This document shows positions 1 to 64,000 of a stretch of DNA of 64,000 nt, in pieces (position 1 is the stretch's first letter; each line of letters begins with the position of its first letter). Below the pieces are notes generated by a model. The model saw only the letters and a list, made by a program, of their open reading frames with translations. It was not told the origin of the DNA and made no database searches. Source of the stretch: an uncultured Chlamydiae bacterium (lineage in GTDB: Bacteria > Chlamydiota > Chlamydiia > Chlamydiales > JAJFMA01); NCBI GenBank assembly GCA_963790215.1, contig CAWBNS010000010.1:2572-66571 (forward strand), given 5' to 3'. The position numbers and the translations under genes were made by a program.

Positions 1-1395
1 TTTCGTTTTTTTGGGAGGAAAGTGCAACGGTGTTTCGTTGGCGATGTAAGCTGCCTCCAGCCATACCTCAGCGATGGTTGGATGGGCATGCACGGTTTCT
101 GTCAATGACTCGACAGTTAGCTCATTTGCAATCGCTACAGCCATTTCTGCCACCAGAGTAGAGGCTTCAAAACCGACCACCTGTGCGCCTAAAATTTGAC
201 CGGTTTTTCGGTCGGTCACCATTTGCGCATAGCCTTCGGTTTCGCCGGAGGCTTTAGATTTGCCCAACACATCAAACGGAAATGCGCCCACTGTAGCCTG
301 AAAACCCGCATCGAGAGCTTTTTCCAATGTCATGCCAACCGTCGCAATTTCTGGCACTGTGTACACCACCGCGGGAATGGCATTGTAATGCATCTTTGCC
401 GACTGGCCTGCGGCGTTCTTTGCCGCGACAAGGCCTTGATGCGAAGCCACATGAGCTAACCACCAATTACCCGTCACATCGCCAATGGCGTAGATATGTG
501 GAACATTGGTTCTCATATTATCGTCAGTAGGAATCTCGCCATCTGGCTTCAGCAATACACCACTCTGCTCGATGGCAATGTTATCTGTGTTACGTTTTCG
601 TCCTACGGCAACTAAGGCGATCGACGCGTTGACCTCTTTACCACCGGCTAATTTAACGCTCACACCATTACCTGTGCGGTCAATCTTTTGCACAGCCGCT
701 GTCGTAATCATCTGGATGCCTTGCTTGCGAAACGCTTTAGCTAACGCATCGCTGATGGCAACGCTTTCCAATGGCAGAATAGTCGGCATCGCCTCGATAA
801 CCGTAACCTCGACCCCAAAGGCGCGTAGCATAGAGGCAAATTCGCAGCCAATCACACCACCGCCGACAATCGCAATCGATTTGGGAAGTTCTGTACGTTT
901 AAGTAGGTCCGTAGAGCTTAAAGTGCGCTCACCATCAAATGGGAAGGCTGGAATACTTCTCGGTTCTGCCCCTGTTGCAATAATGATTTGGTCGGCTGTC
1001 AAAATGCAGTTATCCTCGCCGATCACTTTGATCTCATGCGGCGACATAAATTTGCCATAGCCCTTGATCACCTGCACGCCGTTAGAGCGAAGCAAACCGG
1101 TTAAGCCCTGACGTATGTCTGAGACAATTTTGTCCTTGCGAGCATTCATCTTGCCAAAGTCAAAACTGACCCCCGCCACAGTGATGCCGAACTCTTCTGC
1201 ATGCTGAATATGGCGCAAAGTTTCTGCGTGAGAGATCAAGGTTTTACTAGGAATACATCCGCGATTAAGGCAAGTACCGCCTAATTCAGCAGCTTCGACC
1301 AGCGCAACAGATTTTTTCAGTTGAGCTGCTTTGATCGCTGCCGGATATCCACCCGGACCACCACCTAACACAATGATATCGAATTTTTTTTCCAT
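1..1395 (-). CDS. lpdA: dihydrolipoyl dehydrogenase (E3); 3' end runs off the window
   Basis: Absent from the ORF track because there is no stop inside the window. Reverse translation from the ATG at 1395 gives MEKKFDIIVLGGGPGGYPAAIKAAQLKKSVALVEAAELGGTCLNRGCIPSK, with the FAD GxGxxG motif and redox CxxxxC. The frame stays open for 465 codons to base 1. Confidence 0.9.
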   Translation of the reverse strand, partial: MEKKFDIIVLGGGPGGYPAAIKAAQLKKSVALVEAAELGGTCLNRGCIPSKTLISHAETLRHIQHAEEFGITVAGVSFDFGKMNARKDKIVSDIRQGLTGLLRSNGVQVIKGYGKFMSPHEIKVIGEDNCILTADQIIIATGAEPRSIPAFPFDGERTLSSTDLLKRTELPKSIAIVGGGVIGCEFASMLRAFGVEVTVIEAMPTILPLESVAISDALAKAFRKQGIQMITTAAVQKIDRTGNGVSVKLAGGKEVNASIALVAVGRKRNTDNIAIEQSGVLLKPDGEIPTDDNMRTNVPHIYAIGDVTGNWWLAHVASHQGLVAAKNAAGQSAKMHYNAIPAVVYTVPEIATVGMTLEKALDAGFQATVGAFPFDVLGKSKASGETEGYAQMVTDRKTGQILGAQVVGFEASTLVAEMAVAIANELTVESLTETVHAHPTIAEVWLEAAYIANETPLHFPPKKTK

Positions 1396-1404
1396 CGACC
1401 TTCC

Positions 1405-1522
1405 TAAAGGCGCCCTTCCGAGCGCAAGTTTTTGTACGACTGGCTATGGACAAATCTGGACGATCTGGACGTACTGGACTAACTGGACAGGTTATGCCTG
1501 GAAGCATATTTTGTCCAGAAGG
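1405..1522. repeat. intergenic repeat, GCGCCCTTCCG...TTGTACGACTGG.TATGG.CAAATCTGGAC family
   Basis: Shares long identical blocks with 4160-4250. An inverted partner lies at 4405-4480, and related pieces lie at 28010-28075 and 42700-42740. It contains tandem CTGGAC units. Confidence 0.6.
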
Positions 1523-1555
1523 ATTATATTCAATCCACAAGTACTCTTGAAGCCA

Positions 1556-1711
1556 CTTTATGCATTTTTCGACGCAAAGGCGCAAAGACGCGAAGATTCG
1601 CAAAGACGGTCTAAAAGACATACAACTAAAATTTAAAATTAGTTAGTTTATAGAGAACTGTCTTTGCGAATCTTCGCGTCTTTGCGCCTTTGCGTCGAAA
1701 AATGCATAAAG
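1556..1711. repeat. long perfect hairpin (about 52 nt arms, about 52 nt loop)
   Basis: The left arm CTTTATGCATTTTTCGACGCAAAGGCGCAAAGACGCGAAGATTCGCAAAGAC is exactly complementary to the right arm ending at 1711. The left flank CTTGAAGCCACTT.ATGC recurs at 9110. Confidence 0.8.
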
Positions 1712-1728
1712 TGTGTCTCATTGACCTC

Positions 1729-2352
1729 CTAGTCCGTCTTTGCACTCTTCCGATTTCCCAAAGGAACCACCGTAAGCCCAAAGTTGCCTCGTCCTCTCCA
1801 ACCGACGTAGAAGCGCGTCTCTTTGCATCGGGTCCACAGTAGTCGTGTAGACACAAACGGTTTCCACCCGTGCAGAGCAAGATAAAAAGAAGGCCCTTCT
1901 CCGGCAAAAGTGACATGCGACTCAGGGTAATACTGCAACAGCTCACACTTTTCACGACTTAATCGACAGAGCACAAATGCGCTATTCGTACAGTGCGCAC
2001 TTCCGATGACATAAAAAAAGAAATTATGTAATGGATTGCGCAGATTCCAACACAGAGCTTTAGCCGGACTAGGCTCCCAGGTTGGACAATACTCGTTCGC
2101 TTCGCCAAAAATGCCATCGTCGTCGTTGCCAAAAAACGCCCACGTACACCAGTGTCCAGCATCATACCAACGGATCTGCGCCCTATGGCGCGGTATGACC
2201 TGGTACAGCCAGTGATCCGCTGCGCACACCTCTTGTGCGCAACACTCTTCAGAAACAAAGCAACGCGTGCTATACTTGTAAGGCACGCATGAGGTCATGG
2301 CCAAGCAACACAGCATTAAGATAGTAAGATGGTGTCTTGCAATCCTGATCAA
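1729..2352 (-). CDS. putative lipoprotein, Cys/Trp-rich, function unknown
   Basis: 207 aa ORF. The N-terminus LTILMLCCLAMTSC looks like a signal peptide with a lipobox. Confidence 0.55.
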   Translation of the reverse strand: MIRIARHHLTILMLCCLAMTSCVPYKYSTRCFVSEECCAQEVCAADHWLYQVIPRHRAQIRWYDAGHWCTWAFFGNDDDGIFGEANEYCPTWEPSPAKALCWNLRNPLHNFFFYVIGSAHCTNSAFVLCRLSREKCELLQYYPESHVTFAGEGPSFYLALHGWKPFVSTRLLWTRCKETRFYVGWRGRGNFGLTVVPLGNRKSAKTD

Positions 2353-2404
2353 ATCATGTCAAAATGAAACGAATGAAAAAAACAGGTATAACAGTCGGTT
2401 TGTT

Positions 2405-2878
2405 ATGAACGCAACACCAAAAAAGAGACTCTGTTGGAACTGCCACGGCGAAGTGCCTATGGTCGTACAAACTTGCCCATACTGCGGTGTTTACGTCGAA
2501 CAAACCGCACAGGCACAGACACACGAGGTCGAAGATCATGCCCCTCCGTATAGTCTGAATGCTCAGAGTAATACCTCCATTCCCGCATCACCCTTTGCGT
2601 TGCATACAGACGAATCAACCCACAATGCCAACATACAAGCATCCGAAGTTGCGGCTGTTGCCTTAAATGACGCCAAATCCGTCCTCCTGCCGATCACGTT
2701 TCTTCTCGCCGGATCGGTCTTTTTTCTTTTCGGACTCGTCATCGCGTTATTTTCGGAAGAAGGAACTCTTACCCTATCCTGGAACGGTGAGTACTGGTTT
2801 GCTTATCTGTTCGGTGGTGTCGCGTGCTTGCTATTTGGTTGGAGAGCCATCCAAGGAATCGACGAGCAGACTAGCTAG
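2405..2878 (+). CDS. zinc-ribbon membrane protein, function unknown
   Basis: Internal ATG of ORF 2297..2878. The product has CWNCHGEVPMVVQTCPYCG (a CxxC...CxxC ribbon) and two C-terminal hydrophobic helices. Confidence 0.55.
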   Translation: MNATPKKRLCWNCHGEVPMVVQTCPYCGVYVEQTAQAQTHEVEDHAPPYSLNAQSNTSIPASPFALHTDESTHNANIQASEVAAVALNDAKSVLLPITFLLAGSVFFLFGLVIALFSEEGTLTLSWNGEYWFAYLFGGVACLLFGWRAIQGIDEQTS

Positions 2879-2889
2879 AACTCGTTGAT

Positions 2890-4086
2890 TTAGTACATCA
2901 CACCGACAATATGTGTTTTGAAGATCCCTGTAGGAATGCTACCTAGATGGCAATGTACGGTTCGCTCATCCCCGTTGCGTGTTTTCAATGTAAGGGGGAA
3001 ATCGACTTGTGGGTTAGCTGACAAACGTATTAAAGCGCGCTTCCACTCAGTCAATGCATCGACAGATAGGGCAGGGAAGTTCTGTACAAACTTGTCAGGA
3101 CTCCAACCTAAAACGTCTCGCACCTGGTTATTCACAAACAGAAGACGATCTTCCTTCTGCGAATACAATAGAATCATTCCAGATGTTTCACTGCGCAAAC
3201 TATCGCAAAGCCGGCGTAGATCCAGCGTGTATCCATCAGCGGATAGGTCTCTGAAACGAGAAGAATCCCCAGCTAAATGCCTCGCACCAGTCAATTTTTG
3301 TGCAATGTCAATGCAGCGCTTCAACTGCTGCATCGCATCCACAGGTGATTGAGGACGTGCATCTGATAAGAGACCAGGCAAAGAAGGGTGTTCCGTGGTC
3401 GAGGCTTTTCCATTCTTCTTAGGTAGGAGGGTGGTGGGTGTGATTGGTGTTTGTTTAGGTGATCGTGAATTGTCGTCTATGTCTGTGTCGATGCGATCGG
3501 TGAGGTCTAGTAGCGTCTTGAGCTCGTACTTAAGATCGTTGGCTTTGCTTTCCAGCGAGGTGATCTGTTTCTGTTTCTTTTCGATGACTTGACGTTGATC
3601 CGCAATCGTTTGCTGATACTCTTCTAGGAGTGTGTTCTTACCACCGAGTTGATCGTCAGCAACGCGCTGATGAGCCGCTAACGTCTGCTCAAGATCATCA
3701 CAGCGCTGCAAGAGTTCACTTTTTTCATGTTGCAACTGTTTGATGTTTTTTAAGTCCGTTTGCAGTTGATCGGCTAATTCCGTTGATTGCTTCTCAAGTG
3801 ACTGCAGGCGGTCTACGAGTGATTGTTTGTCTGATAGATCTTCTGTGGTATAAGGAGTATGGAGCATAGGTTCTGGAGATGGAGGGGTATCTTTGGCTAG
3901 CGTAACCTCCCATGCCCTTAGAACCAGGTACAAGCCCGCAGAACTCAACATAACAGCGAATAGCCCTAGCGTCCAACGTCCCCACCCCGGCTGCGTCACA
4001 GCACCCAAAGCAAACAACGGCAGGAGGTAACTCAAAAAAAGTATGAGAATCACACGGAAACGTTGTTCAGAAGGCTTTCTCATCAA
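2890..4086 (-). CDS. Inc-like membrane protein with coiled coil and C-terminal PAS-like domain
   Basis: 398 aa. Two N-terminal hydrophobic segments are separated by a short loop (bilobed). A long heptad-rich Q/E/L/K region follows. The C-terminal roughly 100 aa resembles a PAS fold (LLFVNNQVRDVLGWSPDKF...TLKTRNGDERTVHCHLG). Confidence 0.6.
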   Translation of the reverse strand: MMRKPSEQRFRVILILFLSYLLPLFALGAVTQPGWGRWTLGLFAVMLSSAGLYLVLRAWEVTLAKDTPPSPEPMLHTPYTTEDLSDKQSLVDRLQSLEKQSTELADQLQTDLKNIKQLQHEKSELLQRCDDLEQTLAAHQRVADDQLGGKNTLLEEYQQTIADQRQVIEKKQKQITSLESKANDLKYELKTLLDLTDRIDTDIDDNSRSPKQTPITPTTLLPKKNGKASTTEHPSLPGLLSDARPQSPVDAMQQLKRCIDIAQKLTGARHLAGDSSRFRDLSADGYTLDLRRLCDSLRSETSGMILLYSQKEDRLLFVNNQVRDVLGWSPDKFVQNFPALSVDALTEWKRALIRLSANPQVDFPLTLKTRNGDERTVHCHLGSIPTGIFKTHIVGVMY

Positions 4087-4159
4087 ATATCAGCACCATT
4101 AGCATAACGTTCGCAGTATAGGCGCACAGGGCCTTTTTTTGAAGAAGAAAGGGGCCGTG

Positions 4160-4480
4160 GGACGGAGTGCGCCCTTCCGGGCGCAGGTGATTGTACGACT
4201 GGGTATGGGCAAATCTGGACTAACTGGACGATCTGGACAAGATATACTCAGTCTGCTGCTTGGTGCTGTCAGCCGAAAAAATGTCTGAACAATAGAAAAC
4301 CCTCTACGAGGGTTTTCCTTTCGCAACAAGTTTGCTATCAAATATATGCGCATCAAAAACTTATCTTAGCCTGATGCGTATGCCTACAGCGCCAGTCAAC
4401 AGACTGGGCATATTTTGTCCAGTTAGTCCAGATTTGTCCATACCCAGCCATACAATAACCTGCGTCCGTCAGGACGCCCC
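4160..4480. repeat. composite inverted repeat carrying a half MITE-like element
   Basis: The arms at 4160-4250 and 4405-4480 are mutually complementary (CAAATCTGGAC... / ...GTCCAGATTTG). The interior at 4300-4385 matches the right half of the 16140-16536 element. Confidence 0.6.
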
Positions 4481-4492
4481 CAGCTTGCAACT

Positions 4493-5830
4493 TTAAGAGG
4501 TTACCGGCTGAGGAAACTGCAAATGCTTCACGTCAAAAGAAGGCAAGCCACCTGCTCCACCTGCCGCATTGAAAATCTGACCAAGGTTAGTAAGAATGCT
4601 GTTGAGCATTTCTGTGGAATCCTTAGCGTTGTTAGCTGCTGATTGCGAAGTACTAACTAACTCTATCAAACCTTGAGAAGCGGTGAGAATTCTATTCTGC
4701 ATGTCTTTTTGCTGCTTCAACAAGTTTTCATGTTCTATGTTAGCCGCTTCGATTCTGATCAATTTATCATCTAGTTCTTTATGGCTATTTTTCAGGCTTT
4801 CCTCAGTGGTTGCTAAGCCAATTTGAGTTTTTTGTAGTTGCTCATTCAATCTCTTCGCTTCTTCATTCTGGCTTTTTAATTCCGCTGCTTGCTTTGAAAC
4901 TATCTGGCTAATATCTGTTTGTAAAGCATCTGCAAACTTTTTGAACTGGTTCACGTTTTGGTTTTGAACCTTGTCAATCGCAATTGTAGTGAGTTCCAGT
5001 GCACGTTCCACGTTATTGGTAATTGTTGCAATTGATTCTTTAGCTTCCTTGGTACTGGCGTTGCCTTGTTTCTCCAACTCTGCAGCACCCTTGGTAACCT
5101 CTTGGGCCAAAGCTGCTAGAAGAGATGTTTGCTCAACAAGGACTTTTTTGTTCTTGTCTAATCCGTTCAGATGATCTTCCAGAGTCTTAATCGATTTGTC
5201 GAGCTCGTCTCGTTGTCCTTTAAAACCTTCGACTTCGACACTGATACTCTTCCTTTCAGATTTTAAGTCATCGAGAAGCGTCTGGGCCTCGCTTTGCCTA
5301 TCTTCAAGACCTTTAACCTGTATATTAAGTGCTAGCAGGCTGTTATCCAGCTGCTTTTTGCTACTCTCTAAACCCGCAATCTCTGTTTTAAGGCTAGCAG
5401 ACGCTTCATTAAGGCTACCCACCTCGTTGCTGATTTGTCCTTTAACCACGTTGAGATCTTTGACTTCGACTTTAAGTTGCTCAGCTACTTTTCCTGCCTT
5501 CTCGACTTCCGTATTCAGTGCCGTGCGCGTGGTTTCAAGCCCGTCGACTTGAGTCCCCAGTTTTGTTACATTACCCGCTAATGCTTTACCTTCTTTTTCT
5601 AGCTTTGCGATGTGAAATTTTAGCTCTCCCAGATTGTAGAGGGAGACGGCGATATAAGTGAGGATAGTTCCAATAATGGCAAAGGCAGCCGCGACCTTAG
5701 GATCTCTGAAGATGGTCCTCGATACTCCTATCACGCATAACACTGTACCTGTACCAGCAACAATCTGCTGAGGGTGGGTTATGGCAAACAATGTAGCGTT
5801 CGTTGACGCTTTGAAAATTGGACTAAACAT
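4493..5830 (-). CDS. Inc-like protein: bilobed hydrophobic N-terminus plus long coiled coil
   Basis: 445 aa. VAGTGTVLCVIGVS...AAFAIIGTILTYIAVSLY forms two adjacent TM segments. The rest is heptad-like and rich in K/E/L/Q/N. Confidence 0.65.
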   Translation of the reverse strand: MFSPIFKASTNATLFAITHPQQIVAGTGTVLCVIGVSRTIFRDPKVAAAFAIIGTILTYIAVSLYNLGELKFHIAKLEKEGKALAGNVTKLGTQVDGLETTRTALNTEVEKAGKVAEQLKVEVKDLNVVKGQISNEVGSLNEASASLKTEIAGLESSKKQLDNSLLALNIQVKGLEDRQSEAQTLLDDLKSERKSISVEVEGFKGQRDELDKSIKTLEDHLNGLDKNKKVLVEQTSLLAALAQEVTKGAAELEKQGNASTKEAKESIATITNNVERALELTTIAIDKVQNQNVNQFKKFADALQTDISQIVSKQAAELKSQNEEAKRLNEQLQKTQIGLATTEESLKNSHKELDDKLIRIEAANIEHENLLKQQKDMQNRILTASQGLIELVSTSQSAANNAKDSTEMLNSILTNLGQIFNAAGGAGGLPSFDVKHLQFPQPVTS

Positions 5831-5894
5831 GTAACTATCCCCTTTTTTCTTATTCGAGAAATTAAATCACGATAATTAGGGATCGGGCCTTATT

Positions 5895-6788
5895 TTACAA
5901 GTCAATTACCTCTAGCGAGAGGGAGATAGAAGAAACAGTTAGTGTTGGTCGAACAGGAAATTTGGCACTTAGAGGCTGTATGGAGGCCCATGTACTATTT
6001 TTTTTACGAAATAAATGCCAACAATTTTGTTGGCTAGGGGCGTGATAATTCACACGAAGTGTGTGAGTGGAGGTCTGTAGAAGAATCTGCGCTTGCAATG
6101 GGTCCAGGATCGGATGAAAAGTCATATTGGCTTCGTCAGGCAGCTCTAGCTGTAAACGCGTGTTTGTGTAATTCCATTCTGTAGGCAGCGGGCTGCTTTC
6201 GAGTTTTTGCCATATCTTGTCGTCAACATTGGCTACAAGCGTTCCGTTGCCATCAGGTAGATGATAGCGATGGGCAAAGCCGACAATAGAATCACTATCA
6301 CTCACTACTGAGAGTGTGATTTGAAGGCCTTTTTCATTAAGTTGTGCCTCGCAGGTCATGCGAAAGTTCTGGTTTTCGATAAATCCTAGTGTGGTGCCGT
6401 TCCATTCTTGTTTTCCGGTGATGGCAGCGCTTACTGTATCTGGAGAGCTGTTGAGTATCTGCCATGGCGCATAGCGGCCTACACCGCTGTGAAAGAGGTC
6501 AGCAGCGTTGCGTTGCTGCATGCTGGCCACTTGAGGAAATAGCTCTAGATTGGGTACTTGAGGAATAACCTCAGACTTGCGATCGCCATAATGTGGCCCG
6601 ATGAGGCAGCCAAGACCGGCTCCCGTTTGCTCGAAGTCAGACCGCGTGCTCTGGTCGATGATTTCCAGATCTCCCTTTCGGAAGCTGGCGAGGTTCATGC
6701 CGCTGTTAGGCAGAAAGGTGGCTTCGTATGGGCCATGTTTCAGTACGATCGTGTCGACAGTAGTGTTAGACGGTTGTTCTATTGACAT
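5895..6788 (-). CDS. aldose 1-epimerase (galactose mutarotase-like) superfamily protein
   Basis: 297 aa. The motif spacing GPHYGDR ... HSGVGRYAPW ... GFAHRYHL resembles the mutarotase fold. This is motif-level recognition only. Confidence 0.5.
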   Translation of the reverse strand: MSIEQPSNTTVDTIVLKHGPYEATFLPNSGMNLASFRKGDLEIIDQSTRSDFEQTGAGLGCLIGPHYGDRKSEVIPQVPNLELFPQVASMQQRNAADLFHSGVGRYAPWQILNSSPDTVSAAITGKQEWNGTTLGFIENQNFRMTCEAQLNEKGLQITLSVVSDSDSIVGFAHRYHLPDGNGTLVANVDDKIWQKLESSPLPTEWNYTNTRLQLELPDEANMTFHPILDPLQAQILLQTSTHTLRVNYHAPSQQNCWHLFRKKNSTWASIQPLSAKFPVRPTLTVSSISLSLEVIDL

Positions 6789-7260
6789 AGGTACCTAACC
6801 AAAGAAGATAAGTAAGAATTGCGATGAGTACGAGTGTGGAGAACGATTCTTTTATAGGAAAGTTTTTTTGCAAAGTGGAGCGTGCAGGGCTGTCAGGATC
6901 ATACCAGACCTTCCAGGTTCTCTGTGGGTAGGTGGCGAGGTCTTCTTCTGCAGCCCACCGATTTCGGTAGGCTTGACTCAGTTCGGTCATTCCGGAATAG
7001 GTCACGTCACTGACAACGTAGGTGTAGTGACCGACGGGGAGGTAGCGCGTTCGGGAGACCTCTTGAAGCGTCCATTCGGTGCTAGTGGCTGCTGTGGAGG
7101 TTGTTTCGGTGTAGTAATAGTAGAGCTTCACCGCTGTCTTGGCTCCAAAAAACAGGGCGCTTGCACCTATTATGCCGATGAGTAAAAACCAGACTTTATT
7201 TGAATACATGCGAGGATCTCTTGAGAATTTTAGTAAACGATTCTGGGAGCGTTGATTCAA
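6766..7260 (-). CDS. membrane protein (TM, beta-rich domain, TM; DUF3592-like layout)
   Basis: 164 aa ORF. The more likely start is the ATG at 7209 (MYSNKVWFLLIGIIGAS). It overlaps the stop of the upstream pseudouridine synthase gene. Confidence 0.5.
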   Translation of the reverse strand: MNQRSQNRLLKFSRDPRMYSNKVWFLLIGIIGASALFFGAKTAVKLYYYYTETTSTAATSTEWTLQEVSRTRYLPVGHYTYVVSDVTYSGMTELSQAYRNRWAAEEDLATYPQRTWKVWYDPDSPARSTLQKNFPIKESFSTLVLIAILTYLLWLGTYVNRTTV

Positions 7261-8038
7261 AGGAGATGCGTTTTTTTGTTATGGGGTGTAGGAAGCTGAG
7301 TCGCCTTGCGTGAAGCAGTACGCGATTGGCTGGATCGGTCTGTGCGCCATATTTTTTGTCGCCTGCTACGGGATGACCGGCGTCACTGCAGTGTACGCGG
7401 ATTTGGTTCTTTTTTCCTGTATGTAGAGTCAAGCGCAGGTGGGTGTGACGAGGCGGCAGGAGGGCGATGCGCTCAAAGAGGGTCACAGCATGTTCTCCGC
7501 CGGTAGGATCGTCTGTGCTGTGTACATGATAATTGGCGTCTTCGTAGAGGTAGCTCTCCCAACGTCCCCTTGGCTCGGCTAATTTTCCCTCTATGATCGC
7601 TTCGTACTGACGGTCTATTTCATGTTTTTCAAAAATCTTTTTCAAGGCATCGCGCATGGGCTCGCTTAAGGCGAATACCAGTACACCCGAGGTGTCTTGA
7701 TCCAAACGGTGCACAACGTGCACGCGTTTGGGTCGAAAATGGTCCTTTAAGATGGCATGGACGGTCTTTTTGGTTTCAAAATTCGTCGCGACGGAGAGGA
7801 GTCCGCAAGGTTTTTCCACAGCGATGAAGTCGCGGTCTTGATAGAGGATCTTCAATCCGTGCGGCATGCGAACGGGTCGAGACGCCAATGTGATCTGGGC
7901 ATCGTCCGTTATTTCTTCATCAGAGCGTTTGGCTGGAGCATTATTGATGAGGATGCGTCCTTCCTTGATCCATGATCGTAGCGTAGCCTTGGAGCTATCT
8001 GGATAGAGTTCTTCGAGACGAGTGAGTAAGTGTGCCAT
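7196..8038 (-). CDS. RluA-family 23S rRNA pseudouridine synthase with N-terminal S4 domain
   Basis: 280 aa. It has the catalytic motif HRLDQDTSGVLVFA and an S4-like segment LRSWIKEGRILINN. Confidence 0.85.
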   Translation of the reverse strand: MAHLLTRLEELYPDSSKATLRSWIKEGRILINNAPAKRSDEEITDDAQITLASRPVRMPHGLKILYQDRDFIAVEKPCGLLSVATNFETKKTVHAILKDHFRPKRVHVVHRLDQDTSGVLVFALSEPMRDALKKIFEKHEIDRQYEAIIEGKLAEPRGRWESYLYEDANYHVHSTDDPTGGEHAVTLFERIALLPPRHTHLRLTLHTGKKNQIRVHCSDAGHPVAGDKKYGAQTDPANRVLLHARRLSFLHPITKKRISFESTLPESFTKILKRSSHVFK

Positions 8039-8131
8039 GGTCTGGTGTTCCTATTGTTTTGACTTATTATGGGTTGGCCGATATAATTTCTCTACTATAT
8101 CATTAAAACCAGGTAACAGACCAGAGGGATA

Positions 8132-8425
8132 ATGGCTCCAAAAGATGAAAAGAAACAGCAGAAGGCGCGCCGTCCTACTGCAGCTAAACGGGCTCTTCAA
8201 AGCGAAAAGCGCAACCTGCTTAATAGAACATTCAAGTCGCAAGTAAGAACCGCGATGCGTCATTTCGAAGAAGCGTCTAAGTCAGGTGACTCCACAGCGA
8301 TCACTTCACGCTTAAGCGAAGTGTACAGTCTCATGGATAAAGGTGTAAAAAGAGGCATCTATAAGGTCAATAAGGCCAGCCGCACCAAATCCCGCGTTAC
8401 ACGTAGTTTGACCGCGAAGGCGTAA
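8132..8425 (+). CDS. rpsT: 30S ribosomal protein S20
   Basis: 97 aa basic protein. KRALQSEKRNLLNRTFKSQVRTAMRHF is typical of S20. Confidence 0.9.
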   Translation: MAPKDEKKQQKARRPTAAKRALQSEKRNLLNRTFKSQVRTAMRHFEEASKSGDSTAITSRLSEVYSLMDKGVKRGIYKVNKASRTKSRVTRSLTAKA

Positions 8426-8440
8426 GCAAGCGCAATTACT

Positions 8441-8700
8441 CCGAGCCCGGGCCTCTCTTAATCCGAGCCCGAGCCCGAAAGTAAGTTTTTGTGATTATGC
8501 AATTGGTACAAGCTCATTACGACAGGAAGACCCTCGTAGAGGGTCTCTGAGTGTAGCCCACCGTGAACCTGCGAGCGTCAGCGAAGACAGGTGTAACGGT
8601 GGGAATAAGTGCACAATAGCCCCCGCACTCTCGAACGAGAGTGCCTCAGCTCGTTAATTGTAAACAGGTCTTATGCTACGGTTTTCGGGCCGGGCTCGTT
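8441..8700. repeat. CCGAGCCCG-type arms enclosing an inner fragment of the MITE-like family
   Basis: 8441-8480 (CCGAGCCCGGGCC...CCGAGCCCGAGCCCGAAA) is complementary to 8681-8700 (TTTCGGGCCGGGCTCG). The segment 8520-8650 matches the core of 16140-16536. Confidence 0.55.
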
Positions 8701-8709
8701 ATTGGACCT

Positions 8710-9009
8710 CTACTCGAATTCCACTTCTCTTGTGTAGTACTCAAATCCACCGCATTGTTTGGCGGCGAAGTTGTAGATCCACGCGAACATAGCTGAGAAG
8801 AGATACCCAAGCAGCCAAAAGACAAAAGGAATGAGTAAGATTGCCAAGAACTCCACATTGCGTGTGAGCAAAAAGGAGAGTATGGCTGTCGGTGTACAGA
8901 TCATTGCTGCAATCAGAAAGTTTAAAAGCCCTACCAAACGGCTCGAAGGGTGAACGGAGATATACGTGATTTGCTTTTTCAATTGCTCCTCCTGGGACGC
9001 CAGATACAT
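8710..9009 (-). CDS. small membrane protein, function unknown
   Basis: 99 aa with three hydrophobic segments. Confidence 0.45.
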   Translation of the reverse strand: MYLASQEEQLKKQITYISVHPSSRLVGLLNFLIAAMICTPTAILSFLLTRNVEFLAILLIPFVFWLLGYLFSAMFAWIYNFAAKQCGGFEYYTREVEFE

Positions 9010-9140
9010 ATGGGGTCAATCTAGCCATTTCAGGATTTTGTGCAAAATAAAATATTGTCTTTGATCTCTGTACACGACAAAAATTGATAGTATATCCTGC
9101 CTAAAGTTCATCTTGAAGCCACTTCATGCTTTTTTTAACG

Positions 9141-9337
9141 CAGAGCAAGACAGTTCCTTCGGCCCCCCCTTACTGAGAAATAACGAATATGAGCCTCTCT
9201 GTGTACTCTGTGACCTCTGTGGTAAAATTTTGAAAAAGCATTGAAAGATTAATCACCACAGAGATCACAGAGTACACAGAGAGGCTCATATTCGTTATTT
9301 TCTGGTAAGGAGACCGAAGGAACTGTCTCGCTGTGTA
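9141..9337. repeat. long imperfect hairpin
   Basis: The arm CAGAGCAAGACAGTTCCTTCGG...GAGCCTCTCTGTGTACTCTGTGA.CTCTGTGGT is mirrored by ACCACAGAGATCACAGAGTACACAGAGAGGCTC...CCGAAGGAACTGTCTCGCTGTG. Confidence 0.75.
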
Positions 9338-9392
9338 AAAAAAAAGAAAATGAACTTGCTATTCAATTTTTGTCGTTTACGTAGATCTTTGA

Positions 9393-12300
9393 TTATTCAT
9401 ACAGGTCAGGTGCAGCTAATACAGCGGCTTCTATGGCGCTGGTATAGGTCTCCGCTTCCTGTAGAAATTGCCCCACAAGGGCCCAGGTATCCCTGCGTAG
9501 CTGGTCGGCATCGATGGGCTCTCCCGACTGAATCTTCACGTTAAGATTGTTCAAGTACTCGAGGTAGACTTTACCATCGTGATTTTTTAGGATCGTGGGT
9601 CCTGCCAAAAAGAGGATTTCGAGAACGGGGCCGATACCCGCCACGATGACTTGGCGTTCTTCTGCTGACATTTGTGGAACTAGGCGCTCCAACAACTTGT
9701 TCACGATAGGTTGTGCAGCCCAGACCATGCCTTTGCGGGCGATTCCTAATCCTGACACTAGAGATGGAAGTAGGCCGGCTCCTTTGGCTAATTTTTGCCC
9801 GTGACGAACCACTAAGGGTAAGATCGTAATCATGAGTTCGCCGAGAGGTCCGAAGCTGACTTTGGTTTCTAGCATTTTATTGGTATCTAGTAGCTCTTTT
9901 TCTAGCCGTTGTTTTTCTTGTGGGGTAATGTCTGGATTCGCTAGCTGAGCGGTAATGTCGCTGGCTTTTTGCTCTAAGGGTGCTCTTAGTTCTCTGAGAG
10001 CGGAATTAGGTTGAACGGCTTTAGCGCTATCGACTACTCCATCGATGACTTTATCGATAATAGCTGCAGCGGCTTTGCTCACCGCGCTTTTGTCGCCAAC
10101 CTGCGGAAGGCCCTTGGCGTTGTTTAAAGCAATTTCTTGTAGATCGGTGCGGGTTTCTTTAATGGTTGTGGCCACATCTGCATCGGTTCTGGTCAGCACA
10201 TCTGCAGCCAGGGTGTAGCCAGTTCCAAGGATGCCTCCCAAGGCTTTTACGGCAACAATGTCATTGGCCGTTTCTTCCAGTTTCGCTAGTTGTTTTTTGA
10301 GATCTTTGACTCGTCCACGATCGCTGGGAGGAAGCAACTCTTCTACCAGGACAGGTAGCATGACTGTTCCGACACGAAGGGGTCTTTGCTGCAGACTTTG
10401 TGCAATCTTGTTGTGGTCGACTGTACGCTTTTGTAGCACTCGTGATATGCCTTCAAACTTCTTATCGATATCTGCCGGAATGGCCAATCCTTTTAGATTT
10501 GCGGAAAAGGTCCGAAATAGAGCGACCGCAATTTTTTCTGGATCTGCTCCTTGCTGAAGCTGCTTGGTGGCGAATCCAATTAGGTGTGAGGCGTAGTCCA
10601 GCTCTTGCTTCGACGGAATGCGATCGTTCGTGCCTTTAAAGGCCCCAATCAGGGTGTTCAATAACTGTTCTCCGCCGGCTTTGGCGTGTGTTCCTGGAGC
10701 TGCCTGGTCTTCCGCCCAACTGCGGAAAACCGCCAGATGTAATCGCTGTTCAGTGTTATTAAATCCGTGTTCGCTGACTCGATAGATTTTGGCGACTCCA
10801 CCGAGGTTGTCAGCGGTTTTTCTCAAATCTCCTTGGTCGAGAATACTTCTGAAACCTCTGGCAATTTGTTCGATGGAATAGCTGCTTTTTTGGGTGTAGT
10901 CGAGATAATAAGTACCAATGTTTATAAGAGCAGCGCGATTCTTACTTCCTACTTCTCCTTCGGCTCTGAGGGCCTCTAAAACTTTTGGAGAGCTACCCAG
11001 CTGACTCATAAGAGTGCTTATGCGGCCGTCTTGATTAGCAGTTTGATAAGCCACATAAAATGCCCTATTCAGGGGCATCAGCGGTCTATTTGAATCGAGT
11101 GGAAAAACGATGGTTTCCCAATCTGCCAAGAAGGCTTGGAAATTTTCTGGCGTGCACAGCTCAGGTGGAATGACGGGTTTTTCGTTTTGTCGATCGCTAA
11201 AGAATGGTCGTGCGGCCTCCATGAGACGCATCATCTGAAAGCTGACAGGATCCGGCACGTCGGGGTGAACAGGTCTTTGAATGTATTCAGCAACGAACTG
11301 AGGGGTGAGTAGCGTGTAGCCAAGCTGTGTATTGATGTCTTGCGCATAGGCGCCAGCCATCATATGAAGCTGCACCTCTTCGTCTGCTGCGTTGTACTTA
11401 TCGGCATTAATAATGCCTTCCGCTTCATATCTCTGGTATTGGCCAGCATAGTAGGGGCCTCTTAAGTTCTTAACTGCATTAATGGCATCAATATCAAGTT
11501 GTCCGGATTGTGCACTGACTTCTAAGCCCACCTTTACTAACCACAGGGCTGTTTCCAGCGATGTTCGTCCTAACATAGATCTAAGAGCTGTTTCAGTATT
11601 TTTTTGTACGATGCCACGCATCTCGGTTCGTGCCGTTTCTGGAGCATCCGGTGGAACCAACCGCGCTACAAGCTGCTCTTGATAGTTTATGATGCCGGCC
11701 ATGCCTTCATCCAGTGTTCTAGCTACATAAGGCGGAGTTTGATACTGTGCACGGATTTCCTTCAGCACGTTAGGGAATGTCGCACCGGGAACCTTCATTT
11801 TTTCCGCAATCAAAATGGCTGTAAACTCATCGAAAAGAGTGTCTAAACCAATTGGGGTGAAATGCTTAGCTCTCATCATGTCCAGTCCACGCAGCTCGGT
11901 TTGGATATGCGCTCTCTCGGCTAAAAATCCTGCAATTTTTTGCGAATCGGGTAGAGCTTTAACCTCTTTGCGTTCTAGGTAGGTATTGATGGACTGCAGG
12001 AATTGGGTGTCTAAATTATAGCGTTGATAGATAGCGCGCAACTCGACCAGTTCGGTTAAGGCAGCCTCACTAGCTGCACTATCTTCGATCACGGCGCCCT
12101 TAATAACTTTAGTAAGCTCATCTGCCCCGAGAAACTGTTTAAAGCGATCTAACAATCCACCTTGCTTAGTCGCAGCATAATAAAGTTGTACGGCAGGGAC
12201 TTCCTTGAAATGCGTCCCGTTAACCGCTGCTTCCACCTTGTCATGAATCGGCTTTGGAAATTCTTTCTTCGCTTCTTCCCATTGACGAGAATTGAATTTA

Positions 12301-13640
12301 TTTTGGAGATCTTTAAGAGGTTCATTCGCATTTTTGGGATCACTTACTACGGAACGAAATTTGTCGCCCTCTCCCATCTTTTGATAGCGATCTGCCACCT
12401 CCTTATACTCCTGAGCCGTTCTGGAAATTGATTCCGCAACCTCCCTGGGCGTTCCTTCACTGGCAACCATTTGATTATACACATGCCCAGCGCCCACTAA
12501 CTCCAACTTCTCTTTGGCTGATCCTAAAATCCATGGCACTTCGTCAATATCTTTAAAATCCAATACTTGCTTCAGACCATCAGCCATGCGATGTGCACCT
12601 ACTTCTCGCAATCGCACGACCTGTTCCTCTCTAAATGCACCAGGGAGCCCTTTTAAATCGTCCAATGTTTGAATGTTACTCGCGCGGTTCTGCACCCAAG
12701 TGGCAAATCTTTCGTCAGGCAAATCCAGCAACGGACCCCAACTACCCATTAATTCCCTAACCGCATTTGGAAACTCGGGATTCTGAATGAGTTCTGGCTT
12801 TAGCTGGCCCATCATTTGCCGCAGGCCATTATTTTGTCCTATATCGTGAAGAAAAGAAGAGGTCATCCCTCTAGTCTCTGGATCTGCATGTAATCGTTTT
12901 GCAATCTCCAACGTGGGAGCACTTTCTTTTACATGCATCCTTCCACACAGATCAATCAGCTGCTTGATCACGATGACAGAATCAAGGGAGAATTCAACGG
13001 GCATGGCGATTTGGCTCATGATATTAACGGCCTGCTTCGGATCGATCTTGCTCTCCTCAATCTTCCGCCCCACCTCAACGATCAACTTCATGTGTTCAGT
13101 TCCTTGAGGCGAATCATCCAGTAGCATTTCATCAACCTTGGCATCAGTTAATGTTCCTTTAATCCAAGGCTTATCTAATTGATCCTTAAACTCCAAAATA
13201 AGGTTTAATTTTCCTACCAATGGATCAGCCATAGCGCCATTTTCTAAAATTCTATTTAATGGAATGGAATGGTGGTCGTGCAAAAAACTAGTGACCTCAC
13301 CGATGCGTGTTTCTGAACACTGATAGGGTGGCTGCTTAAGGACAGCTGCGATCACATCTGTATTATGCTTTTCTACTAATTGTTCCGCGCGCGCTTGGTA
13401 CCACTGTGCAGGGTTTTTTTCCCGAAAAAAGGTTCGAATCCTCTGATAAAAACTACAGCTGGATGACCCTAAATCCTGTAACTGCTTTGAATCTAATGAG
13501 ATAACACGCGATTGAGTGACGGTGCGATAGGTAATTACTTCTGGATGTTTACCGAGCCAACGGTCAATAGGATCTGCAGACGCTTGAACACCTTTAGGCA
13601 TAGCACCTCTCAATTCTTTATTCAGAATTGCACATTTCAT
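9393..13640 (-). CDS. very large (1415 aa) hypothetical protein; candidate secreted effector
   Basis: Uninterrupted 4.2 kb ORF. It appears mostly helical and I recognise no catalytic motif. Two hydrophobic segments lie near the C-terminus (LMITILPLVV..., VIVAGIGPVLEILFLAGPTIL). Confidence 0.7.
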   Translation of the reverse strand: MKCAILNKELRGAMPKGVQASADPIDRWLGKHPEVITYRTVTQSRVISLDSKQLQDLGSSSCSFYQRIRTFFREKNPAQWYQARAEQLVEKHNTDVIAAVLKQPPYQCSETRIGEVTSFLHDHHSIPLNRILENGAMADPLVGKLNLILEFKDQLDKPWIKGTLTDAKVDEMLLDDSPQGTEHMKLIVEVGRKIEESKIDPKQAVNIMSQIAMPVEFSLDSVIVIKQLIDLCGRMHVKESAPTLEIAKRLHADPETRGMTSSFLHDIGQNNGLRQMMGQLKPELIQNPEFPNAVRELMGSWGPLLDLPDERFATWVQNRASNIQTLDDLKGLPGAFREEQVVRLREVGAHRMADGLKQVLDFKDIDEVPWILGSAKEKLELVGAGHVYNQMVASEGTPREVAESISRTAQEYKEVADRYQKMGEGDKFRSVVSDPKNANEPLKDLQNKFNSRQWEEAKKEFPKPIHDKVEAAVNGTHFKEVPAVQLYYAATKQGGLLDRFKQFLGADELTKVIKGAVIEDSAASEAALTELVELRAIYQRYNLDTQFLQSINTYLERKEVKALPDSQKIAGFLAERAHIQTELRGLDMMRAKHFTPIGLDTLFDEFTAILIAEKMKVPGATFPNVLKEIRAQYQTPPYVARTLDEGMAGIINYQEQLVARLVPPDAPETARTEMRGIVQKNTETALRSMLGRTSLETALWLVKVGLEVSAQSGQLDIDAINAVKNLRGPYYAGQYQRYEAEGIINADKYNAADEEVQLHMMAGAYAQDINTQLGYTLLTPQFVAEYIQRPVHPDVPDPVSFQMMRLMEAARPFFSDRQNEKPVIPPELCTPENFQAFLADWETIVFPLDSNRPLMPLNRAFYVAYQTANQDGRISTLMSQLGSSPKVLEALRAEGEVGSKNRAALINIGTYYLDYTQKSSYSIEQIARGFRSILDQGDLRKTADNLGGVAKIYRVSEHGFNNTEQRLHLAVFRSWAEDQAAPGTHAKAGGEQLLNTLIGAFKGTNDRIPSKQELDYASHLIGFATKQLQQGADPEKIAVALFRTFSANLKGLAIPADIDKKFEGISRVLQKRTVDHNKIAQSLQQRPLRVGTVMLPVLVEELLPPSDRGRVKDLKKQLAKLEETANDIVAVKALGGILGTGYTLAADVLTRTDADVATTIKETRTDLQEIALNNAKGLPQVGDKSAVSKAAAAIIDKVIDGVVDSAKAVQPNSALRELRAPLEQKASDITAQLANPDITPQEKQRLEKELLDTNKMLETKVSFGPLGELMITILPLVVRHGQKLAKGAGLLPSLVSGLGIARKGMVWAAQPIVNKLLERLVPQMSAEERQVIVAGIGPVLEILFLAGPTILKNHDGKVYLEYLNNLNVKIQSGEPIDADQLRRDTWALVGQFLQEAETYTSAIEAAVLAAPDLYE

Positions 13641-13787
13641 GCCAAAATCTATTCAGATAGTTTAAATATAAAACAAAAACATATAATAGCGATATATTAA
13701 AGTTAGAAACGCCGCTTTCGAGGGTAGGCTTCCATTTAAGGCGAGCAGGTGATAAACTACTTACTTTTAACCGAAGTTCGGTCTTAA

Positions 13788-15362
13788 ATGGTGGCTAACA
13801 CAATGGAATTGTTAAAAAAATGTATCTACGTTTGTTTATGCGTAGCGAGTTTACTAACAGCAGACGCGCAAATCCCTTACGTAACAGTAAATGTTCCGAT
13901 GCGAGATGGAACACACTTACCGACGGATATCTATCTTTCTGACCTTGAAGCCCGTGACCTTCCTTGCATCCTGGTACGAACTCCTAATGGTCGTAAAAAT
14001 CACTATCGTCAGTTTGCGCATTTAGCCAACCAAGGGTATGCTGTAGCGATCCAAGATACGCGGAGTGTGGTCAACGTCACCATGCCCTATCTCAGTGACC
14101 ATCCCGACGGGCATGATGCCTTGGAGTGGCTGGCCAACAGTGAGTATTGCAATGGAAAAATCGGCACGTCTGGTTTTTCAGCAGTAGGGATAACGTCGCT
14201 CTTGCTCGCTCCAAACGCTCCTTCTCACCTCCAATGCCAGCACATAGAAGTCGCTGCCAGCAGCTTATACGATCACGGTATCTTCATTGGTGGGTGTTTG
14301 CAGAAGAGTCAAGTTGAAGGCTGGTTAGGGCAATACTCCCGAGATCCTGCTGCGCTAGAATTTGTCACCGCGCAAAATCAGTACAATCCGTTCTGGGAAC
14401 AACTAGATACAGTCGCTCAAGCCCATCATGTCAACGTGCCTGCCCTACATCGCGGTGGGTGGTATGACATTTTTATCCAAGGCACCTTAGACTCTTTTGT
14501 ATCCCGCCAGGAAAATGGAAAAGAGGGCGCTCGTGGTACCCAAAAATTGATCATCGGACCTTGGGGTCATTTCTGGCCGGAACAGACTCAATTTGGCGAA
14601 TTTACCTTGCCAGAAATCGCCAAGCAAGCCCCTTATGACGTCAGCACAGCACGTTGGTTTGGACACTATCTAAAAGGCGAACAAAACGGTATCGAGAAGA
14701 TCGCCCCGGTCACCTATTTTGTAATGGGACCCCTAGATGGTTCTGCATCCAGCGGAAACCAATGGCGAACAGCCGATACCTGGCCTATACCTGCGCAAGA
14801 AACAGCTTACTACCTAACACCCGATAAACAGCTCGCCACCAGACAAACGACTGTGCTGGCCACACATGATTTCTCGCATGACCCAGCGAACCCTGTCCCT
14901 ACGATTGGCGGCCGCAATCTCTTTCTTTCAAATGGACCCATGGACCAACGAACCATAGAAGCGCGTGACGATGTAATAGTATTCAGCAGTCCGGTTTTGG
15001 ATAAAGATCTGGAAGTAACCGGACATATCTATGCGAAGCTCTTTGTCTCAGCAGATACCCCTGATGCTGAGGTAGCCGTACGCCTATGCGACGTATACCC
15101 CGATGGCAGAAGTATTTTAATTGCCGACAGCATCGTACGTACTGGCGGTATAGAAGGCCCTCCAGCAATCAATCGCCCGCAAGAAGTTACATTAGATCTT
15201 TGGTCCACCAGTCAGGTATTCGCCAAAGGCCACCGCCTACGCCTAATCGTCAGCGGCTCCAACTACCCGCGTTTCGACATGACCAAACAAACCGTCCACT
15301 CCAAAGTGCACTGCAGCGATAAGTGCCCGTCTAGGCTATTATTGCCTGTCGTAATGGATTGA
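13788..15362 (+). CDS. CocE/NonD (peptidase S15, X-Pro dipeptidyl-peptidase-like) family hydrolase, secreted
   Basis: 524 aa with an N-terminal signal-like segment. It has the alpha/beta-hydrolase nucleophile elbow GTSGFSAVG and a C-terminal beta-rich domain typical of the family. Confidence 0.7.
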   Translation: MVANTMELLKKCIYVCLCVASLLTADAQIPYVTVNVPMRDGTHLPTDIYLSDLEARDLPCILVRTPNGRKNHYRQFAHLANQGYAVAIQDTRSVVNVTMPYLSDHPDGHDALEWLANSEYCNGKIGTSGFSAVGITSLLLAPNAPSHLQCQHIEVAASSLYDHGIFIGGCLQKSQVEGWLGQYSRDPAALEFVTAQNQYNPFWEQLDTVAQAHHVNVPALHRGGWYDIFIQGTLDSFVSRQENGKEGARGTQKLIIGPWGHFWPEQTQFGEFTLPEIAKQAPYDVSTARWFGHYLKGEQNGIEKIAPVTYFVMGPLDGSASSGNQWRTADTWPIPAQETAYYLTPDKQLATRQTTVLATHDFSHDPANPVPTIGGRNLFLSNGPMDQRTIEARDDVIVFSSPVLDKDLEVTGHIYAKLFVSADTPDAEVAVRLCDVYPDGRSILIADSIVRTGGIEGPPAINRPQEVTLDLWSTSQVFAKGHRLRLIVSGSNYPRFDMTKQTVHSKVHCSDKCPSRLLLPVVMD

Positions 15363-15395
15363 TCGGAAGCATCCTGTCGGTTATATACTACTGGT

Positions 15396-16097
15396 ATGAA
15401 AATCGTCATTTTAGCAGCAGGAATAGGAAGTCGTCTCAAAGGTGTAGGCTCGCCTAAAGCACTGACTTTATTATCCAATGGCCAAACAATCCTCGAGTTC
15501 CAGCTGCAACAAATCGCTCGTTACAGCAGTCTCAGTACTGTTCGCGTCGTTGTGGGCTACAAACAAGAATACATCCGCACCGCGTTTCCACAGCTACAAT
15601 TTGTCGAAAATCCTAATTTTGCCTCTCAAAACACCTCCAAAAGCCTGCTTCGCGCCATCGAAGATCTCGATGAAGAGATTCTATGGCTTAATGGCGACGT
15701 GATCTTTCATCACCGCATTCTTCAACCCATCTTCGACCATCGCAACAGCTGCATGATCGTCAATCGCGCCATTGTGGGAGAAGAAGAGGTCAAATACCGC
15801 TCCAACGGCGCCAACCAAATCCTAGAAGTCTCCAAACAAGTAGCCAATCCCGAAGGCGAAGCCGTAGGAATAAACTTTTTCTCTCAAACAGACTTGTTCA
15901 GACTAAAACAGACTCTACAACAGTGTGCAGATAACGACTATTTCGAAAAAGCCATCGAGAGTTGTATTCAAACAGGATGCAAAGTATGGGCCGTTCCTAT
16001 AAACAAATCCGATTGCATAGAGATCGACTTTCCCGAAGATCTGGAAGCGGCTAATGTGTTGATACAGTCACAGTCATGGAATCAAAAAGAAAAATAA
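15396..16097 (+). CDS. sugar/polyol-phosphate nucleotidyltransferase (LicC/TarI-like NTP-transferase fold)
   Basis: 233 aa. It has the N-terminal MKIVILAAGIGSRLK signature loop. Confidence 0.7.
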   Translation: MKIVILAAGIGSRLKGVGSPKALTLLSNGQTILEFQLQQIARYSSLSTVRVVVGYKQEYIRTAFPQLQFVENPNFASQNTSKSLLRAIEDLDEEILWLNGDVIFHHRILQPIFDHRNSCMIVNRAIVGEEEVKYRSNGANQILEVSKQVANPEGEAVGINFFSQTDLFRLKQTLQQCADNDYFEKAIESCIQTGCKVWAVPINKSDCIEIDFPEDLEAANVLIQSQSWNQKEK

Positions 16098-16099
16098 AA

Positions 16100-16765
16100 C
16101 AAGATAAGCAGGATCGCCTTCGGCGGCAGGATGAGCAGGCATACGCATCAGGCTAAGATAAGTTTTTGATGCGCATATATTTGATAGAAAACTTGTTGCG
16201 AAAGGAAAACCCTCTACGAGGGTTTCTGAATGTAGCCCACCGTGAACCTTGCGAGCGAAGCGAAGACAGGTGTAACGGTGGGAAAATGCACCGAAAACCT
16301 ATTGCACCCCCGAAGGGGCGTGCCTCAAGAGATTTTAAATCAACGGGTTGAGGCACTCTCGTTCGAGAGTGCGAACTCTATTTTGCCATTATTCCCACCG
16401 TTACACCTGTCTTCGCTAACGCTCGCAGGTTCACGGTGGGCTACATTCAGAAACCCTCTACGAGGGTTTTCCTTTCGCAACAAGCTTGCTATCAAATATA
16501 TGCGCATCAAAAACTTGTCTTAGCCTGATGCGTATGGGATGAGCAGGATGATATGTTTGTCCGAGTTGATGACAGATCACCTTTTGAGCGAAGCTCAATA
16601 GGCCGGAACCGGCACCTGAGAGCCAGCAAGGGCGATCATGATCTGCATATCTCTGTAACGCCCTTGCTGGCCTCGGTGCCGGTTCCACTCAGCTTGCTTC
16701 GCAAGAACCCGAACAAACATATCATCCTGCTCATCCTGCCGCCAAAGGCGATCATGCTTATCCTG
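16100..16765. repeat. outer palindromic element interrupted by the MITE-like element
   Basis: 16100-16139 (CAAGATAAGCAGGATCGCCTTCGGCGGCAGGATGAGCAGG) pairs with 16726-16765. The segment 16537-16725 is itself palindromic. Confidence 0.65.
16140..16536. mobile_element. about 400 bp MITE-like palindromic element (CATACGCATCAGGC termini), copy 1
   Basis: The termini are CATACGCATCAGGCTAAGATAAG... and ...CTTAGCCTGATGCGTATG, with long complementary arms. An 11 bp direct repeat GGATGAGCAGG flanks it at 16129-16139 and 16537-16547. A second copy lies at 53698-54095. Confidence 0.7.
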
Positions 16766-16774
16766 TTCTTTTTT

Positions 16775-17851
16775 TTAACTCGTAGCCGCAAGAATCTCGT
16801 CTCTCACTACATCCCAAGGGCGATGCACAAAGCTATAGTCATACACCTGCTTACGAATCTCTGAAAATCGTTCTTTATCGCTAGGAAGCGTCTCTTCAAT
16901 GATCTGGTACAACTGTCCATACTCGTGCGAAAACACTTCCACACCGCATCGAAAGATATACACGCCGCGATCAGTCGCTGAATCCCGACGACGCGCATTC
17001 AGAAAATACATAGGTCGATTAAATGCTAAGAAATCATACCCAACCGCGCTGCGATCCCCCACGTATAGGTCACAGACCGACAACAACGGATAGATCGGCG
17101 TAAAATGCTGCAAAAACACAATATTCTTTCGATGCTGATGTTTAGCCATTAATCCATACACCAACGCAATGCCTGTATTTAGCTCTAGGTTCGGATGAAG
17201 CTTCACGATGAGATTGTAATGCTCAGGCAAACCTGCACAGATAGTATCCGCAGCATCAAAGAAGGAAGTAGATTGCTCTCGATCACTCCAGGTAGGTGCA
17301 TAGATAATGGTCGTTTGCTTCTGTGGGAATTGAGATAGAATCTCCTCCTCCACTAACTGATCGTAAAACTCTTTATTTCGCAGATAATAGTCATAGCGCA
17401 GATTGCCTGACATAACGTAGGAGCGCATTTCTTTTGAAGCATTCCTCTCGCGGATCAGATCGAGCATATTTTGTCCGTAAACCAGGTTCACATCCTGGTC
17501 TAGGCACTCTTCAAACCAATAGCCTTTATCTGAAAACCCGTGAGGGCAATGCACCACGCGGTATCGATTATCACCCGCTTTAAAACGCGCATTCAGTTGG
17601 GTTGAATTCCACATCTCTGAAACAAAATAGACCCCATAACGCTCTGCAAAGTATTGCGGCTTGAGCAACATCCAATCGTGCAATTCAGCCTTCAGTCCAG
17701 GGTAACAGCGAGAAGCATCCTCAAAATGATCTTCTTCGGTAAATAGCAGAGGAATATCCATCAACACAGCCACAGCAGCCAAGTGGTCGGTGAAGTGACT
17801 ATGAGAATTGGGGTTCAACGCTACGCCTGACCAGCCTGCAGGTGTCGTCAT
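16775..17851 (-). CDS. CDP-glycerol/ribitol glycerophosphotransferase (TagB/TagF-like) family protein
   Basis: 358 aa. The blocks IYAPTWSDRE, KLHPNLE and LYVGDRSAVGYDFLAFNRPMYFLN resemble the Glyphos_transf domain. Confidence 0.6.
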   Translation of the reverse strand: MTTPAGWSGVALNPNSHSHFTDHLAAVAVLMDIPLLFTEEDHFEDASRCYPGLKAELHDWMLLKPQYFAERYGVYFVSEMWNSTQLNARFKAGDNRYRVVHCPHGFSDKGYWFEECLDQDVNLVYGQNMLDLIRERNASKEMRSYVMSGNLRYDYYLRNKEFYDQLVEEEILSQFPQKQTTIIYAPTWSDREQSTSFFDAADTICAGLPEHYNLIVKLHPNLELNTGIALVYGLMAKHQHRKNIVFLQHFTPIYPLLSVCDLYVGDRSAVGYDFLAFNRPMYFLNARRRDSATDRGVYIFRCGVEVFSHEYGQLYQIIEETLPSDKERFSEIRKQVYDYSFVHRPWDVVRDEILAATS

Positions 17852-18918
17852 ATCTTCAGAGCAGCCTTCTCAAGTGCTTTATGCAAAAATAACGAGCGGC
17901 GATGCGACAGGTCCTCCTGCGGAATACCCGTTTCCAATTGCGCGATAAGATGCCCGCGACGACAGTTGAAAAATAGCTGGTTAAGCTGAGGAATATCTAT
18001 TCCTGTCAGCCAATCTAGATCCACAGCCAACTTCAACAAACTGATCGCATCTAAAGCTTCTGCAACCTCGATCTTGTACGAATGCATGATCACCCCATAC
18101 GCACGACTCACGCGGTCCATCAGCTCGGGCGACCCATTCAATTTCGCTTGATGACGCACTGTCTTTTCATCCAAAATCAAACGCATAATCGCATGGCGAA
18201 TCAAAGAAAGGATAATCTCCTCTGTCACACCCAGCGTAAAATGATTGGAAACAATGACGATATCTCCCGCAAAATCGCTGGAAGATCCACCGTGCAAACC
18301 GGTGAAGGTCAACCCTTCCTGCTTCAACTGGGAAAGACTCAATTCCAGTTTTTTCGAATGAATCAACGCAGGAAGTTGCAAAAATGACCGAGTCACAAAG
18401 GCCGTCCCACAATGCGCGGCGTTAGAATTAAGAAACCCAAAATTGGAGGAATAAGCGTAATGCAACGACTTACCTAACTCGGTTTCTATCCGCACAAGCT
18501 GTTGCAGCGATTGTTCTAACTCTTCTTTCGCATCAAGAATGGTGAGATCCAGGTGATTTCCAAGATTGATTGTGGCGAGTATGCGCCCCTTCCGCTCAAC
18601 AATAAAACCCTCGCCTCCATGAGCCCCGACGAAACTCTGGAGAGGCATAAAATACTCATATAGCAACTCCTTATCCAGAGAAGTCGCCTCTTCAGCACGC
18701 AGAAAAAGCGGTTTGTCTAACAAGGCAGAACGAATCAACTCTCCACTAATTAAAGCAACGATTTGCTTGCGCTCCTCAGGATTGAGCTTAGCGGGAAACT
18801 TAAACTTTTCCAAATTTCGCTGGAGCGACAAAGTGCTCGCGAGCCATATGGAGTTTTGTTGATGAGCCCAAGGCCGACATTGAGGAAGAAACGAACTCAC
18901 CTGCTTATCTGGGTTCAT
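17848..18918 (-). CDS. mcsB: protein arginine kinase (ATP:guanido phosphotransferase)
   Basis: 356 aa. The guanido-kinase catalytic-domain layout (NLGNHLDLTIL, CGTAF) is present. Its start overlaps the mcsA stop. Confidence 0.8.
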   Translation of the reverse strand: MNPDKQVSSFLPQCRPWAHQQNSIWLASTLSLQRNLEKFKFPAKLNPEERKQIVALISGELIRSALLDKPLFLRAEEATSLDKELLYEYFMPLQSFVGAHGGEGFIVERKGRILATINLGNHLDLTILDAKEELEQSLQQLVRIETELGKSLHYAYSSNFGFLNSNAAHCGTAFVTRSFLQLPALIHSKKLELSLSQLKQEGLTFTGLHGGSSSDFAGDIVIVSNHFTLGVTEEIILSLIRHAIMRLILDEKTVRHQAKLNGSPELMDRVSRAYGVIMHSYKIEVAEALDAISLLKLAVDLDWLTGIDIPQLNQLFFNCRRGHLIAQLETGIPQEDLSHRRSLFLHKALEKAALKI

Positions 18919-19489
18919 CAGGCTTCTCCGTCAGGTTTTTGATCTGGTCTCTTAACCACGCAGCTTGCTCGTAATCTTCCCGGCTCAGCGTTTCCGTTAA
19001 TGCCTCGTTCAGCGCTATGAGCTTTAAGCTAGGGCTTAGCTCCATCTTCTCGCCTGGACCTCGGCCTACATGCAAGGGAGCCCCTTTAGCCACAGCCGAT
19101 TTTTGAGGGATATGCTTCATCGAAACCAGCTCATTCCAAACGACATCCTGGAATACTTCATAACAGTGACTGCATCCAAGTAAACCGCCCATGCGGATTT
19201 CCGCAAGAGAGGTGCCGCAATCGCCGCAAACCAATCCTTGCTGCCCCGCCAAGACTCCCGCGGGAGCCTCTGCATCCAGTGAACCATGCAGATGATGTTC
19301 TAAAAAAGGACAATCCGCACACATAGCCGTACGTGTGACCACGCCATTCACAATTTCCGTGTAACGCACCGCAATCGGTTTATGACACTCGCTGCACTCC
19401 AAAGGACGCTCAAACATGCGCTCGCCAAAATTTTCTTCTGGCTCCCCTTCCGCTTCAGCTTCCGGATTGTCTATCTCTTCATCAGCCAT
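18905..19489 (-). CDS. mcsA: McsA-like protein with Cys-rich zinc fingers and a UVR motif
   Basis: 194 aa. It has repeated CxxC pairs and the C-terminal UVR motif EDYEQAAWLRDQIKNL. It lies immediately upstream of mcsB. Confidence 0.75.
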   Translation of the reverse strand: MADEEIDNPEAEAEGEPEENFGERMFERPLECSECHKPIAVRYTEIVNGVVTRTAMCADCPFLEHHLHGSLDAEAPAGVLAGQQGLVCGDCGTSLAEIRMGGLLGCSHCYEVFQDVVWNELVSMKHIPQKSAVAKGAPLHVGRGPGEKMELSPSLKLIALNEALTETLSREDYEQAAWLRDQIKNLTEKPDEPR

Positions 19490-19594
19490 CTAAAGTTCCC
19501 TCTAAGGGGACTATAGAGGAAGAGATTTAATTATGTAAACGAATCGTGCGCGAAGCAGACCCGAGCTCGAAACTATTTTCGGATACTACTCGGA

Positions 19595-20614
19595 TTAGTA
19601 TTTGTTTAGCTTCTTTTGAAAATAGCCCACAATGGCTTGGGTGCTATCTCTCTTCACACCCAATGTTGCATAGACATCCTTTAGCTCTTTAGGTGCTGTT
19701 TGCAAAGCATCGATCAACTGCTTGTTGGTCTGCACTCGATCAGCCAGTTGATTTTGGATGGCGATATTATCGTACGGTTCCACATCTTGAGGCTGAAGAT
19801 AGATCACTTTTTTGCCTGCAAAAAGAGCTTCAAACCCTACTGTAGAGTCATAACAAACTATGCAATCAGCCATTCCCACTGCTTCAAAAGTCTCTAGAGG
19901 TTGTTCTTTTACGATATTCGGATGATGTTGGCGATGTACCTGATAACCGGCTACTGTCAGCGCCGTTTCCGCGCTATGGTAAGCCTGATTGACTCCATTG
20001 TCATACTTGAATCCATAGCCACCAATAAACGTGACGATGGGCAGGTTTTCGTTAAAGCCAATCTTTTGTACCACAGCGGCTTTATCAACCCCTTGCACCT
20101 GGCACACCCAAGTTTCCAGAGAAGGACGGCCAAGGGGTTTAACATCTTTTGTTCTTAAGCCGGGCTGGTCAATAGCAAGTATTTGTTTCTTGACGATATC
20201 CGTGACACAAATGATTTTCTGCGCCTCACTGACTACGCCTTTGACGGTTCCAAAATAAAGACTCGCCGTCGCATAGTTGAAATTGTCGAGATAAACGATT
20301 TTTCTTGGTGCTGATATAGCTTGCAGAAGCTGCTCTTGGGCCTTAGAAGCAGGACCAGAAATAAGTAGCTTCGGCCTGAGCTGCTCAATGTCCTCTCCTA
20401 TATTTTCAAGAGGTCTGTTTCGCCCATTTACCGTATCTACTGGCTCTTTAAGCTCTATGACGAAGTCTTTTAGTGAGGCAACTTTCTGCAATTCGGCAAT
20501 AGCTGCACCCATCGCAAGAACGTTAAAACTGAAACGGGTCTCCTGAAGCGCTGCCATCACAGGAATCAGCGCCTTGGTCTCACCTGCGTCACAACAGACA
20601 AATAATACGTCCAT
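19595..20614 (-). CDS. hypothetical protein, possibly a GT-B-fold glycosyltransferase-like protein
   Basis: 339 aa with two Rossmann-like halves (MDVLFVCCDAGETKALIP...; IVTFIGGYG...). The fold assignment is weak. Confidence 0.5.
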   Translation of the reverse strand: MDVLFVCCDAGETKALIPVMAALQETRFSFNVLAMGAAIAELQKVASLKDFVIELKEPVDTVNGRNRPLENIGEDIEQLRPKLLISGPASKAQEQLLQAISAPRKIVYLDNFNYATASLYFGTVKGVVSEAQKIICVTDIVKKQILAIDQPGLRTKDVKPLGRPSLETWVCQVQGVDKAAVVQKIGFNENLPIVTFIGGYGFKYDNGVNQAYHSAETALTVAGYQVHRQHHPNIVKEQPLETFEAVGMADCIVCYDSTVGFEALFAGKKVIYLQPQDVEPYDNIAIQNQLADRVQTNKQLIDALQTAPKELKDVYATLGVKRDSTQAIVGYFQKKLNKY

Positions 20615-20642
20615 AACCTCGCCTAGCTTAATGTCAAAAGAA

Positions 20643-20716
20643 TGGGTCTTGATGGACTCGAACCATCGACCCCCTCATTAAAAGTGAGGTGCTCTAACCA
20701 ACTGAGCTAAAGACTC
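20643..20716 (-). tRNA. tRNA-Lys (anticodon TTT)
   Basis: The reverse complement folds as a cloverleaf: T arm GATGG-TTCGAGT-CCATC and anticodon arm CCTCA-CTTTTAA-TGAGG. There is one A.C mismatch in the acceptor stem. Confidence 0.85.
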
Positions 20717-20723
20717 GTAAACA

Positions 20724-20798
20724 TGACCCCAAGGGGATTCGAACCCCTGTTATCGGAATGAAAATCCGGTGTCCTAGACCAGACTAGACGATGGGGCC
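20724..20798 (-). tRNA. tRNA-Glu (anticodon TTC)
   Basis: The reverse complement is GGCCCCATCGTCTAGTCTGGTCTAGGACACCGGATTTTCATTCCGATAACAGGGGTTCGAATCCCCTTGGGGTCA. It closely parallels bacterial tRNA-Glu. Confidence 0.9.
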
Positions 20799-20857
20799 GT
20801 GATTTTTTCCGTTAAAGAACAACCATCTTAGCGTCATTCAGAATATCGCGCAAGAGG

Positions 20858-21409
20858 TTAAATTGTCATCACCTCTTTTTCTTTTTGTGCGGCGACGTCA
20901 TCAACCTCTTTACAGAAGTGATCGGTAAGTTCTTGAATCTCTTTTTCTAAGCGCTTAACTACGTCCTCAGATAGTTCTCCGGAGGTTTTTTGTGTTTTGA
21001 CGAGGTCCATAAAATCGCGTCGGATATGGCGTATACCAATTTTGGATTCTTCGCGTTTTTTGTGGCAGATTTTGGCCATTTCCTTACGGAGTTCTTCGTT
21101 CATTTGCGGAATATTGATACGAATCATATTGCCATCGACGATTGCTTGGTAGCCGAGGTCAGCGGCTTCGATGCCTTTGCGGATTTGGTGTAGTTGCGTT
21201 GTATCGTAGGGAGAAACGAGTAATTGGCGTGGTTCTGGCGCGGTGATGCCTGCAGCATCGCGTAGGCGCATATGTGTGCCATATACTTCGATGCTTACGC
21301 CGTCGAGCATAGAGGGATTAGCACGGCCGGTGCGAATGGTTTTTAGGTCATTTTTTAGGTGCTCGATCGCGGCTTTCATCTTGCTTTTGGTTTGTTCCAG
21401 GAGGGTCAT
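20858..21409 (-). CDS. frr: ribosome recycling factor
   Basis: 183 aa with typical RRF sequence (LKTIRTGRANPSMLDGV...). Confidence 0.95.
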   Translation of the reverse strand: MTLLEQTKSKMKAAIEHLKNDLKTIRTGRANPSMLDGVSIEVYGTHMRLRDAAGITAPEPRQLLVSPYDTTQLHQIRKGIEAADLGYQAIVDGNMIRINIPQMNEELRKEMAKICHKKREESKIGIRHIRRDFMDLVKTQKTSGELSEDVVKRLEKEIQELTDHFCKEVDDVAAQKEKEVMTI

Positions 21410-21413
21410 AATA

Positions 21414-22130
21414 CTATCCTTCTCTAATCAGGGTTCCGGGATTTTGATCGGTCACTAGTGTGAGTATTTTTTCTTCTGTGATTTTGTTCATATTGAACAC
21501 AAGAATGGGGATGTTGCTGTTTCTGCAGAGGGTGATAGCAGTGGCATCCATGAACATGAGTTTTTCTGCAAGGATCTGGGAATAGGTGATCTCTGGATAC
21601 ATGATCGCGTCAGTATGTTTCAAGGGGTCTTTGTTATACACACCATCGACTTTGGTTGCTTTAAATAGTGCGTCGGCATGGATTTCAGCGGCACGCAAGG
21701 CTGCGCTGGTATCGGTACTGAAGTAAGGGTGGCCGGTGCCTCCAGTGAAGAGGACCACCTCACCGGCAACTAAGTATTCGAGTGCTTTGTGCCAGTTGTA
21801 GGATTCTGCCACTTTGGGGCAATCTAAAGCGGTCATCATCTGCACGGGGCACTTTAAGCCTTCCAGCGCTTCGCGGAGAGCTAAGCCGTTGATGAGTGTC
21901 GCAAGCATGCCCATCTGGTCGGCAGGTGTGCGTTGCATACCTGATGCCGCAGCAGCGATGCCGCGGAAAATATTTCCTCCACCAATCATAACAGCAACCT
22001 GAACGCCGCTTTGCGCCAATGCTTTGATCGCCTTAGCATAGTGCAGGCAGGATTCTTGCTGAATACCATAGGATTGCGAACCGGCTAGCGCCTCGCCAGA
22101 GATCTTGAGGAGGATGCGCTTGTATAGCAT
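21414..22130 (-). CDS. pyrH: UMP kinase
   Basis: 238 aa. It has KRILLKISGEAL and GGGNIFRG. It lies 4 nt upstream of frr. Confidence 0.95.
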   Translation of the reverse strand: MLYKRILLKISGEALAGSQSYGIQQESCLHYAKAIKALAQSGVQVAVMIGGGNIFRGIAAAASGMQRTPADQMGMLATLINGLALREALEGLKCPVQMMTALDCPKVAESYNWHKALEYLVAGEVVLFTGGTGHPYFSTDTSAALRAAEIHADALFKATKVDGVYNKDPLKHTDAIMYPEITYSQILAEKLMFMDATAITLCRNSNIPILVFNMNKITEEKILTLVTDQNPGTLIREG

Positions 22131-22149
22131 GAAACACCTCTGAGGGGAA

Positions 22150-22493
22150 GTATGAAGGATAAAGGATGAAGGCGGAAAAATAAAGACAAAAATTGTGGTC
22201 GTGTAAGTTCGAGAATGGCGCGAAGCGCTCTATAGTTTATAGGTTTTGCAATAAGAAAACCCTCGAAGAGGGTTTTCTTATTGCAAAACCTATAAACTAT
22301 AGTGCCACTAACGTGGCTAAACATCAGCAGCTTAGATGTCCGAATTATAGGGCATTGACTTGTCGTCACACTCCAAAGCGCTTTGCGCAAAAATGGACGA
22401 ACTGAACAAAGGTCATGCCTTAGTCCAGTTCGTCCATTTGGGAAAGAAGTCTAAGTTCTGAAGGACAATTTCATCCTTCATCCTTTATCCTTA
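22150..22493. repeat. IR-bounded intergenic element with internal perfect palindromes
   Basis: The terminal IR GTATGAAGGATAAAGGATGAAGG (22150) pairs with CCTTCATCCTTTATCCTTAC (22474). A 73 bp perfect palindrome lies at 22230-22302 around AAAACCCTCGAAGAGGGTTTT. Confidence 0.7.
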
Positions 22494-22499
22494 CTTTTT

Positions 22500-23325
22500 T
22501 TACTCGCCTACTTTCCAGCGAACAAATTGTTTCACTTTCAGTGGTTTTCCGCCTTCTTTAGCGTGTTTTTCCACCAGTTGCTCGATGGTCATGCTATCGT
22601 CACGGATGAAGAACTGTTTGGTCAAGCAAGCTGTTTCGTAGAAAGAGCGTAGTTTGCCTTCGACAATCTTCTGGAGGGCATGTTCTGGTTTTCCTGCGGC
22701 TTGGCTGCGCATAATGTCCTGCTCGTTAGCGAGGATTTCTGCAGGAACGTTTCAGGTGAGAGATATTGTGGGTTAGCTGCTGCTGCGTGCATGGCGATGC
22801 TCTTTTCCCAAGCTTTCTTGCTTCCGCTGCCTTCAGATTTCGACCAGCGACTAGGATCTTACCACCGAGGTGTGAGTAGACATCGACGGATGGTTCGGTC
22901 TTTTCGCAATGACGAGTACACGTTTGATCTGGATGTTTTCGCCGATCGTTTGCACGAGGCCAGCGCGGTATTCGTCGATGGTGAGGTCGCTCTCTTGAGA
23001 GAACTTCTGCTGCAGAAAGGCTTCTAAAGAGGCTGGGTGGTTAGCTGCAGCATCTTTCGCAATGCGGCGACGAACTGCTGAAAGCGTTCGTTTTTGACGA
23101 CGAAGTCAGTTTCGCATTGACTTCGACAAGAGCGACATGTGTGGTCAGTTTCGGCAAAGCCGATCATCCCTTCATTAGTTCACGACCTTCTTTTTTCACT
23201 GCAGAGGCCATGCCGGCTTTACGCAGATTGGCAATGGCTAACTCCATATCGCCTTTGGCTTCGTCGAGAGCTTCTTTACATTTGCCCATGCCTACGCCGG
23301 TGCGATCGCGCAGTTCTTTAATCAT
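22500..23325 (-). pseudogene. tsf: elongation factor Ts, multiply frameshifted as sequenced
   Basis: The ATG at 23325 gives [51 protein letters not shown]-Ts-like peptides then continue in alternating frames ([59 protein letters not shown]...; SVDVYSHLGGKILV; SEGSGSKKAWEKSIAMHAAAANPQYLSPET; PAEILANEQDIMRSQAAGKPEH... to the stop at 22500). I count at least 6 frame changes. Confidence 0.8.
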
Positions 23326-24181
23326 AGTTGAGCAGTAATTTCGACCATTATTCCTCCTCGTCTTATCTTCATGACTGTCTTCGACCGTCGATAGGTCATC
23401 AGCGGCATCGCGCCATGGACTTCTTCATCATCCTTGTCGTGCATCGATACGCATTTCATTTTTCTTGTCGATGATCGCATGGTCAAGTGCTTGAAGAATG
23501 AGTTTAATGCTCTTGAGAGCATCGTCGTTGCAAGCAATGACATAGTCGAATTGGATCTGGATCGCAGTTGGTATCGACAAGCCCCATGACAGGAATGCCT
23601 AGCTTATTTGCTTCAGCAACAGCGATGTGTTCTTTGCTTGGATCGACAACGATGACAAGCCCAGGAGGTTTGCGCATCGCGCGAACACCGGAGAGGTTAC
23701 GATCTAGTTTGATCTTGATCTTTTGTCAGCAGTGACAGTTCTTTCTTTGTCAAGCCTTCGCCACCTGTGGCAATTCGTTTTTCAATGCGCTCAAGCTTCT
23801 TGATCGATTGACGAATCGTTGTCAAGTTGGTCAGCATACCACCGAGCCAGCGTTCGCACACATAAAATTCGCCACATGCTTCTGCAAGTTCACGTACAAC
23901 AGCTTTCGCTTGTTTTTTTGTTCCGACAAACAGAATGGATTTATGTTTAGCGACAACTTCTCTGACAACTTCGACAGCATTGCGGATTTGTTGCAGTGTT
24001 TTTGCAAGGTCAATGATGTAAATACCATTGCGCTCTTCAAAAATGAAACGTTTCATCTTCGGATTCCAACGACGTGTTTGGTGCCCAAAATGAGCTCCAG
24101 CTTCTAACAGATTCTTTAATTGGTAACTTCTGTTTTGTTTGTTGTGCCAAGCCTTGTCCCTTTATGTTTTGACGACGGCAT
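23322..24181 (-). pseudogene. rpsB: 30S ribosomal protein S2, multiply frameshifted as sequenced
   Basis: The ATG at 24181 follows GAGGTGA. S2 peptides appear in shifting frames ([38 protein letters not shown]...; [83 protein letters not shown]). The last frame ends in an ATGA overlap with the tsf start. I count at least 4 frame changes. Confidence 0.8.
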
Positions 24182-24245
24182 CTCACCTCAAATGGATGAG
24201 ATTTCGGTCTTGGTTAAAATTGTTGATATTTACTGAGTAAGATAG

Positions 24246-24316
24246 AGCGCCTGATCAGAATCGAACTGACACTCGTAGCTTGGAAGGCTACTGTTCTACC
24301 ATTGAACTACAGGCGC
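24246..24316 (-). tRNA. tRNA-Gly (anticodon TCC)
   Basis: The reverse complement is GCGCCTGTAGTTCAATGGTAGAACAGTAGCCTTCCAAGCTACGAGTGTCAGTTCGATTCTGATCAGGCGCT. The acceptor stem is perfect (GCGCCTG/CAGGCGC). Confidence 0.9.
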
Positions 24317-24379
24317 ACGTCTGGTCATCCATAATGCCGAAGCAACGGTTTTTTCTCAAGGATTGGTTTTTGGTAATAG

Positions 24380-24547
24380 CTTCGTGCCCGAAGTAGTTCC
24401 GTGCCCGTGCGCGTGCCCGTGCCCGTGCCCGATCTGCCTAGGCTGAACTGAACAGACACCTCTCAGCCCCAGCTATTCGGGCACGGGCACGCACACGGGC
24501 ACGGGCACGGAACTATTTCGGGCACAGGCACGCATACGGGCACGAAG
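24380..24547. repeat. GTGCCCGTGCCCG-type long inverted repeat
   Basis: The left arm is built of GTGCCCG units and the right arm of CGGGCAC units. The same family occurs at 38967-39075 and 51184-51225. Confidence 0.75.
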
Positions 24548-24613
24548 TTTTCCTATGCTACGAAAAATGGTCGTCCTTTATAAAAAAAACCGCCCCCTCT
24601 ACACTGCTGTGCC

Positions 24614-27600
24614 ATGAGCCGATTTCAGCGCCGCCGTCCATCAGATTCCTCTATTCCGCAAAAGGCTAACCGCATTTTGGGAATTTTTTTGGTGGCGTTT
24701 CTTTTGATTTTGCTGCGTGTGTGGCATTTGTCGGTCATTCAGCATGACGAGAGAGTAGAAAAAGCGCAGCGGCCGACACGACGTACGGTGATCGAGCCAT
24801 CCCGAAGAGCGAGTATCCGGGATCGCTTCAACCTTCCCTTGGCCATCAATCAGGTGCAATATAATGCTGCGGTCTCTTATGGCGACATTCGCGAAGTGCC
24901 GCGCATTGCTTGGGAAAAGCAACCGGATGGCTCAAAGGTGCGCGTCTTTCGGCGGAAAGAGCACATCCGTCAATTGGGCGAGTTGGTTGCGGAGATCTTG
25001 CATGAAGACTCTGAGCAACTGATCGACCTCATCCATAGTAAAGCGTCTTATTACGATCATCTACCTTTTGTGATCCGTGAAGATATCTCCGAGGCACAGT
25101 ACTACCGATTGAAAGCGTTAGAAGGCGATTGGATTGGACTGCACGCGCAGAAGCAACCCAGAAGGGTCTATCCAATGGGTCTTGTTGGTGCGGATGTGAT
25201 CGGCCACATTGGCCCGATCAGCCGTGCGGAGTATGATCAACTGGTAGAACGCAGAAAAGCCCTCCAAAAAGCAGTTGAGGAAGGTGATCTTGAGGCCGAA
25301 ACAGAATTAACTCGTCTAACCGAACAGACCTATTCGCTTAATGATTGGGTTGGCAAAGCGGGAGTAGAGCGTCAATATGAAAAAAATCTGCGCGGCTGTT
25401 GCGGCAAAAAGTATTTCTACGCTGGTTCTAGAGGGAACTTTATCTATGAATTACCTGGTAGTGTGGCACCGCAATCCGGCGAGCGGCTAGTGCTCACCCT
25501 CTCGGCCGAGCTGCAGCAATATGCAGAACAACTGCTGGCCCTTAATGAGGAAATACGCCGACCGCAGGTGAAAAAACCTTACGATGACACCGAATCTTTA
25601 TTTACACCCAAAGAACCGTGGATTAAGGGCGGTGCCATTGTCGCGCTCGAACCCTCTACCGGAGAAGTGCTCGCACTGGCCTCTTATCCCCGCTGGAATC
25701 CTAACGACTTTATTCGTTCTGGTGATGAAGAAATTCAGCGCCGCAAGCAGCTGGGAGTACGCAGGTGGTTAGAAACAGACAGTTATGTCGCTGAAATTTG
25801 GGATGGAATACGTCCTCTGGAACGTGAGCGAGTAGATGCGAAAAATAGCCTGTTCTATGACGAACAGATTCCTTTGGATTGGAATGCGTATCTGGGCCTG
25901 ATTCTGTGCGACGAGGGCCCGGTAAAAAGGGCTTTGGAGCGGGTTGGGACCATTCGGCAAGCTGTTGCCATTCAGCAAGAGGTAGCGCGCCTAATTGAAT
26001 ACGCTGGTTATGCAGACGTTCCGCTTCTCTTTAACCTGTTGTACCAGGCGCCTTTTCACACGCCTGTGGAGGTATCTTTGCCCGCTCAAAGACGTGAAGA
26101 GGTCGAAGCGAACTTGAACATGCATTTGGAACAGGTCGAGCTTGCCAGACAGCAGTTGCAGCGTTACATTGGCGATACAATTTACAATCAGGATAAGGTT
26201 CTGTTGGTGGATCTTCTTGGTTTGGCTGTGGATCCAAACAAATACTCGATTCATTTGCTGAGTCAGGTTGGGGATAGGCCGTTGGAACAATTCCGTAAGG
26301 ATGAGCAGGCCAAGTGGATGTTGACGCGGCATGTAAGGCCGATGGTTCGAGAATTATTCCACGAGCTGATTTTTGTTCCTTGGCGAGAAACCAATGAAAC
26401 AGCTTTTTTAAAGGGAAAACGCGAAGATGAGCGTCGATTAAATAAACCAGCCAAGCCATATGTCGACTACTTGAATATGGAAGAAGCGCGTCAGTTTACG
26501 TTATTTTGGGCAGCGCAAGGGGACGATATCCTGCTTTGGCTTATGCGTGGAGCGACCTCGCCCGATAGTGGGTTTTCAGATCATTTTGCAGCGTGGCACA
26601 GAGAGCTTAATAATGGGGCGCACGCTGACTTACCATGGAACAAAGCTTATATCAGCCTACAGAATAGTCTCAGGGGACTTTCTGATGATACAGCGCATCA
26701 GTATTTAGCCGCGATGCGCCGTTACGAAGACTTGACGCAGCCCTTGCACGGTCGATACCGCTGTTTGCGTAGAAATGATGCGCAGTTGCAGCAACATCTC
26801 GCTGCGGCTTTTCGAACTCCTGGGGGCTTTGGCTATGGCCGCTCGCAAGCTTACCGGCAATCGGCTCCACAAGGTTCTATATTTAAGCTCGTGACCGGTT
26901 ATGCAGCCCTTTTGCAACAGCCTCTTCTGCCTCGTATGTTCGATGACGCCTATTTATATAGCGGACAGTGGTATGTGGGAAAGTTTCAGGATGGTACTCC
27001 CATTCCACAGAACTTCAAGGGAGGTCGTATCCCTCGTACAATGATTCGTCACGTGGGTGAGATCGATCTCGTGCGCGCGTTTGAATTCTCCAGCAACTCT
27101 TACTTCTCTTTGCTTGCTGGGGAGATTTTAAAACAGCCCATGGATTTGGCAGATGCCGCTTACAGCTTCTCTTATGGTCAAAAAACCGGCCTAGACCTAC
27201 CTGGAGAGATCTCAGGGCAAGTACCAAATGACTTGGATCATGAACGCACGGGTCTCTACACGTTTGCGATAGGCCAGCACACCTTGGTTGTGACGCCGCT
27301 GCAGACAGCAATTATGTTAGCGACAGTAGCGAATGGCGGAGATGTGTTGCGGCCTTATGTGGGCCATTATCTGGCTGGTACAGATGTAACGCAACTCAAA
27401 CCAGAACCTCACCGGCATCTTCCGTTTACCATTTCGATGCGCACGCCTTTGCTTGAGGGCATGATGCGCGTCGCCTATCGCTACCAAACAGCTTCGTTGG
27501 GTAGTCTAAAACAGCATTACAAGGATTATCCTGAAGCGACTAAAGCGTTAACTTCTCTTAAAGGGCAGTTAGCCGGAAAAACAAGCACTGCTGAATCGGT

Positions 27601-27856
27601 CGAGCTGTTATCACCGGATCGTCCTGTGGCGGTAAACACATACAACCACCTATGGTTTGGAGGCATCGTGTTTGATCAGGAGCCGCATCCTCATGTGTTT
27701 AAAGATAGTTATGGGAAGCCTGAGCTAGTCGTAGTGGTTTATCTGCGCTATGGAGCCTATGGACGCGATGCCGCACCTATCGCCGCACAAGTCGCCACCA
27801 AGTGGCGTGAAATCAAAGCTAAAGCGCCCGTCCGGGCGCGAATTACGAAAGACTAA
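24614..27856 (+). CDS. pbp2: penicillin-binding protein 2 (class B transpeptidase), long chlamydial type
   Basis: 1080 aa with an N-terminal membrane anchor, a large inserted dimerisation region, and a C-terminal transpeptidase domain (SIFKLVTGYAAL as SxxK, then SSN and KTSTAE/KTG-like). The length matches the unusually long chlamydial PBP2, from memory. Confidence 0.85.
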   Translation: MSRFQRRRPSDSSIPQKANRILGIFLVAFLLILLRVWHLSVIQHDERVEKAQRPTRRTVIEPSRRASIRDRFNLPLAINQVQYNAAVSYGDIREVPRIAWEKQPDGSKVRVFRRKEHIRQLGELVAEILHEDSEQLIDLIHSKASYYDHLPFVIREDISEAQYYRLKALEGDWIGLHAQKQPRRVYPMGLVGADVIGHIGPISRAEYDQLVERRKALQKAVEEGDLEAETELTRLTEQTYSLNDWVGKAGVERQYEKNLRGCCGKKYFYAGSRGNFIYELPGSVAPQSGERLVLTLSAELQQYAEQLLALNEEIRRPQVKKPYDDTESLFTPKEPWIKGGAIVALEPSTGEVLALASYPRWNPNDFIRSGDEEIQRRKQLGVRRWLETDSYVAEIWDGIRPLERERVDAKNSLFYDEQIPLDWNAYLGLILCDEGPVKRALERVGTIRQAVAIQQEVARLIEYAGYADVPLLFNLLYQAPFHTPVEVSLPAQRREEVEANLNMHLEQVELARQQLQRYIGDTIYNQDKVLLVDLLGLAVDPNKYSIHLLSQVGDRPLEQFRKDEQAKWMLTRHVRPMVRELFHELIFVPWRETNETAFLKGKREDERRLNKPAKPYVDYLNMEEARQFTLFWAAQGDDILLWLMRGATSPDSGFSDHFAAWHRELNNGAHADLPWNKAYISLQNSLRGLSDDTAHQYLAAMRRYEDLTQPLHGRYRCLRRNDAQLQQHLAAAFRTPGGFGYGRSQAYRQSAPQGSIFKLVTGYAALLQQPLLPRMFDDAYLYSGQWYVGKFQDGTPIPQNFKGGRIPRTMIRHVGEIDLVRAFEFSSNSYFSLLAGEILKQPMDLADAAYSFSYGQKTGLDLPGEISGQVPNDLDHERTGLYTFAIGQHTLVVTPLQTAIMLATVANGGDVLRPYVGHYLAGTDVTQLKPEPHRHLPFTISMRTPLLEGMMRVAYRYQTASLGSLKQHYKDYPEATKALTSLKGQLAGKTSTAESVELLSPDRPVAVNTYNHLWFGGIVFDQEPHPHVFKDSYGKPELVVVVYLRYGAYGRDAAPIAAQVATKWREIKAKAPVRARITKD

Positions 27857-27869
27857 GTACGGACGATTT

Positions 27870-28006
27870 GGTGATTCTTTTTTTGGAGTGCGTGCGACTT
27901 GTCGCCGCTTTGGTACAGCTCGACTTGTCGAGCTGCTAGGGGCATCGACAAGTCGATGCCTTTGAAAGCGGCGACAAGTCGCACGCACTCCAAAAAAAGA
28001 ATCACC
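27870..28006. repeat. 137 bp three-stem palindromic element, copy 1
   Basis: The outer stem is 42 bp and perfect. It encloses two perfect inner hairpins, GCTCGACTTGTCGAGC and GGCATCGACAAGTCGATGCC. Confidence 0.85.
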
Positions 28007-28075
28007 TTCACGATCTGGACAGGCTATGCCAATCGTACAGAAACCTGCGCGCGGAAGCGCACCCCCGGAAGCGCG

Positions 28076-28600
28076 CTACCCTGCGCTGACATAAACAATA
28101 TGCTTAATGCCTTTGTAGGTGATCTCTTTCTCTGGCGTGAGGCCGTTCTTTTCGGCAACGCGTCGAGAAGGAAGGTTCTCCGGTCTGACCAATGAGATAA
28201 GCCTCTTAAATCCTAATTGACTTCTGGCATAGTCCATGACAGCTTTAGCGGCTTCGGTTGCATAGCCTTGACTCCAAAACTTACGCAGAAACAAATAGCC
28301 GACTTCGACCTCTTCCTTACCATCCACATCAGTCTGAAAGTACAGCCCGCACTGCCCGACGAACTCACCGGTTTCTTTGAGATGACACGCCCACATGCCT
28401 GCACCGTGTTTTTCATAATGCGCGATCACTTTGTCTATCCAAGCCTTAGTTTCATCTCTATCGAGCGTCTTTGGGTAAAAAAACATCGCCACAGGATCCG
28501 CAAAGATCAGCTGAAGGTTATCGATATCCTCTAAAGTCATTTGACGCAGCGTTAAGCGTTCGGTTTCCAGGATCGGATCTGTCATCTTCTCACCTCTCAC
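28076..28600 (-). CDS. GNAT family N-acetyltransferase (RimJ/RimL-like)
   Basis: 174 aa. It has ETERLTLRQMTLEDIDNL and the acetyl-CoA region FWSQGYATEAAKAV. The likely start is the ATG at 28585. Confidence 0.8.
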   Translation of the reverse strand: MRGEKMTDPILETERLTLRQMTLEDIDNLQLIFADPVAMFFYPKTLDRDETKAWIDKVIAHYEKHGAGMWACHLKETGEFVGQCGLYFQTDVDGKEEVEVGYLFLRKFWSQGYATEAAKAVMDYARSQLGFKRLISLVRPENLPSRRVAEKNGLTPEKEITYKGIKHIVYVSAG

Positions 28601-28603
28601 ACT

Positions 28604-31054
28604 TTATTCATTGATTACGATGATGGCCACATTAGCTTTTATCGTTCTCAGATAGTCTAGGTCATGAATTCGTTCATTGCGTATCGACACGGCGATGTTG
28701 TCAAAATAATCCATCAGCATTTTGCCTTCTATGCTATCGGCACGAGCAGAACTCGTCGCAATCACCACCTCATATTGCGCGTACTCCGCCTTTAACCACT
28801 CTTTAAGATTAGGTCGAGCTAGCTCGTTTTCTCCGATACGCAAAGCTTTTGTTCCGGCTTTTTGGAGGCTATCCACCCATTTGATGGTATAGTCTGGACC
28901 GGATCCGGTTAAAGCAAGTATGACGGAAGTTTTTTGCCTGCAGAGAGCATATTGAAGCCGTAGAAATAGATTCTTAAGTGTAGCCTTTGAAGGCCTTTTG
29001 GCAATTTCTGCAGTGACCTGTAAACCGACTTCTGACAGATTCGTCCGGGACGCAGGTACTCCTTGCATCAGCTCTTTGAATAGAATCACAAGCGTGCTCA
29101 AAAAGGCCCCTGTGAAGAGTCCTAGCAGACTAATGATCGTCACATGCGGAGGCCGTGGCGCAAGGGGCGTCATGGCATAGTCTAGCGGCCCAGATTGAAT
29201 CACTTCCAAATTATGCGCGATGTTTTTGGTTTCCACTAATTTACTGACTTCTTCCGCCAACTTGCTGTTGGTGGTAGAAATCTGCTCTAGCAGCACTTCT
29301 GAGGCCCATACTTTAGGAATCTGCACCATCTGCTGTCGGATATCCGCCACTGTATCGAGGGCAGCAGCACGTTCTTGACGTAGCTGTAGACCACGTCCTG
29401 CCACAAAATCTGCCAGCTGCCTGTCCGCCGCAGCCAGTTCTTGCTCGATTAATCGAAGCATGACCTCTTGCGTATATCGAATTTTCTCCCGCAGAAAATC
29501 CTTCTGCAACTCTTGCAGATGATTCGTTTGCGTAAGATGCGCAATCAGGAATTCTCTTTCTTGCGCCAACTCTCTGCGCGTACGTTCTTGCTCGCGTTGG
29601 CTGCGGTAGTCAGTTTCTTTTAACTCCAAAGCCGCATGCGCACTTCGCTTAATAATATCTGCTGTGACGCCATCTTGGACTGCTCCACTGATTGAGCTGA
29701 TCTCAAAATAAGGATCTTTAAGCTGCTCTAAAATGAAATTGTTTTGCCGCTGATTGATTTCGATCGTATTGAGTTTATCCGCATGCGTGAGATAAAGACG
29801 ATTGGCCATCTCTAAATCGATGCCTTCTAAATCACTGGGAACAGGTTCTTCATTGAATCCAGATCGATTAAGCGCAAGACGCAACGTTTCGCGGCGGAGG
29901 TTCAGCGCTTGGATCTGCTTAATGCCGTTTGCAATGGTCTGAGGAAGATTTGTGGCAGTACCTAGTGTTTTAATATACTGCGGATCGCGCGGATTGATAT
30001 TGTCGAGCACACGAAGTTCAGAATCGATCTGAAGGAGTTCCTGTTTTGCTTTGGCTCTTGCAATGCTGAGGTGGTTGATTTCTGTTTTGGCACTGAGAAT
30101 ACCTGTCCTGTCGACCTCTTGTGATAGCGTGACAGCGTGTTCCGCTAACATTTTGTGCAGATCCTCTGTCGCGCTTTGCTTGCGCTCTGCCAGATACGCA
30201 AGCTGTCCATCGGCCAGCTCTTTATTTTGCTCGCGCAGATATTCGCGATATCCCTCCATCAAATCATTGAGAAGCCTGCTCACAAGTTGTCGATTTGGAT
30301 ATTGCAGTGTAAGCAAAATGAGGTCTGCGCTCTCGCGATGCGGCATCGCGTCTAATCGCTTAAATAGTTCTTCACCTACCTCAGAGACGGGTGTGAGCGC
30401 CAAGGTGAACGCCTTCCCCGTCAATTTCGTTTGATCAGGACAGTGCAGTGTAAGGGCGAAATTTTCGGTATTTACCGGTACATCTAATTGCCCTTCCACA
30501 ATCATCCCAGAGGCATTCGCGATCACAAACCGTTCTTCATCGTGAAACCGCACGGTATACTTGGTCGGCAGTTCATGCGAATACTCCACAACGGTGCACG
30601 CAATCGGAGGAGAGGGCAACGACCTAATCGTCGGAACGTCCTTCTTCCAGTAAGCCTCTTCAGTAGCCAAATTATCCCGAATACGCATTGCTAGCGTTGG
30701 TTCTTGACCCACTTCAATCAACGAAGCATTCAGAGAGTATTTTTTAGCTAACGCTTGCAGCAGACGTTTGGATTTGAATATCTCAACCGTAACTTGATTT
30801 CCACCCTCGGCAGTTAAGCCGGCTAGGGCTCCCAAAATACCTTGTGTGCTCTGTAAATTCCCAGCTTGAGCGCCGCGGTCCAGAAAAGAAGCCTCCGCCT
30901 CATAACGCACAGGTCGAAGTAATGCACCTGCACATGCCAGCGCTCCAAACAGCAGCATACAGAGAATAATTGTCCCTTTTCTGCGACGGACAATCCTCCA
31001 GAGATCCCCAAAAGAGATCGGCGTGTGGTGGTTCGGTGAAGGTAATTCAGTCAT
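28604..31054 (-). CDS. polysaccharide co-polymerase (Wzz/Wzc/GumC-like) with degenerate C-terminal P-loop domain
   Basis: 816 aa. It has an N-terminal Wzz-type TM segment (WRIVRRRKGTIILCMLLFGALACAG), a long periplasmic coiled coil, and a second TM. In the C-terminal domain, Walker A, A' and B are replaced by LTGSGPDYT, LRIGEN and VVIATSS. There is no C-terminal Tyr cluster. Confidence 0.7.
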   Translation of the reverse strand: MTELPSPNHHTPISFGDLWRIVRRRKGTIILCMLLFGALACAGALLRPVRYEAEASFLDRGAQAGNLQSTQGILGALAGLTAEGGNQVTVEIFKSKRLLQALAKKYSLNASLIEVGQEPTLAMRIRDNLATEEAYWKKDVPTIRSLPSPPIACTVVEYSHELPTKYTVRFHDEERFVIANASGMIVEGQLDVPVNTENFALTLHCPDQTKLTGKAFTLALTPVSEVGEELFKRLDAMPHRESADLILLTLQYPNRQLVSRLLNDLMEGYREYLREQNKELADGQLAYLAERKQSATEDLHKMLAEHAVTLSQEVDRTGILSAKTEINHLSIARAKAKQELLQIDSELRVLDNINPRDPQYIKTLGTATNLPQTIANGIKQIQALNLRRETLRLALNRSGFNEEPVPSDLEGIDLEMANRLYLTHADKLNTIEINQRQNNFILEQLKDPYFEISSISGAVQDGVTADIIKRSAHAALELKETDYRSQREQERTRRELAQEREFLIAHLTQTNHLQELQKDFLREKIRYTQEVMLRLIEQELAAADRQLADFVAGRGLQLRQERAAALDTVADIRQQMVQIPKVWASEVLLEQISTTNSKLAEEVSKLVETKNIAHNLEVIQSGPLDYAMTPLAPRPPHVTIISLLGLFTGAFLSTLVILFKELMQGVPASRTNLSEVGLQVTAEIAKRPSKATLKNLFLRLQYALCRQKTSVILALTGSGPDYTIKWVDSLQKAGTKALRIGENELARPNLKEWLKAEYAQYEVVIATSSARADSIEGKMLMDYFDNIAVSIRNERIHDLDYLRTIKANVAIIVINE

Positions 31055-31068
31055 TTTGCAAACACACT

Positions 31069-32136
31069 CTAATCGATAAGTACCTTATAACAACCAAACC
31101 CTGTTTGGAAACAACTAAACGATGGCATAACTTGGCTGATGAAACGGTTCCATTGCGTAATCGGTTTTTCCGTCACATACACAGTATCGCCCGGCATCAA
31201 CAATAAGCTCTCGTTTGGAAGCTGCGTGATGTGGCACCAGTTCAACAAATAGATTTTGGGACAAATAATACCGCCACGAATGACTTGAATGCAGTTGCGG
31301 TTGCCCGTGAACGGAATGCCGTGCGCCGCCACCAGCGCTTCCTTGAGAGAGATTGATCCGTAAGGCAGAAACACCGCATGTGGCGTATTCACTTCGCCCA
31401 TCACCACAATCTGCGCGTCAAACGGATGCGCGATATAGATCTTATCTCCAGGACGCATCACAATATTCTGCGACATGTCGCCCAAGTTAATAAGCCTATG
31501 CAGATCGATCGGTAACAACTCCCCGCACCTCGCCACATAGCTCATATACAGATTCGCATCGTTAGGCAACTGCGCCTGCGCTATTACCTCATACAAGCGA
31601 ATCTTGCCATTCACCGGAATATTAGGCCTCTTCACCATGCCGACAAGGTCAACCTTGTGCGTCAAGCGATCTCGATACCCAATAAATACATCGATATCCC
31701 GCACGTGCTCGCGATACTTATTCTGAATGCACAGCCGCGCCTCTTCCAACGTCATCCCTACCACCTCCAAAGGTGGTAAATCCGGAATCGTCACATACCT
31801 GTCCCGTACAGGAAAACCGATGTTCCGGTTCATGGTATGAATCATCTCAGAAAGATCCTGGCGGCCAGGATGATACACCTCTATGCTGAGAACATCATCT
31901 TCCGCGATTAGATCCTGATATTCATCCAAAGCGTTACACGGCATATCCGCCACTTCAATGCCCGCAAGTTCGAGGATAGCCAGCTTGCCCTGACGAATTT
32001 TATACGAATCACAAACGAACTCATCCACACGATGCACATCATAACAACAAGGTGAGGGCCAGGGATTCTCACAGCCAGTCAAAAGAAGCAGTAAACTAAG
32101 TGAAATTAAGATTTTCATCGAACTGGTCGCGGTCAT
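31069..32136 (-). CDS. wza: outer-membrane polysaccharide export lipoprotein (Wza family: Poly_export plus SLBB)
   Basis: The ORF reaches 32226 via a TTG codon. The plausible start is MTATSSMKILISLSLLLLLTGC (lipobox) at 32136 or 32118. The gene is adjacent to the Wzc-like gene. Confidence 0.75.
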   Translation of the reverse strand: MTATSSMKILISLSLLLLLTGCENPWPSPCCYDVHRVDEFVCDSYKIRQGKLAILELAGIEVADMPCNALDEYQDLIAEDDVLSIEVYHPGRQDLSEMIHTMNRNIGFPVRDRYVTIPDLPPLEVVGMTLEEARLCIQNKYREHVRDIDVFIGYRDRLTHKVDLVGMVKRPNIPVNGKIRLYEVIAQAQLPNDANLYMSYVARCGELLPIDLHRLINLGDMSQNIVMRPGDKIYIAHPFDAQIVVMGEVNTPHAVFLPYGSISLKEALVAAHGIPFTGNRNCIQVIRGGIICPKIYLLNWCHITQLPNESLLLMPGDTVYVTEKPITQWNRFISQVMPSFSCFQTGFGCYKVLID

Positions 32137-33244
32137 GGTATCGGTATTCGCATTAGTAAATAAAAGAGACCACGAGCTTAAACCTAGCCTATTTGTCCGG
32201 CAATGGGAAAAATCGGGATAGAACAAGATAAGACTTATTGGTCCGCAAGTTTAGTTATGTAGTAACAGGTGACTGACCATTAAATCGATTTCTTGAATTT
32301 AGAATTCGGCTAGTAGAAACTGGTTGAAACACATTTTCAGGGAGTTTTTCATGAGCCAACCAAAGGGAAAGATACCTTCCCATATTAAGGTAAAATCATT
32401 TAATCATCCAGGAACAGCTAGTCGTATAGTATTGACTCTCTGTGAAATAGAAGATCCTCGTCAGCCGTCCTGTAATTTCCATTACTCGTTAGTGACAATT
32501 ATATTTATCTCACTCGTGGGTGTTCTGTGTGGAGCAAAAGATTGGGAAGAGATCGTGCAAGCCGCTAACGGAATAGAGGATTGGCTAGGCAAACATGTCG
32601 ATGTTTCGTCAGGAATCCCTTCAAGTAAGACGTTAAAACGGGTTATGGGTCTCATACCTACAGACTCTTTGGAGGGCTTGCTCAATTGTATAAAATCGGA
32701 CCTTACGGAGGGAGATATCATAGCAATAGATGGGAAAACTCTTCGTGGTAGTCGCGGTTGGAACGAGGAAAGTCGACCACTTCATTTACTACATGCCTGG
32801 AGTACAGAGCTTGGAGTTTGCTTGGGGCAGGTGTCTGTGGATGAGAAATCTAATGAGATCACGGCATTTCCGAAGTTGATTGAGCGATTAGAACTTAAAG
32901 GGACAATAGTTACTACAGATGCCTTGAATACTCAAAAGAAAGCCGCAACCGCAATTATCAACCAAAAAGCAGATTATGTATTGCCGGTGAAGGAGAATCA
33001 TAAAGACCTGTATGAAGACATAAAATTATTGTTTGAGGATGCTGATAAGAAAGGGTTTAGAGGTGTTGATGCAGCAGAAAGCCACACTCAAGAAAAATCA
33101 GCTGGACGAGTAGAAGAGCGTAGCTATGAGCTTGTGGATATAGAGGATCTGGCTTCAGCAGGGAAATGGTCAGGTTGCTCAAGTGTGGGAAGAGTAACTA
33201 GGAGGAGAACAAAAAAAGGCAAGACATCAACGGAGGTATGTTAC

Positions 33245-34372
33245 GGCCTTGTTGCGTAATAGGTATTTTCCAAAAAAAAATCGCGGACAAGCCCCAGCCA
33301 GCAACTGTACCGCTAAGCTGCATCCTTCAGTTCCCATCTTCCTTTAGGTAACCCAAGACTATTCATTTTATTGATTACTAAACACTTACAACTCGCTTCA
33401 GTACATTGCTGACCAAATCCTCTGCTTTTTAAACGATCTCCTAGCATCCGCTTGATCCGGTAAACAGTTGTCTCCACCAGAGACCGTTTATGGTAACCTG
33501 TGAGCTGCTTCCACAATCGCCGTGCCTGTTCGTCCCCTCCCAATCCTACTATTTCTGCTATTGATGCATCCCGCTCGCGCTCCCAACCCTCCTTCGCTCC
33601 CTTGTAAGCAGCATTTCTGGGCGGGGGTATAATGGCTCTTCCTCCAATTTGAGAAATCTTCTCTCTTAGGTGCCCTGCATCATAAGCTCCATCACCGCGT
33701 ACTGATCTAATCGACTTTGGCAGCTTATCCATTAACTTCGTGGCAACCTCGGCATCACCTTCACTATTTTCCGTTAGTTCATGGACAACAATGTTTTGGG
33801 TGTCAGCATCTATTCCTATGTGGAATTTTCTCCAGGTTCGACGTTTGCTTTTTCCGTGTACTTTCACTTTCCATTCCCCTTCTCCGTAGACCTTCAAGCC
33901 TGTAGAATCAAATACAATGTGTTTGACCCCTCTTGCAGACACACGTGGAAGCTTCTTATGCAATGACTCAGCACGGCGGCAAATCTGTGTATAACTTGGG
34001 ACTGGAAGGGTTAGCTTCATCAATAAGAGGAGTGAGGTGGCAAAACCTTGCAAGGACCTGAGGGTTAATCCAAATCGTTCACGAAGAATCAAGAGCATCA
34101 ACATGGCATCGTTGGAGTAAGTCTCTGGCCTACCAGCTTGCCCTGTATAAGTATTGGAGAACCAATTTTCGAGAGCCTTGTCCTCGAACCAAATAGTTAT
34201 GCTTCCCCTTTGAATCAGTGCTTTGTTATACTCGGGCCAGTTTTCGATGCGATACCGTTTTTGCATGAGGTCAGATCCTGTTGTGTTAGTCGCAAAACAG
34301 ACTACCTCATGCAATTTTTTATTTACACGGTATCCTTAAAAATGATCGTGAGGGGGATTACGCAACAAGGCC
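33245..34372. mobile_element. IS5-family (IS903-group-like) insertion sequence, 1128 bp
   Basis: The 16 bp perfect terminal IRs are GGCCTTGTTGCGTAAT and ATTACGCAACAAGGCC. The 9 bp target duplication GTATGTTAC lies at 33236-33244 and 34373-34381. Confidence 0.9.
33313..34266 (-). CDS. IS5-family DDE transposase
   Basis: The internal ATG of ORF 33313..34314 gives MQKRYRIENWPEYNKALIQRGSITIWF..., an IS903-like N-terminus. The gene is intact. Confidence 0.85.
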   Translation of the reverse strand: MQKRYRIENWPEYNKALIQRGSITIWFEDKALENWFSNTYTGQAGRPETYSNDAMLMLLILRERFGLTLRSLQGFATSLLLLMKLTLPVPSYTQICRRAESLHKKLPRVSARGVKHIVFDSTGLKVYGEGEWKVKVHGKSKRRTWRKFHIGIDADTQNIVVHELTENSEGDAEVATKLMDKLPKSIRSVRGDGAYDAGHLREKISQIGGRAIIPPPRNAAYKGAKEGWERERDASIAEIVGLGGDEQARRLWKQLTGYHKRSLVETTVYRIKRMLGDRLKSRGFGQQCTEASCKCLVINKMNSLGLPKGRWELKDAA

Positions 34373-34762
34373 GTATGTTACTACATAACCAGTTTAGAAT
34401 TAGATGTGGAGAAGTTTTCCAGAAGCGTACGAAAGCATTGGGGAGTTGAAAACGGTTTGCACCTATGTCTGGATGTTGTCTTTGAAGAGGATAAGCATCG
34501 TTATCAAGACAAGATAGGAGCAGCAAACCTGTCGTTGTTGAGGAAAGTGGCGTTGGGAATATTAGGAAAGGACGCAACACTTAAGTGCGGAAAACCTGGT
34601 AAGCAGATGAGAGCAGCCACCTCGTCGACATACAGAGACCATCTAATCAAAAATTGCTTTTAATGGTCAGTCACCTGTATGTAGTAACTAAATACTTGAC
34701 TTTAAATACCACAATTTGGTAGTATGGTGCAATCATTAATCATTAAAATCAAAGAGGTTATT

Positions 34763-35221
34763 ATGACCGCTGTTACATCAACACATGTAATAAATTCGTT
34801 TATGAACAATATATACGGCTTGGTCGCTTTAGGAGCAGGCTTTGCCGCATCGGCCACAACTAATATTGCTGGTCAAGCCCTTCGCGGTGGACAAACAAGG
34901 CACATTTGGAACCAGAGAGGTTTAGAAGACTATTTTTCTGATCGCACCACCAACTGGATCAGAGTCGGGGCTGCCGTAGCAGGCATAGCGGCAACAGTAG
35001 CCTGTGCTAAAAAATTACCCATCAAATCCGTCCCCGGAATAGTGGTGCTCAAAATCATTGGCCTTGCAATCCTAGTCGATATCTTCTTAGCTTGTATGTA
35101 TCGAGGAAAAGTCGCAGGTCCTGGTTCGATTTTCGCCAGTGGAGCCGCTACCGGATTTTTTGGTCCATATTTCTTAGGGATTCCCGGAGTTGGAGTCGGT
35201 GTGATTGGCGCGATGGTGTAA
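34763..35221 (+). CDS. small Gly/Ala-rich multi-pass membrane protein
   Basis: Uses the ATG at 34763 inside ORF 34724..35221. There are four hydrophobic segments. Confidence 0.5.
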   Translation: MTAVTSTHVINSFMNNIYGLVALGAGFAASATTNIAGQALRGGQTRHIWNQRGLEDYFSDRTTNWIRVGAAVAGIAATVACAKKLPIKSVPGIVVLKIIGLAILVDIFLACMYRGKVAGPGSIFASGAATGFFGPYFLGIPGVGVGVIGAMV

Positions 35222-35222
35222 T

Positions 35223-35333
35223 TTTTGGAGTGCGGCGACTTGCCGCCGCTTTTGTACAGCTCGACTTGTCGAGCTGTTGGGCATCGACAAGTCGATGCCT
35301 TTGAAAGCGGCGGCAAGTCGCCGCACTCCAAAA
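35223..35333. repeat. three-stem palindromic element, copy 2
   Basis: The inner hairpins are identical to those in 27870-28006. The 30 bp outer stem carries substitutions that are compensated in both arms. Confidence 0.85.
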
Positions 35334-35457
35334 TTGACTCAGCTTCCCCTCATTAATAGTCAACGTGTTATAATAAAATCAGGTGAATTAGTGTATTCTT
35401 TAAACCGTTCATCTGCTATTCTTTTCCCTTAAAACCTATTCACCTAAATCGGATGGT

Positions 35458-36912
35458 ATGGACTCGGAAATTATTAACACAGAATCTATTATGCAGGAGC
35501 GAGCCGAGTACAAATACGGCTTCGTGACTGATGTAGAGACCGAACGTTTTTCGAAAGGGTTGAGTGAAGAGGTTGTACGGGCCATTTCCCAGAAGAAAGA
35601 AGAGCCTGAATGGCTGCTGGAATTCCGTCTGAAAGCTTACCGTAAATGGTTGGAAATGGAAGAGCCCGATTGGGCAAATATCGGCTATCCCGCCATCGAT
35701 TACCAGGACATCTGCTACTACTCCGCTCCTAAAAATAAAGCTAAGCTCAACAGCCTCGACGAAGTCGATCCGGAAGTTTTGAAAACGTTTGAACGTCTGG
35801 GCATTCCTGTCGACGAACAAAAACGACTCACGAATGTAGCTGTCGATATCGTCTTTGACTCTGTTTCGATCGGAACTACCTTCCAGAAAAAACTCGAAGA
35901 AGCAGGAGTAGTTCTCTGCTCCATCACGGAAGCTGTACATCGCTACCCAGAACTCGTCAAAGAATATCTCGCTTCGGTCGTTCCTATCGGCGACAACTTT
36001 TTTGCGTGCTTGAATTCCGCTGTATTTACCGATGGTTCCTTCGTTTACGTGCCCAAAGGGGTGACCTGTCCGATGGAACTGTCCACCTATTTCCGCATTA
36101 ACGACAAGCAAAGCGGCCAATTCGAACGTACGCTCATCATCGCGGAAGAGGGATCATTTGTCAGCTACCTAGAAGGCTGTACGGCACCTGCTTTTGACAA
36201 TAACCAGCTCCACGCCGCGGTCGTCGAACTGATCGCCATGGATCGCGCACAAATCAAGTATGCCACAGTACAAAACTGGTATGCCGGCGATCCTAAAACA
36301 GGCTTAGGCGGTGTCTACAACTTCGTCACAAAACGCGGTCGCTGCGCGGGTCATCATTCCAAAATTTCCTGGACACAGGTAGAGGTAGGCGCCGCCATTA
36401 CGTGGAAGTATCCTAGCTGTATTCTGCAGGGCGACTATTCCATCGGCGAATTCTATTCCGTCGCGTTAACAAACGGCAAAATGCAAGCTGATACGGGCAC
36501 AAAAATGATCCACCTGGGCAAACATACCAAGTCGACCATTGTGTCTAAGGGTATATCGGCCGACCGTTCCAGCAATAGCTACCGTGGCTTGGTCAAAGTA
36601 GCGCCCAAAGCCGAAGGCGCACGCAACTACACCCAATGCGACTCCATGCTCGTCGGCGACCAGTGCTCTGCCAACACCTTTCCGTACATCGAAGTGGGCA
36701 ACTCGACTAGCCAGGTCGAACACGAAGCCTCCACCTCAAAAATGAACGAAGAGCAGCTCTTCTATTTACGCTCGCGCGGACTCTCTCTAGAGGACGCTGT
36801 GAGTCTCATCGTCAACGGATTTTGCAAAGATGTCATCCGCGAACTGCCTTTAGAGTTCGCTGTCGAAGCGCAAAAACTGCTGACGCTCAAGCTTGAAAAT
36901 TCTGTAGGATAA
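35458..36912 (+). CDS. sufB: Fe-S cluster assembly protein SufB
   Basis: 484 aa with the typical SufB C-terminal region ([24 protein letters not shown]...EHEASTSK). Confidence 0.95.
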
Positions 36913-36913
36913 C

Positions 36914-37663
36914 ATGTTAGAAATCATCAATCTTCACGCCACCGTCGACGGTAACCCATTGTTGAAAGGGGTAAACTTAACCGTAAAGAAGGGCGAAATC
37001 CACGCTGTAATGGGTCCTAACGGGGCCGGCAAATCCACGCTGGCGAAAGTAATCGCTGGACATCCCGCTTACGAAGTCACCTCAGGCGATATTCGGATTA
37101 ACGGACAAAGCATCCTCGAAATGGATCCTGATGAACGCGCCTTTGCTGGCCTTTTCATGGGCTTTCAGTATCCGGTCGAAATTCCAGGTGTCGGCAACGT
37201 GCAATTCCTCCGCACTGCCCTCAATTCCAAGCGCAAAGCACATGGACTCCCTGAAATGAAGGAAGAGGAATTCGAACAGTTTCTCGACAGCAAAATGAAA
37301 CAGATGGAAATCCGCTCAGAATTCAAAGCGCGCAATGTCAACGAAGGATTTTCCGGCGGCGAAAAGAAGCGAAACGAAATTCTGCAGATGGCTGTATTAG
37401 AACCTGAATTTGCCGTATTGGATGAGACAGACTCAGGATTGGACATTGACGCAATTCGCGTGGTTGCCGAAGGGGTGAACCAGATGATGAGCGACAAACT
37501 CGGCCTGATTCTCATCACACACTATCAGCGTTTACTCAACTACATCAAACCTGATTTCGTGCACGTACTACTAGATGGACGCATTGTGCAGTCAGGTGAT
37601 GCCAGCTTTGCTCTGCAACTGGAAGAAAAAGGCTATGATTGGCTGCAAGGAGCCGGCAAATGA
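36914..37663 (+). CDS. sufC: Fe-S cluster assembly ATPase SufC
   Basis: 249 aa. It has Walker A GPNGAGKST, the signature FSGGEKKR, and Walker B VLDETDSGLD. Confidence 0.95.
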   Translation: MLEIINLHATVDGNPLLKGVNLTVKKGEIHAVMGPNGAGKSTLAKVIAGHPAYEVTSGDIRINGQSILEMDPDERAFAGLFMGFQYPVEIPGVGNVQFLRTALNSKRKAHGLPEMKEEEFEQFLDSKMKQMEIRSEFKARNVNEGFSGGEKKRNEILQMAVLEPEFAVLDETDSGLDIDAIRVVAEGVNQMMSDKLGLILITHYQRLLNYIKPDFVHVLLDGRIVQSGDASFALQLEEKGYDWLQGAGK

Positions 37664-38949
37664 TGACCGAGCCGCGCTCAGAGCAAGATGATTTTCACGC
37701 CTTGATGGAACAGCTTTATAGCGATGTCGCGCTAAAAGATCCTCTCAAGCGTATGCGTGCAAAGGCCTGGGAACGATATCAAGAGCTAGGTCTTCCATCC
37801 CGTCGTCACGAGCAGTTCCGTTACATCAAATTGCGCCATCTGTTCAGTCAGCAGTTTACCCGAGCGCACACCGCAACGATTCCTGCGTTAGATGGCCATC
37901 TGCTTCCTGAATGCTCTCACGTCGTGTTGGTAAACGGAGAATTTCGCCCAGAGCTTTCACAACTTCCCGAGAAGGTTGTGGTTGCAGATCTGGTTGAAGC
38001 GAGCCGCACCTATAGTGGATTTCTCACTAACCAATGGAATCAATCGCTCAAAGATGAACAAGATGCGTTTGCAGCGCTCAATGCAGCCTTGCATGAAGGT
38101 GGTCTTTTCCTCTATGTGCCTCCAAAGACGGTTCTAGAAACGCCTATCCAGATCGTTAATGTCGTCACAGTCCAGAATGGAAAAAACATGATTCTTCCGC
38201 GGCTTAACGCCTACTTTGGCAGCCGTTCAGAAGTATCTCTCGTTTGGTCTAACGTCTGCTTGAATGGTTCAGGATACTTGGTTAATCAGGTATGCGAATT
38301 CACGCTGGAAGAAGAAGCAAACGTCAAATTGGTGCAAACCTCTTGCGAGTTGTCCCCCGATGTTTGGTTCTTGGATGCCTTGCGCGTAACCCTAAAGAAA
38401 AACAGCATTTTCCATGCCGTAAACTACACCGAAGGCTCCTTTACCGTTCGCAACGATTACCGGGTTGCTTTAACAGGTGAGCACGGAGAGGCCTCTCTTA
38501 ACGGCGTGTGGATGTTAGATGAAAAGCTTGAGGCCCACACTCATGTTCTCATCGACCATCAAGCCCCATCGTGTCTATCCAATCAGTTATTTAAAGGTGT
38601 GTTGACGGATCTTTCTCGTTCTAGCTTTGAAGGCAAAATCTTCGTGCAACGTGAAGCGCAAAAAACCATGGCGTATCAGCTCAACCGTAACCTTCTTCTT
38701 AGCGACCGTGCCAATGCCGATAGCAAGCCGAATCTCGAGATCTTCGCTGACGATGTCAAAGCCAGCCACGGCGCTACAATAGGCCAACTCGATGAAGAGC
38801 AGATGTTCTACCTGCGCACACGCGGCTACAACAAAGAAGAAGCACGCAACATCCTCGTCTACGCCTATACAAAAGAAGTGCTGGACCTAATAAAAGTCCC
38901 TACGTTACACCAACAGTTATTGCAACGAGCCGAACGGTTCCTCGCCTAA
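37660..38949 (+). CDS. sufD: Fe-S cluster assembly protein SufD
   Basis: An ATGA overlap joins it to the sufC stop. The SufB/D beta-helix C-terminus is present (SHGATIGQLDEEQMFYLRTRG). Confidence 0.9.
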   Translation: MMTEPRSEQDDFHALMEQLYSDVALKDPLKRMRAKAWERYQELGLPSRRHEQFRYIKLRHLFSQQFTRAHTATIPALDGHLLPECSHVVLVNGEFRPELSQLPEKVVVADLVEASRTYSGFLTNQWNQSLKDEQDAFAALNAALHEGGLFLYVPPKTVLETPIQIVNVVTVQNGKNMILPRLNAYFGSRSEVSLVWSNVCLNGSGYLVNQVCEFTLEEEANVKLVQTSCELSPDVWFLDALRVTLKKNSIFHAVNYTEGSFTVRNDYRVALTGEHGEASLNGVWMLDEKLEAHTHVLIDHQAPSCLSNQLFKGVLTDLSRSSFEGKIFVQREAQKTMAYQLNRNLLLSDRANADSKPNLEIFADDVKASHGATIGQLDEEQMFYLRTRGYNKEEARNILVYAYTKEVLDLIKVPTLHQQLLQRAERFLA

Positions 38950-38966
38950 TATCCGTTCATGGGGCA

Positions 38967-39075
38967 ATTATTTCGTGCCCGTGTGCGTGCCCGTGCCCGA
39001 AAACTTGCACACATAAAAAAACAACGGTTAGGATGATCGGGCACGGGCACGCACACGGGCTCGGGCACGAATTTA
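38967..39075. repeat. GTGCCCG-type inverted repeat inserted between sufD and sufS
   Basis: The arm TTTCGTGCCCGTGTGCGTGCCCGTGCCCGA pairs with TCGGGCACGGGCACGCACACGGGCTCGGGCACGAA. Confidence 0.75.
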
Positions 39076-39102
39076 TTACTCGTAAACTTATAGGAAACCC
39101 CG

Positions 39103-40332
39103 ATGCCCCTCATATCTGACAGCACGATCACTACAATTCGCAACGATTTCCCCATGTTGGCCAAAACGATGCGCGGTAAGCCGCTCGTCTACTTTGATTC
39201 CGGCGCGACCGCGCAAAAGCCCCTCCAAGTCATCGAAACCATGGACCGCTTCTACCGTGACCACTACGGCACGGTCCATCGCGCCATCTACGAATTAGCC
39301 GAATACAGCACTCAAGCCTATTCTGCTGTACGGGAAAAAGCCCGGGCCTTCCTCAACGCATCATCGGAACAAGAGATCATCTTCACCAGAGGCACCACCG
39401 AATCCATCAACATGGTCGCCTACTCCTTTGGCAAAGCGTTTATCAAGCCAGGCGATGAGATCCTTATCTCTACCATTGAACATCATTCGAACATTGTGCC
39501 GTGGCAGATTCTGTGCGAAGATCGCGGAGCCATCTTAAAGGTCATTCCCGTTGACGAGGCTGGCGTTTTAGACCTTGAGGCATATCAAAACATGCTATCA
39601 CCCAAAACGCGCCTGGTGAGCCTTACACACGTCGCCAATTCGATCGGCACTTTAAACCCGATCAAAGAGATGACCGCAATGGCTCATCAAGCCGGAGCTT
39701 ATGTCCTCGTTGATGGTGCACAAGCCGCTCCTCACATGCCCGTAGATGTGAGATCGCTCGATGTCGACTTCTACGTCCTCTCTGGTCACAAACTGTATGG
39801 CCCCACAGGTGTAGGGGTGCTGTTTGGACGCGAAGAGCTCCTAAACCAAATGCCACCCTACCAAGGCGGAGGAGACATGATCGCCCATGTCACCTTCGAA
39901 AAAACCACCTACAATGTACTCCCACTCAAGTTTGAAGCCGGTACTCCTATGATCGCCGAAGTAATTGGCCTAGGCGCTGCAATCAACTACATCGAATCCA
40001 TCGGACGTCAAGCCATCTATGACCATGGAATGGACCTGCTGCATTACGCAACTGCACGATTAGCCGAAGTTCCGCGATTGCGAATCATTGGCACCGCACC
40101 CCACAAAGGCGCGATTATCAGTTTTATTGTTGAAGGCGCCCATCATCTTGATGTGGGCACCTTTCTTGACCTTAAAGGAATTGCCGTACGCACCGGCCAC
40201 CATTGCGCGCAACCGACCATGCAACGCTACGGCGTTCCAGGCACTGCCAGAGTCTCTTTTGGCGTCTACAACACCCGCGCCGAAATTGATGTTTTCGTCG
40301 AAGCCATGAAAGATATCGTGAAGAAATTGTAA
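39103..40332 (+). CDS. sufS: cysteine desulfurase, SufS type (PLP-dependent)
   Basis: 409 aa. It has the PLP lysine motif SGHKLYGPTG and the active-site Cys loop RTGHHCAQP. Confidence 0.95.
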   Translation: MPLISDSTITTIRNDFPMLAKTMRGKPLVYFDSGATAQKPLQVIETMDRFYRDHYGTVHRAIYELAEYSTQAYSAVREKARAFLNASSEQEIIFTRGTTESINMVAYSFGKAFIKPGDEILISTIEHHSNIVPWQILCEDRGAILKVIPVDEAGVLDLEAYQNMLSPKTRLVSLTHVANSIGTLNPIKEMTAMAHQAGAYVLVDGAQAAPHMPVDVRSLDVDFYVLSGHKLYGPTGVGVLFGREELLNQMPPYQGGGDMIAHVTFEKTTYNVLPLKFEAGTPMIAEVIGLGAAINYIESIGRQAIYDHGMDLLHYATARLAEVPRLRIIGTAPHKGAIISFIVEGAHHLDVGTFLDLKGIAVRTGHHCAQPTMQRYGVPGTARVSFGVYNTRAEIDVFVEAMKDIVKKL

Positions 40333-40388
40333 AATCATCAGGGACGACAAGGACAGCTTACGCGAAGCTGTCCCTGCCGCCCCTATTT

Positions 40389-42365
40389 CTAAACTGTAAC
40401 GACTTTTTCCTGTAACTTCGCTTCAAGCATCTGATCGCCAATAACCTCTTGCAACCGAGTAAAGCATTCCAAAGCCGTAGGCCGATTGGCAGGACCTTCC
40501 TCTGTCATTTCTGAAATCAGATTCTCAAAACTCTCACCAAAGGCCGCGCCTATTTCGTCTGCTCTCTCGTTTCCATCAGTAGGAGGCCAGTCGCGGCCTG
40601 TTAGGACATTCCACATAGAAATACCCAAACCAATTATATCTCGTTTCAAAGGCAACCTATATTCTTCCCTGTCTTCAGTCACGCCAACCTGTTGTAAAAG
40701 TTCCGTGTCCTTTTCGGAATAATATCCTTCAGTGCAGGCAAGAAGGCCCCGAGTTGCCCAAATGGAAGCTAACGATTGCATGCCTTCTAAGTCCCCCAAA
40801 ACCAAACGAAGTTCACCATTCACACATTTGATAAATATATTGCTGGGGTTCACATCTAAGTGAGCCCAGTCACGTTCCGCAAAGTGAACAAAAACTAGTA
40901 GAATGCGATTAAATTCCTTTAACAGATTTTTCTTTGTACAGGGCCACCGCCCAGGATTGTTAGCAAAGTCCAGCAAGGTTCCCTCATATTCTTCACTAAT
41001 GACTCCCGTTAATTCACTACTACACACAAAGGAGAAACTGTCCGGAACTGCTAAAGGAGCGGTAATTTCCCTTTTAATGATTTGAAGACTCTCACAGGCC
41101 GTTTTTAGCTGCGTTACTGTATTGTCCCTATCGTTTTGAGTCAGGCCAGGTTTAATACGTTTTAAGGCCATGGTTCCCCCAAAAAGGTTGTGCACGCGTT
41201 CCACCACCACCGTATCCGTTTCAGCTATAATCTCAGGCTGAGGCTCCCGCAGAACTAAATCAAATGTATCCATTTCAGAATGCTCTAAAACAATAAAGCG
41301 ATGCTCCACTCCGCTACCATCTCTAAAAGAAAACTGATTTGCGTCATCCGGTTTTAGATGATTCTCAAACGCAGTAATCATCAATTTCTGGATCAATTCA
41401 AAGTCACAATACATAGTCGCACCGCCACATTGCAAAAAACCGTCCCTAAACCCTTCCACAGGAGTGAAACGGTTTCTTAATAATTCATAGGGCGTATGTT
41501 TTCGCAATTGTTGATTGAATAATTTCCGTATTTTTCCCGCATGCTCTTGAAAAATAACAGCAGAATCCACACCAGTTAAATCAATAAATCTGAGCTCTTC
41601 TTTGAAATATTTTGTAAAAAGGCACGCACCCAAAGAAGTGTGTACGTCGTATAGCGAGGTTTTTTTGATGAAATTTAAAATTTTATGAATAGCAGTTCGC
41701 TTATACAAATGCTTGAAATCGGGTTGATTCATGACAACCTGAAGCACTTGTATTTTTCCCTTCAACACCCAATTCAGAATCTCCTTTTCAGAACGCCCAT
41801 CCTCATTCAATAGTTGAATTTCCTTTGCATATTTTTGCGCGTCCACATCGAAGTGCTTTTTGGCACAGGCTTGAAGTTGGCCTTGCTCAGCCATCAACTG
41901 CATCTCTGAACGGCTTGTTCCGTTTCTCCGGAGATAATTCAAGTAAAGATCATCTGTCAGTTTCTTTTCGGTTTGAAAATGCAATTCCACGGATTGAATA
42001 TAAACAATATTTGTTTTCAGAATTCGTCTGAAATTTCCTTCTAGTATATATTCAAGGAGGATCTCGATCGAGAGGCCCTTGTTTGAAAGAAATTGGATTT
42101 CCCGAGCGTACCTGCACTTGTAATCGAGGAAGGTTAAATTAAATAACGGCAACAATGCGTAATTGTGCTTCGCCTCATCGACTACTTGTAACGGCCAGCC
42201 TTGATCTTCTAAAAAACGGCAGGTTCGTAGTTCACTTTGAGTTAAAGTATGCGCTTGGGGAGTTTCCGTGGATCCATGAAGGTAAAAGCCCAAATTCTGT
42301 AGAAATCTGTTTCTATCGGCATAGATGGATGGAAGTTGGTCAATTGGAAGAAGAGAAGAATACAT
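40389..42365 (-). CDS. eukaryotic-like protein kinase domain protein with repeat-containing N-terminus; candidate effector
   Basis: 658 aa. The C-terminal roughly 270 aa carry kinase subdomains: ALKRI (VAIK-like), HLDVNPSNIF (catalytic loop), LGDLEG (DFG position), DIIGLGISMWNVLTG and ANRPT. The N-terminus has two related roughly 40 aa repeats (YAREIQFLSNKGLSIEILLEYIL and YAKEIQLLNEDGRSEKEILNWVL). Confidence 0.7.
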   Translation of the reverse strand: MYSSLLPIDQLPSIYADRNRFLQNLGFYLHGSTETPQAHTLTQSELRTCRFLEDQGWPLQVVDEAKHNYALLPLFNLTFLDYKCRYAREIQFLSNKGLSIEILLEYILEGNFRRILKTNIVYIQSVELHFQTEKKLTDDLYLNYLRRNGTSRSEMQLMAEQGQLQACAKKHFDVDAQKYAKEIQLLNEDGRSEKEILNWVLKGKIQVLQVVMNQPDFKHLYKRTAIHKILNFIKKTSLYDVHTSLGACLFTKYFKEELRFIDLTGVDSAVIFQEHAGKIRKLFNQQLRKHTPYELLRNRFTPVEGFRDGFLQCGGATMYCDFELIQKLMITAFENHLKPDDANQFSFRDGSGVEHRFIVLEHSEMDTFDLVLREPQPEIIAETDTVVVERVHNLFGGTMALKRIKPGLTQNDRDNTVTQLKTACESLQIIKREITAPLAVPDSFSFVCSSELTGVISEEYEGTLLDFANNPGRWPCTKKNLLKEFNRILLVFVHFAERDWAHLDVNPSNIFIKCVNGELRLVLGDLEGMQSLASIWATRGLLACTEGYYSEKDTELLQQVGVTEDREEYRLPLKRDIIGLGISMWNVLTGRDWPPTDGNERADEIGAAFGESFENLISEMTEEGPANRPTALECFTRLQEVIGDQMLEAKLQEKVVTV

Positions 42366-42396
42366 AGCAATATACCATTAAAGAGATTTAATTGAT

Positions 42397-42621
42397 TTAT
42401 AGCGAAGGAGATCCTGTATCAGGACCGCTAGATTGAGCAACTTTGGCCGTGTTACTGTCAATACTAGGTAAAGGACACGCCACTACAGGTACATCCGGGT
42501 TGACAACATGATCAGTAACTCGCGAACACCCGCTACCACCGCCTCTACCAGGCAAGGCAAACATCGCTATCGTTAAAGAGCAAAAAAAAGATGTAAGAAG
42601 CAGACTCATTTTCATACTCAC
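42397..42621 (-). CDS. small secreted protein candidate
   Basis: 74 aa with a signal-peptide-like N-terminus (MKMSLLLTSFFCSLTIAMFA). Confidence 0.35.
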   Translation of the reverse strand: MSMKMSLLLTSFFCSLTIAMFALPGRGGGSGCSRVTDHVVNPDVPVVACPLPSIDSNTAKVAQSSGPDTGSPSL

Positions 42622-42737
42622 AAAAATCGCCTGTACCTATGTCTGGTTGTCATCGCATTGTATCGCATTGAAAATTTTCTTTAAAAGTTCTTTTATTTGG
42701 GGCGCGCTTCCGCGCGCAGGTTAATGTATGACTAGGA

Positions 42738-42838
42738 GAAACAGGCGTACGCATCAGGCTAAGATAAGTTTTTGATATGTACGCAATTGATAGCAAGTTT
42801 GTTGCGACAGGAAAACCATCTTATTCTGATGCATATGC
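42738..42838. repeat. short (about 100 bp) member of the CATACGCATCAG-ended MITE-like family
   Basis: The ends are CGTACGCATCAGGCTAAGATAAG and CTTATTCTGATGCATATGCC. Confidence 0.6.
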
Positions 42839-42839
42839 C

Positions 42840-43700
42840 TCACTCTCCTACAGGAGTCCCACCTTTCCAGGTGAGCCAACCAATGGCTCTTACCGTTTGA
42901 TTGAGCCAAGATTGCGTTTCGCGCACCGTTTCCTGCATAAACAGTTTCAAACCCAGAGCAATAATCAACAATGCCAAAAGCGACTTCAAGGGCATCCCTA
43001 GGAAGGTAATTTGAACCTGAGGCGCCAGTCGATTCACGATGCCTAAATAAACGTCCGTCATTAAAATCATGATCAATGCCGGCCCAGCCAATTGAATCGT
43101 AATCACCATCATCTGGTTAAGAATCTTGATCTGCTGCTTCCAAAACGGCGAGTTAGCCGTAAAGAACTCATTGCTTAAGAAACGATCCATAGGCACCAAT
43201 TCATAAGATCGGGCGATGGCATCAAGAAAAATAAAAGGTCCATTGATCACAAAAAACGCATAGATCAACATCATGTTGAACAACGTACCTAGAGGAGAAG
43301 ATTGGTTCTGAATTGTAGGGTCATTCACCATCAAGCTCGCCCCGCCTCGTTGGTGATCGATGATCATGCCAACGTTTTGGACGATCATAAATGGAATACT
43401 CACCAGAAAGCCCAATGAGAGGCCGATGAACATCTCTTTGGCAGCGAGAAAGATCACGTTCAGGTTAAACGTCAGCGGTGTCCGAGTGGTCGCAAGCAAT
43501 AGCGGAAGATAGATAACAAAGAGGCACATCGCAAAAACAATCTTCACCGGGTGGGCCAGAACCTTGGACCCAAAAAATGGGGATAGACCAATAATCGGCA
43601 GCAAACGACACAGACAAAGCATCAGCATCGTGATCAGTGCCTCAGGCGAGTTATTAACGAACTGTGAGCTTACGTAGAGGTCTACGTACGTGCTAGCCAT
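42840..43700 (-). CDS. sctT: type III secretion export apparatus protein SctT (YscT/FliR family)
   Basis: 286 aa polytopic membrane protein. It is the last gene of the sctRST run. Confidence 0.85.
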   Translation of the reverse strand: MASTYVDLYVSSQFVNNSPEALITMLMLCLCRLLPIIGLSPFFGSKVLAHPVKIVFAMCLFVIYLPLLLATTRTPLTFNLNVIFLAAKEMFIGLSLGFLVSIPFMIVQNVGMIIDHQRGGASLMVNDPTIQNQSSPLGTLFNMMLIYAFFVINGPFIFLDAIARSYELVPMDRFLSNEFFTANSPFWKQQIKILNQMMVITIQLAGPALIMILMTDVYLGIVNRLAPQVQITFLGMPLKSLLALLIIALGLKLFMQETVRETQSWLNQTVRAIGWLTWKGGTPVGE

Positions 43701-43706
43701 TTGATC

Positions 43707-43985
43707 CTAATTTGACGCCAATGCCCATTGAGGAAAATTCGAAAAAACAGTGTTAGCTAAACTCATAATCTGCGCACCCAACCAACCACCCATAAACATC
43801 AAGGTTAATGTCACCGCCACAAGCTTCACCGTAAATGACAGGGTCTGCTCCTGAATCTGCGTCGCAGCTTGAAAAATCGCCACGACAATACCAAAGAACA
43901 TACTGATCAAAATAGGAGGTGCCGACAGAATCAGGATCAAAAGTAAACCTTGATACGCCAATTGCACCACATGAGTTTGAAACAT
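43707..43985 (-). CDS. sctS: type III secretion export apparatus protein SctS (YscS/FliQ family)
   Basis: 92 aa with two TM segments. It has the ILISMFFGIVVAIFQAATQIQEQTLSF signature. Confidence 0.9.
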   Translation of the reverse strand: MFQTHVVQLAYQGLLLILILSAPPILISMFFGIVVAIFQAATQIQEQTLSFTVKLVAVTLTLMFMGGWLGAQIMSLANTVFSNFPQWALASN

Positions 43986-44001
43986 ACACGCTCCTTAGAG
44001 T

Positions 44002-44853
44002 CTACCTAAAAGTTAACACTAGCCCCTCGATCAGCATCGTCCAGCCGTCGAGCATGACCAACAAAAACAACTTAAGTGGCATCGAAATCGTTACAGGCGA
44101 CAACATCATCATCCCCATCGCCAACAACACGTTCGAAGTAACAAGGTCGATAACGAAGAAGGGAATGTAGATCAATACGCCGATCTCAAACGCCTCCTTG
44201 AGCTGTCCCGTGATAAACGAAGGCACTACAATGATGAAATCATCCGGTGTCAAATCTTCCCGATGTTCCTCAGGCAAGATCCGATACGCCATGCGATAAA
44301 ATAACACCTGATGCTTCACCAAAGAATTACGCTTTAAAAACTCTCTTAACGGCTCTCGCGTCTTACTCGCTACCTCAATCACATACTTAGATGAATCCGT
44401 TGAGAAAAGACTGTCCGCAGAGGCCGCCTGATCGATCGCCTGTTGACCCGCCTGATACATCTTCAACGCGGTGGGATACATGATATACAAGCTTAACATA
44501 AACGCGACGCCGTTGATAATCTGGTTTGGTGGCGCCTGCTGCACCCCCAAAGCACTTCGAAGTAGCGAAAGCACCACCACGATCTTCATGAACGAGGTCA
44601 AAACCATGATGATGAACGGTAATAACGCTAAAATCGAAAGCGTAACCGCTTGCGTTATGATCGAGGGACGCTTGAACACATCAAATGTTTCATGCTCAAT
44701 CACCTGCGAGGCCGACGCAGAACGAACGTTAGCATCTTTCTTTGTTGTAGCAGGAGTTTGCGAGGCTAGGTCTGTTGGAATCAACGCAAGCAATCCTAAG
44801 AACACCATGCCAAGCAACGCGGTTTTAAAATTTAACAACCGAAGAATTCTCAT
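44002..44853 (-). CDS. sctR: type III secretion export apparatus protein SctR (YscR/FliP family)
   Basis: The ATG at 44853 (MRILRLLNF...) overlaps the sctL stop as ATGA. FliP-like blocks are present (LLRSALGVQQAPPNQIINGVAFMLSLYIM, GVLIYIPFFVIDLVTSNVLLAMGMMMLSP). Confidence 0.9.
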   Translation of the reverse strand: MRILRLLNFKTALLGMVFLGLLALIPTDLASQTPATTKKDANVRSASASQVIEHETFDVFKRPSIITQAVTLSILALLPFIIMVLTSFMKIVVVLSLLRSALGVQQAPPNQIINGVAFMLSLYIMYPTALKMYQAGQQAIDQAASADSLFSTDSSKYVIEVASKTREPLREFLKRNSLVKHQVLFYRMAYRILPEEHREDLTPDDFIIVVPSFITGQLKEAFEIGVLIYIPFFVIDLVTSNVLLAMGMMMLSPVTISMPLKLFLLVMLDGWTMLIEGLVLTFR

Positions 44854-45524
44854 TTTTCTTTCTCCACCACAATCTGAAACGCCTGTTCGATAATATCCCA
44901 TTGACTGTCCAATTGCGCATTTATAATGCCCGCCTCGGTCTCAATGATGCATCCTCCCGGCTTCACATCCTCTCTTGGACGTATCGTAAACGTCTCTAAT
45001 CGTTCAAACAACTCTCTCAATTTAGGCCGTTGTTTATCTACTTTTTCATACTCTTTCGGATTCACGAACACAGTCACACGCTTATGCTGAGACACCGCCC
45101 TTAGCTTCGTTGCCACGATATCCGCAATCGCAGTCTGCGACACTTCCAACTCTCGGCCAACAATCTTCCGCGCCGTCTGCAACGCTATAGGCAAAATCAG
45201 CTTCTCCGTCGCTCGACTTGACTGCTGCACCTGCTGTTCCAGCTCAGCAATCTTGTCCATCCACGCCGCAAAACCCTCTTCAAAGCCCTCACGCTGCGCC
45301 TGCTCTTTAAGCTTCTCGCAGTCCGCCGCTACCTCAACCTTGTACGCATCAATCTGACCATGCACCTTCTCCATTAATTCCGCCGCACTTAAAGCCTGCG
45401 CGTAATCCTCGGCTGGAATCACTCTTCCTTGCGGAGACAAACGTACCGTTTCTCCCGAAATAAGCGTAAAGATCTTCTGCTTGGTCACGATAGGGTCCCC
45501 TGGGTTTTCAGAAACTTCATGCAC
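44850..45524 (-). CDS. sctL: type III secretion stator protein SctL (YscL/FliH-like)
   Basis: 224 aa with a coiled-coil N-half. It occupies the position of chlamydial cdsL. Confidence 0.75.
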   Translation of the reverse strand: MHEVSENPGDPIVTKQKIFTLISGETVRLSPQGRVIPAEDYAQALSAAELMEKVHGQIDAYKVEVAADCEKLKEQAQREGFEEGFAAWMDKIAELEQQVQQSSRATEKLILPIALQTARKIVGRELEVSQTAIADIVATKLRAVSQHKRVTVFVNPKEYEKVDKQRPKLRELFERLETFTIRPREDVKPGGCIIETEAGIINAQLDSQWDIIEQAFQIVVEKEK

Positions 45525-46351
45525 CCGGCAAGCTGCCGCAACATATCAGGTGTCACACTGGGAATAGGTTCATTAGAAAGATTGCTCTTCAACATATTCG
45601 CTCGACCGGTCGGCAGAATTCGTGAGATATGCCAAATCATGTCTTGGCTACACCCAGAAAGAGCTTTTCCCAATCGAGCCAAACCTCGCAGATGGATCTG
45701 TTTGCGCAGCTCCCCACAATCTCCCGTCCAATTGCGCAGATCCAACCGAGGCACGGTGAATTTTTCTTTCTGAAACATATAATGTTTCAACATCTTCAGT
45801 TCATCCACCTTCAAGCAACGCAATAAGATTTGCTGATTCGTTTTGTTTACAATATGACGCAATTCCGAAGCCAAGTCACGCAAACCCAGCAGATCAATTA
45901 AAGCGTGCATCTGATGTTTGTCATAAGTGAGAAGCGGACTCAAACCCGTCGTAGGAAGCCATTGCGCCGGAAAACGCCGCGAAGCCAATACTCTCTTAGA
46001 CATCGTCGCCAGCAAAAATTCCTTCATCGCAGGAGAAACAATTTTTTTAGGTATGTCCCGTCCTAACGATTGACACAAACCCGCCGCGTTGCCAGGTGTT
46101 AAGGAAGCAATCATCGCCTCTTGCAACGGAGTGGACACATCTTTCACCAACGGAACCAACCAAGTGTAGTGCAACTGTTGCATCTGCACTGCAGGATCCC
46201 CCACAACAGGATCAACGTCCTTCGAATCAATGGTGAGACGCTTTAACCGCTTGAAATCGCTCTCAGGCAAAAAATTGCTAAGACTGTCCGCAACACCACC
46301 TTGAAAGCGGTTAAGCAACACTCGAAATAGAACCCAGCCTTTGGCCTGCAT
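45485..46351 (-). CDS. conserved T3SS-cluster protein (position of chlamydial CT560; possible SctK-like)
   Basis: 288 aa, lying between sctJ and sctL as in Chlamydia. The assignment rests on synteny only. Confidence 0.55.
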   Translation of the reverse strand: MQAKGWVLFRVLLNRFQGGVADSLSNFLPESDFKRLKRLTIDSKDVDPVVGDPAVQMQQLHYTWLVPLVKDVSTPLQEAMIASLTPGNAAGLCQSLGRDIPKKIVSPAMKEFLLATMSKRVLASRRFPAQWLPTTGLSPLLTYDKHQMHALIDLLGLRDLASELRHIVNKTNQQILLRCLKVDELKMLKHYMFQKEKFTVPRLDLRNWTGDCGELRKQIHLRGLARLGKALSGCSQDMIWHISRILPTGRANMLKSNLSNEPIPSVTPDMLRQLAGCMKFLKTQGTLS

Positions 46352-46384
46352 GAATGACTCCCGCCAGAGTTGTGTATCCCCACA

Positions 46385-47377
46385 CTATTTCTTCTGGGGA
46401 GGTTCCGCTTCCTTAGCCTTTGCTTTGTCCGCGTCCGCACCCTCTTCTTCGCCCTCAGCCTTTTCAGGCGGCTTTTCCGCCTCTGGAAGCTTCAACGAAC
46501 GAAAAGAAAACACAGTTCCCCACCCACCTGTCTTAGGTGCAATACCAGCCAATTTCCACAACAGAAACAAGGCCGCAAGCATGAGAACTAAAACGGCAAA
46601 AAAGAACGAGGAAAAAATGACACGAAAACGTGTTGCCGAATCCTTCGCCAATACAACAGACCAGATAGAGACCAACTTCGTCTCCTCCTCTTGCATCGCC
46701 TTCGTTTGCAGCACCACATCACTATACTGAGCACGCTCAGGGATAACCGTCACATCTTCATACTTAAGGTCCGGAATCGCATTCGCAACCAAACGGCGTA
46801 TCTTCGTGTTTAAGTGGCTGTTAGGATCATCCAAAACGCCAGAATGCTTTACATAAACAGAAGCACTCACACGCCCTTTAGCCGCAGTAGGATCCAACGG
46901 ATTGTCTTCAGGTACAGACAACAACACATCCGCATCTAAAATCCCGTCAAACTTTCGAATCACGCTTGCAATCTGCGCCGCCAAACCCGCCTGATACTTA
47001 ATCTTTTCCTGCATCTCAGAGGGCACAAGGCCCGTCTGCTCGAAAATTTTCAACAAGTTATTTGTCGGCCGACGAGGTAATCCCGCACGATTCAAAATCG
47101 CCATCGCCTGGTATTTTTGCGTCTCGTCCACGGAGATGTTCCACATCGCCGCGCCGCCGCCGCCGCCCGCACCAGAAGACTCCATCGCAACCTTAACTGC
47201 ATCAATCCCCTGACCAGCTAAGAACACAATGATCTCATTCGCCTCACGCTCGTCCACAGAGTTCACGATAATCGCTTGCTTCGCACAACCCGTACACAAC
47301 AGCAACAACAGTCCCAAGGAAAAACAGGTAGAAAGTAATCGAGCAACCATGCGCAGAGGCCTCAGTGATAGAATCAA
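46385..47377 (-). CDS. sctJ: type III secretion inner-membrane ring lipoprotein SctJ (YscJ/PrgK family)
   Basis: 330 aa. It has the lipobox LLLLCTGC, the YscJ block NSVDEREANEIIVFLAGQGIDA, a C-terminal TM, and an acidic/lysine tail. Confidence 0.85.
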   Translation of the reverse strand: MILSLRPLRMVARLLSTCFSLGLLLLLCTGCAKQAIIVNSVDEREANEIIVFLAGQGIDAVKVAMESSGAGGGGGAAMWNISVDETQKYQAMAILNRAGLPRRPTNNLLKIFEQTGLVPSEMQEKIKYQAGLAAQIASVIRKFDGILDADVLLSVPEDNPLDPTAAKGRVSASVYVKHSGVLDDPNSHLNTKIRRLVANAIPDLKYEDVTVIPERAQYSDVVLQTKAMQEEETKLVSIWSVVLAKDSATRFRVIFSSFFFAVLVLMLAALFLLWKLAGIAPKTGGWGTVFSFRSLKLPEAEKPPEKAEGEEEGADADKAKAKEAEPPQKK

Positions 47378-47474
47378 GTCATTGTTACGCGAACCTTACC
47401 ATAGAACAAGATTTTATCGGGAGAGAGAAATTAAAGTGATGAATGATGAGTGATAAGTGATGAGTTAAGCGGGA

Positions 47475-48533
47475 TTACGGCAACGTATACCACGTGGCGC
47501 GCCCCTTCCCATGACGCAGCAACAAGGAAGCCGTAGTTAAATCCGAAAGGTGTTTTTTAATCGTATTACGGCTTGCGCCAGTCAACTTTTCCAGATCTGC
47601 GATTCCCAAACGGTGGTGATCAGCCACAAACTGAATAAGTTGAGCCGACAATTGAGAGACTTCCATGCTCAGAGTTCTCTCGCGCGAAATTTTTTGTTCG
47701 AGCCGACGTTTTTGCTTTTGTAATGCTCGCAGAAAAAACAAGAGCCAAGGAGTGAAATCGGGCTTTGCCTCTTTGAGCGACTGCTGCGTTCGCCTCAGTG
47801 CGATATAATAGCTGTCCTTGTTTTCTTCTATGACACTCTCGAGAGAACTATAGGGCACATATTGGTACCCCTGTTTTACTAATAACAAGGTAGTGAGACA
47901 ACGAGACAACCGACCATTTCCGTCCTGGAAAGGATGAATGGCCAAAAAGATCACGATAAACAAACCTATGACTAGAAGAGGATGAAGAGAACGAGTTTCA
48001 AATGCCTCTCGTGTCCAATACATGAGTTCTTGCATCCTGAGAGATGTTTCAAAGGGCGATGCTGTCTCAAAGATAATACCCATGCTTTTTCCATTCTCAT
48101 CAAAAGCCTGAACATCATTGTTGAGTTTTTTGTACTCCCCTCTGTGACGCTGATCCTTGTCTGAATATTGCAACAACCATTGATGCAATTGCTTCACGGA
48201 ATTTTCAGTAAAAGGGATTGCCTCAAAAGAGGAAAAAATCTGGTCGCAAACATAAGCATAACCCGCGACTTCCTGCTCATCACGGGTTTTCAATGATCGA
48301 TTTTCAATCTGTAGTAATAATGCCTCAACTTGTCGATCCGTCAACCTGGCCCCTTCGATCCGCGTGGATGACCCGACACTCTCAATAGTTGCGACAGTGC
48401 GCAAAGCACTCAATCTTTCGGGCGCGAGCCGCCCAATCAACTGCCAAACACCTTTGAATTCGTCAATTTCCGCCACCAACGACAGCATTTCGGGAGTGAT
48501 TATTAGCAGTGAGATATCCATAGATTTACCCAA
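47475..48533 (-). CDS. Fic family protein (AMPylase-type motif) with C-terminal winged-helix
   Basis: 352 aa. It has the Fic motif HPFQDGNGRLSR and an upstream inhibitory-helix-like STRIEGA, matching (S/T)xxxE(G/N). Confidence 0.85.
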   Translation of the reverse strand: MGKSMDISLLIITPEMLSLVAEIDEFKGVWQLIGRLAPERLSALRTVATIESVGSSTRIEGARLTDRQVEALLLQIENRSLKTRDEQEVAGYAYVCDQIFSSFEAIPFTENSVKQLHQWLLQYSDKDQRHRGEYKKLNNDVQAFDENGKSMGIIFETASPFETSLRMQELMYWTREAFETRSLHPLLVIGLFIVIFLAIHPFQDGNGRLSRCLTTLLLVKQGYQYVPYSSLESVIEENKDSYYIALRRTQQSLKEAKPDFTPWLLFFLRALQKQKRRLEQKISRERTLSMEVSQLSAQLIQFVADHHRLGIADLEKLTGASRNTIKKHLSDLTTASLLLRHGKGRATWYTLP

Positions 48534-48655
48534 TTTTATCCAATTATATCCAATTTGGTCTGAAAAAACAAGTAAGGTTGTTGCAACAGGAAAACCCTCG
48601 AAGAGGGTTTTCCTGTTGCAACGAATTTACTATCAATTGCATACGCATCAGCCCA

Positions 48656-49426
48656 TCAAATGTCCATCTTTCGTCCATCGCCCCTTATAGACGCCACAGT
48701 ACCATGTCGACCGGTCTGCCTGTTGCGACGGGCGGAAAAGCAATCATCCGTGTTGGTGTACGTGCACATGCGAGCCATCTCAATATTCTCCGGCTGCACA
48801 CCGCATGCCACCAGTTGCATCTGGCTGATCGCCCAGAAATCAAAATAGTTGGGTGCCACTTGGTAGTCCCAAAATACTTCGGGGAATTCCTGGCGATAAT
48901 GCACAAATTCTGCCGCCTGCGGGCCTAAACTCGGCGAAATTCCGACTAAAATATTTTCTGCCCGACACCCATACCCCGTCCGTAAAGCTTCGATTACCTT
49001 CTGGTAAATATTCTGTACGCTTCCTCGCCAGCCCGCGTGTGCAATGCCTAAAGCACGCTTGTACGGGTCATAAAAGATCGCCGCCTGGCAGTCCGCATGT
49101 CGAACCATAAGCGCCACATCAGGTTCTCGTGTGATCAAAGCATCGCACGTTGGTAAAGCCTGCGGACTATCTTTGCAAACCTCTATCACATCGATTCCAT
49201 GCGCTTGCTTGGAAGGATAACGCAACAAACCTATACCTAGCGCCCTTTGAACACGTGCCAGGTTTTCATGAACATGTTCTTCATTGTCACCATCAAAACC
49301 GAGATTAAGCGAACCGCAACTGCCTTCACTCGTCCCACCCTTGCGCAACATCGATCCATGCTTTAGATCGGCCAGTAGAGGAAACTCTAGCCACTCGACC
49401 CCATTTTTTTCCCTTCTTTGTGCCAT
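48656..49426 (-). CDS. pgeF: YfiH/PgeF family (DUF152, laccase-domain) protein
   Basis: 256 aa. It has VRHADCQAAIFYDP and AHAGWRG. Confidence 0.8.
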   Translation of the reverse strand: MAQRREKNGVEWLEFPLLADLKHGSMLRKGGTSEGSCGSLNLGFDGDNEEHVHENLARVQRALGIGLLRYPSKQAHGIDVIEVCKDSPQALPTCDALITREPDVALMVRHADCQAAIFYDPYKRALGIAHAGWRGSVQNIYQKVIEALRTGYGCRAENILVGISPSLGPQAAEFVHYRQEFPEVFWDYQVAPNYFDFWAISQMQLVACGVQPENIEMARMCTYTNTDDCFSARRNRQTGRHGTVASIRGDGRKMDI

Positions 49427-49476
49427 TTGTTCACCTCCGCTAGGAGAATAATGGTTATGTCTGTAAAATCAAAGTC

Positions 49477-50667
49477 ATGTTGATGCGAACCCTACTTCTC
49501 ATTTTTCTCTGTGCTCTCACAGCCGGTTACCCCGCGAATAGCTTCGCACGCCCTGCGAAAGACGGATCAGCTTTTCGTTTTCGATCGGCTCCTCTTCATC
49601 AAGCGATCGTGGAGAAACGGCTTGATCAGGTGCAGAGGATACTGAACACAGGGATCGACCCCAATGCTCGCGCCCCTGGTGGCGAGACAGCATTAGAAGT
49701 TGCGATCGATGCTGCACAGACCTCCCACGATGCCTTTCTGATGGTGCAAACATTAGTCAAGGCCAGAGCTGATGTAAACGCCATCGGGGCAAACGGGAAA
49801 ACCCCATTGACTCAAGCACTCACGCTTGGTTTACCTGATGTTGTTCGATTGTTACTCGATGCCGGAGCCAACCCTGATAAACAGGATAAGGAAGGCACTG
49901 TTCCAATCATGATCGCCATCCAGAAGCATCAGAACGCATTGATCGACGAATTCCTCAAAGCCAAAGCCGGTTTAAATGCAGTAAATAACCAAGGCGACAC
50001 ACCTCTTCTTATCGCGTTAAAAAATAACGAACCAGACGAAGCCGGCAAATTAATCATCGAGGGCGTCGATGTAAATATCATCGATACCAACGGACTTTCC
50101 CCTCTCATGCTTGCCGCTCAAAAAGGCCTGTACAGCATTGTAGGTGTGCTTGTCCTCTCAGGAGCCGATGTCAACCTGCCCTCTCCCGCTACAGGACGCA
50201 CTCCCTTGGACTATGCTGCCGAATCCGCGAATAAAGACCTGGTCGACATGTTTCTCACCTACGGAGCCGATGTGAATGCCGACGATAACGAAGGCAAACG
50301 ACCGCTCTACTACGCGATTGGAGCTACTCCTAAACATGCGGAAGTCGTTGACCTACTGTTAACCCAGGGTGCAAAGGTTAACATCGCCACAGCGACCGGC
50401 GAGACACCACTTCACAGAGCAGCGCAAATAGGAAACGTTCGCATCATAGAACTCCTCATCCGAAGCGGTGCCAAGATGGAAACAGATGATAGTCAAGGAC
50501 GCACAGCCCTTTACGTCGCTGCCCAACATGGCAACCTCGACGCAGTCAAAAAACTGGTCGAAAAGGGAGCCAAAGTCAATGGCAACCCTCCACCTCTCAA
50601 CGGGGCCGTACTCAGTGGAAATGAACAAGTCATCCACTACTTAATCGATAACGGCGCTCATCTATAG
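49477..50667 (+). CDS. ankyrin-repeat protein with N-terminal signal peptide
   Basis: 396 aa with about 10 ANK units (G.TPL..A......vv.lLl..GA.vN). Confidence 0.85.
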   Translation: MLMRTLLLIFLCALTAGYPANSFARPAKDGSAFRFRSAPLHQAIVEKRLDQVQRILNTGIDPNARAPGGETALEVAIDAAQTSHDAFLMVQTLVKARADVNAIGANGKTPLTQALTLGLPDVVRLLLDAGANPDKQDKEGTVPIMIAIQKHQNALIDEFLKAKAGLNAVNNQGDTPLLIALKNNEPDEAGKLIIEGVDVNIIDTNGLSPLMLAAQKGLYSIVGVLVLSGADVNLPSPATGRTPLDYAAESANKDLVDMFLTYGADVNADDNEGKRPLYYAIGATPKHAEVVDLLLTQGAKVNIATATGETPLHRAAQIGNVRIIELLIRSGAKMETDDSQGRTALYVAAQHGNLDAVKKLVEKGAKVNGNPPPLNGAVLSGNEQVIHYLIDNGAHL

Positions 50668-50693
50668 CAGCGCACACAACCAGGAATTACCTC

Positions 50694-51176
50694 ATGTCAT
50701 GCCAACCCGTTTCCCATTCTCATCCCCCGAAATGCAATTGCAACGATTGCTGGTGGGGAATTACCAAGATCCCCACTAAGCGTATGGACCAAGCCTTTCG
50801 CGTTGCCTTGACCGCGGTATGCATTTTCAGAAGCCAGCGGGATGCTATCCTTTGGATATGCGGAGGTATGGCTCTGGGATTGGGTTTAGGAGCTCTATAC
50901 CGATATTGGGGTCGACCCTCGCCAGCAGTTGGCCAGTTTGGATCAGTGTGTGGAAACGGCATTGCAGAATCGATCAGTGGACGCCAATTAAACCCCCTGG
51001 AACTACGCGTACTGACCCTCTTCCTTTACTTTGCCAGCACCTTTGGTAAGCACCATAGAGAAAGTGTATTCATTGGTTCCATATACGGAGGAGGAGGTTG
51101 GGGTCTTGATTTATTTGATTGGCTCTCCGGTAATAAGCCAGAGACTAAGCACAGCCACGCAGCTTGTAGCGCGTAG
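50694..51176 (+). CDS. hypothetical Cys/Gly-rich membrane protein
   Basis: 160 aa ORF with hydrophobic segments. Confidence 0.4.
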   Translation: MSCQPVSHSHPPKCNCNDCWWGITKIPTKRMDQAFRVALTAVCIFRSQRDAILWICGGMALGLGLGALYRYWGRPSPAVGQFGSVCGNGIAESISGRQLNPLELRVLTLFLYFASTFGKHHRESVFIGSIYGGGGWGLDLFDWLSGNKPETKHSHAACSA

Positions 51177-51183
51177 TTTGCTT

Positions 51184-51225
51184 CGAGCCCGTGCCCGAAT
51201 CTCATGAAAATCGGGCTCGGGCACG
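51184..51225. terminator. GC-rich hairpin between convergent genes (GAGCCCGTGCCCG family)
   Basis: CGAGCCCGTGCCCGA and TCGGGCTCGGGCACG form a 15 bp stem with 2 mismatches, followed by ATTTT. It sits between the 50694..51176 (+) ORF and uvrB (-). Confidence 0.4.
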
Positions 51226-51249
51226 ATTTTCTGTCTCATAAAGGTCTTC

Positions 51250-53259
51250 TTAACCCAAATCAACTTCTAGTTGCTCATAGTGCTTCAGCTGGTCTCTGTA
51301 ATGTGCAGCATCTTCAAAACGCAACTCTTTAGCCGCTGTTTTCATTGCCGTGGCGCATTCCGCAATCTTCTTTCTGATCTGATCTGAAGTGAGGTATTCC
51401 TGGTGAGATTCAGCCGCTTTGCGTGCATCTGCGCCGCCTTCGCCGTAAGAAATTTCTTCTTCAACTTCTTGGATCAAGGGAGAAATACCTCTAGACACGG
51501 TTGTAGGAGTAATTCCATGCTCCTCGTTATACGCTTGTTGTTGGGTTCGACGGCGGTCGGTAGTGGCAATCGTATTGCGAATCGCCGCCGTCATTTTGTC
51601 AGCATACATAATGACGCGACCTTTATCATTTCGGGCCGCTCGTCCACACGTCTGAATCAAAGCCGTCTCACTGCGCAGAAAACCCTCTTTATCAGCGTCT
51701 AAAATAGCGACCAAGGATACTTCGGGTAGATCCAATCCTTCTCGCAAAAGGTTAATCCCGATCAATACGTCAAACACACCCACGCGTAAGTCTCGAAGAA
51801 TTTGCATGCGCTCTACGGTATCAATGTCCGAGTGCAGATATTTGGCTTTTACGCCTAATTCCAACAGATATTTAGATAATTCCTCAGACAAACGCTTAGT
51901 CAACGTCGTCACAAGTACCCGACCACCAGCAAGTGTATGCTGACGAATCTCATGCAAACAATCGTCCACTTGCCCCTCAGCAGGACGCACCTCGACAACA
52001 GGATCCAGCAGACCTGTAGGTCGCACAACCTGCTCAATGATCACATGCCTCGCTTCATTCACCTCCCATTCAGAAGGAGTCGCCGAAACATAAACAGCCT
52101 GATTCAATTTTCGATACCACTCCTCAAACATCAAAGGACGGTTATCATAAGCCGAGGGCAAACGAAATCCAAAATCCACCAATGTCTGTTTGCGCGACCG
52201 ATCTCCGTGATACATCGCTCGTACCTGCGGAACAGTCTGGTGAGATTCATCCACAAAGATCAGAAAATCCTTCGGAAAGTAGTCCAGAAGACAAGCTGGA
52301 GGCTCTCCTGCCAGTCGTTTGCCGAAATGACGCGAGTAGTTTTCGATCCCTTTGCAGAATCCCACCTCCTTGATCATTTCCAAATCGTACATCGTACGCT
52401 GATGGATGCGCTCCCGTTCGAGAAGCTTGTTCTCTGTTTCGAAGAACTTAAGACGTTCGGCAAGTTCGAGTTTGATGGTCTCCATAGCAAATTCACGCAC
52501 CTCTTCAGGAGTGACGTGGTGCGAGCTAGGATAGATAGTGATGGAGTCGATACGCCGCAAAACCTTGCCTGTGAGCGGATCTATCTCGCTGATACGCTCT
52601 ATCTCGTCACCGAAGAACTCTATGCGAATAGCGAGCTCATCTTCATAAGCAGGAAAGATATCAAGCACATCGCCGCGCACACGAAACGTAGAACGGTGAA
52701 AATCGTAGTCATTGCGTTTGTATTGCATTTCCACAAGATGAATAAGCAATTCGTCGCGTCGCCGTTCCTGGCCGACAGTCAAGGTAAAACGCATCTGCAT
52801 ATAGTACTCAGGCATACCCAAGCCGTATATGCAGGAAACAGAAGCTACAATGAGCACATCATCTCGCTCTAATAAAGAACGTGTAGCGCTCAGCCGCATC
52901 TTGTCGATTTTTTCATTGATCGCCATGTCCTTCTCAATGAAAGTATCTGTACGTGGTACATACGCTTCGGGCTGATAGTAATCGTAATAGGAGACAAAAT
53001 ACTCGACAGCATTGTCGGGGAAAAAGGACTTAAATTCTTGATAGAGCTGTGCAGCGAGAGTTTTGTTGTGAGCCATCACCAAGGTAGGACGCTGTATCTG
53101 CGCCACCACGTTGGCCATGGTAAACGTCTTACCAGAACCCGTTACACCCAGCAACACCTGTGCCTCTTTACCCTGGCGAATTCCCTCCACAAGCTTCTGA
53201 ATCGCTTGCGGCTGGTCACCCGCCGGCAAATACGGTGTTTTTAGTTCAAATCGTGACAA
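51250..53259 (-). CDS. uvrB: excinuclease ABC subunit B
   Basis: 669 aa. It has Walker [11 protein letters not shown] and the C-terminal UVR motif [14 protein letters not shown]. Confidence 0.95.
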
Positions 53260-53304
53260 GACATCCCTTATGCAATGATTACGTAATTGCTTTTAGATCA
53301 TACC

Positions 53305-53697
53305 CTAAAGTGTAATAAAGACATAATTTGTCAGGGATACAATTACCCAAGGAGTACTTGGGATTTGGCGCACCAGAGAAGGCTGAGCCGCCGCAGAGGG
53401 CTGAGATTTTCGTTCCGGGTTTGCATCATAAAATTGAGGTACGATGTGCGAGCCAAATACACACCGCCCTTTATCGACAGCCCTATCCCACCAAGACGGT
53501 CCTGAAGGCTCTCGTGATAAAGGCTTAGTCGACCGATTAGCTCGATTTGTGTCATAAAGTGACGAACTACCTGTCCCTGCACCAAGCAAACCATACGCAT
53601 CGAAATGCGTTAGGGGGCTATTTTTGACGTAGGCGTAGAGATTAGGGCCGTCGGCGAAGCCGATGGGGTCGGGTGTTGTCCAACGACCTGTTGCAGG
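53305..53697 (-). pseudogene. orphan Rhs core-end fragment plus short C-terminal region, 5'-truncated
   Basis: It encodes ...ATGRWTTPDPIGFADGPNLYAYVKNSPLTHFDAYGL. About 105 bp (53594-53697) are nearly identical to 59139-59243 of the main Rhs gene. Homology stops exactly at the repeat junction 53697/53698. Confidence 0.8.
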
Positions 53698-54095
53698 CAT
53701 ACGCATCAGGCTAAGATAAGTTTTTGATGCTTATATAATTGATAACAAGTTTGTTGCGAAAGGAAAACCCTCGTAGAGGGTTTCTGAATGTAGCCCACCG
53801 TGAACCTTGCGAGCGAAGCGAAGACAGGTGTAACGGTGGGAAAATGCGCCGAAAACCTATTGCACCCCCGAAGGGGCGTGCCTCAAGCTATTCACAATCA
53901 ACGATCTGAGGCACTTTCGTTCGAGAGTGCGGGGGCTATTGTGCGCTTATTCCCACCGTTACACCTGTCTTCGCTAACGCTCGCAGGTTCACGGTGGGCT
54001 ACATTCAGAAACCCTCTACGAGGGTTTTCCTTTCGCAACAAGCTTGCTATCAAATATATGCGCATCAAAAACTTATCTTAGCCTGATGCGTATGG
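53698..54095. mobile_element. about 400 bp MITE-like palindromic element, copy 2
   Basis: Same termini and arms as 16140-16536. The right flank again begins GGATGAGCAGG. Confidence 0.7.
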
Positions 54096-54247
54096 GATGA
54101 GCAGGATCGTCTGCGGCGGCGGGATGATCGTTGTCCGTATAACCCTCAGAGAGAGTTTATGGAGCTTGGGCATGGATTGGCTTGCAGGCGCTGCTCTTTC
54201 AAATCCACTGCTTCGCAGTAATGACTTACCCTGACTTGGAATCCCTG

Positions 54248-54279
54248 AATCGCACATCACAGCTCCGGCCCCTTTCACT
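54248..54279. repeat. Rhs-locus junction motif, copy
   Basis: AATCGCACATCACAGCTCCGGCCCCTTTCACT. The minus strand reads GGAGCTGTGATGTGCGAT. Confidence 0.7.
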
Positions 54280-54316
54280 ATAGCTCTTTCGCAAAGGGGT
54301 TTCCTGCAAGACTTCA

Positions 54317-54688
54317 TCATTTGTTGTCTGTCTTGATCGAAGTGCCATCCTCCAAAATAATATCTCGACAGACTACTTCTATAATGCTTAAGTTATCGAT
54401 ATCTTTCAAAGAAACAAGGTTGTAAAATTCACTATTCAAAGTTTCAAGTTCTTGTATTTTTTGTCCATGCATATTAGGATCTAAAGGTTTTTTATATAAT
54501 CCCTTAATATAGTCTCCTGGTTGATAATTTAAATATATTAAGTCTTTAAACTTGATGTTTATTTTTTTTCCATTCCATAAAATTATATTTACAGAAAGCA
54601 ATTGGGTTGAATCCTCGAGTCTAAAACTTAATAAAGAGGCGTCGGCTAACGAAAAATCTAAATCCAGGGGAGTCCAATCTTGTTCCAT
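54317..54688 (-). CDS. orphan immunity-like protein
   Basis: 123 aa, AT-rich, with no adjacent intact toxin. Its N-terminal pattern (W.P/D..L.....L) resembles that of the 57971..58327 immunity candidate. Confidence 0.5.
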   Translation of the reverse strand: MEQDWTPLDLDFSLADASLLSFRLEDSTQLLSVNIILWNGKKINIKFKDLIYLNYQPGDYIKGLYKKPLDPNMHGQKIQELETLNSEFYNLVSLKDIDNLSIIEVVCRDIILEDGTSIKTDNK

Positions 54689-54726
54689 TTTTTTTACACC
54701 TTAACTCATCGACGATATGTTCTACT

Positions 54727-54758
54727 AAATCGCATCGCAGCTCCTGCCCCTTTCACTG
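54727..54758. repeat. Rhs-locus junction motif, copy
   Basis: AAATCGCATCGCAGCTCCTGCCCCTTTCACTG. It lies about 40 nt upstream of the 54688 start. Confidence 0.7.
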
Positions 54759-54835
54759 ATTCAGTAAGGATAATCTAAATCAACAAGTTCTTTTTCTCTT
54801 ATCATATCAACTTTATATCCTGCAGAAAATAATAT

Positions 54836-55051
54836 CTACGATTTCTTTATAAGGATAAATATACAAATAAGTATTGTCAACACAGCTTGAATGGTGGTTT
54901 CCGTTAGAGAAATTGATTCTGGTAGGTCGAGTTTTTCAAAATTGACTTCAAAATCATGGGGAACCGAACCGAATAGAAAAAAATCTCCCCATTCGAATTG
55001 TTGAACCGATTTGAATTCATTCACAAACTCAATAGGAATAGCTCCAGTCAA
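54836..55051 (-). CDS. hypothetical small protein (cassette remnant?)
   Basis: 71 aa ORF with a TTG start and a C-terminal hydrophobic tail. It is out of frame with the ORF just upstream. Confidence 0.3.
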   Translation of the reverse strand: MTGAIPIEFVNEFKSVQQFEWGDFFLFGSVPHDFEVNFEKLDLPESISLTETTIQAVLTILICIFILIKKS

Positions 55052-55056
55052 ATCAG

Positions 55057-55251
55057 TTAAAAAACATAATTTATATTGATTGCTTTTAACAGAAGGTTTA
55101 CCAGATCATAAACGGATTTTCCTGGAAGCGCTTCTGGATCTGTAATTACAAGTAGACTCCAGGAGTTAGATTTATTCAATTTTTTAGTCATGCAAATACC
55201 TAAAGAAAACGTCTTCCGAAAAATCTGGGATAGAGTGTGCTCCGCTTTCAA
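55057..55251 (-). CDS. hypothetical small protein (cassette remnant?)
   Basis: 64 aa ORF with an internal ATG at 55188 (MTKKLNKSNSW...). Confidence 0.3.
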   Translation of the reverse strand: MKAEHTLSQIFRKTFSLGICMTKKLNKSNSWSLLVITDPEALPGKSVYDLVNLLLKAININYVF

Positions 55252-55410
55252 CGCTATTAGAGAGAGAGAGCGGGGTGAAAATGGGGACTAAAGTGATCAT
55301 GTCTTCCGTGAGATGTCACATCTGTTCACCCCTTAAACACGCCTCTATTGTCGAATGTAGATCCTTGTATATATGATCTCTACCCACCGCCCTCTCCATT
55401 TGGAATTTCT

Positions 55411-55653
55411 TCAGAGAACGGTTTTCGCGCGCGCGCGATATCGTTTTGAAGAGGCTCCAAAATTTTTAAAGTTTTCTATTGCTTCGTTGAGGCTTTCTGG
55501 ATTTGCGCCACCGTGATAGTTTGAGTCGTGAAATTGAGCCTCATCGTCCTCCCAACCACAGACGTTACAAATTTCAAACGTCCCAGGGGGGCAATCAGAT
55601 AAAGTTAAGAAACCACAGCAAGGGCATGGATATCCTTTTTTACTTAAACTCAT
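55411..55653 (-). CDS. CPCC-family cysteine-rich protein; immunity candidate by position
   Basis: MSLSKKGYPCPCCGFLTL...FEICNVCGWEDDEAQ matches the Cys_rich_CPCC pattern. Its ATG lies 2 nt after the TGA of the degraded toxin frame upstream. Confidence 0.7.
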   Translation of the reverse strand: MSLSKKGYPCPCCGFLTLSDCPPGTFEICNVCGWEDDEAQFHDSNYHGGANPESLNEAIENFKNFGASSKRYRARAKTVL

Positions 55654-55655
55654 TA

Positions 55656-56266
55656 TCAATACCTAGTTTCGAAATAATGCAGACCATCGGTTGGTTTAAA
55701 GAAGGTTTTTGGAACTCCATCAGAGGTGTAAACGCCAAATTGGTTACTTTCCACTTCATAAAGGATAATATCACCAGTTGGTCGGACTTTAACAGAGGTT
55801 GCATTAGAACGAGAATGAAAAAACTCGCGAGCTTTCTCAACTTATTGTTTTGCATTATATAATTCTGGAAATTCTGCAGAATGGCTTTTCCAATGTTGGT
55901 ACGCGTTTTGAAGAGGTTTTTTTTCTTGGTTGCATTCCAGATGGGCTTACCTATATCACTTTTTGCTATGTTTGTTTCGCAAACGGTTGCATTTATGGTG
56001 GTTTTAAGAATTGGTGTTGCTGTTCGACTGCTTTGAATCGCAGCAGCACCCCCCATCGTGGCAACCATGCTGAGACCGCCATCAATGAGATGAGCGGCTT
56101 CCGGTGGAATGCCAGCTGTCTGGAGACCTTGAGAAGTCATTGTCTCCTTTGCTTCACCTGAAAATAGTGTTTTCATTCCTGCAACGAAGGACCATCGATG
56201 AATAAATCGGTTTCCTGCTGGACGAATTCTCCTGTCACTACATTGACGCAGCCATGCCCAGTGCAA
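55656..56266 (-). pseudogene. degraded orphan toxin module: Rhs N-terminal fragment fused to a distinct C-terminal toxin-like domain
   Basis: 56180-56266 duplicates 63470-63545 of the main gene and encodes HGCVNVVTGEFVQQETDLFIDGPSL. Downstream, a coherent domain (NAYQHWKSHSAEFPELYNAKQ*VEKAREFFHSRSNATSVKVRPTGDIILYEVESNQFGVYTSDGVPKTFFKPTDGLHYFETRY) is reachable only by a frame change at an 8-nt homopolymer (55917-55924). It also contains an in-frame TAA (55843-55845). Confidence 0.7.
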
Positions 56267-56267
56267 A

Positions 56268-56486
56268 TCATTTGATTATCCAGGAACAGCTAGTCGTATA
56301 ATATTGAATATCTGTGAGATAGAATATCCTCGCCAGCCGTCCTCTCTGTACACGACAAAAATTGATCTAGTAAGGTTGTTGCGACAGGAAACCCTCTTCG
56401 AGGGTTTTCTGTCACAACCAACTTTATCAATTATATAAACATCAAAAACTTATCTTAGCCTGATGCGTATGGGTCAGTCACCTGCG
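56268..56486. mobile_element. ISAs1-family remnants with a MITE-like insertion
   Basis: 56268-56345 matches the transposase 5' region 32392-32480. 56474-56486 (GGTCAGTCACCTG) matches the ISAs1 right IR. The MITE-like arm (AAACCCTCTTCGAGGGTTTT ... GCCTGATGCGTATG) lies between them. Confidence 0.7.
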
Positions 56487-56500
56487 ACCATATGTTCTGT

Positions 56501-56535
56501 CAAATCGCACATCGCAGCTCCGGCCCGTTTACTCA
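56501..56535. repeat. Rhs-locus junction motif, copy
   Basis: TCAAATCGCACATCGCAGCTCCGGCCCGTTTACTC. The minus strand GGAGCTGCGATG opens a 12-codon ORF that runs into the IS remnant. Confidence 0.7.
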
Positions 56536-56544
56536 TCCTTTAGA

Positions 56545-56767
56545 ATTAGTTTTTGTGTTCGGGCATCGAAGTTTTGGATGGTTAAAGGATCATAAATGCA
56601 CAAGGTTATTTCCTTTTATAATCTTCATCGGAAAGATGAATGTGGTCGCCTGTTGGGATCTTCAAGAAGTTGTTCAGCATAGCCAATCAATTGTCGCATT
56701 TCATCTGTTGTTAACAGTAACATAATGCTACCCAGTTTTTTATCAAACTCGTCATCTAAAATTCGCA
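56545..56767 (-). pseudogene. small immunity-like gene, apparently frameshifted
   Basis: MRILDDEFDKKLGSIMLLLTTDEMRQLIGYAEQLLEDPN continues in another frame as GDHIHLSDEDYKRK. Both pieces fall below the ORF-track cutoff. Confidence 0.3.
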
Positions 56768-56789
56768 TACTCTTCCTTATTCAATCATG

Positions 56790-56809
56790 TGTGAAAGGGG
56801 CTGAAGCTA
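56790..56809. repeat. Rhs-locus junction motif, partial, inverted orientation
   Basis: GTGAAAGGGGCTGAAGCTAC. Confidence 0.5.
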
Positions 56810-56832
56810 CTTCAATGCCTTCGATGACCCCT

Positions 56833-57180
56833 TCATCTTAACGGAAAGAGATCAAGCAACTCTCCTCTTAGTATTGGATTGATAAGATCAGGTTTTGAAG
56901 CCATAATTTGATGAAAAACTATCCTCTGCACAACTGGAATTAAAGAGTCGAATTGAATTGGGTCAAACCAATCCAATCCGATGCAAATTTCTCCAATAGA
57001 TTCGGCACAGTTGTCCATAATAAATTTATCTTCTGTGGGATCAGAAGCTATTTTTATAAGAGCGTTTAACGCTCGCAAATCCAAATATCTACCTAAGTCG
57101 ATTGCAGCATCGTCTCTTTCGTCTTCTCGCGCAGTTTTATCTAACAAGATATTTATAAGTAATTCGATCTGATCCTTCAT
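56833..57180 (-). CDS. immunity candidate (helical, HEAT-like)
   Basis: 115 aa. Its ATG at 57180 directly abuts the TAG (57181-57183) of the toxin-like frame upstream. Confidence 0.6.
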   Translation of the reverse strand: MKDQIELLINILLDKTAREDERDDAAIDLGRYLDLRALNALIKIASDPTEDKFIMDNCAESIGEICIGLDWFDPIQFDSLIPVVQRIVFHQIMASKPDLINPILRGELLDLFPLR

Positions 57181-57558
57181 CTAATTCCTTAACAAATAAT
57201 TAGCTTCTAGAGGCAGATGAGTTCCAATTTCTTTGCCACCTGTTTGTCCACTAAAAGGATTAATATAACTTTGACCACTCGAATCATGGTATAGGCGAGA
57301 GTCAAACCTCGGCATTCCGCTTTTTTCATGAAGCCCTAAACGATAACTGCCTTCCGGTTTTACGACCAATCTCCATTCAAACTTATCGCTGCTATATACT
57401 CCCCATCGCTCAGGTTTTCCTAAAGAATTGGGTTCCTTAATCCACCCCTTACTTTTAGCCCAGCTTCTTAGAATTCGTATATTGGTTTGACCAGTTTCAG
57501 AAAGATTTTTAGCGGCATAATGAAAGCGATTTAGGTTGTTAGCTACCTGAGACTCTTT
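57181..57558 (-). CDS. toxin-like C-terminal domain lacking its own canonical start
   Basis: The frame is open from 57558: KESQVANNLNRFHYAAKNLSETGQTNIRILRSWAKSKGWIKEPNSLGKPERWGVYSSDKFEWRLVVKPEGSYRLGLHEKSGMPRFDSRLYHDSSGQSYINPFSGQTGGKEIGTHLPLEANYLLRN. The only start-like codon is the TTG at 57369. The frame is the same as ORF 57562..57870. Confidence 0.45.
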   Translation of the reverse strand, partial: KESQVANNLNRFHYAAKNLSETGQTNIRILRSWAKSKGWIKEPNSLGKPERWGVYSSDKFEWRLVVKPEGSYRLGLHEKSGMPRFDSRLYHDSSGQSYINPFSGQTGGKEIGTHLPLEANYLLRN

Positions 57559-57561
57559 CTA

Positions 57562-57870
57562 TCATCTTAGGTCTGGAAGTTTAAGTTTTTCGAGGCAATC
57601 GTGGATTCCTTTTGTAGCTTCCACAATAAAAAATTGGCCTTGTTGGTCTATGTCAACGTAACCTCGGTCAAGCATCACGCTATATACTTCTTCTAAAATA
57701 CAGACGAACTCATGAACCCGCTGTTTCCATCCTTGCGGCGCATTTTCGATGGCGTTCAGCAAAAAATCTACGTCACCAATGAAGCTGCTGAGTTTTAACT
57801 CTCCGCGTTCGAACGCAGCAAGTTGAAGCTTCATTTTTCTCAATTGACGTGCATCGGACTTAGAAATCAT
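57562..57870 (-). CDS. small helical protein (immunity-like, or N-terminal module of the downstream toxin-like domain)
   Basis: 102 aa. It ends in TGA followed directly by TAG, after which the same frame continues open. Confidence 0.5.
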   Translation of the reverse strand: MISKSDARQLRKMKLQLAAFERGELKLSSFIGDVDFLLNAIENAPQGWKQRVHEFVCILEEVYSVMLDRGYVDIDQQGQFFIVEATKGIHDCLEKLKLPDLR

Positions 57871-57887
57871 TTGACCCCCGGAATAAC

Positions 57888-57955
57888 AGTGAAAGGGGCC
57901 GGAGCTGCGATGTGCGATACGATAAAAAAGAGGCTGCAGCTCCGGCCCCTTCCAT
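57888..57955. repeat. Rhs-locus junction motif, inverted pair forming a hairpin
   Basis: AGTGAAAGGGGCCGGAGCTGCGATGTGCGAT (57888-57918) pairs with GCTGCAGCTCCGGCCCCTTCCAT (57933-57955). The stem AGGGGCCGGAGCTGC / GCAGCTCCGGCCCCT is 15 bp. Confidence 0.75.
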
Positions 57956-57970
57956 TGGCCCGGGCCTCAT

Positions 57971-58327
57971 TCAATCAATTTGAAATCGTTTAGCAAAAAT
58001 GTTTATGATTCCTCCTGTGGAATTAGTTTCCAATCGAAAGTGGACGAGACTACCTATTTCGGCGGACCTCCACTTATCAATAATAAGCTGTAATTCGGGG
58101 GACTTGTCAAAACACTGAGCTACCAGTATCGATTCCGACGCGACCACCCCAAAATTCATATTCAGCTGCAACGCGTAACAATCCAAAAATAGGACGGTAG
58201 ATACCACTTCTTCCTTAGGCCACTGGACTAATAGTTCGACGGTGTCAACTATACCAGGATTTCTCCTATCTATTTGTAGAGAAACAAGAGCGGCGTCATG
58301 CCAGGGTAATTCATTAAAGGAATTCAT
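57971..58327 (-). CDS. cognate immunity candidate of the main Rhs toxin
   Basis: 118 aa. Its start overlaps the last 14 nt of the Rhs gene. Confidence 0.65.
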   Translation of the reverse strand: MNSFNELPWHDAALVSLQIDRRNPGIVDTVELLVQWPKEEVVSTVLFLDCYALQLNMNFGVVASESILVAQCFDKSPELQLIIDKWRSAEIGSLVHFRLETNSTGGIINIFAKRFQID

Positions 58328-60485
58328 GGAAAAATCCGGGGTTTTTCATTCCTGGTTCGGGACTGTAATGAGTGCCTTTACCGTCGAGATGATAGTGGGA
58401 GTTATTTGGTCCTTTCATTCCTGGCGGTGTTGCAGGATCTATTCTTAATTTTTCCACAAATTTACCGTTGATGTATTCCCCATAACTCCCGCTTCGATGG
58501 GGATTTTCTACATAGTTTCTTGGGATTTGATACTTAGACTGTGCTGGAAGAGCAACACCGTCTGGAGTTACATTAATTTGTTCTGAGCTTGGATTACAAA
58601 CATCTTTTACACCTTGCTCCTCCTTCCCAAAAATCCTTCTTGCAACTCTAACTACTTTATCTATTCCTCGAACAGCTCTGGGAAGGATTTTGGCAGTAAA
58701 GGTTGCTGCAGCTTTTTCTTGACCAACAGCGGGGGTAAAAAGAGCTCCAATAGTAAGCCCCCAACCCACGAGACAATTGGTGAAACGATAACTCCGGTCA
58801 TTCGGATTAACACCATAATCACTCTCGACCTGTTGCCTAATGGTGCTAAGATTATTGACTCTAAATTGCTCAGACTCCTCTATGTTGTGCAGGACTCGGT
58901 CCAGACTAAGGGAATTAATGCTAAGGCTTGTTTGGATGTCGTAATACGCGTTAGTTGCGAATTCTCTGCAAGCACGAGTACAGGCAGCGCTGACCGAGTT
59001 GAAAAATTCTCCTTTCCTCGCGCCTGCTTCCGAACCACTTGACCTTCTAGTCTCTCTGTGCTGCGACCTATGAGCTTGATTCGTTTCATAAAGTGAGGAG
59101 TTACCTGTTCCTGTTTCGTATAGTCCATACGCATCGAAATGCGTGAGAGGGTTATTTTTGACGTAGGCGTAGAGATTAGGGCCGTCGGCGAAGCCGATGG
59201 GGTCGGGTGTTGTCCAACGACCTGTTGCAGGGTCATAGTAACGTCTCCCAAAATAAACCCAGCCACTTTCGGGATCGTAGCGCTTGCTGGAAAAATGCCA
59301 CGGATTGGTAGTGCCAGACCCATAACGCTGTTGCTCACCAAAAGCGCTGTAGACATAGCCTTCGGCAAATTGTTTGGCTTGTAGGTCTATGAGTACAGAA
59401 ACGTGACCGCAATGATCATGAATCGGAATGTAAATGCGATTCTCTAGCTCAAGAGCCACTGCCGCACCGATCTCAGCACCTTTACCACGACCGAGAATGC
59501 GCAGCTGCACAATTTTGCCTCGCTCATCAACCATGCCAATCTCGTTTTGGTCGATGTAGAGATAACGCTCAACTGATCGAGGCGAGTGTTTGGCAATGCG
59601 TCGATTAAACGCATCGTATTGGTAGGTGTATTCATTGCCATTGCGGCAGAGAGTAGTAAGACGGCCTAGCGCATCATACGTGTATTCAGAATGATCTGTA
59701 GGACTATCCTGGGCAATCAGATTTCCGCGTTTGTCGTAGGTGTAGGTCGTTTCTTCGAGTTGAAGCAACTGGTTCAGATGGTTGACTGTGTGCTCTTTAT
59801 TGTCGCGCAGGCGTCGGTTGTAGAGAGAATCATAAGTATATTCATGTGCATCAAATCCAGTGATCGTTTCGGATTTGAGTTGATAGAGGGAATCGTAACT
59901 ATACATGCAGTGTGTGAGACGCTCTGGGTCTTGACGACTTTTGTGGAGAAGGTTGCCGACGGCATCGTAGCCAATTTCTGGAATGGTTTCACTAAAGTAG
60001 GTAGATTCGATCGTGCATGGGCGATTTAATAGATCCCAAGAATAGGAAATTTTGCCGATCGGAGTATTCTCTTCGAGAAGTACTCCAGAGAGGTCATAGG
60101 AAGAGTACTGATGCTCATAGCCATTACGCGATACGGTTTTGAGATGCCCTGCGGTATAGGTGTAAACAATGTGAGTGGCATCTGGAAGCGTAATTTGAAG
60201 GGGTCTGTTTAAGGCATCGTACGAATACTCGAGCGATAGGCCATTGGCTAGCGTCTCGCAGATTATGCGGTTGTTGTCATCGTAGAGACGTTGAGTCATG
60301 GTTTGAGTAAGCGCATCTGTCACGTTGAGCACGTTGTTGTTTAGATCGTACTCGTAGGTATAGTCGAAGGAATTGTCTGAAGCATAGTAGCGCTGCAGAC
60401 GACCCAGGCCATCGGTAGGTATGCAGAAGAATGGTGCCATCTGGGAGGCAAATCGACTCTTTCTGGCCGAGTGAATTAAAGCCAT
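58314..60485 (-). CDS. Rhs/YD-repeat toxin, C-terminal part (repeats, core end, C-terminal toxin domain)
   Basis: It has YD repeats (YTYDALGRL, YQYDAFNRR). The core end is YFGRRYYDPATGRWTTPDPIGFADGPNLYAYVKNNPLTHFDAYGL. A roughly 270 aa variable tail ends ...RIDPATPPGMKGPNNSHYHLDGKGTHYSP.... The real junction with the upstream part lies near 60415. Confidence 0.85.
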   Translation of the reverse strand: MALIHSARKSRFASQMAPFFCIPTDGLGRLQRYYASDNSFDYTYEYDLNNNVLNVTDALTQTMTQRLYDDNNRIICETLANGLSLEYSYDALNRPLQITLPDATHIVYTYTAGHLKTVSRNGYEHQYSSYDLSGVLLEENTPIGKISYSWDLLNRPCTIESTYFSETIPEIGYDAVGNLLHKSRQDPERLTHCMYSYDSLYQLKSETITGFDAHEYTYDSLYNRRLRDNKEHTVNHLNQLLQLEETTYTYDKRGNLIAQDSPTDHSEYTYDALGRLTTLCRNGNEYTYQYDAFNRRIAKHSPRSVERYLYIDQNEIGMVDERGKIVQLRILGRGKGAEIGAAVALELENRIYIPIHDHCGHVSVLIDLQAKQFAEGYVYSAFGEQQRYGSGTTNPWHFSSKRYDPESGWVYFGRRYYDPATGRWTTPDPIGFADGPNLYAYVKNNPLTHFDAYGLYETGTGNSSLYETNQAHRSQHRETRRSSGSEAGARKGEFFNSVSAACTRACREFATNAYYDIQTSLSINSLSLDRVLHNIEESEQFRVNNLSTIRQQVESDYGVNPNDRSYRFTNCLVGWGLTIGALFTPAVGQEKAAATFTAKILPRAVRGIDKVVRVARRIFGKEEQGVKDVCNPSSEQINVTPDGVALPAQSKYQIPRNYVENPHRSGSYGEYINGKFVEKLRIDPATPPGMKGPNNSHYHLDGKGTHYSPEPGMKNPGFFHEFL

Positions 60486-63400
60486 AGGCAGTGGTTTTTT
60501 GCTCAGGTGTGTCTTTAGCTTCGGTTAGTGTCGTTACGCGTCCCATGGCGTCGTAAACCCACTCCGTGACGATTTTGCGGTCGGGTAGGTTGGGTGCCAT
60601 GGCTGTGTCGCATTGGCCAGTCTTATGGCCAGCTAAATCATAGGTAAATGTGCTATGTGCACGGGTGATTCCCAAGATGTCTTTGCGAAGCTGCTCTGTA
60701 ACCTGACCAACAGAGTTTTGCGTGGTGATGGTTTGATTGCCTAAAGCGTCCGTCACGGTTGTGGTGAGAATGCCGTGAGTCAAGTCTTCGTCATATTCGG
60801 TAACAGTGATATTCCCTAAAGCATCCGTAACACGAACGGGACGATGGCGGCTATCGTAATCGGTCTGTGTTCTAGCAGTGCCCTGACTGGTTTCTGAGAG
60901 GTGTAAGCAGCAGTTACCACATTGGTCATAGGTAAATTTGTTGGAAGAGATGAGCGATGATTGTTTAGTGATGAGCGAATATTCTTCGACACGTTCTTCG
61001 GTGATACGGTTTAGAAGGTCATATTCCCAGCAGGTGGCACGAGCTGTGGTGTCATCAATATGTTCGAGAGAGCAGCATTTGCGTCCCAAAGTATCGTAAG
61101 AAAGGGTAGTACGTTGAACGCCTTTGCTTGTTTCGATGAGGCGACCTGCACCATCATAGTTGTACTTGGTCTTTATGCCATTGGCATCGACTTCTTTGAT
61201 GATGCGTGTGCCTTTGTACTTGGCACGGGTACAATAGCTGAGATTCTCTCCAGCAATCTGCTTGACAATGGGTCTTTGACAGGAGTCGTAATAGAGGGTG
61301 GTGACGACCTTGTTGGTCGCTGTATGTTGGGTCAATAGGCCATTGCCACCATAGAGAGAGTGTTCCTCTGATCCATCTGGATAGGTAACCAAAATGGGTT
61401 GTCCACGCGCGGTATATGTAGTGCGTGTAATGCCTCCTAACACATCTTGAACCAGGATTTTATTACCTGCGAGGTCGTAGTCAAACTTCTCGATGCCGCG
61501 GATATTATTTACCTGCGGATGTGTAACCGAGGTGATTTCACCCAGCTGGTTATGCTCGTAGAGTGTTTCATTTCCAAACGCGTCTACAGTAGCGGTTTTG
61601 CGATTGCTTAGATCATAGCGATGTGTGGTTTCGTAGCGAGCATGTGGATGGAATTCGGTCTCTTTAATTAGGCGGTTGCGTTTGTCATAGAGGTATTCGA
61701 AGGAGATCTTTTGCTCCACGAGTGTGGTGAGAATGCGATTGCCATTTGCATCATAAGCATGTGTTGTTTTGTCACCTATCGGGTTAGTCTCTTCGAGGAC
61801 TCTACCTGCGGCATCATAAACACGATGCAGGGAATAGCGAAGAGCGCCTTTGGCATCATGGTGATCTTCTTGGATAGGATAGCCATGGTCGTTGTATTGG
61901 TAATGAATCGTGCGTAGCGGGATTTCTCGACCAGATCCGCATTCGCAATATTTTTCCCAACGGGTTAGCGGTTTGCCGAAAGCAGGTGAAAGGGGCGTGG
62001 TGATAGGATCAATTTCGGTTATGGTACGTACAGAGACGTCGGTGAGGTCATTTGAATCACTTCCACTGCCATCATCGACAATATGACGGATTTGATTGGC
62101 GAATTTGTCGTACTCGAAAAATTCACGCTCAATATGTCGAGGGCGACCTTGTAGTTTTGCAATTAGGAGATTGGTGCCTTCTTTATAGCAATACTTAGTG
62201 TAGGAGCCATCATCGCCTTTTTCTTCGGTGATGACATTGAATACGGGGAGGTAGCTACGCTCTGTGGCATATCCTTGTACATGGCCCTCTGGTATTCCAT
62301 TTGCAGTCAACGCAAATTCGGATGTGCCTTGTCCTGTCAGATTGCCGAAAAGGGTTTCACGGGTGATGTTACCGAAGTCATCGTAGATCAAATATTTACT
62401 ATTCAAAGCCTTTCCAGAGGCATCACAGAGGGCTTTAGCCACAAGGTTGCCTGCGGATTTTCCGTCAGTGCCCCAATAGTATTTACTCTGGTGGTGCAGC
62501 TTCAGCTGCGAGAAATGTTGAATGTGAGAAATGCGTCTTTGCGGGTTAATTATGTATCGCGTTATTTCGTCCGAGGCTCCGACGACCTTGCAATAGTTGC
62601 CGCCATAGCTAAAGGTGGCCAAGGGTTTTTCTGAATCAGGTTGATATAAAGCACGCACACGACCTGTTTCATGATACTTGATGCCTACTTCTCTGCCATC
62701 CGGACGGTTTATACTAGTCACTTTTCCTAATGTCGGAATCGTAACCCGGTCTTCAATATAGCGGTATTCAGTTTTAGGGAGGTGGTCTGCTTCTACTTGA
62801 ACGAGACGCCAAAAGGCTTCATATCCGGTCCTATTTTTATCCGTAGTGTACTGAATGGTTTGGCCATTATTGCCTTCGACAATGATAGCTCGGTTGGTAG
62901 GTGTGACGCTGTACGAAGCGATGGGTGTTGTTTCTTCCGCATCTGTCAGCCAGACTTTTCGCAACGTGTCTTTGTCATAGTCATAGAAGAGTTTGGTTCC
63001 GTTGGGTCGGATTTCTTGCGATAGGTTCCAGCATCTTGCTCTTACGCAGTTGTAGATGCGTTTGGTTCCACAGCCAAGCGTGACGGTAAAGGTGCCTTCT
63101 GTACCACTCTTATAATTACGATGCAGAGGAGTGACGTTATGCAGGCTCGTCGCGCCGCTGATGCCCCATGGAGAGTAATTAGTATAACCACGGCTTAGAG
63201 TAGAAGAGCGAACGGAGTATTCCTGACCATCTAAGCCAGAAGGTTTGCCGTTGTGTCGTCCTTGATAGATGAGAGGAACTCCCTCCCTCTCTTCTATCGA
63301 AATGACTGTGGTACCTCCGTCGACCTTATTGCCTTCGTCATCTTTGCCTCGTTTCTTAAACTCATCGAGGAATCTAATTTGTCTTGCAATAGACCAGGTG

Positions 63401-63639
63401 AAGCCGGCACCAAGGGCAGAGTGTACATTGCTATTCCCACTATCGTAAACTCTGCTATGGACTAACGAAGGACCATCGATGAATAAATCGGTTTCCTGCT
63501 GAACGAATTCCCCTGTCACTACATTGACGCAGCCATGCACCAGTGCAAGAACCTCAGCCTCTGGAGCTAAGCGTGAATCGTGCGCGTGGGCCGTGGTGAT
63601 CGCTAGAAATAGAAAGATTTGAAAAACAAATATTTTCAT
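60277..63639 (-). CDS. Rhs/YD-repeat toxin, N-terminal part (signal peptide plus repeat shell)
   Basis: It has the signal peptide MKIFVFQIFLFLAITTAHA and the shell start VNVVTGEFVQQETDLFIDGPSL, followed by dozens of YD-type repeats. The frame is lost near 60415, inside HTY-DGLGRL. Confidence 0.85.
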   Translation of the reverse strand: MKIFVFQIFLFLAITTAHAHDSRLAPEAEVLALVHGCVNVVTGEFVQQETDLFIDGPSLVHSRVYDSGNSNVHSALGAGFTWSIARQIRFLDEFKKRGKDDEGNKVDGGTTVISIEEREGVPLIYQGRHNGKPSGLDGQEYSVRSSTLSRGYTNYSPWGISGATSLHNVTPLHRNYKSGTEGTFTVTLGCGTKRIYNCVRARCWNLSQEIRPNGTKLFYDYDKDTLRKVWLTDAEETTPIASYSVTPTNRAIIVEGNNGQTIQYTTDKNRTGYEAFWRLVQVEADHLPKTEYRYIEDRVTIPTLGKVTSINRPDGREVGIKYHETGRVRALYQPDSEKPLATFSYGGNYCKVVGASDEITRYIINPQRRISHIQHFSQLKLHHQSKYYWGTDGKSAGNLVAKALCDASGKALNSKYLIYDDFGNITRETLFGNLTGQGTSEFALTANGIPEGHVQGYATERSYLPVFNVITEEKGDDGSYTKYCYKEGTNLLIAKLQGRPRHIEREFFEYDKFANQIRHIVDDGSGSDSNDLTDVSVRTITEIDPITTPLSPAFGKPLTRWEKYCECGSGREIPLRTIHYQYNDHGYPIQEDHHDAKGALRYSLHRVYDAAGRVLEETNPIGDKTTHAYDANGNRILTTLVEQKISFEYLYDKRNRLIKETEFHPHARYETTHRYDLSNRKTATVDAFGNETLYEHNQLGEITSVTHPQVNNIRGIEKFDYDLAGNKILVQDVLGGITRTTYTARGQPILVTYPDGSEEHSLYGGNGLLTQHTATNKVVTTLYYDSCQRPIVKQIAGENLSYCTRAKYKGTRIIKEVDANGIKTKYNYDGAGRLIETSKGVQRTTLSYDTLGRKCCSLEHIDDTTARATCWEYDLLNRITEERVEEYSLITKQSSLISSNKFTYDQCGNCCLHLSETSQGTARTQTDYDSRHRPVRVTDALGNITVTEYDEDLTHGILTTTVTDALGNQTITTQNSVGQVTEQLRKDILGITRAHSTFTYDLAGHKTGQCDTAMAPNLPDRKIVTEWVYDAMGRVTTLTEAKDTPEQKTTAYGFNSLGQKESICLPDGTILLHTYRWPGSSAALLCFRQFLRLYLRVRSKQQRAQRDRCAYSNHDSTSLR

Positions 63640-63725
63640 AGCTGTTTATGATAAGACAAACCTGATAACAAGTGGAAGGAAAAAATGAAAAAAACGAGCT
63701 TCCGTCCTTTCATCGAATCGCACAC
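63636..63725 (-). promoter_or_regulatory. candidate leader uORF coupled to the Rhs start
   Basis: GGAG-N5-GTG at 63725 opens 29 codons ((M)CDSMKGRKLVFFIFSFHLLSGLSYHKQL). Its TGA (63636-63638) overlaps the Rhs ATG (63637-63639) as ATGA. The Rhs ATG has no Shine-Dalgarno-like sequence of its own. Confidence 0.35.
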
Positions 63726-63749
63726 CGTAGCTCCGGCCCCTTTTTCATG
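63712..63749. repeat. Rhs-locus junction motif, head-of-locus copy
   Basis: ATCGAATCGCACACCGTAGCTCCGGCCCCTTTTTCATG. It abuts the trpS stop. Confidence 0.7.
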
Positions 63750-64000
63750 ACCCCGATTTTTCTTTACGATCGCGGGCGATGCGGCTGATTTTGTTCCACG
63801 CACCACGTAGACCCATGGCGCTGCGGACCTCTTTCATTGTTTCTTCCGCAGTTTCATTCATGCGCAGAGTTCCTTCATAGACCACTTGCTCGACGTAGCC
63901 CTTGTCCTCAGCAAACTGCTTGCGGCGTTCACGGAACGGATCCAAAAAGTTGTTGAGTGCGACAGCTAATTTTTGTTTGCATTCGACATCGCCCACAGTA
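63745..64000 (-). CDS. trpS: tryptophan--tRNA ligase, C-terminal end (5' part outside the window)
   Basis: GDVECKQKLAVALNNFLDPFRERRKQFAEDKGYVEQVVYEGTLRMNETAEETMKEVRSAMGL follows the TrpRS C-terminal helix pattern (G.lK..l...l...l.P.reR......). Confidence 0.7.
   Translation of the reverse strand, partial: TVGDVECKQKLAVALNNFLDPFRERRKQFAEDKGYVEQVVYEGTLRMNETAEETMKEVRSAMGLRGAWNKISRIARDRKEKSGS

Follow-up and report, generated by a model that had tools for sequence, protein, structure and literature searches.

The DNA analysed here, referred to as the window, is a stretch of 64,000 nucleotides that carries an rhs locus of 10.4 kb between trpS and uvrB. All genes and gene fragments of the locus described below are on the minus strand. 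The main rhs gene is listed as two open reading frames (ORFs). The N-terminal ORF of 1120 aa (60277-63639) encodes a Sec-like signal, DUF6531 and RHS/YD repeats, and the C-terminal ORF, 723 aa as listed (58314-60485), encodes RHS repeats, the Rhs-associated core and a variable tail. HMM searches supported all the Rhs hallmarks of the toxin-immunity layout that the preliminary description of this DNA had proposed. PF05593 (RHS_repeat) matched five stretches of the 1120-aa ORF (E=8e-39) and three of the 723-aa ORF (E=3e-20), TIGR01643 matched the same two ORFs with E=1e-24 and 1e-15, DUF6531 was found on the main rhs protein with E=2e-9, and TIGR03696 (Rhs_assc_core) covered residues 379-455 of the 723-aa ORF with E=2.3e-23. 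The core lies at 59121-59351 with DAYGL at its end, where the protein reads ...PDPIGFADGPNLYAYVKNNPLTHFDAYGL, i.e., the DxxGL cleavage motif is present. By inspection the N-terminus also looks Sec-type, as proposed earlier: the protein begins with MKIFVFQIFLFLAITTAHA/HD, which is Sec-signal-like in its K2, its hydrophobic residues 3-16 and its AHA/H, and this start, followed by RLAPEAE..LALVHGCVNVVTGEF, is kept in all 17 homologues compared. No wall-binding domain was found in the rhs protein.

The genes on both sides of the locus are chlamydial. UvrB is 73%, 69% and 65% identical to the proteins of Parachlamydiaceae, Chlamydiae and Chlamydiia metagenome-assembled genomes (MAGs), respectively, and Pfam scans of the window ORFs also found a UPF0242 protein and the type III secretion genes sctJ, sctR and sctT; the genome is therefore chlamydial, as had been assumed. 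The region is best explained as an rhs polymorphic-toxin locus on the chromosome of a member of the Chlamydiota, lying between trpS and uvrB and of the type with a Sec signal and DUF6531; to this explanation as a whole we give a probability of roughly 0.7. Insertion of the locus into a conserved trpS-uvrB pair is not supported, as the three chlamydial loci found in a genome scan with UvrB have an amino-acid permease gene upstream of uvrB and not trpS. Scans for promoters and terminators gave counts no higher than chance. The locus had been described as AT-richer than its flanks throughout, which holds for the tail with its immunity gene (GC 0.437) and for the orphan zone downstream (0.402), but not for the Rhs shell, whose GC of 0.475 equals that of the rest of the window, nor for an orphan core fragment (0.506). 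Low GC, 40-44%, is thus restricted to the tails and orphans.

The two rhs ORFs had been read as a single protein of about 1840 aa, which is not what the sequence encodes. The span from 63639 to 58314 is 5326 nt, a multiple of three plus one, and comparison with P0060, an intact relative with 99% identity that reads ...LLHTYDGLGRLQRYY without a break across the site, places one surplus C in TAC[C]GAT at 60411-60417 (...CATACCTAC[C]GATGGC..., about 60414-60415). The true coding of the 1120-aa ORF stops near 60414, its last approximately 45 codons being out of frame, and the real coding of the 723-aa ORF starts at about 60413; when the frameshift is read through, the rhs protein has 1774 aa. A programmed frameshift was rejected, because neither a slippery heptamer nor a prfB-like site is present and the change is a simple indel relative to P0060. 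As the main gene is frameshifted, this copy may yield no full-length toxin. The shell otherwise shows no decay across the 1774 codons, so any disruption would be very recent. Several observations would fit an artefact of assembly or sequencing, in which case the organism would carry an intact, active gene. The shell is about 99% identical over about 3.2 kb in at least three rhs copies (those of the window, P0060 and P0105), and short-read assemblers handle such near-identical repeats poorly. The divergence from P0060 also jumps from 1.4% to 7% within about 30 codons of the frameshift, the pattern expected if two paralogues had been joined into a chimera. The immunity gene that belongs to the toxin is undamaged as well. 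However, the surplus base lies in a CC dinucleotide and not in a long homopolymer, genuine decay (stops, truncations and chimeras) occurs elsewhere in the locus, and the 1120-aa product is found in the protein collection as P0059, so that the frameshift belongs to the deposited assembly. We consider an artefact unlikely, though it deserves to be taken seriously.

The tail after DAYGL, previously put at about 270 aa, measures 267 aa and differs from the tails of P0060 and P0105 despite the common shell. Its last approximately 90 residues belong to a widespread, unnamed C-terminal family of predicted toxins, here called the "SHYHL" domain (58317-58598), with the motif GSYGE..NGKF.E[KR]LRIDP.T.PG.KGPN.SHYHLDGKGTHYSP. 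A word-indexed search gave 58 proteins with the domain and a full HMMER search gave 211 representative clusters; it always lies at the extreme C-terminus of the carriers, which range from 52 to 2388 aa and include many RHS proteins. Pfam and NCBIfam gave no match for the main tail, the P0060 tail or the P0105 tail. The main toxin domain likewise found no counterpart in the PDB by sequence and none by fold with Foldseek, although its structural model is confident (pLDDT above 90 for residues 41-130). A metal-dependent hydrolase is suggested by its conserved E, D and three His; an ADP-ribosyltransferase (ART) or HNH reading of the conserved positions was rejected because spacing and secondary structure do not fit. 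A 118-aa gene (57971-58327), which also matched no family in Pfam or NCBIfam, overlaps the rhs stop codon, as had been noted for a small gene at this place. In L082 and L083 the same toxin domain likewise has a gene overlapping its stop codon, and the products of these genes are 48% identical to the 118-aa protein; such a partner beside the toxin domain is conserved in Myxococcus and in a Parachlamydiaceae MAG. This conservation next to the toxin domain argues that the 118-aa gene is the cognate immunity gene.

The 4.6 kb downstream of rhs are AT-rich and consist of displaced pieces of tails together with immunity-type genes. Truncation, stops or frameshifts affect the toxin parts, while four to five small ORFs are intact. 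An intact 102-aa ORF (57562-57870) matches no family in Pfam or NCBIfam and is possibly an orphan immunity gene, judged solely from its position. It is followed by an orphan toxin domain without a start (57184-57558), a homologue of the toxin domain with which P0060 ends; its first approximately 38 aa are nearly identical to that domain, the remainder has diverged, and the homologue search returned two proteins only. The intact 115-aa ORF next to it (56833-57180), with a weak HEAT_2 match below the Pfam cut-off (E=0.007), may encode the immunity protein against the orphan toxin directly upstream. An immunity-type pseudogene with two in-frame stops (56532-56768) shows 46% identity to an intact 81-aa gene located after an rhs gene in L097. 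A copy of rhs codons 34-59 or so, the start of DUF6531 (56183-56257, 97% identical to 63464-63538), is joined out of frame to a tail segment. The glycine-rich/hydrophobic pre-toxin linker at 55960-56170 is nearly identical to the P0060 tail (FIAGMNTLFSGEAKETMTSQGLQTAGIPPEAAHLIDGGLSMVATMGGAAAIQSSRTATPILKT), and the pseudo-toxin domain at 55659-55946 is out of frame with the linker and is itself interrupted by an in-frame stop (55842-55844). This pseudo-toxin matches the CdiA-CT-type structure 8EY4_A (E=1.6e-19, 84 residues aligned), and the intact gene that follows it, for an 82-aa Cys_rich_CPCC protein (55411-55659, PF14206, E=7e-25), is by position a candidate immunity gene; literature searches on 8EY4 and on an immunity role of CPCC proteins gave nothing useful. 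At 54839-55287, two ORF pieces that overlap in different frames and match no family are possibly a single frameshifted small gene. An intact 123-aa ORF (54317-54688), which matched no family in Pfam or NCBIfam, shows a weak identity of 26% to a 127-aa gene of the rhs locus L097.

The last module is an orphan rhs core-end fragment with a truncated tail (53305-53706), which ends 45 nt before uvrB. Its presence had been claimed earlier and is supported by 97% DNA identity of 53591-53697 to 59125-59231 and by a TIGR03696 match (E=9e-11); the fragment is 96% identical to P0060 residues 1470-1552 and unrelated thereafter. It is the only orphan that keeps a core end, the other modules being deeper fragments and chimeras. 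The orphan pieces match separate segments of the P0060 tail and are thus mosaics. The orphan material is therefore as real as the preliminary description had it, but the coordinates given there were approximate and most of the modules are not intact genes. What had been called an elaborate array is, by these comparisons, largely the pseudogenised debris of tails related to P0060. The whole locus might be a relic weapon, of which only the immunity-type genes are kept, as protection from active rhs paralogues in kin or competitors, and which also acts as a recombination reservoir. All toxin-coding parts are broken (the frameshifted main gene, the start-less domain, the domain with stop and frameshift, and the truncated orphan), the 118-aa immunity gene and the 102-, 115-, 82- and 123-aa ORFs are still open, and intact paralogues exist elsewhere. 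On the other hand, one immunity-type gene is a pseudogene too, the frameshift may be an artefact, and the shell has escaped other decay. A relic is rather unlikely in our judgement.

The cassettes are bounded by a REP-like repeat and by a 397-nt palindromic element. The REP-like repeat is 29-36 nt long with the core AAAGGGGCCGGAGCTGCGATGTGCGATTC, and its five copies in the window are all inside the rhs locus; by our own estimate the chance that random placement in 64 kb would put all five into the 10.4-kb locus is about 1e-4. Four copies are on the minus strand, at 63708-63743 (36 nt, between the stop codon of trpS and the start codon of rhs), 56495-56530, 54723-54758 (more diverged) and 54245-54279, and the copy at 57892-57927 is in inverted orientation on the plus strand. 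The motif forms no hairpin. As a terminator it was rejected because it folds worse than shuffled sequence, as a known RNA because Rfam gave no match, and as a sigma-28-type promoter or a tRNA-derived att site because of a misfit by eye. Near-exact copies were found in 12 metagenome contigs (83 pattern matches, of which 71 were chance matches in high-GC contigs). In three of these 12 the motif adjoins a gene with Y1_Tnp and a DnaA_C helix-turn-helix, and related metagenome contigs have a Y1_Tnp gene immediately downstream of it; no Y1 transposase is encoded in the 64-kb window. Two unrelated metagenome contigs, L089 and L108, each have an orphan rhs fragment whose 5' end directly adjoins the motif. 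The motif might thus be a working junction of toxin/immunity cassette turnover in chlamydial rhs loci, recognized by a Y1 (RAYT-like) enzyme, bracketing cassettes and marking the points of rhs truncation. We regard this idea as decidedly doubtful; if true, it would give polymorphic toxins a further way to diversify, besides homologous recombination at the core end.

The 397-nt element is MITE-like and dispersed. Its full copy (53698-54094) lies directly against the orphan core, at the point of its 5' truncation, and provides the ATG of the orphan core ORF, a fragment of one end lies at 56388-56471, and the element is also present at no fewer than six other sites in the window. This distribution bears on whether the locus came into the assembly by contamination or misassembly from another bacterium, for which the atypical GC of the tail zone might speak, as might the fact that Rhs loci are commonest among free-living bacteria. 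Besides the element, the shell has the GC of the window, the flanking genes are chlamydial, the longest contig with P0059 reaches 119.5 kb, and the closest rhs homologues come from chlamydial MAGs. The exact 118-aa immunity protein was also found with its neighbours in an independent Logan assembly (ERR12037361). Contamination is thus effectively refuted, and we give it next to no probability.

The rhs gene has at least ten full-length relatives with 46-99% identity, and the full-length homologues at 46-56% identity have an identical architecture. At least one of the full-length homologues, P0061, is on a contig with chlamydial-type neighbours, and its downstream gene overlaps the stop codon. 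A similar array of orphan toxins and Imm53 is found in L082, which comes from a Parachlamydiaceae MAG. The rhs family appears to be expanded into a large paralogue family. The genome size of such organisms is usually roughly 3 Mb, of which the relatives would take up a notable portion if they share one genome.

By analogy with Rhs, WapA and TcC proteins, the Rhs protein would be exported by Sec, the YD shell would encapsulate the tail, and the aspartyl protease of the core would cleave after DAYGL. The tail would then enter a neighbouring bacterium, where the toxin domain would act, and the 118-aa protein would shield sister cells. Recombination at the conserved core end could swap in new tail/immunity cassettes and displace old ones downstream, where toxins would decay and immunity genes would stay. 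The targets are most likely other bacteria in the same amoeba or biofilm. Several points weigh against this model. The main gene is frameshifted, the toxin domain has no family, sequence or fold match from which to assign an activity, an organism that replicates in inclusions has limited contact with competitors, and the window has no visible outer-membrane or delivery partner: in agreement with the preliminary description, Pfam scans of the rhs ORFs and of 30 other window ORFs (most of those of at least 150 aa) found no PAAR, VgrG, TcA/TcB or TpsB.

Both competition and host targeting had been put forward earlier, and of the two competition is favoured, because the toxin-immunity pair is also found in free-living Myxococcus, so that the target is probably one that bacteria also possess. 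The many immunity-type genes of the locus argue in the same direction, as do the Sec-like signal, which speaks against type III export, and the orphan toxin of CdiA-CT type, a class used between bacteria. Effectors directed at the amoeba or animal cell would instead fit the obligately intracellular lifestyle and the type III secretion genes 6-10 kb away, and a 2012 census proposed host use for immunity-less polymorphic-toxin-like proteins of intracellular bacteria (PMC3482391). We consider host-directed effectors markedly improbable and retain competition between bacteria.

The novelty suggested for an Rhs locus in such a genome was overstated. RHS-family proteins were reported among predicted chlamydial outer-membrane protein clusters in 2009 (Heinz et al., PMC2811131), Chlamydiae recur in the 2012 census of Zhang et al. 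with RHS repeats, "T2SS" (Sec) export and immunity families (PMC3482391), and Koenig et al. discussed polymorphic toxin domains of Protochlamydia with regard to competition with Legionella in 2019 (PMC6520448). What is new is the bounding of the cassettes by repeats, the toxin-immunity pair and what appears to be a large family of paralogues. The locus documents, for an obligate intracellular lineage, one more polymorphic toxin locus whose toxin-immunity pair is conserved, and it supports the idea that environmental chlamydiae fight other bacteria, e.g., during co-infection of amoebae. It offers two testable pairs, one formed by the "SHYHL" domain and the 118-aa protein, the other by the rare P0060-type domain and its HEAT-like partner. 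The understanding of Rhs systems is unchanged; the wider interest lies in delivery across the chlamydial envelope.

Compared with known systems, the locus resembles the Rhs loci of E. coli, Salmonella, Dickeya and Serratia in its YD shell, DxxGL core, variable toxin, stop-overlapping immunity gene, core-end orphan and AT-rich tails (Poole et al. 2011, PMC3150448; Zhang et al. 2012, PMC3482391). It differs from the E. coli/Salmonella type in that the window has no PAAR, VgrG or type VI context (the Pfam scans of the rhs ORFs and the 30 window ORFs hit no other type VI domain either), in its Sec-like signal and DUF6531 N-terminus, in its frameshifted main gene, and in having a single orphan with a core end among deeper fragments and chimeras. 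Like Bacillus subtilis WapA and the "T2SS" RHS toxins, the protein has a putative signal peptide, a DUF6531-type region, an RHS shell and a C-terminal toxin, and, as for WapA, an adjacent immunity gene is present and a dedicated secretion partner gene is not. Pfam lists WapA in the DUF6531 family. In contrast to WapA, the rhs protein showed no wall-binding domain, and it would need a step across the outer membrane because the chlamydial cell is diderm. The pseudo-toxin shares NAY.HW..H..EFPE..NAKQ.V..A..F and FKP..G..Y with the CdiA-CT of PDB 8EY4 (a "PT-VENN domain-containing protein"), but here the domain is on an Rhs-type tail, carries a stop and a frameshift and precedes a Cys_rich_CPCC gene; the CdiA/CdiB hallmarks (TpsB, a haemagglutinin-repeat CdiA and VENN) were not found in the window ORFs scanned. 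Pfam scans of the rhs and window ORFs found no SpvB, TcB or TcA domain of a Tc (ABC) toxin, and the likeness to TccC/YenC2 is confined to the generic YD-shell/core region of the rhs protein. The REP-like motif is, like REP elements with Y1 (RAYT/IS200-like) transposases, a short dispersed intergenic repeat in both orientations, but REP elements usually form hairpins, whereas the motif is hairpin-free and, within the window, confined to the rhs locus. The papers on RHS and toxin genes of environmental chlamydiae (PMC2811131, PMC3482391, PMC6520448) list families and do not describe the present locus, which has in common with those genes the phylum, the protein family and the two hypotheses of competition and host targeting.

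The minus strand from 63639 to 58314 was found to be Rhs-coding, as the preliminary description had proposed, and this is supported by the Pfam matches to DUF6531 (E=2e-9) and RHS_repeat (E=8e-39 on the first ORF and 3e-20 on the second) and by the NCBIfam matches to YD_repeat_2x and to the Rhs-associated core TIGR03696 (E=2e-23), the last of which terminates in ...PDPIGFADGPNLYAYVKNNPLTHFDAYGL. The N-terminus, MKIFVFQIFLFLAITTAHA, then HD, looks like a Sec signal, and all 17 homologues inspected begin with a comparable signal-like stretch, after which comes the conserved RLAPEAE..LALVHGCVNVVTGEF. The single Rhs protein of ~1840 aa described earlier, however, was not recovered: the ORF listing contains two overlapping minus-strand ORFs, 60277-63639 (1120 aa) and 58314-60485 (723 aa), the span of 5326 nt is one nucleotide too long for a whole number of codons, and P0060, a 1785-aa Rhs protein whose residues 1-1075 are 99% identical, continues uninterrupted over the site (...ICLPDGTILLHTYDGLGRLQRYYASDNSF...). 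The gene is therefore a frameshifted gene of 1774 codons, a length obtained as one frame when one C was removed in silico at ~60414 (...CATACCTAC[C]GATGGC...). Measured against P0060, divergence is 1.4% over aa 1-1100 and 7% over aa 1101-1500, the change lying close to the frameshift at aa 1075/1076. The same step from 1.4% to 7% was observed against both P0060 and P0105, a second Rhs protein with a near-identical shell, within ~30 codons of the frameshift (60414; aa 1051-1103). Such a step points either to the edge of a gene-conversion tract or to paralogues joined chimerically during assembly. An artefactual frameshift near 60414 is thus a live possibility, because the jump beside it is compatible with chimeric paralogue assembly, and we regard it as rather unlikely.

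The main Rhs tail had no match by sequence in Pfam, NCBIfam or PDB. For its last ~90 residues there were 58 protein matches (45-76% identity), most of them the C-termini of RHS proteins; they come from Myxococcus, Leptospira interrogans, Planctomycetota, Deltaproteobacteria and a Parachlamydiaceae MAG. A full HMMER search of 1.84 billion representatives gave 211 clusters with this toxin domain, which forms the extreme C-terminus in every case, in carrier proteins of 52-2388 aa; in some relatives it is preceded by the N-terminal half of Ntox10, whose model does not cover the domain. AlphaFold2, run on a 59-sequence alignment, predicted a small beta-rich toxin domain (pLDDT >90 for residues 41-130), and a Foldseek search of this model against PDB returned no match (best E-value 2.2). 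The conserved residues, numbered after the domain alignment, include N68, R71, E85, R88, D90, H104, H106 and H113; a metal-dependent hydrolase would be a sensible guess, but no more than that. The proposed layout of a toxin followed by an overlapping small gene held well. The 118-aa gene (57971-58327, minus strand) overlaps the rhs stop codon, and its product is 48% identical to the products of stop-codon-overlapping genes that come after the same toxin domain in a Parachlamydiaceae MAG locus (L082) and a Myxococcus locus (L083). This pairing conserved across phyla is the strongest evidence that the 118-aa product would be the cognate immunity protein. An identical 118-aa protein also occurs in a Logan assembly of run ERR12037361, so the locus is not confined to one assembly; its gene there has incomplete genes on both sides, one upstream (288 aa) that is presumably the rhs tail and one downstream (92 aa) that is presumably the next ORF of the window, which has 102 aa.

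The downstream modules, read in three frames on the minus strand and compared with P0060, are P0060-like tail fragments and not a tidy array. The intact 102-aa ORF (57562-57870) has no family match and is followed by a start-less toxin domain (57184-57558), whose first ~38 residues are near-identical to the terminal domain of P0060 while the remainder has diverged, and whose family is rare, with two proteins only from the homologue search. Next come an intact 115-aa ORF (56833-57180) with a HEAT match below threshold and a gene with two in-frame stops (56532-56768), which is 46% identical to an intact 81-aa gene of metagenome contig L097 whose immediate upstream neighbour is an rhs gene. A copy of rhs codons ~34-59 (56183-56257, 97% identical) is fused, in another reading frame, to a glycine-rich pre-toxin segment (~55960-56170) near-identical to that of P0060. 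Beyond it, the toxin domain at 55659-55946, which lies after a frameshift and contains an in-frame stop, matches the CdiA-CT structure 8EY4_A (E=1.6e-19). The remaining pieces are an intact Cys_rich_CPCC gene (55411-55659), two overlapping ORF pieces (54839-55287), an intact 123-aa ORF (54317-54688) that is 26% identical to a gene of L097, and the orphan core end (53305-53706). The last was correctly described as a terminal core-end fragment: its DNA is 97% identical to the main gene core and its protein is 96% identical to P0060 residues 1470-1552, after which homology stops, and its ORF terminates 45 nt short of uvrB. All toxin-coding parts of the locus are disrupted and several immunity-type ORFs remain open.

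Two kinds of repeats lie around the cassettes. A 397-nt palindromic element (53698-54094; 110-nt arms, 95% complementary) adjoins the orphan core exactly, provides the ATG of its ORF and cuts the rhs core short. Another full copy is located at 16140-16536 and fragments at 4297-4382, 8482-8667, 22246-22275, 42748-42823, 48571-48650 and 56388-56471; this near-perfect, MITE-like palindrome thus has ~8 copies or fragments per 64 kb. Two convergent DDE transposase genes (DDE_Tnp_1 family, 32324-34314) are a further sign of mobile-element load. A motif of 29-36 nt (core AAAGGGGCCGGAGCTGCGATGTGCGATTC) occurs in five copies (54245-54279, 54723-54758, 56495-56530, 57892-57927 and 63708-63743), within the window only in the rhs locus and each time between cassettes. 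Shuffled sequence folds better than this motif does as RNA, and Rfam returned nothing for it. In the metagenome scan, 12 contigs of 39-49% GC (L089, L096, L097, L100, L106, L108, L124, L127, L144, L147, L149 and L158) carried near-exact copies. In L100, L097 and L127 the motif closely precedes a gene encoding Y1_Tnp and a DnaA_C helix-turn-helix, in L089 and L108 it directly touches the 5' end of orphan rhs fragments, and in L106 and L158 its neighbours are ordinary genes. Its behaviour is that of a REP-type dispersed repeat with a tendency to lie at rhs breakpoints.

The best matches of UvrB (51250-53259) are MAG proteins of Parachlamydiaceae (73% identity), Chlamydiae (69%) and Chlamydiia (65%), followed by unrelated phyla at ~60%, and the window also encodes a UPF0242 protein, the Suf operon and a long PBP. 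The view of the whole locus as AT-richer was only partly borne out: GC is 0.437 in the tail and immunity gene and 0.402 in the orphan zone, but 0.475 in the Rhs shell, as in the rest of the window, and foreign composition is limited to tails and cassettes. The shell search found about a dozen full-length relatives (roughly 1680-1830 aa, 46-56% identity) with the same architecture, together with P0060 and P0105, whose shells are ~99% identical to that of the window and whose tails differ. Several relatives share contigs (65,104, 158,217 and 247,459 nt), and these probably come from the window's own assembly. P0061 (56% identity; MAG contig, GCA_964445105.1) has MreB, GTP-dependent PEPCK, Mfd and an ankyrin/patatin protein as neighbours, and a 180-aa gene overlaps its stop. 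L082 (JBIRBM010000065.1, 3.5 kb) consists nearly entirely of orphan toxin/immunity modules, with two Imm53 genes, the window's toxin-immunity pair and a core-end orphan, so similar arrays occur in other chlamydiae. Elsewhere in the window, an ankyrin-repeat protein of 396 aa (49477-50667), encoded just downstream of uvrB and starting with a signal-like stretch, looks from its sequence alone like a typical amoeba-symbiont effector, and large ORFs at 9393-13640 (1415 aa), 40389-42365 (658 aa) and 4493-5830 (445 aa) had no Pfam match at E<=1e-5.

The comparisons demonstrate the architecture and the conserved toxin-immunity synteny. By analogy with the established biology of Rhs, WapA and TcC, Sec would export the Rhs protein, the YD shell would enclose the tail, autoproteolysis would follow DAYGL, and the tail would enter a neighbouring cell and be neutralised in kin by the immunity protein. 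Passage through the target membrane may be aided by the hydrophobic, glycine-rich stretch that precedes the toxin domains. Recombination at the conserved core end would replace the cassette, leaving displaced toxins to decay and immunity genes to stay. Among the window ORFs scanned, no PAAR, VgrG, TcA/TcB or TpsB domains were found, in agreement with the earlier reading. The same scan placed the type III secretion genes sctJ, sctR and sctT at 42840-47377 and a Fic/DOC-domain protein at 47475-48533, 6-10 kb away from the rhs locus; they have no evident tie to the Rhs protein, because the latter has a Sec signal.

As early as 2009, RHS-family proteins had been listed in the predicted outer-membrane protein clusters of chlamydiae (PMC2811131). 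In Zhang et al. 2012, chlamydiae appear under many RHS-linked families of toxins and immunity proteins, and the authors discussed whether intracellular bacteria use them against the host or against competitors (PMC3482391). Koenig et al. 2019 mentioned polymorphic toxin domains of Protochlamydia when considering competition with Legionella (PMC6520448). Rhs is not mentioned in the Estrella lausannensis genome paper (PMC4333871), which was chosen only as its 48.2% GC resembles that of the window. The preliminary description was right about the kind of locus, as the Rhs HMMs attest, but not about its integrity, given the frameshift and decay, nor about its novelty, given the reports of 2009, 2012 and 2019. 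The locus is real, well-supported and ordinary. Judged by its sequence, it falls within the Rhs polymorphic-toxin family, with all the sequence-defined features except an intact frame, and it belongs to the Sec-signal Rhs class and not to the type VI secretion, Tc or CDI classes.

Follow-up and report, generated by a model that had tools for sequence, protein, structure and literature searches.

Rhs cassettes and repeat copies in the window

The window (the whole stretch of DNA analysed, 64 kb) carries an Rhs locus in which a main toxin gene is followed by its immunity gene and by partly decayed cassettes:

58314–63639, minus strand: main Rhs toxin gene (RHS_repeat 8e-39, DUF6531; Rhs_assc_core 2e-23)
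57971–58327, minus strand: immunity-type ORF of 118 aa, assigned by position, overlapping the end of the Rhs toxin gene
56532–56768, minus strand: disrupted immunity gene with in-frame stops, found by tblastn with the immunity protein of locus L007
56183–56257, minus strand: Rhs N-terminus remnant of 75 nt, 97% identical to 63464–63538
54317–54688, minus strand: immunity-like ORF of 123 aa between two direct-orientation repeat copies
53698–54094, no strand assigned: 397-bp near-palindromic miniature element with 110-nt inverted ends, found by within-window repeat comparison
53591–53697, minus strand: Rhs core-end remnant of 107 nt, 97% identical to 59125–59231

The main Rhs gene reads as two ORFs (63639–60277 and 60485–58314) that overlap by 209 nt, and its core ends with DAYGL at ~59125, beyond which lies the C-terminal toxin tip. 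The immunity-type ORF at 57971–58327 had no family match, and its sole record outside the window is one 1.6-kb contig; a homologue search with the ORF at 54317–54688 returned nothing but itself. The L007 immunity protein (1258–1497) aligned with 56532–56768 (E 2e-16, 46% identity), where the window copy is interrupted by stops. The N-terminus remnant is joined to a decayed toxin tip, which reaches down to ~55650 and weakly matches the toxin tip of L033, and the core-end remnant heads the last orphan toxin tip (ORF 53305–53706). The usual orphan signature of retained Rhs core had been described as absent here, which is wrong for these two cassettes. The orphan region is AT-rich, with a GC content of 37–42% versus 47–50% in the flanks.

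Seven copies or part-copies of GTGAAAGGGGCCGGAGCTGCGATGTGCGAT lie inside the 10-kb Rhs locus (54247–63743) and none in the other 53 kb:

63712–63743, minus strand: solo copy at the locus head (profile E 1.2e-7)
57936–57957, minus strand: partial copy (outer 22 nt), 91% complementary to 57887–57908
57887–57919, plus strand: full copy, the inverted arm of a 70-bp doublet (profile E 1.5e-9)
56791–56808, plus strand: partial copy (outer 18 nt, GTGAAAGGGGCTGAAGCT), found by within-window repeat comparison
56501–56530, minus strand: solo copy (profile E 7.8e-10)
54727–54758, minus strand: solo copy with a C>A change and a 2-nt deletion (profile E 8.6e-5)
54247–54278, minus strand: solo copy (profile E 5.9e-10)

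These positions agree to within 1–2 nt with those of the earlier note, and its statement that the motif is absent elsewhere in the 64 kb also held. With up to two mismatches allowed, the 15-nt core matched six times in the window, against 0.09 expected from shuffles, and the short seeds GGCCGGAGC and TGTGCGAT were likewise confined to the Rhs locus. A repeat profile built solely from copies in other genomes recovered these sites, with E-values of 6e-10 to 9e-5 for six and 0.018 for the seventh, and had no further window match below E = 1.

Between the upstream gene and Rhs, the head copy has its outer end 4 nt past the former's stop codon and its inner end 74 nt short of the Rhs start codon (ATG at 63639). 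The copy at 57887–57919 is identical to the family consensus from other genomes at 27/27 positions. Its best match is the head copy, 5.8 kb off, and vice versa (89% complementarity over 36 nt); the two are oriented like transposon ends, enclosing Rhs and its immunity gene. The partial copy at 57936–57957 begins 21 nt past the stop codon of that immunity gene and pairs with 57887–57908 in a 22-bp hairpin (DNA fold −21.8 kcal/mol, z = −5.25), as had been proposed. The disrupted immunity gene has a repeat copy on each side with the outer ends toward it, that at 56501–56530 starting 2 nt past its stop codon and that at 56791–56808 standing opposite; a small gene at 56545–56767 had been noted between the facing copies, and it is really this minus-strand gene. 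With low confidence, the 9-nt GAAGGGGTC at 56826–56834, which overlaps the stop codon of ORF 56833–57180, is possibly a remnant of the arm opposing the copy at 56791–56808. Beyond the copy at 56501–56530 come first a fragment of another, unrelated dispersed element and next the N-terminus remnant. This copy shares ~25 more inner nucleotides with the copy at 54727–54758, which sits 38 nt upstream of ORF 54317–54688; the copy at 54247–54278 lies 44 nt past the stop codon of that ORF.

A Y1 transposase element bounded by the same repeat

A motif scan of genomes found the repeat at 15 loci in four Chlamydiae metagenome genomes; two further matches in non-Chlamydiae genomes were taken as chance. 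In the related Chlamydiae an element of ~1.1 kb has this sequence, with identity over 27 nt, as both of its inverted ends; the complete form is a single gene between two copies of (A/T)AAGGGGCCGGAGCTGCGATGTGCGATTCTCTG in inverted orientation. At L008 the copies at 3372–3398 and 4439–4465 enclose a 324-aa ORF that matches Y1_Tnp (7.5e-11), Bac_DnaA_C (5e-10), the NCBIfam model of the REP-associated tyrosine transposase (4e-17) and DnaA domain IV in the PDB. By its sequence, the product of this gene joins a RAYT-like Y1 (HUH) tyrosine transposase to a helix-turn-helix of the DnaA-domain-IV type. At L007, L010, L020 and L022 the repeat is followed by the 5' end of the same gene. The protein family had 926 matches, several of them called RayT or REP-associated tyrosine transposase by the source records, and many lie on contigs of ~1.05–1.1 kb, as expected of a multicopy element. 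The ends also occur without the gene, as short inverted doublets with long hairpins, as solo copies and as truncated copies; in folding calculations the doublets were strong and the single units had no structure. The 64-kb window holds no transposase gene of this family.

TIRtrons comprise genes for TIRYTs (TIR-associated tyrosine transposases) and families of TIR repeats (Di Nocera et al. 2013, PMC3733652), and the equivalent of TIRYTs is the Y1 subclass 2.1.2 with a Bac_DnaA_C-like C-terminus (Quentin et al. 2018, PMC6006769). Judged by these features, the Chlamydiae element is a TIRtron encoding a predicted TIRYT. It shares with published TIRtrons a RAYT-like Y1/HUH transposase with a C-terminal DnaA-type helix-turn-helix, long GGGG-initial inverted repeats at both flanks of the gene, and the occurrence of the repeats at other places in the genome, singly, as dimers and in clusters. 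The sister elements at L037 and L038, which have their own GGGG-initial inverted ends, fit the published description as well. The differences lie in the repeat sequence, which is new (GGGGCCGG versus the published GGGGWSAS), in the environmental Chlamydiae host, in the multicopy state of the element in at least one genome, in nested arrays of truncated outer ends outside each repeat, and in the concentration of copies in Rhs toxin arrays. REP/REPIN sequences and RAYT transposases (Nunvar 2010; Bertels & Rainey 2011, PMC3116915) are likewise short extragenic repeats linked to a Y1 transposase, with inverted doublets that form hairpins, singlets as decay products and copies near gene ends. In contrast, the Chlamydiae unit is itself no palindrome and lacks a GTAG or CGTC tag, few copies were seen, and the transposase gene is not single-copy. 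Correia elements of Neisseria, which are miniature inverted-repeat elements at gene ends, are also short, non-autonomous, intergenic and capable of forming hairpins in transcripts, but the cognate enzyme of the Chlamydiae repeat would be a Y1 transposase.

Start codons and hairpins

The earlier note read the repeat as a portable Shine–Dalgarno and start-codon module, or a shared translational leader, that launches translation of whatever comes next. GGAG, 5 nt and ATG are literally present in four copies. The peptides open as MCDS at 54257, MCDL at 56512, MCDT at 57910 (plus strand) and VCDS at 63725, where the head copy has GTG in place of the ATG of other copies; the copy at 54735 reads MRFS because of its 2-nt deletion, which abolishes the ATG-TGCGAT reading. 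Two arrangements speak for a translational role. In the intact element (L007, L010, L008, L020, L022) the ATG opens a 20-codon ORF whose TGA lies inside the ribosome-binding site of the transposase gene, and at the locus head a 29-codon ORF with a GTG start ends at a TGA that overlaps the Rhs ATG. Yet the ORFs opened by the motif in the window (59, 9, 12, 29 and 27 codons) are mutually unrelated, with nothing in common after the first 3–4 residues, and the real downstream genes have start codons of their own. Moreover, the frame is lost in one copy, the ATG is wholly missing from three, one copy runs antisense into an immunity gene, non-synonymous differences separate close copies of the 20-codon ORF, and the sister repeat in L037 lacks both GGAG and ATG. 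MCDS is conserved because the DNA repeat itself is conserved. We therefore regard a portable start module as highly improbable; the GGAG-N5-ATG string would be a by-product of the repeat sequence.

Classical REP hairpins stabilise upstream mRNA, and a role of this kind is named in PMC3733652. Copies in the Rhs operon may have been co-opted, either as an RNA hairpin past the first immunity gene, with a stabilising or attenuating effect on the transcript, or as a binding site for a host regulator or the helix-turn-helix of the transposase. The hairpin of the doublet at 57887–57957 is stable, doublets directly follow immunity genes in L035 and L018 too, and the tandem GCGAT-GT-GCGAT in the repeat, with its counterpart TTCGAT-CT-TTCGAT in the sister repeat, is a plausible protein-binding site. 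However, the solo copies have no structure, decay is uneven between copies, and in site prediction against shuffles no promoter-like or terminator-like site coincided with a window copy, the totals matching shuffled expectation. These features make co-option a quite unlikely account of the repeat.

Placement in related genomes and the origin of the junctions

The motif had been described as specific to this toxin locus, and this did not survive the search of related genomes, where the repeat flanks the Y1 transposase gene and where hairpin doublets and solo copies adjoin mutually unrelated genes (sulfatases, peptide deformylase, adenylate kinase, MCRA, F-box, PPR and beta-helix proteins). What did recur, as the earlier note had it for the window, is the placement at cassette boundaries and at the locus head, seen in L018, L024, L033, L035, L036 and L039. 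Among Rhs loci fetched by protein homology, four of six carry the repeat, just past immunity-gene stop codons or at the Rhs head. Of ~22 motif-selected sites, 3 abut Rhs fragments. In L007 a degenerate copy follows the homologue of the 56532–56768 gene, equivalent in position to the copy at 56501.

This placement would suit working junction sites, namely 3' (and head) homology or cleavage sites for exchanging or moving Rhs units or toxin–immunity cassettes, whether by a Y1 transposase that mobilises repeat-bounded segments or by homologous recombination that pairs conserved Rhs core on one side and the repeat on the other. In the window, L018, L033 and L035 the repeat lies within 0–21 nt of an immunity-gene stop codon; the window, L036, L039 and, with the inner part alone, L033 have it at the Rhs head. 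Upstream of Rhs, homology between the window and L033, the closest Rhs homologue, begins within the repeat, which has the same relative position although the neighbouring genes differ; homology between the paralogous units of L036 and L039 begins at the repeat cluster. In the window itself, ORF 54317–54688 is flanked by two direct copies, and the correctly oriented inverted pair around Rhs and its immunity gene would also fit a cargo-carrying unit. Clusters inside Rhs loci outnumber those outside by 10 to 1 (10 of 11, binomial P = 1.8e-4, for the window plus Rhs-selected loci), but the enrichment is no longer significant once the discovery window is left out (5 of 6, P = 0.10). Most copies are truncated or mutated, as relics would be, and the repeat family is common beside unrelated genes. 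In addition, homologue searches of the cassettes found no identical repeat-bounded cassette in two different contexts, and a profile search found no repeat at the far end of the L036 and L039 unit. Working junction sites are thus an unlikely explanation.

Orphan toxin–immunity arrays downstream of rhs and cdiA genes (Poole et al. 2011, PMC3150448; Koskiniemi et al. 2014, PMC3967940) have the same layout of a main gene with its immunity gene, then displaced, partly decayed cassettes, some with a retained core stretch, and mobile-element debris between them. That such debris was already known in these arrays (PMC3150448) also weighs against junction sites. The published debris consists of IS or transposon genes, whereas the debris here is the inverted repeat of a Y1 transposase element, found at junctions in several genomes.

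We consider it likely that the motif is the TIR of a small tyrosine-transposase element of environmental Chlamydiae, whose relics accumulate between Rhs toxin and immunity cassettes, and that it is no portable start signal. The window copies match the transposon ends, and the repeat is both dispersed in related genomes and recurrent in Rhs loci; the seven copies are best read as one doublet accompanied by relics, either solo or truncated. Like other Y1 enzymes, the transposase would work on single-stranded DNA and in this way spread ends and doublets, and insertions would persist mainly in dispensable spacers, typically 0–45 nt past a stop codon, of which an AT-rich decaying Rhs orphan array may offer many. 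Recombination, deletion and duplication between copies could then leave cassettes, and Rhs units as a whole, edged by repeats. Such edges are seen in L024, where the repeat with 15 nt of element interior is joined directly to an Rhs core fragment, in L018, where a doublet adjoins the 5' edge of an orphan core fragment, and in the paralogous loci L036 and L039, whose homology begins at the repeat cluster. Selfish transposon-end relics would in this way mark the rearrangement end-points of a permissive, recombining toxin array, while the doublet, which lies past the first immunity gene, may incidentally serve as a hairpin in RNA or DNA. The earlier suggestion of a recombination or protein-binding site pointed in the right direction, the origin being apparently a transposase recognition sequence; the toxin specificity attached to it was not upheld.

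Passive accumulation alone may be an insufficient explanation for the concentration of the motif in the Rhs locus, since the 397-bp miniature element, unlike the junction motif, is dispersed over the window. It adjoins the Rhs core remnant at 53591–53697; a lone end of such an element lies at 56388–56473, and further copies are at 16140–16536 (93%), 8482–8667, 4297–4382, 42748–42823 and 48571–48650.

Copies of the motif in the Rhs locus

Read on the minus strand, the strand of the Rhs gene, the junction motif of about 30 bp is GTGAAAGGGGCCGGAGCTGCGATGTGCGAT. A search with its 15-nt core, allowing up to two mismatches, returned six matches in the 64-kb window, all between 54258 and 63740, against a shuffle expectation of 0.09. 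A repeat finder added a seventh, partial copy (56791-56808) and a 22-bp hairpin that pairs 57887-57908 with 57936-57957. A motif profile built solely from copies in other genomes recovered 54247-54275, 54727-54753, 56502-56530, 57892-57918, 57936-57951 and 63712-63743, with no further match at E < 1 in the whole 64 kb. The core search, the repeat finder and the profile together confirm the seven copies claimed in the earlier note. Short motif seeds were found nowhere in the window outside the Rhs locus. In the 64 kb of the source genome that we viewed, all copies belong to one locus: two of them, inverted and close together, form a doublet (57887-57957), four stand alone and one is truncated. 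Neither the core search nor the profile search placed a copy inside the main Rhs ORFs, which rules out the motif as a retained stretch of Rhs core, the orphan-cassette signature.

Features of the Rhs locus (window coordinates)
63639 to 58314, minus strand: Rhs protein gene (RHS_repeat 8e-39, DUF6531, Rhs_assc_core 2e-23), in two overlapping ORFs
58327-57971, minus strand: immunity-type ORF of 118 aa, next after the Rhs gene
After the 118-aa ORF: orphan and decayed cassettes, AT-rich (37-42% GC versus 47-50% around)
56532-56768, minus strand: disrupted immunity gene; shares 46% identity (E 2e-16) with the immunity gene behind an Rhs toxin in L007, a locus of another genome
56183-56257: Rhs N-terminus, 75 nt, 97% identical to the main gene
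55411-55659: Cys_rich_CPCC protein of 82 aa (PF14206, 7e-25), directly after a decayed toxin tip, in the immunity-gene position
53591-53697: Rhs core end, 107 nt, 97% identical to the main gene
From 53259: uvrB-like gene, beyond the orphan cassettes

The usual Rhs-core signatures had been described as absent from this locus, which is incorrect, as both the core end (53591-53697) and the N-terminus (56183-56257) are present at 97% identity. The two copies said to face each other around a small gene do so, and that gene proves to be the disrupted minus-strand immunity gene with its homologue in L007. An immunity-like ORF at 54317-54688 returned only itself in a homologue search, and Rfam matched three tRNAs and nothing else in the whole window. 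No recombinase gene adjoins the array as it would in an integron-like cassette system: a domain search of the locus ORFs yielded no recombinase or transposase domain, and tblastn yielded no Y1 transposase gene in the 64-kb window. The copy at 56501 and the Rhs N-terminal remnant are not a segmental duplicate of the head region, since the alignment between them covers just the motif and about 83 nt of coding sequence.

The split main Rhs gene has two ORFs with an overlap at 60277-60485, and several cassettes carry frameshifts (56532-56768, 55650-56190), some of them at A-runs. The Rhs genes of four loci from other genomes (L033, L035, L036 and L039) are likewise split, at differing places. Either the genes have truly decayed, or these lesions are homopolymer errors from long-read assembly.

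The motif is the end of a Y1 transposase element

An exact-pattern scan with GGGCCGGAGCTNNNNTGTGCGAT over one genome per species located the motif at 15 loci in four Chlamydiae metagenome-assembled genomes; two further matches outside Chlamydiae (Sorangium, Kiloniellaceae) were taken as chance. The motif was absent from a plasmid collection and, together with its L033 variant, from viral contigs, and a metagenome scan retrieved mostly the same K940 assembly again. In L008, inverted copies at 3372-3398 (plus) and 4439-4465 (minus), which match at 97% over 75 nt, surround a single ORF (3407-4381) of 324 aa and span 1,094 bp from outer end to outer end. The encoded protein matches the Pfam families Y1_Tnp (7.5e-11) and Bac_DnaA_C (5e-10), the NCBIfam model REP_Tyr_transpos (4e-17, with 62 bits, under the model cut-off of 80), and DnaA domain IV in the PDB (1.7e-6); GNHIHLM and RYIHLNPVEAGL are visible in its sequence. 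In L007, L010, L020 and L022, the 5' end of the same transposase gene starts about 60 nt inside the repeat. The element is multicopy in one assembly, because at least two of these four loci lie there in different contexts. The protein family comprises 926 matches at E < 1e-10, several of them named RayT, REP-associated tyrosine transposase or putative transposase by their sources, and many members come from contigs about as long as the element itself (1.05-1.1 kb). The motif is thus shown to be the end of a Y1-transposase element, whose termini and gene are seen in related genomes and not in the window.

The element occurs in intact form, as doublets and as solo or truncated copies. At 57892-57918 the copy agrees with intact-element ends in other species at 27 of 27 positions, consistent with an element that its transposase constrains or that was transferred not long ago. 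The window copies are without the inner TCTCTG that intact ends have and belong to the GCGATTCG sub-type, in common with L033. Outside each full repeat of L008 (3332-3398 and 4439-4530) stand nested, progressively shorter copies of the outer part (AAAAGGGGCCGG, then ...AGCTG, then ...GCGAT), mirrored on both sides of the element. Such arrays are also present in L003, L004, L006 (4701-4788), L007, L009, L010, L012, L020 and L036 (1180-1229), and could be the trace of repeated insertions into short doublets that were there before.

The published class closest to this architecture is that of the TIRtrons, elements that encode TIR-associated tyrosine transposases (TIRYTs), with terminal inverted repeats (TIRs) that are single, dimeric or grouped (PMC3733652). 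A later classification assigns them, with their Bac_DnaA_C-like C-terminus, to Y1 subclass 2.1.2 (PMC6006769). The present motif resembles them in forming both inverted termini of a RAYT-like Y1 transposase gene (in L008 and related genomes), in the C-terminal DnaA-like helix-turn-helix (HTH) domain that accompanies the Y1 domain of the L008 enzyme, and in the dispersal of single, dimeric and grouped copies over the four metagenome genomes. The sequence GGGGWSAS is reported for many TIRs, not all (PMC3733652); the motif start, GGGGCCGG, matches it at six of eight positions. Sister elements have their own GGGG-initial inverted repeats. The L037 transposase is 44% identical, and its repeat GGGGCCGGCCCTTTCGATCTTTCGATTC (3851-3916 and 4940-4967) forms a 28-nt exact inverted repeat, whereas in L038 the transposase is 39% identical and the repeat is CTAGGGGTCAGAC... 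(3900-3945 and 4975-5010). L038 matches GGGGWSAS in full with GGGGTCAG, and L037 begins GGGGCCGG. The L037 repeat follows the plan of the motif, namely GGGGCCGG, 4 nt and a tandem of xCGAT, and reads GGGGCCGG-CCCT-TTCGATCTTTCGATTC. Judged from sequence, the tandem hints at a predicted binding site of the HTH domain.

The motif is a new TIRYT-type repeat, of a barely studied class and in a new lineage. In the searched literature, the terms TIRtron and TIRYT occur in PMC3733652 and PMC6006769 only, and the class is known from these two comparative-genomics papers alone. An unexplained junction motif can now be identified as the end of a TIRYT-type transposon, from a class that is active, or was recently so, in environmental Chlamydiae.

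Short ORFs and hairpins at the repeat

The earlier note had read the motif as a portable start module. The literal GGAG-N5-ATG and the peptide starts MCDS, MCDL, MCDT and VCDS are present as described. The ORFs opened by the window copies measure 59, 9, 12, 29 and 27 codons and have only their repeat-encoded residues in common. One copy has lost the frame, one has GTG, three are without ATG and one runs antisense into an immunity gene; the downstream genes use their own start codons. Some support for a Shine-Dalgarno and ATG module may come from the intact elements (L007, L008, L010, L020, L022), where the ATG of the repeat opens a 20-codon ORF (MCDSLLCKIYIWGILLFHRR and variants). This ORF always ends at a TGA that is part of the AGGAGGTGA ribosome-binding site and lies 4-5 nt ahead of the ATG of the transposase. 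The 29-codon ORF at the head of the window locus stops at a TGA that overlaps the Rhs ATG. The placement before the transposase could reflect translational coupling or coincidence. Nothing indicates selection on the 20-codon peptide, because close copies differ by non-synonymous changes. With unrelated ORFs in the window, and with a sister repeat in L037 that has neither GGAG nor ATG, the start module is a highly improbable explanation, and short MCDS-type ORFs should not be annotated as genes.

The inverted doublets resemble REP/REPIN sequences in forming long hairpins. The window doublet (57880-57965) folds at -21.8 kcal/mol (z -5.25), and doublets, present in L006, L012, L016, L018 and L035, reach -46.1 (L012), -33.6 (L018) and -29.8 kcal/mol (L006). 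In contrast to a REP unit, an imperfect palindrome of 20-40 bp with GTAG or CGTC, the motif unit is not palindromic and carries neither tag, and single units are no more stably folded than shuffled sequence (z +0.2 to +1.9). The motif as a classical REP is therefore rejected. Intrinsic terminators are rejected as well: the 14 terminator-like sites all lie away from the copies, and their number is within shuffled expectation. The promoter and terminator scan gave no excess and no site coinciding with any copy. That the doublet or other copies have been co-opted as a hairpin or putative protein-binding site appears quite improbable to us.

Dispersal of the repeat and its placement at Rhs junctions

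The repeat is not confined to toxin junctions. Its neighbours in related genomes include sulfatases, peptide deformylase, adenylate kinase, an MCRA-family gene, the hrcA-grpE-dnaK region, and proteins of the F-box, PPR and beta-helix types. Rhs sequence abuts three of about 22 independent motif-selected sites, an outcome with a probability of 0.009 if Rhs loci take up 2% of a genome and 0.09 if 5%. In L007, the distance from an Rhs immunity gene to an intact element behind it is 470 nt, and the first immunity stop is followed at once by a decayed copy. In L018, the 5' edge of an orphan core fragment coincides with a doublet, and ATTGGGGCCG comes behind the immunity stop; in L024 the repeat and 15 nt of element interior are fused to an Rhs core fragment.

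Loci chosen purely by Rhs protein homology contain the repeat in four of six cases. L033, with the closest Rhs, has a variant that differs by one base in at least eight copies, all in its orphan region and none in its other 20 kb, mostly within repeated miniature elements of about 240-270 bp (14058-14450, 15190-15420, 15620-15895). Inside, these elements consist of GGACGAACTGGACAATCTGGAC-type units arranged as a long inverted repeat, and three copies lie around an orphan toxin tip of the EndoU type and the immunity gene that goes with it. In L035, a doublet lies 14 nt behind the immunity stop. The paralogous loci L036 and L039 have repeat clusters upstream of Rhs, 370-400 nt from its start, and the homology between the two loci starts at the cluster; upstream of Rhs, homology between the window and L033 starts inside the repeat, and the neighbour genes differ. 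Rhs loci account for 34.5% of the sequence examined and contain ten of the 11 repeat clusters (P = 1.8e-4), although leaving out the discovery window gives five of six (P = 0.10), so that significance holds only with that window. The repeat is clearly over-represented at toxin junctions, though not specific to them; the junction placement first proposed recurs at Rhs heads and cassette edges in several genomes, with an enrichment that depends on the discovery window.

Copies sit in spacers, usually 0-45 nt past a stop codon and oriented like the upstream gene, and where an Rhs segment has been truncated, duplicated or relocated, its edge is marked by them. In the most probable mechanism, the transposase would spread its ends by the single-strand mechanism of IS200/IS605-type Y1 enzymes. 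Insertions would survive where they are harmless, and the AT-rich, decaying orphan array would offer such a landing place; recombination and deletion between copies would then generate cassette boundaries. The 5' flanks TGAAA, TAAAA and TAATT resemble stop codons, and we speculate that a stop-like target combined with purifying selection could explain the closeness to stop codons.

A working role of the repeats in cassette exchange or mobilisation is suggested by the head copy (63712-63743) and the inverted doublet arm, which form a correctly oriented pair (36 nt, 89% complementary) around the Rhs and immunity genes, and by one immunity-like ORF that lies between direct copies; we regard such a role as rather unlikely. 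It is similarly unlikely, by a slightly lower estimate, that TIRs of this Y1 (HUH) family are the working junctions of an Rhs cassette system in environmental Chlamydiae, with repeat-bounded whole Rhs units and toxin-immunity cassettes moved or exchanged by single-strand transposase cleavage or core-repeat recombination. If true, polymorphic toxins would in effect be shuffled in an integron-like manner. The placement of the repeats at Rhs heads and cassette boundaries in several genomes is a concrete, testable lead on toxin-array rearrangement in environmental Chlamydiae; should they mediate rearrangements, and not merely mark them, HUH transposases would be tied to polymorphic-toxin diversification. 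Mobile-element debris in toxin orphan arrays is already known in general (PMC3150448), and an association of TIRYT repeats with Rhs arrays is absent from the searched literature.

A second, unrelated repeat is scattered over the whole window, in contrast to the motif.

Copies of the second repeat (window coordinates)
53698-54094: near-palindromic miniature element of 397 bp, with 110-nt inverted ends (95% complementary)
16140-16536, 8482-8667, 4297-4382, 42748-42823, 48571-48650, 56388-56473 and 22246-22275: further copies

It has an internal hairpin, GAAACCCTC-N3-GAGGGTTTC, and tips GCCTGATGCGTATG. There was no Rfam match and no copy in any of the other loci examined. One copy abuts the Rhs core remnant exactly. 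An inversion system, with the GATGCGTATGG of the palindrome tips originating in the end of the Rhs core that encodes DAYG, was rejected, as the element is dispersed and has the same tips elsewhere in the window. Other mobile elements are also seen near Rhs or TIRYT genes: a group II intron reverse transcriptase lies between two Rhs units in L039 (4170-4922), a DDE transposase splits an Rhs gene in L034 (848-1873), and IS66 copies (1-1035 and 5944-7596) surround a TIRYT gene in L038.
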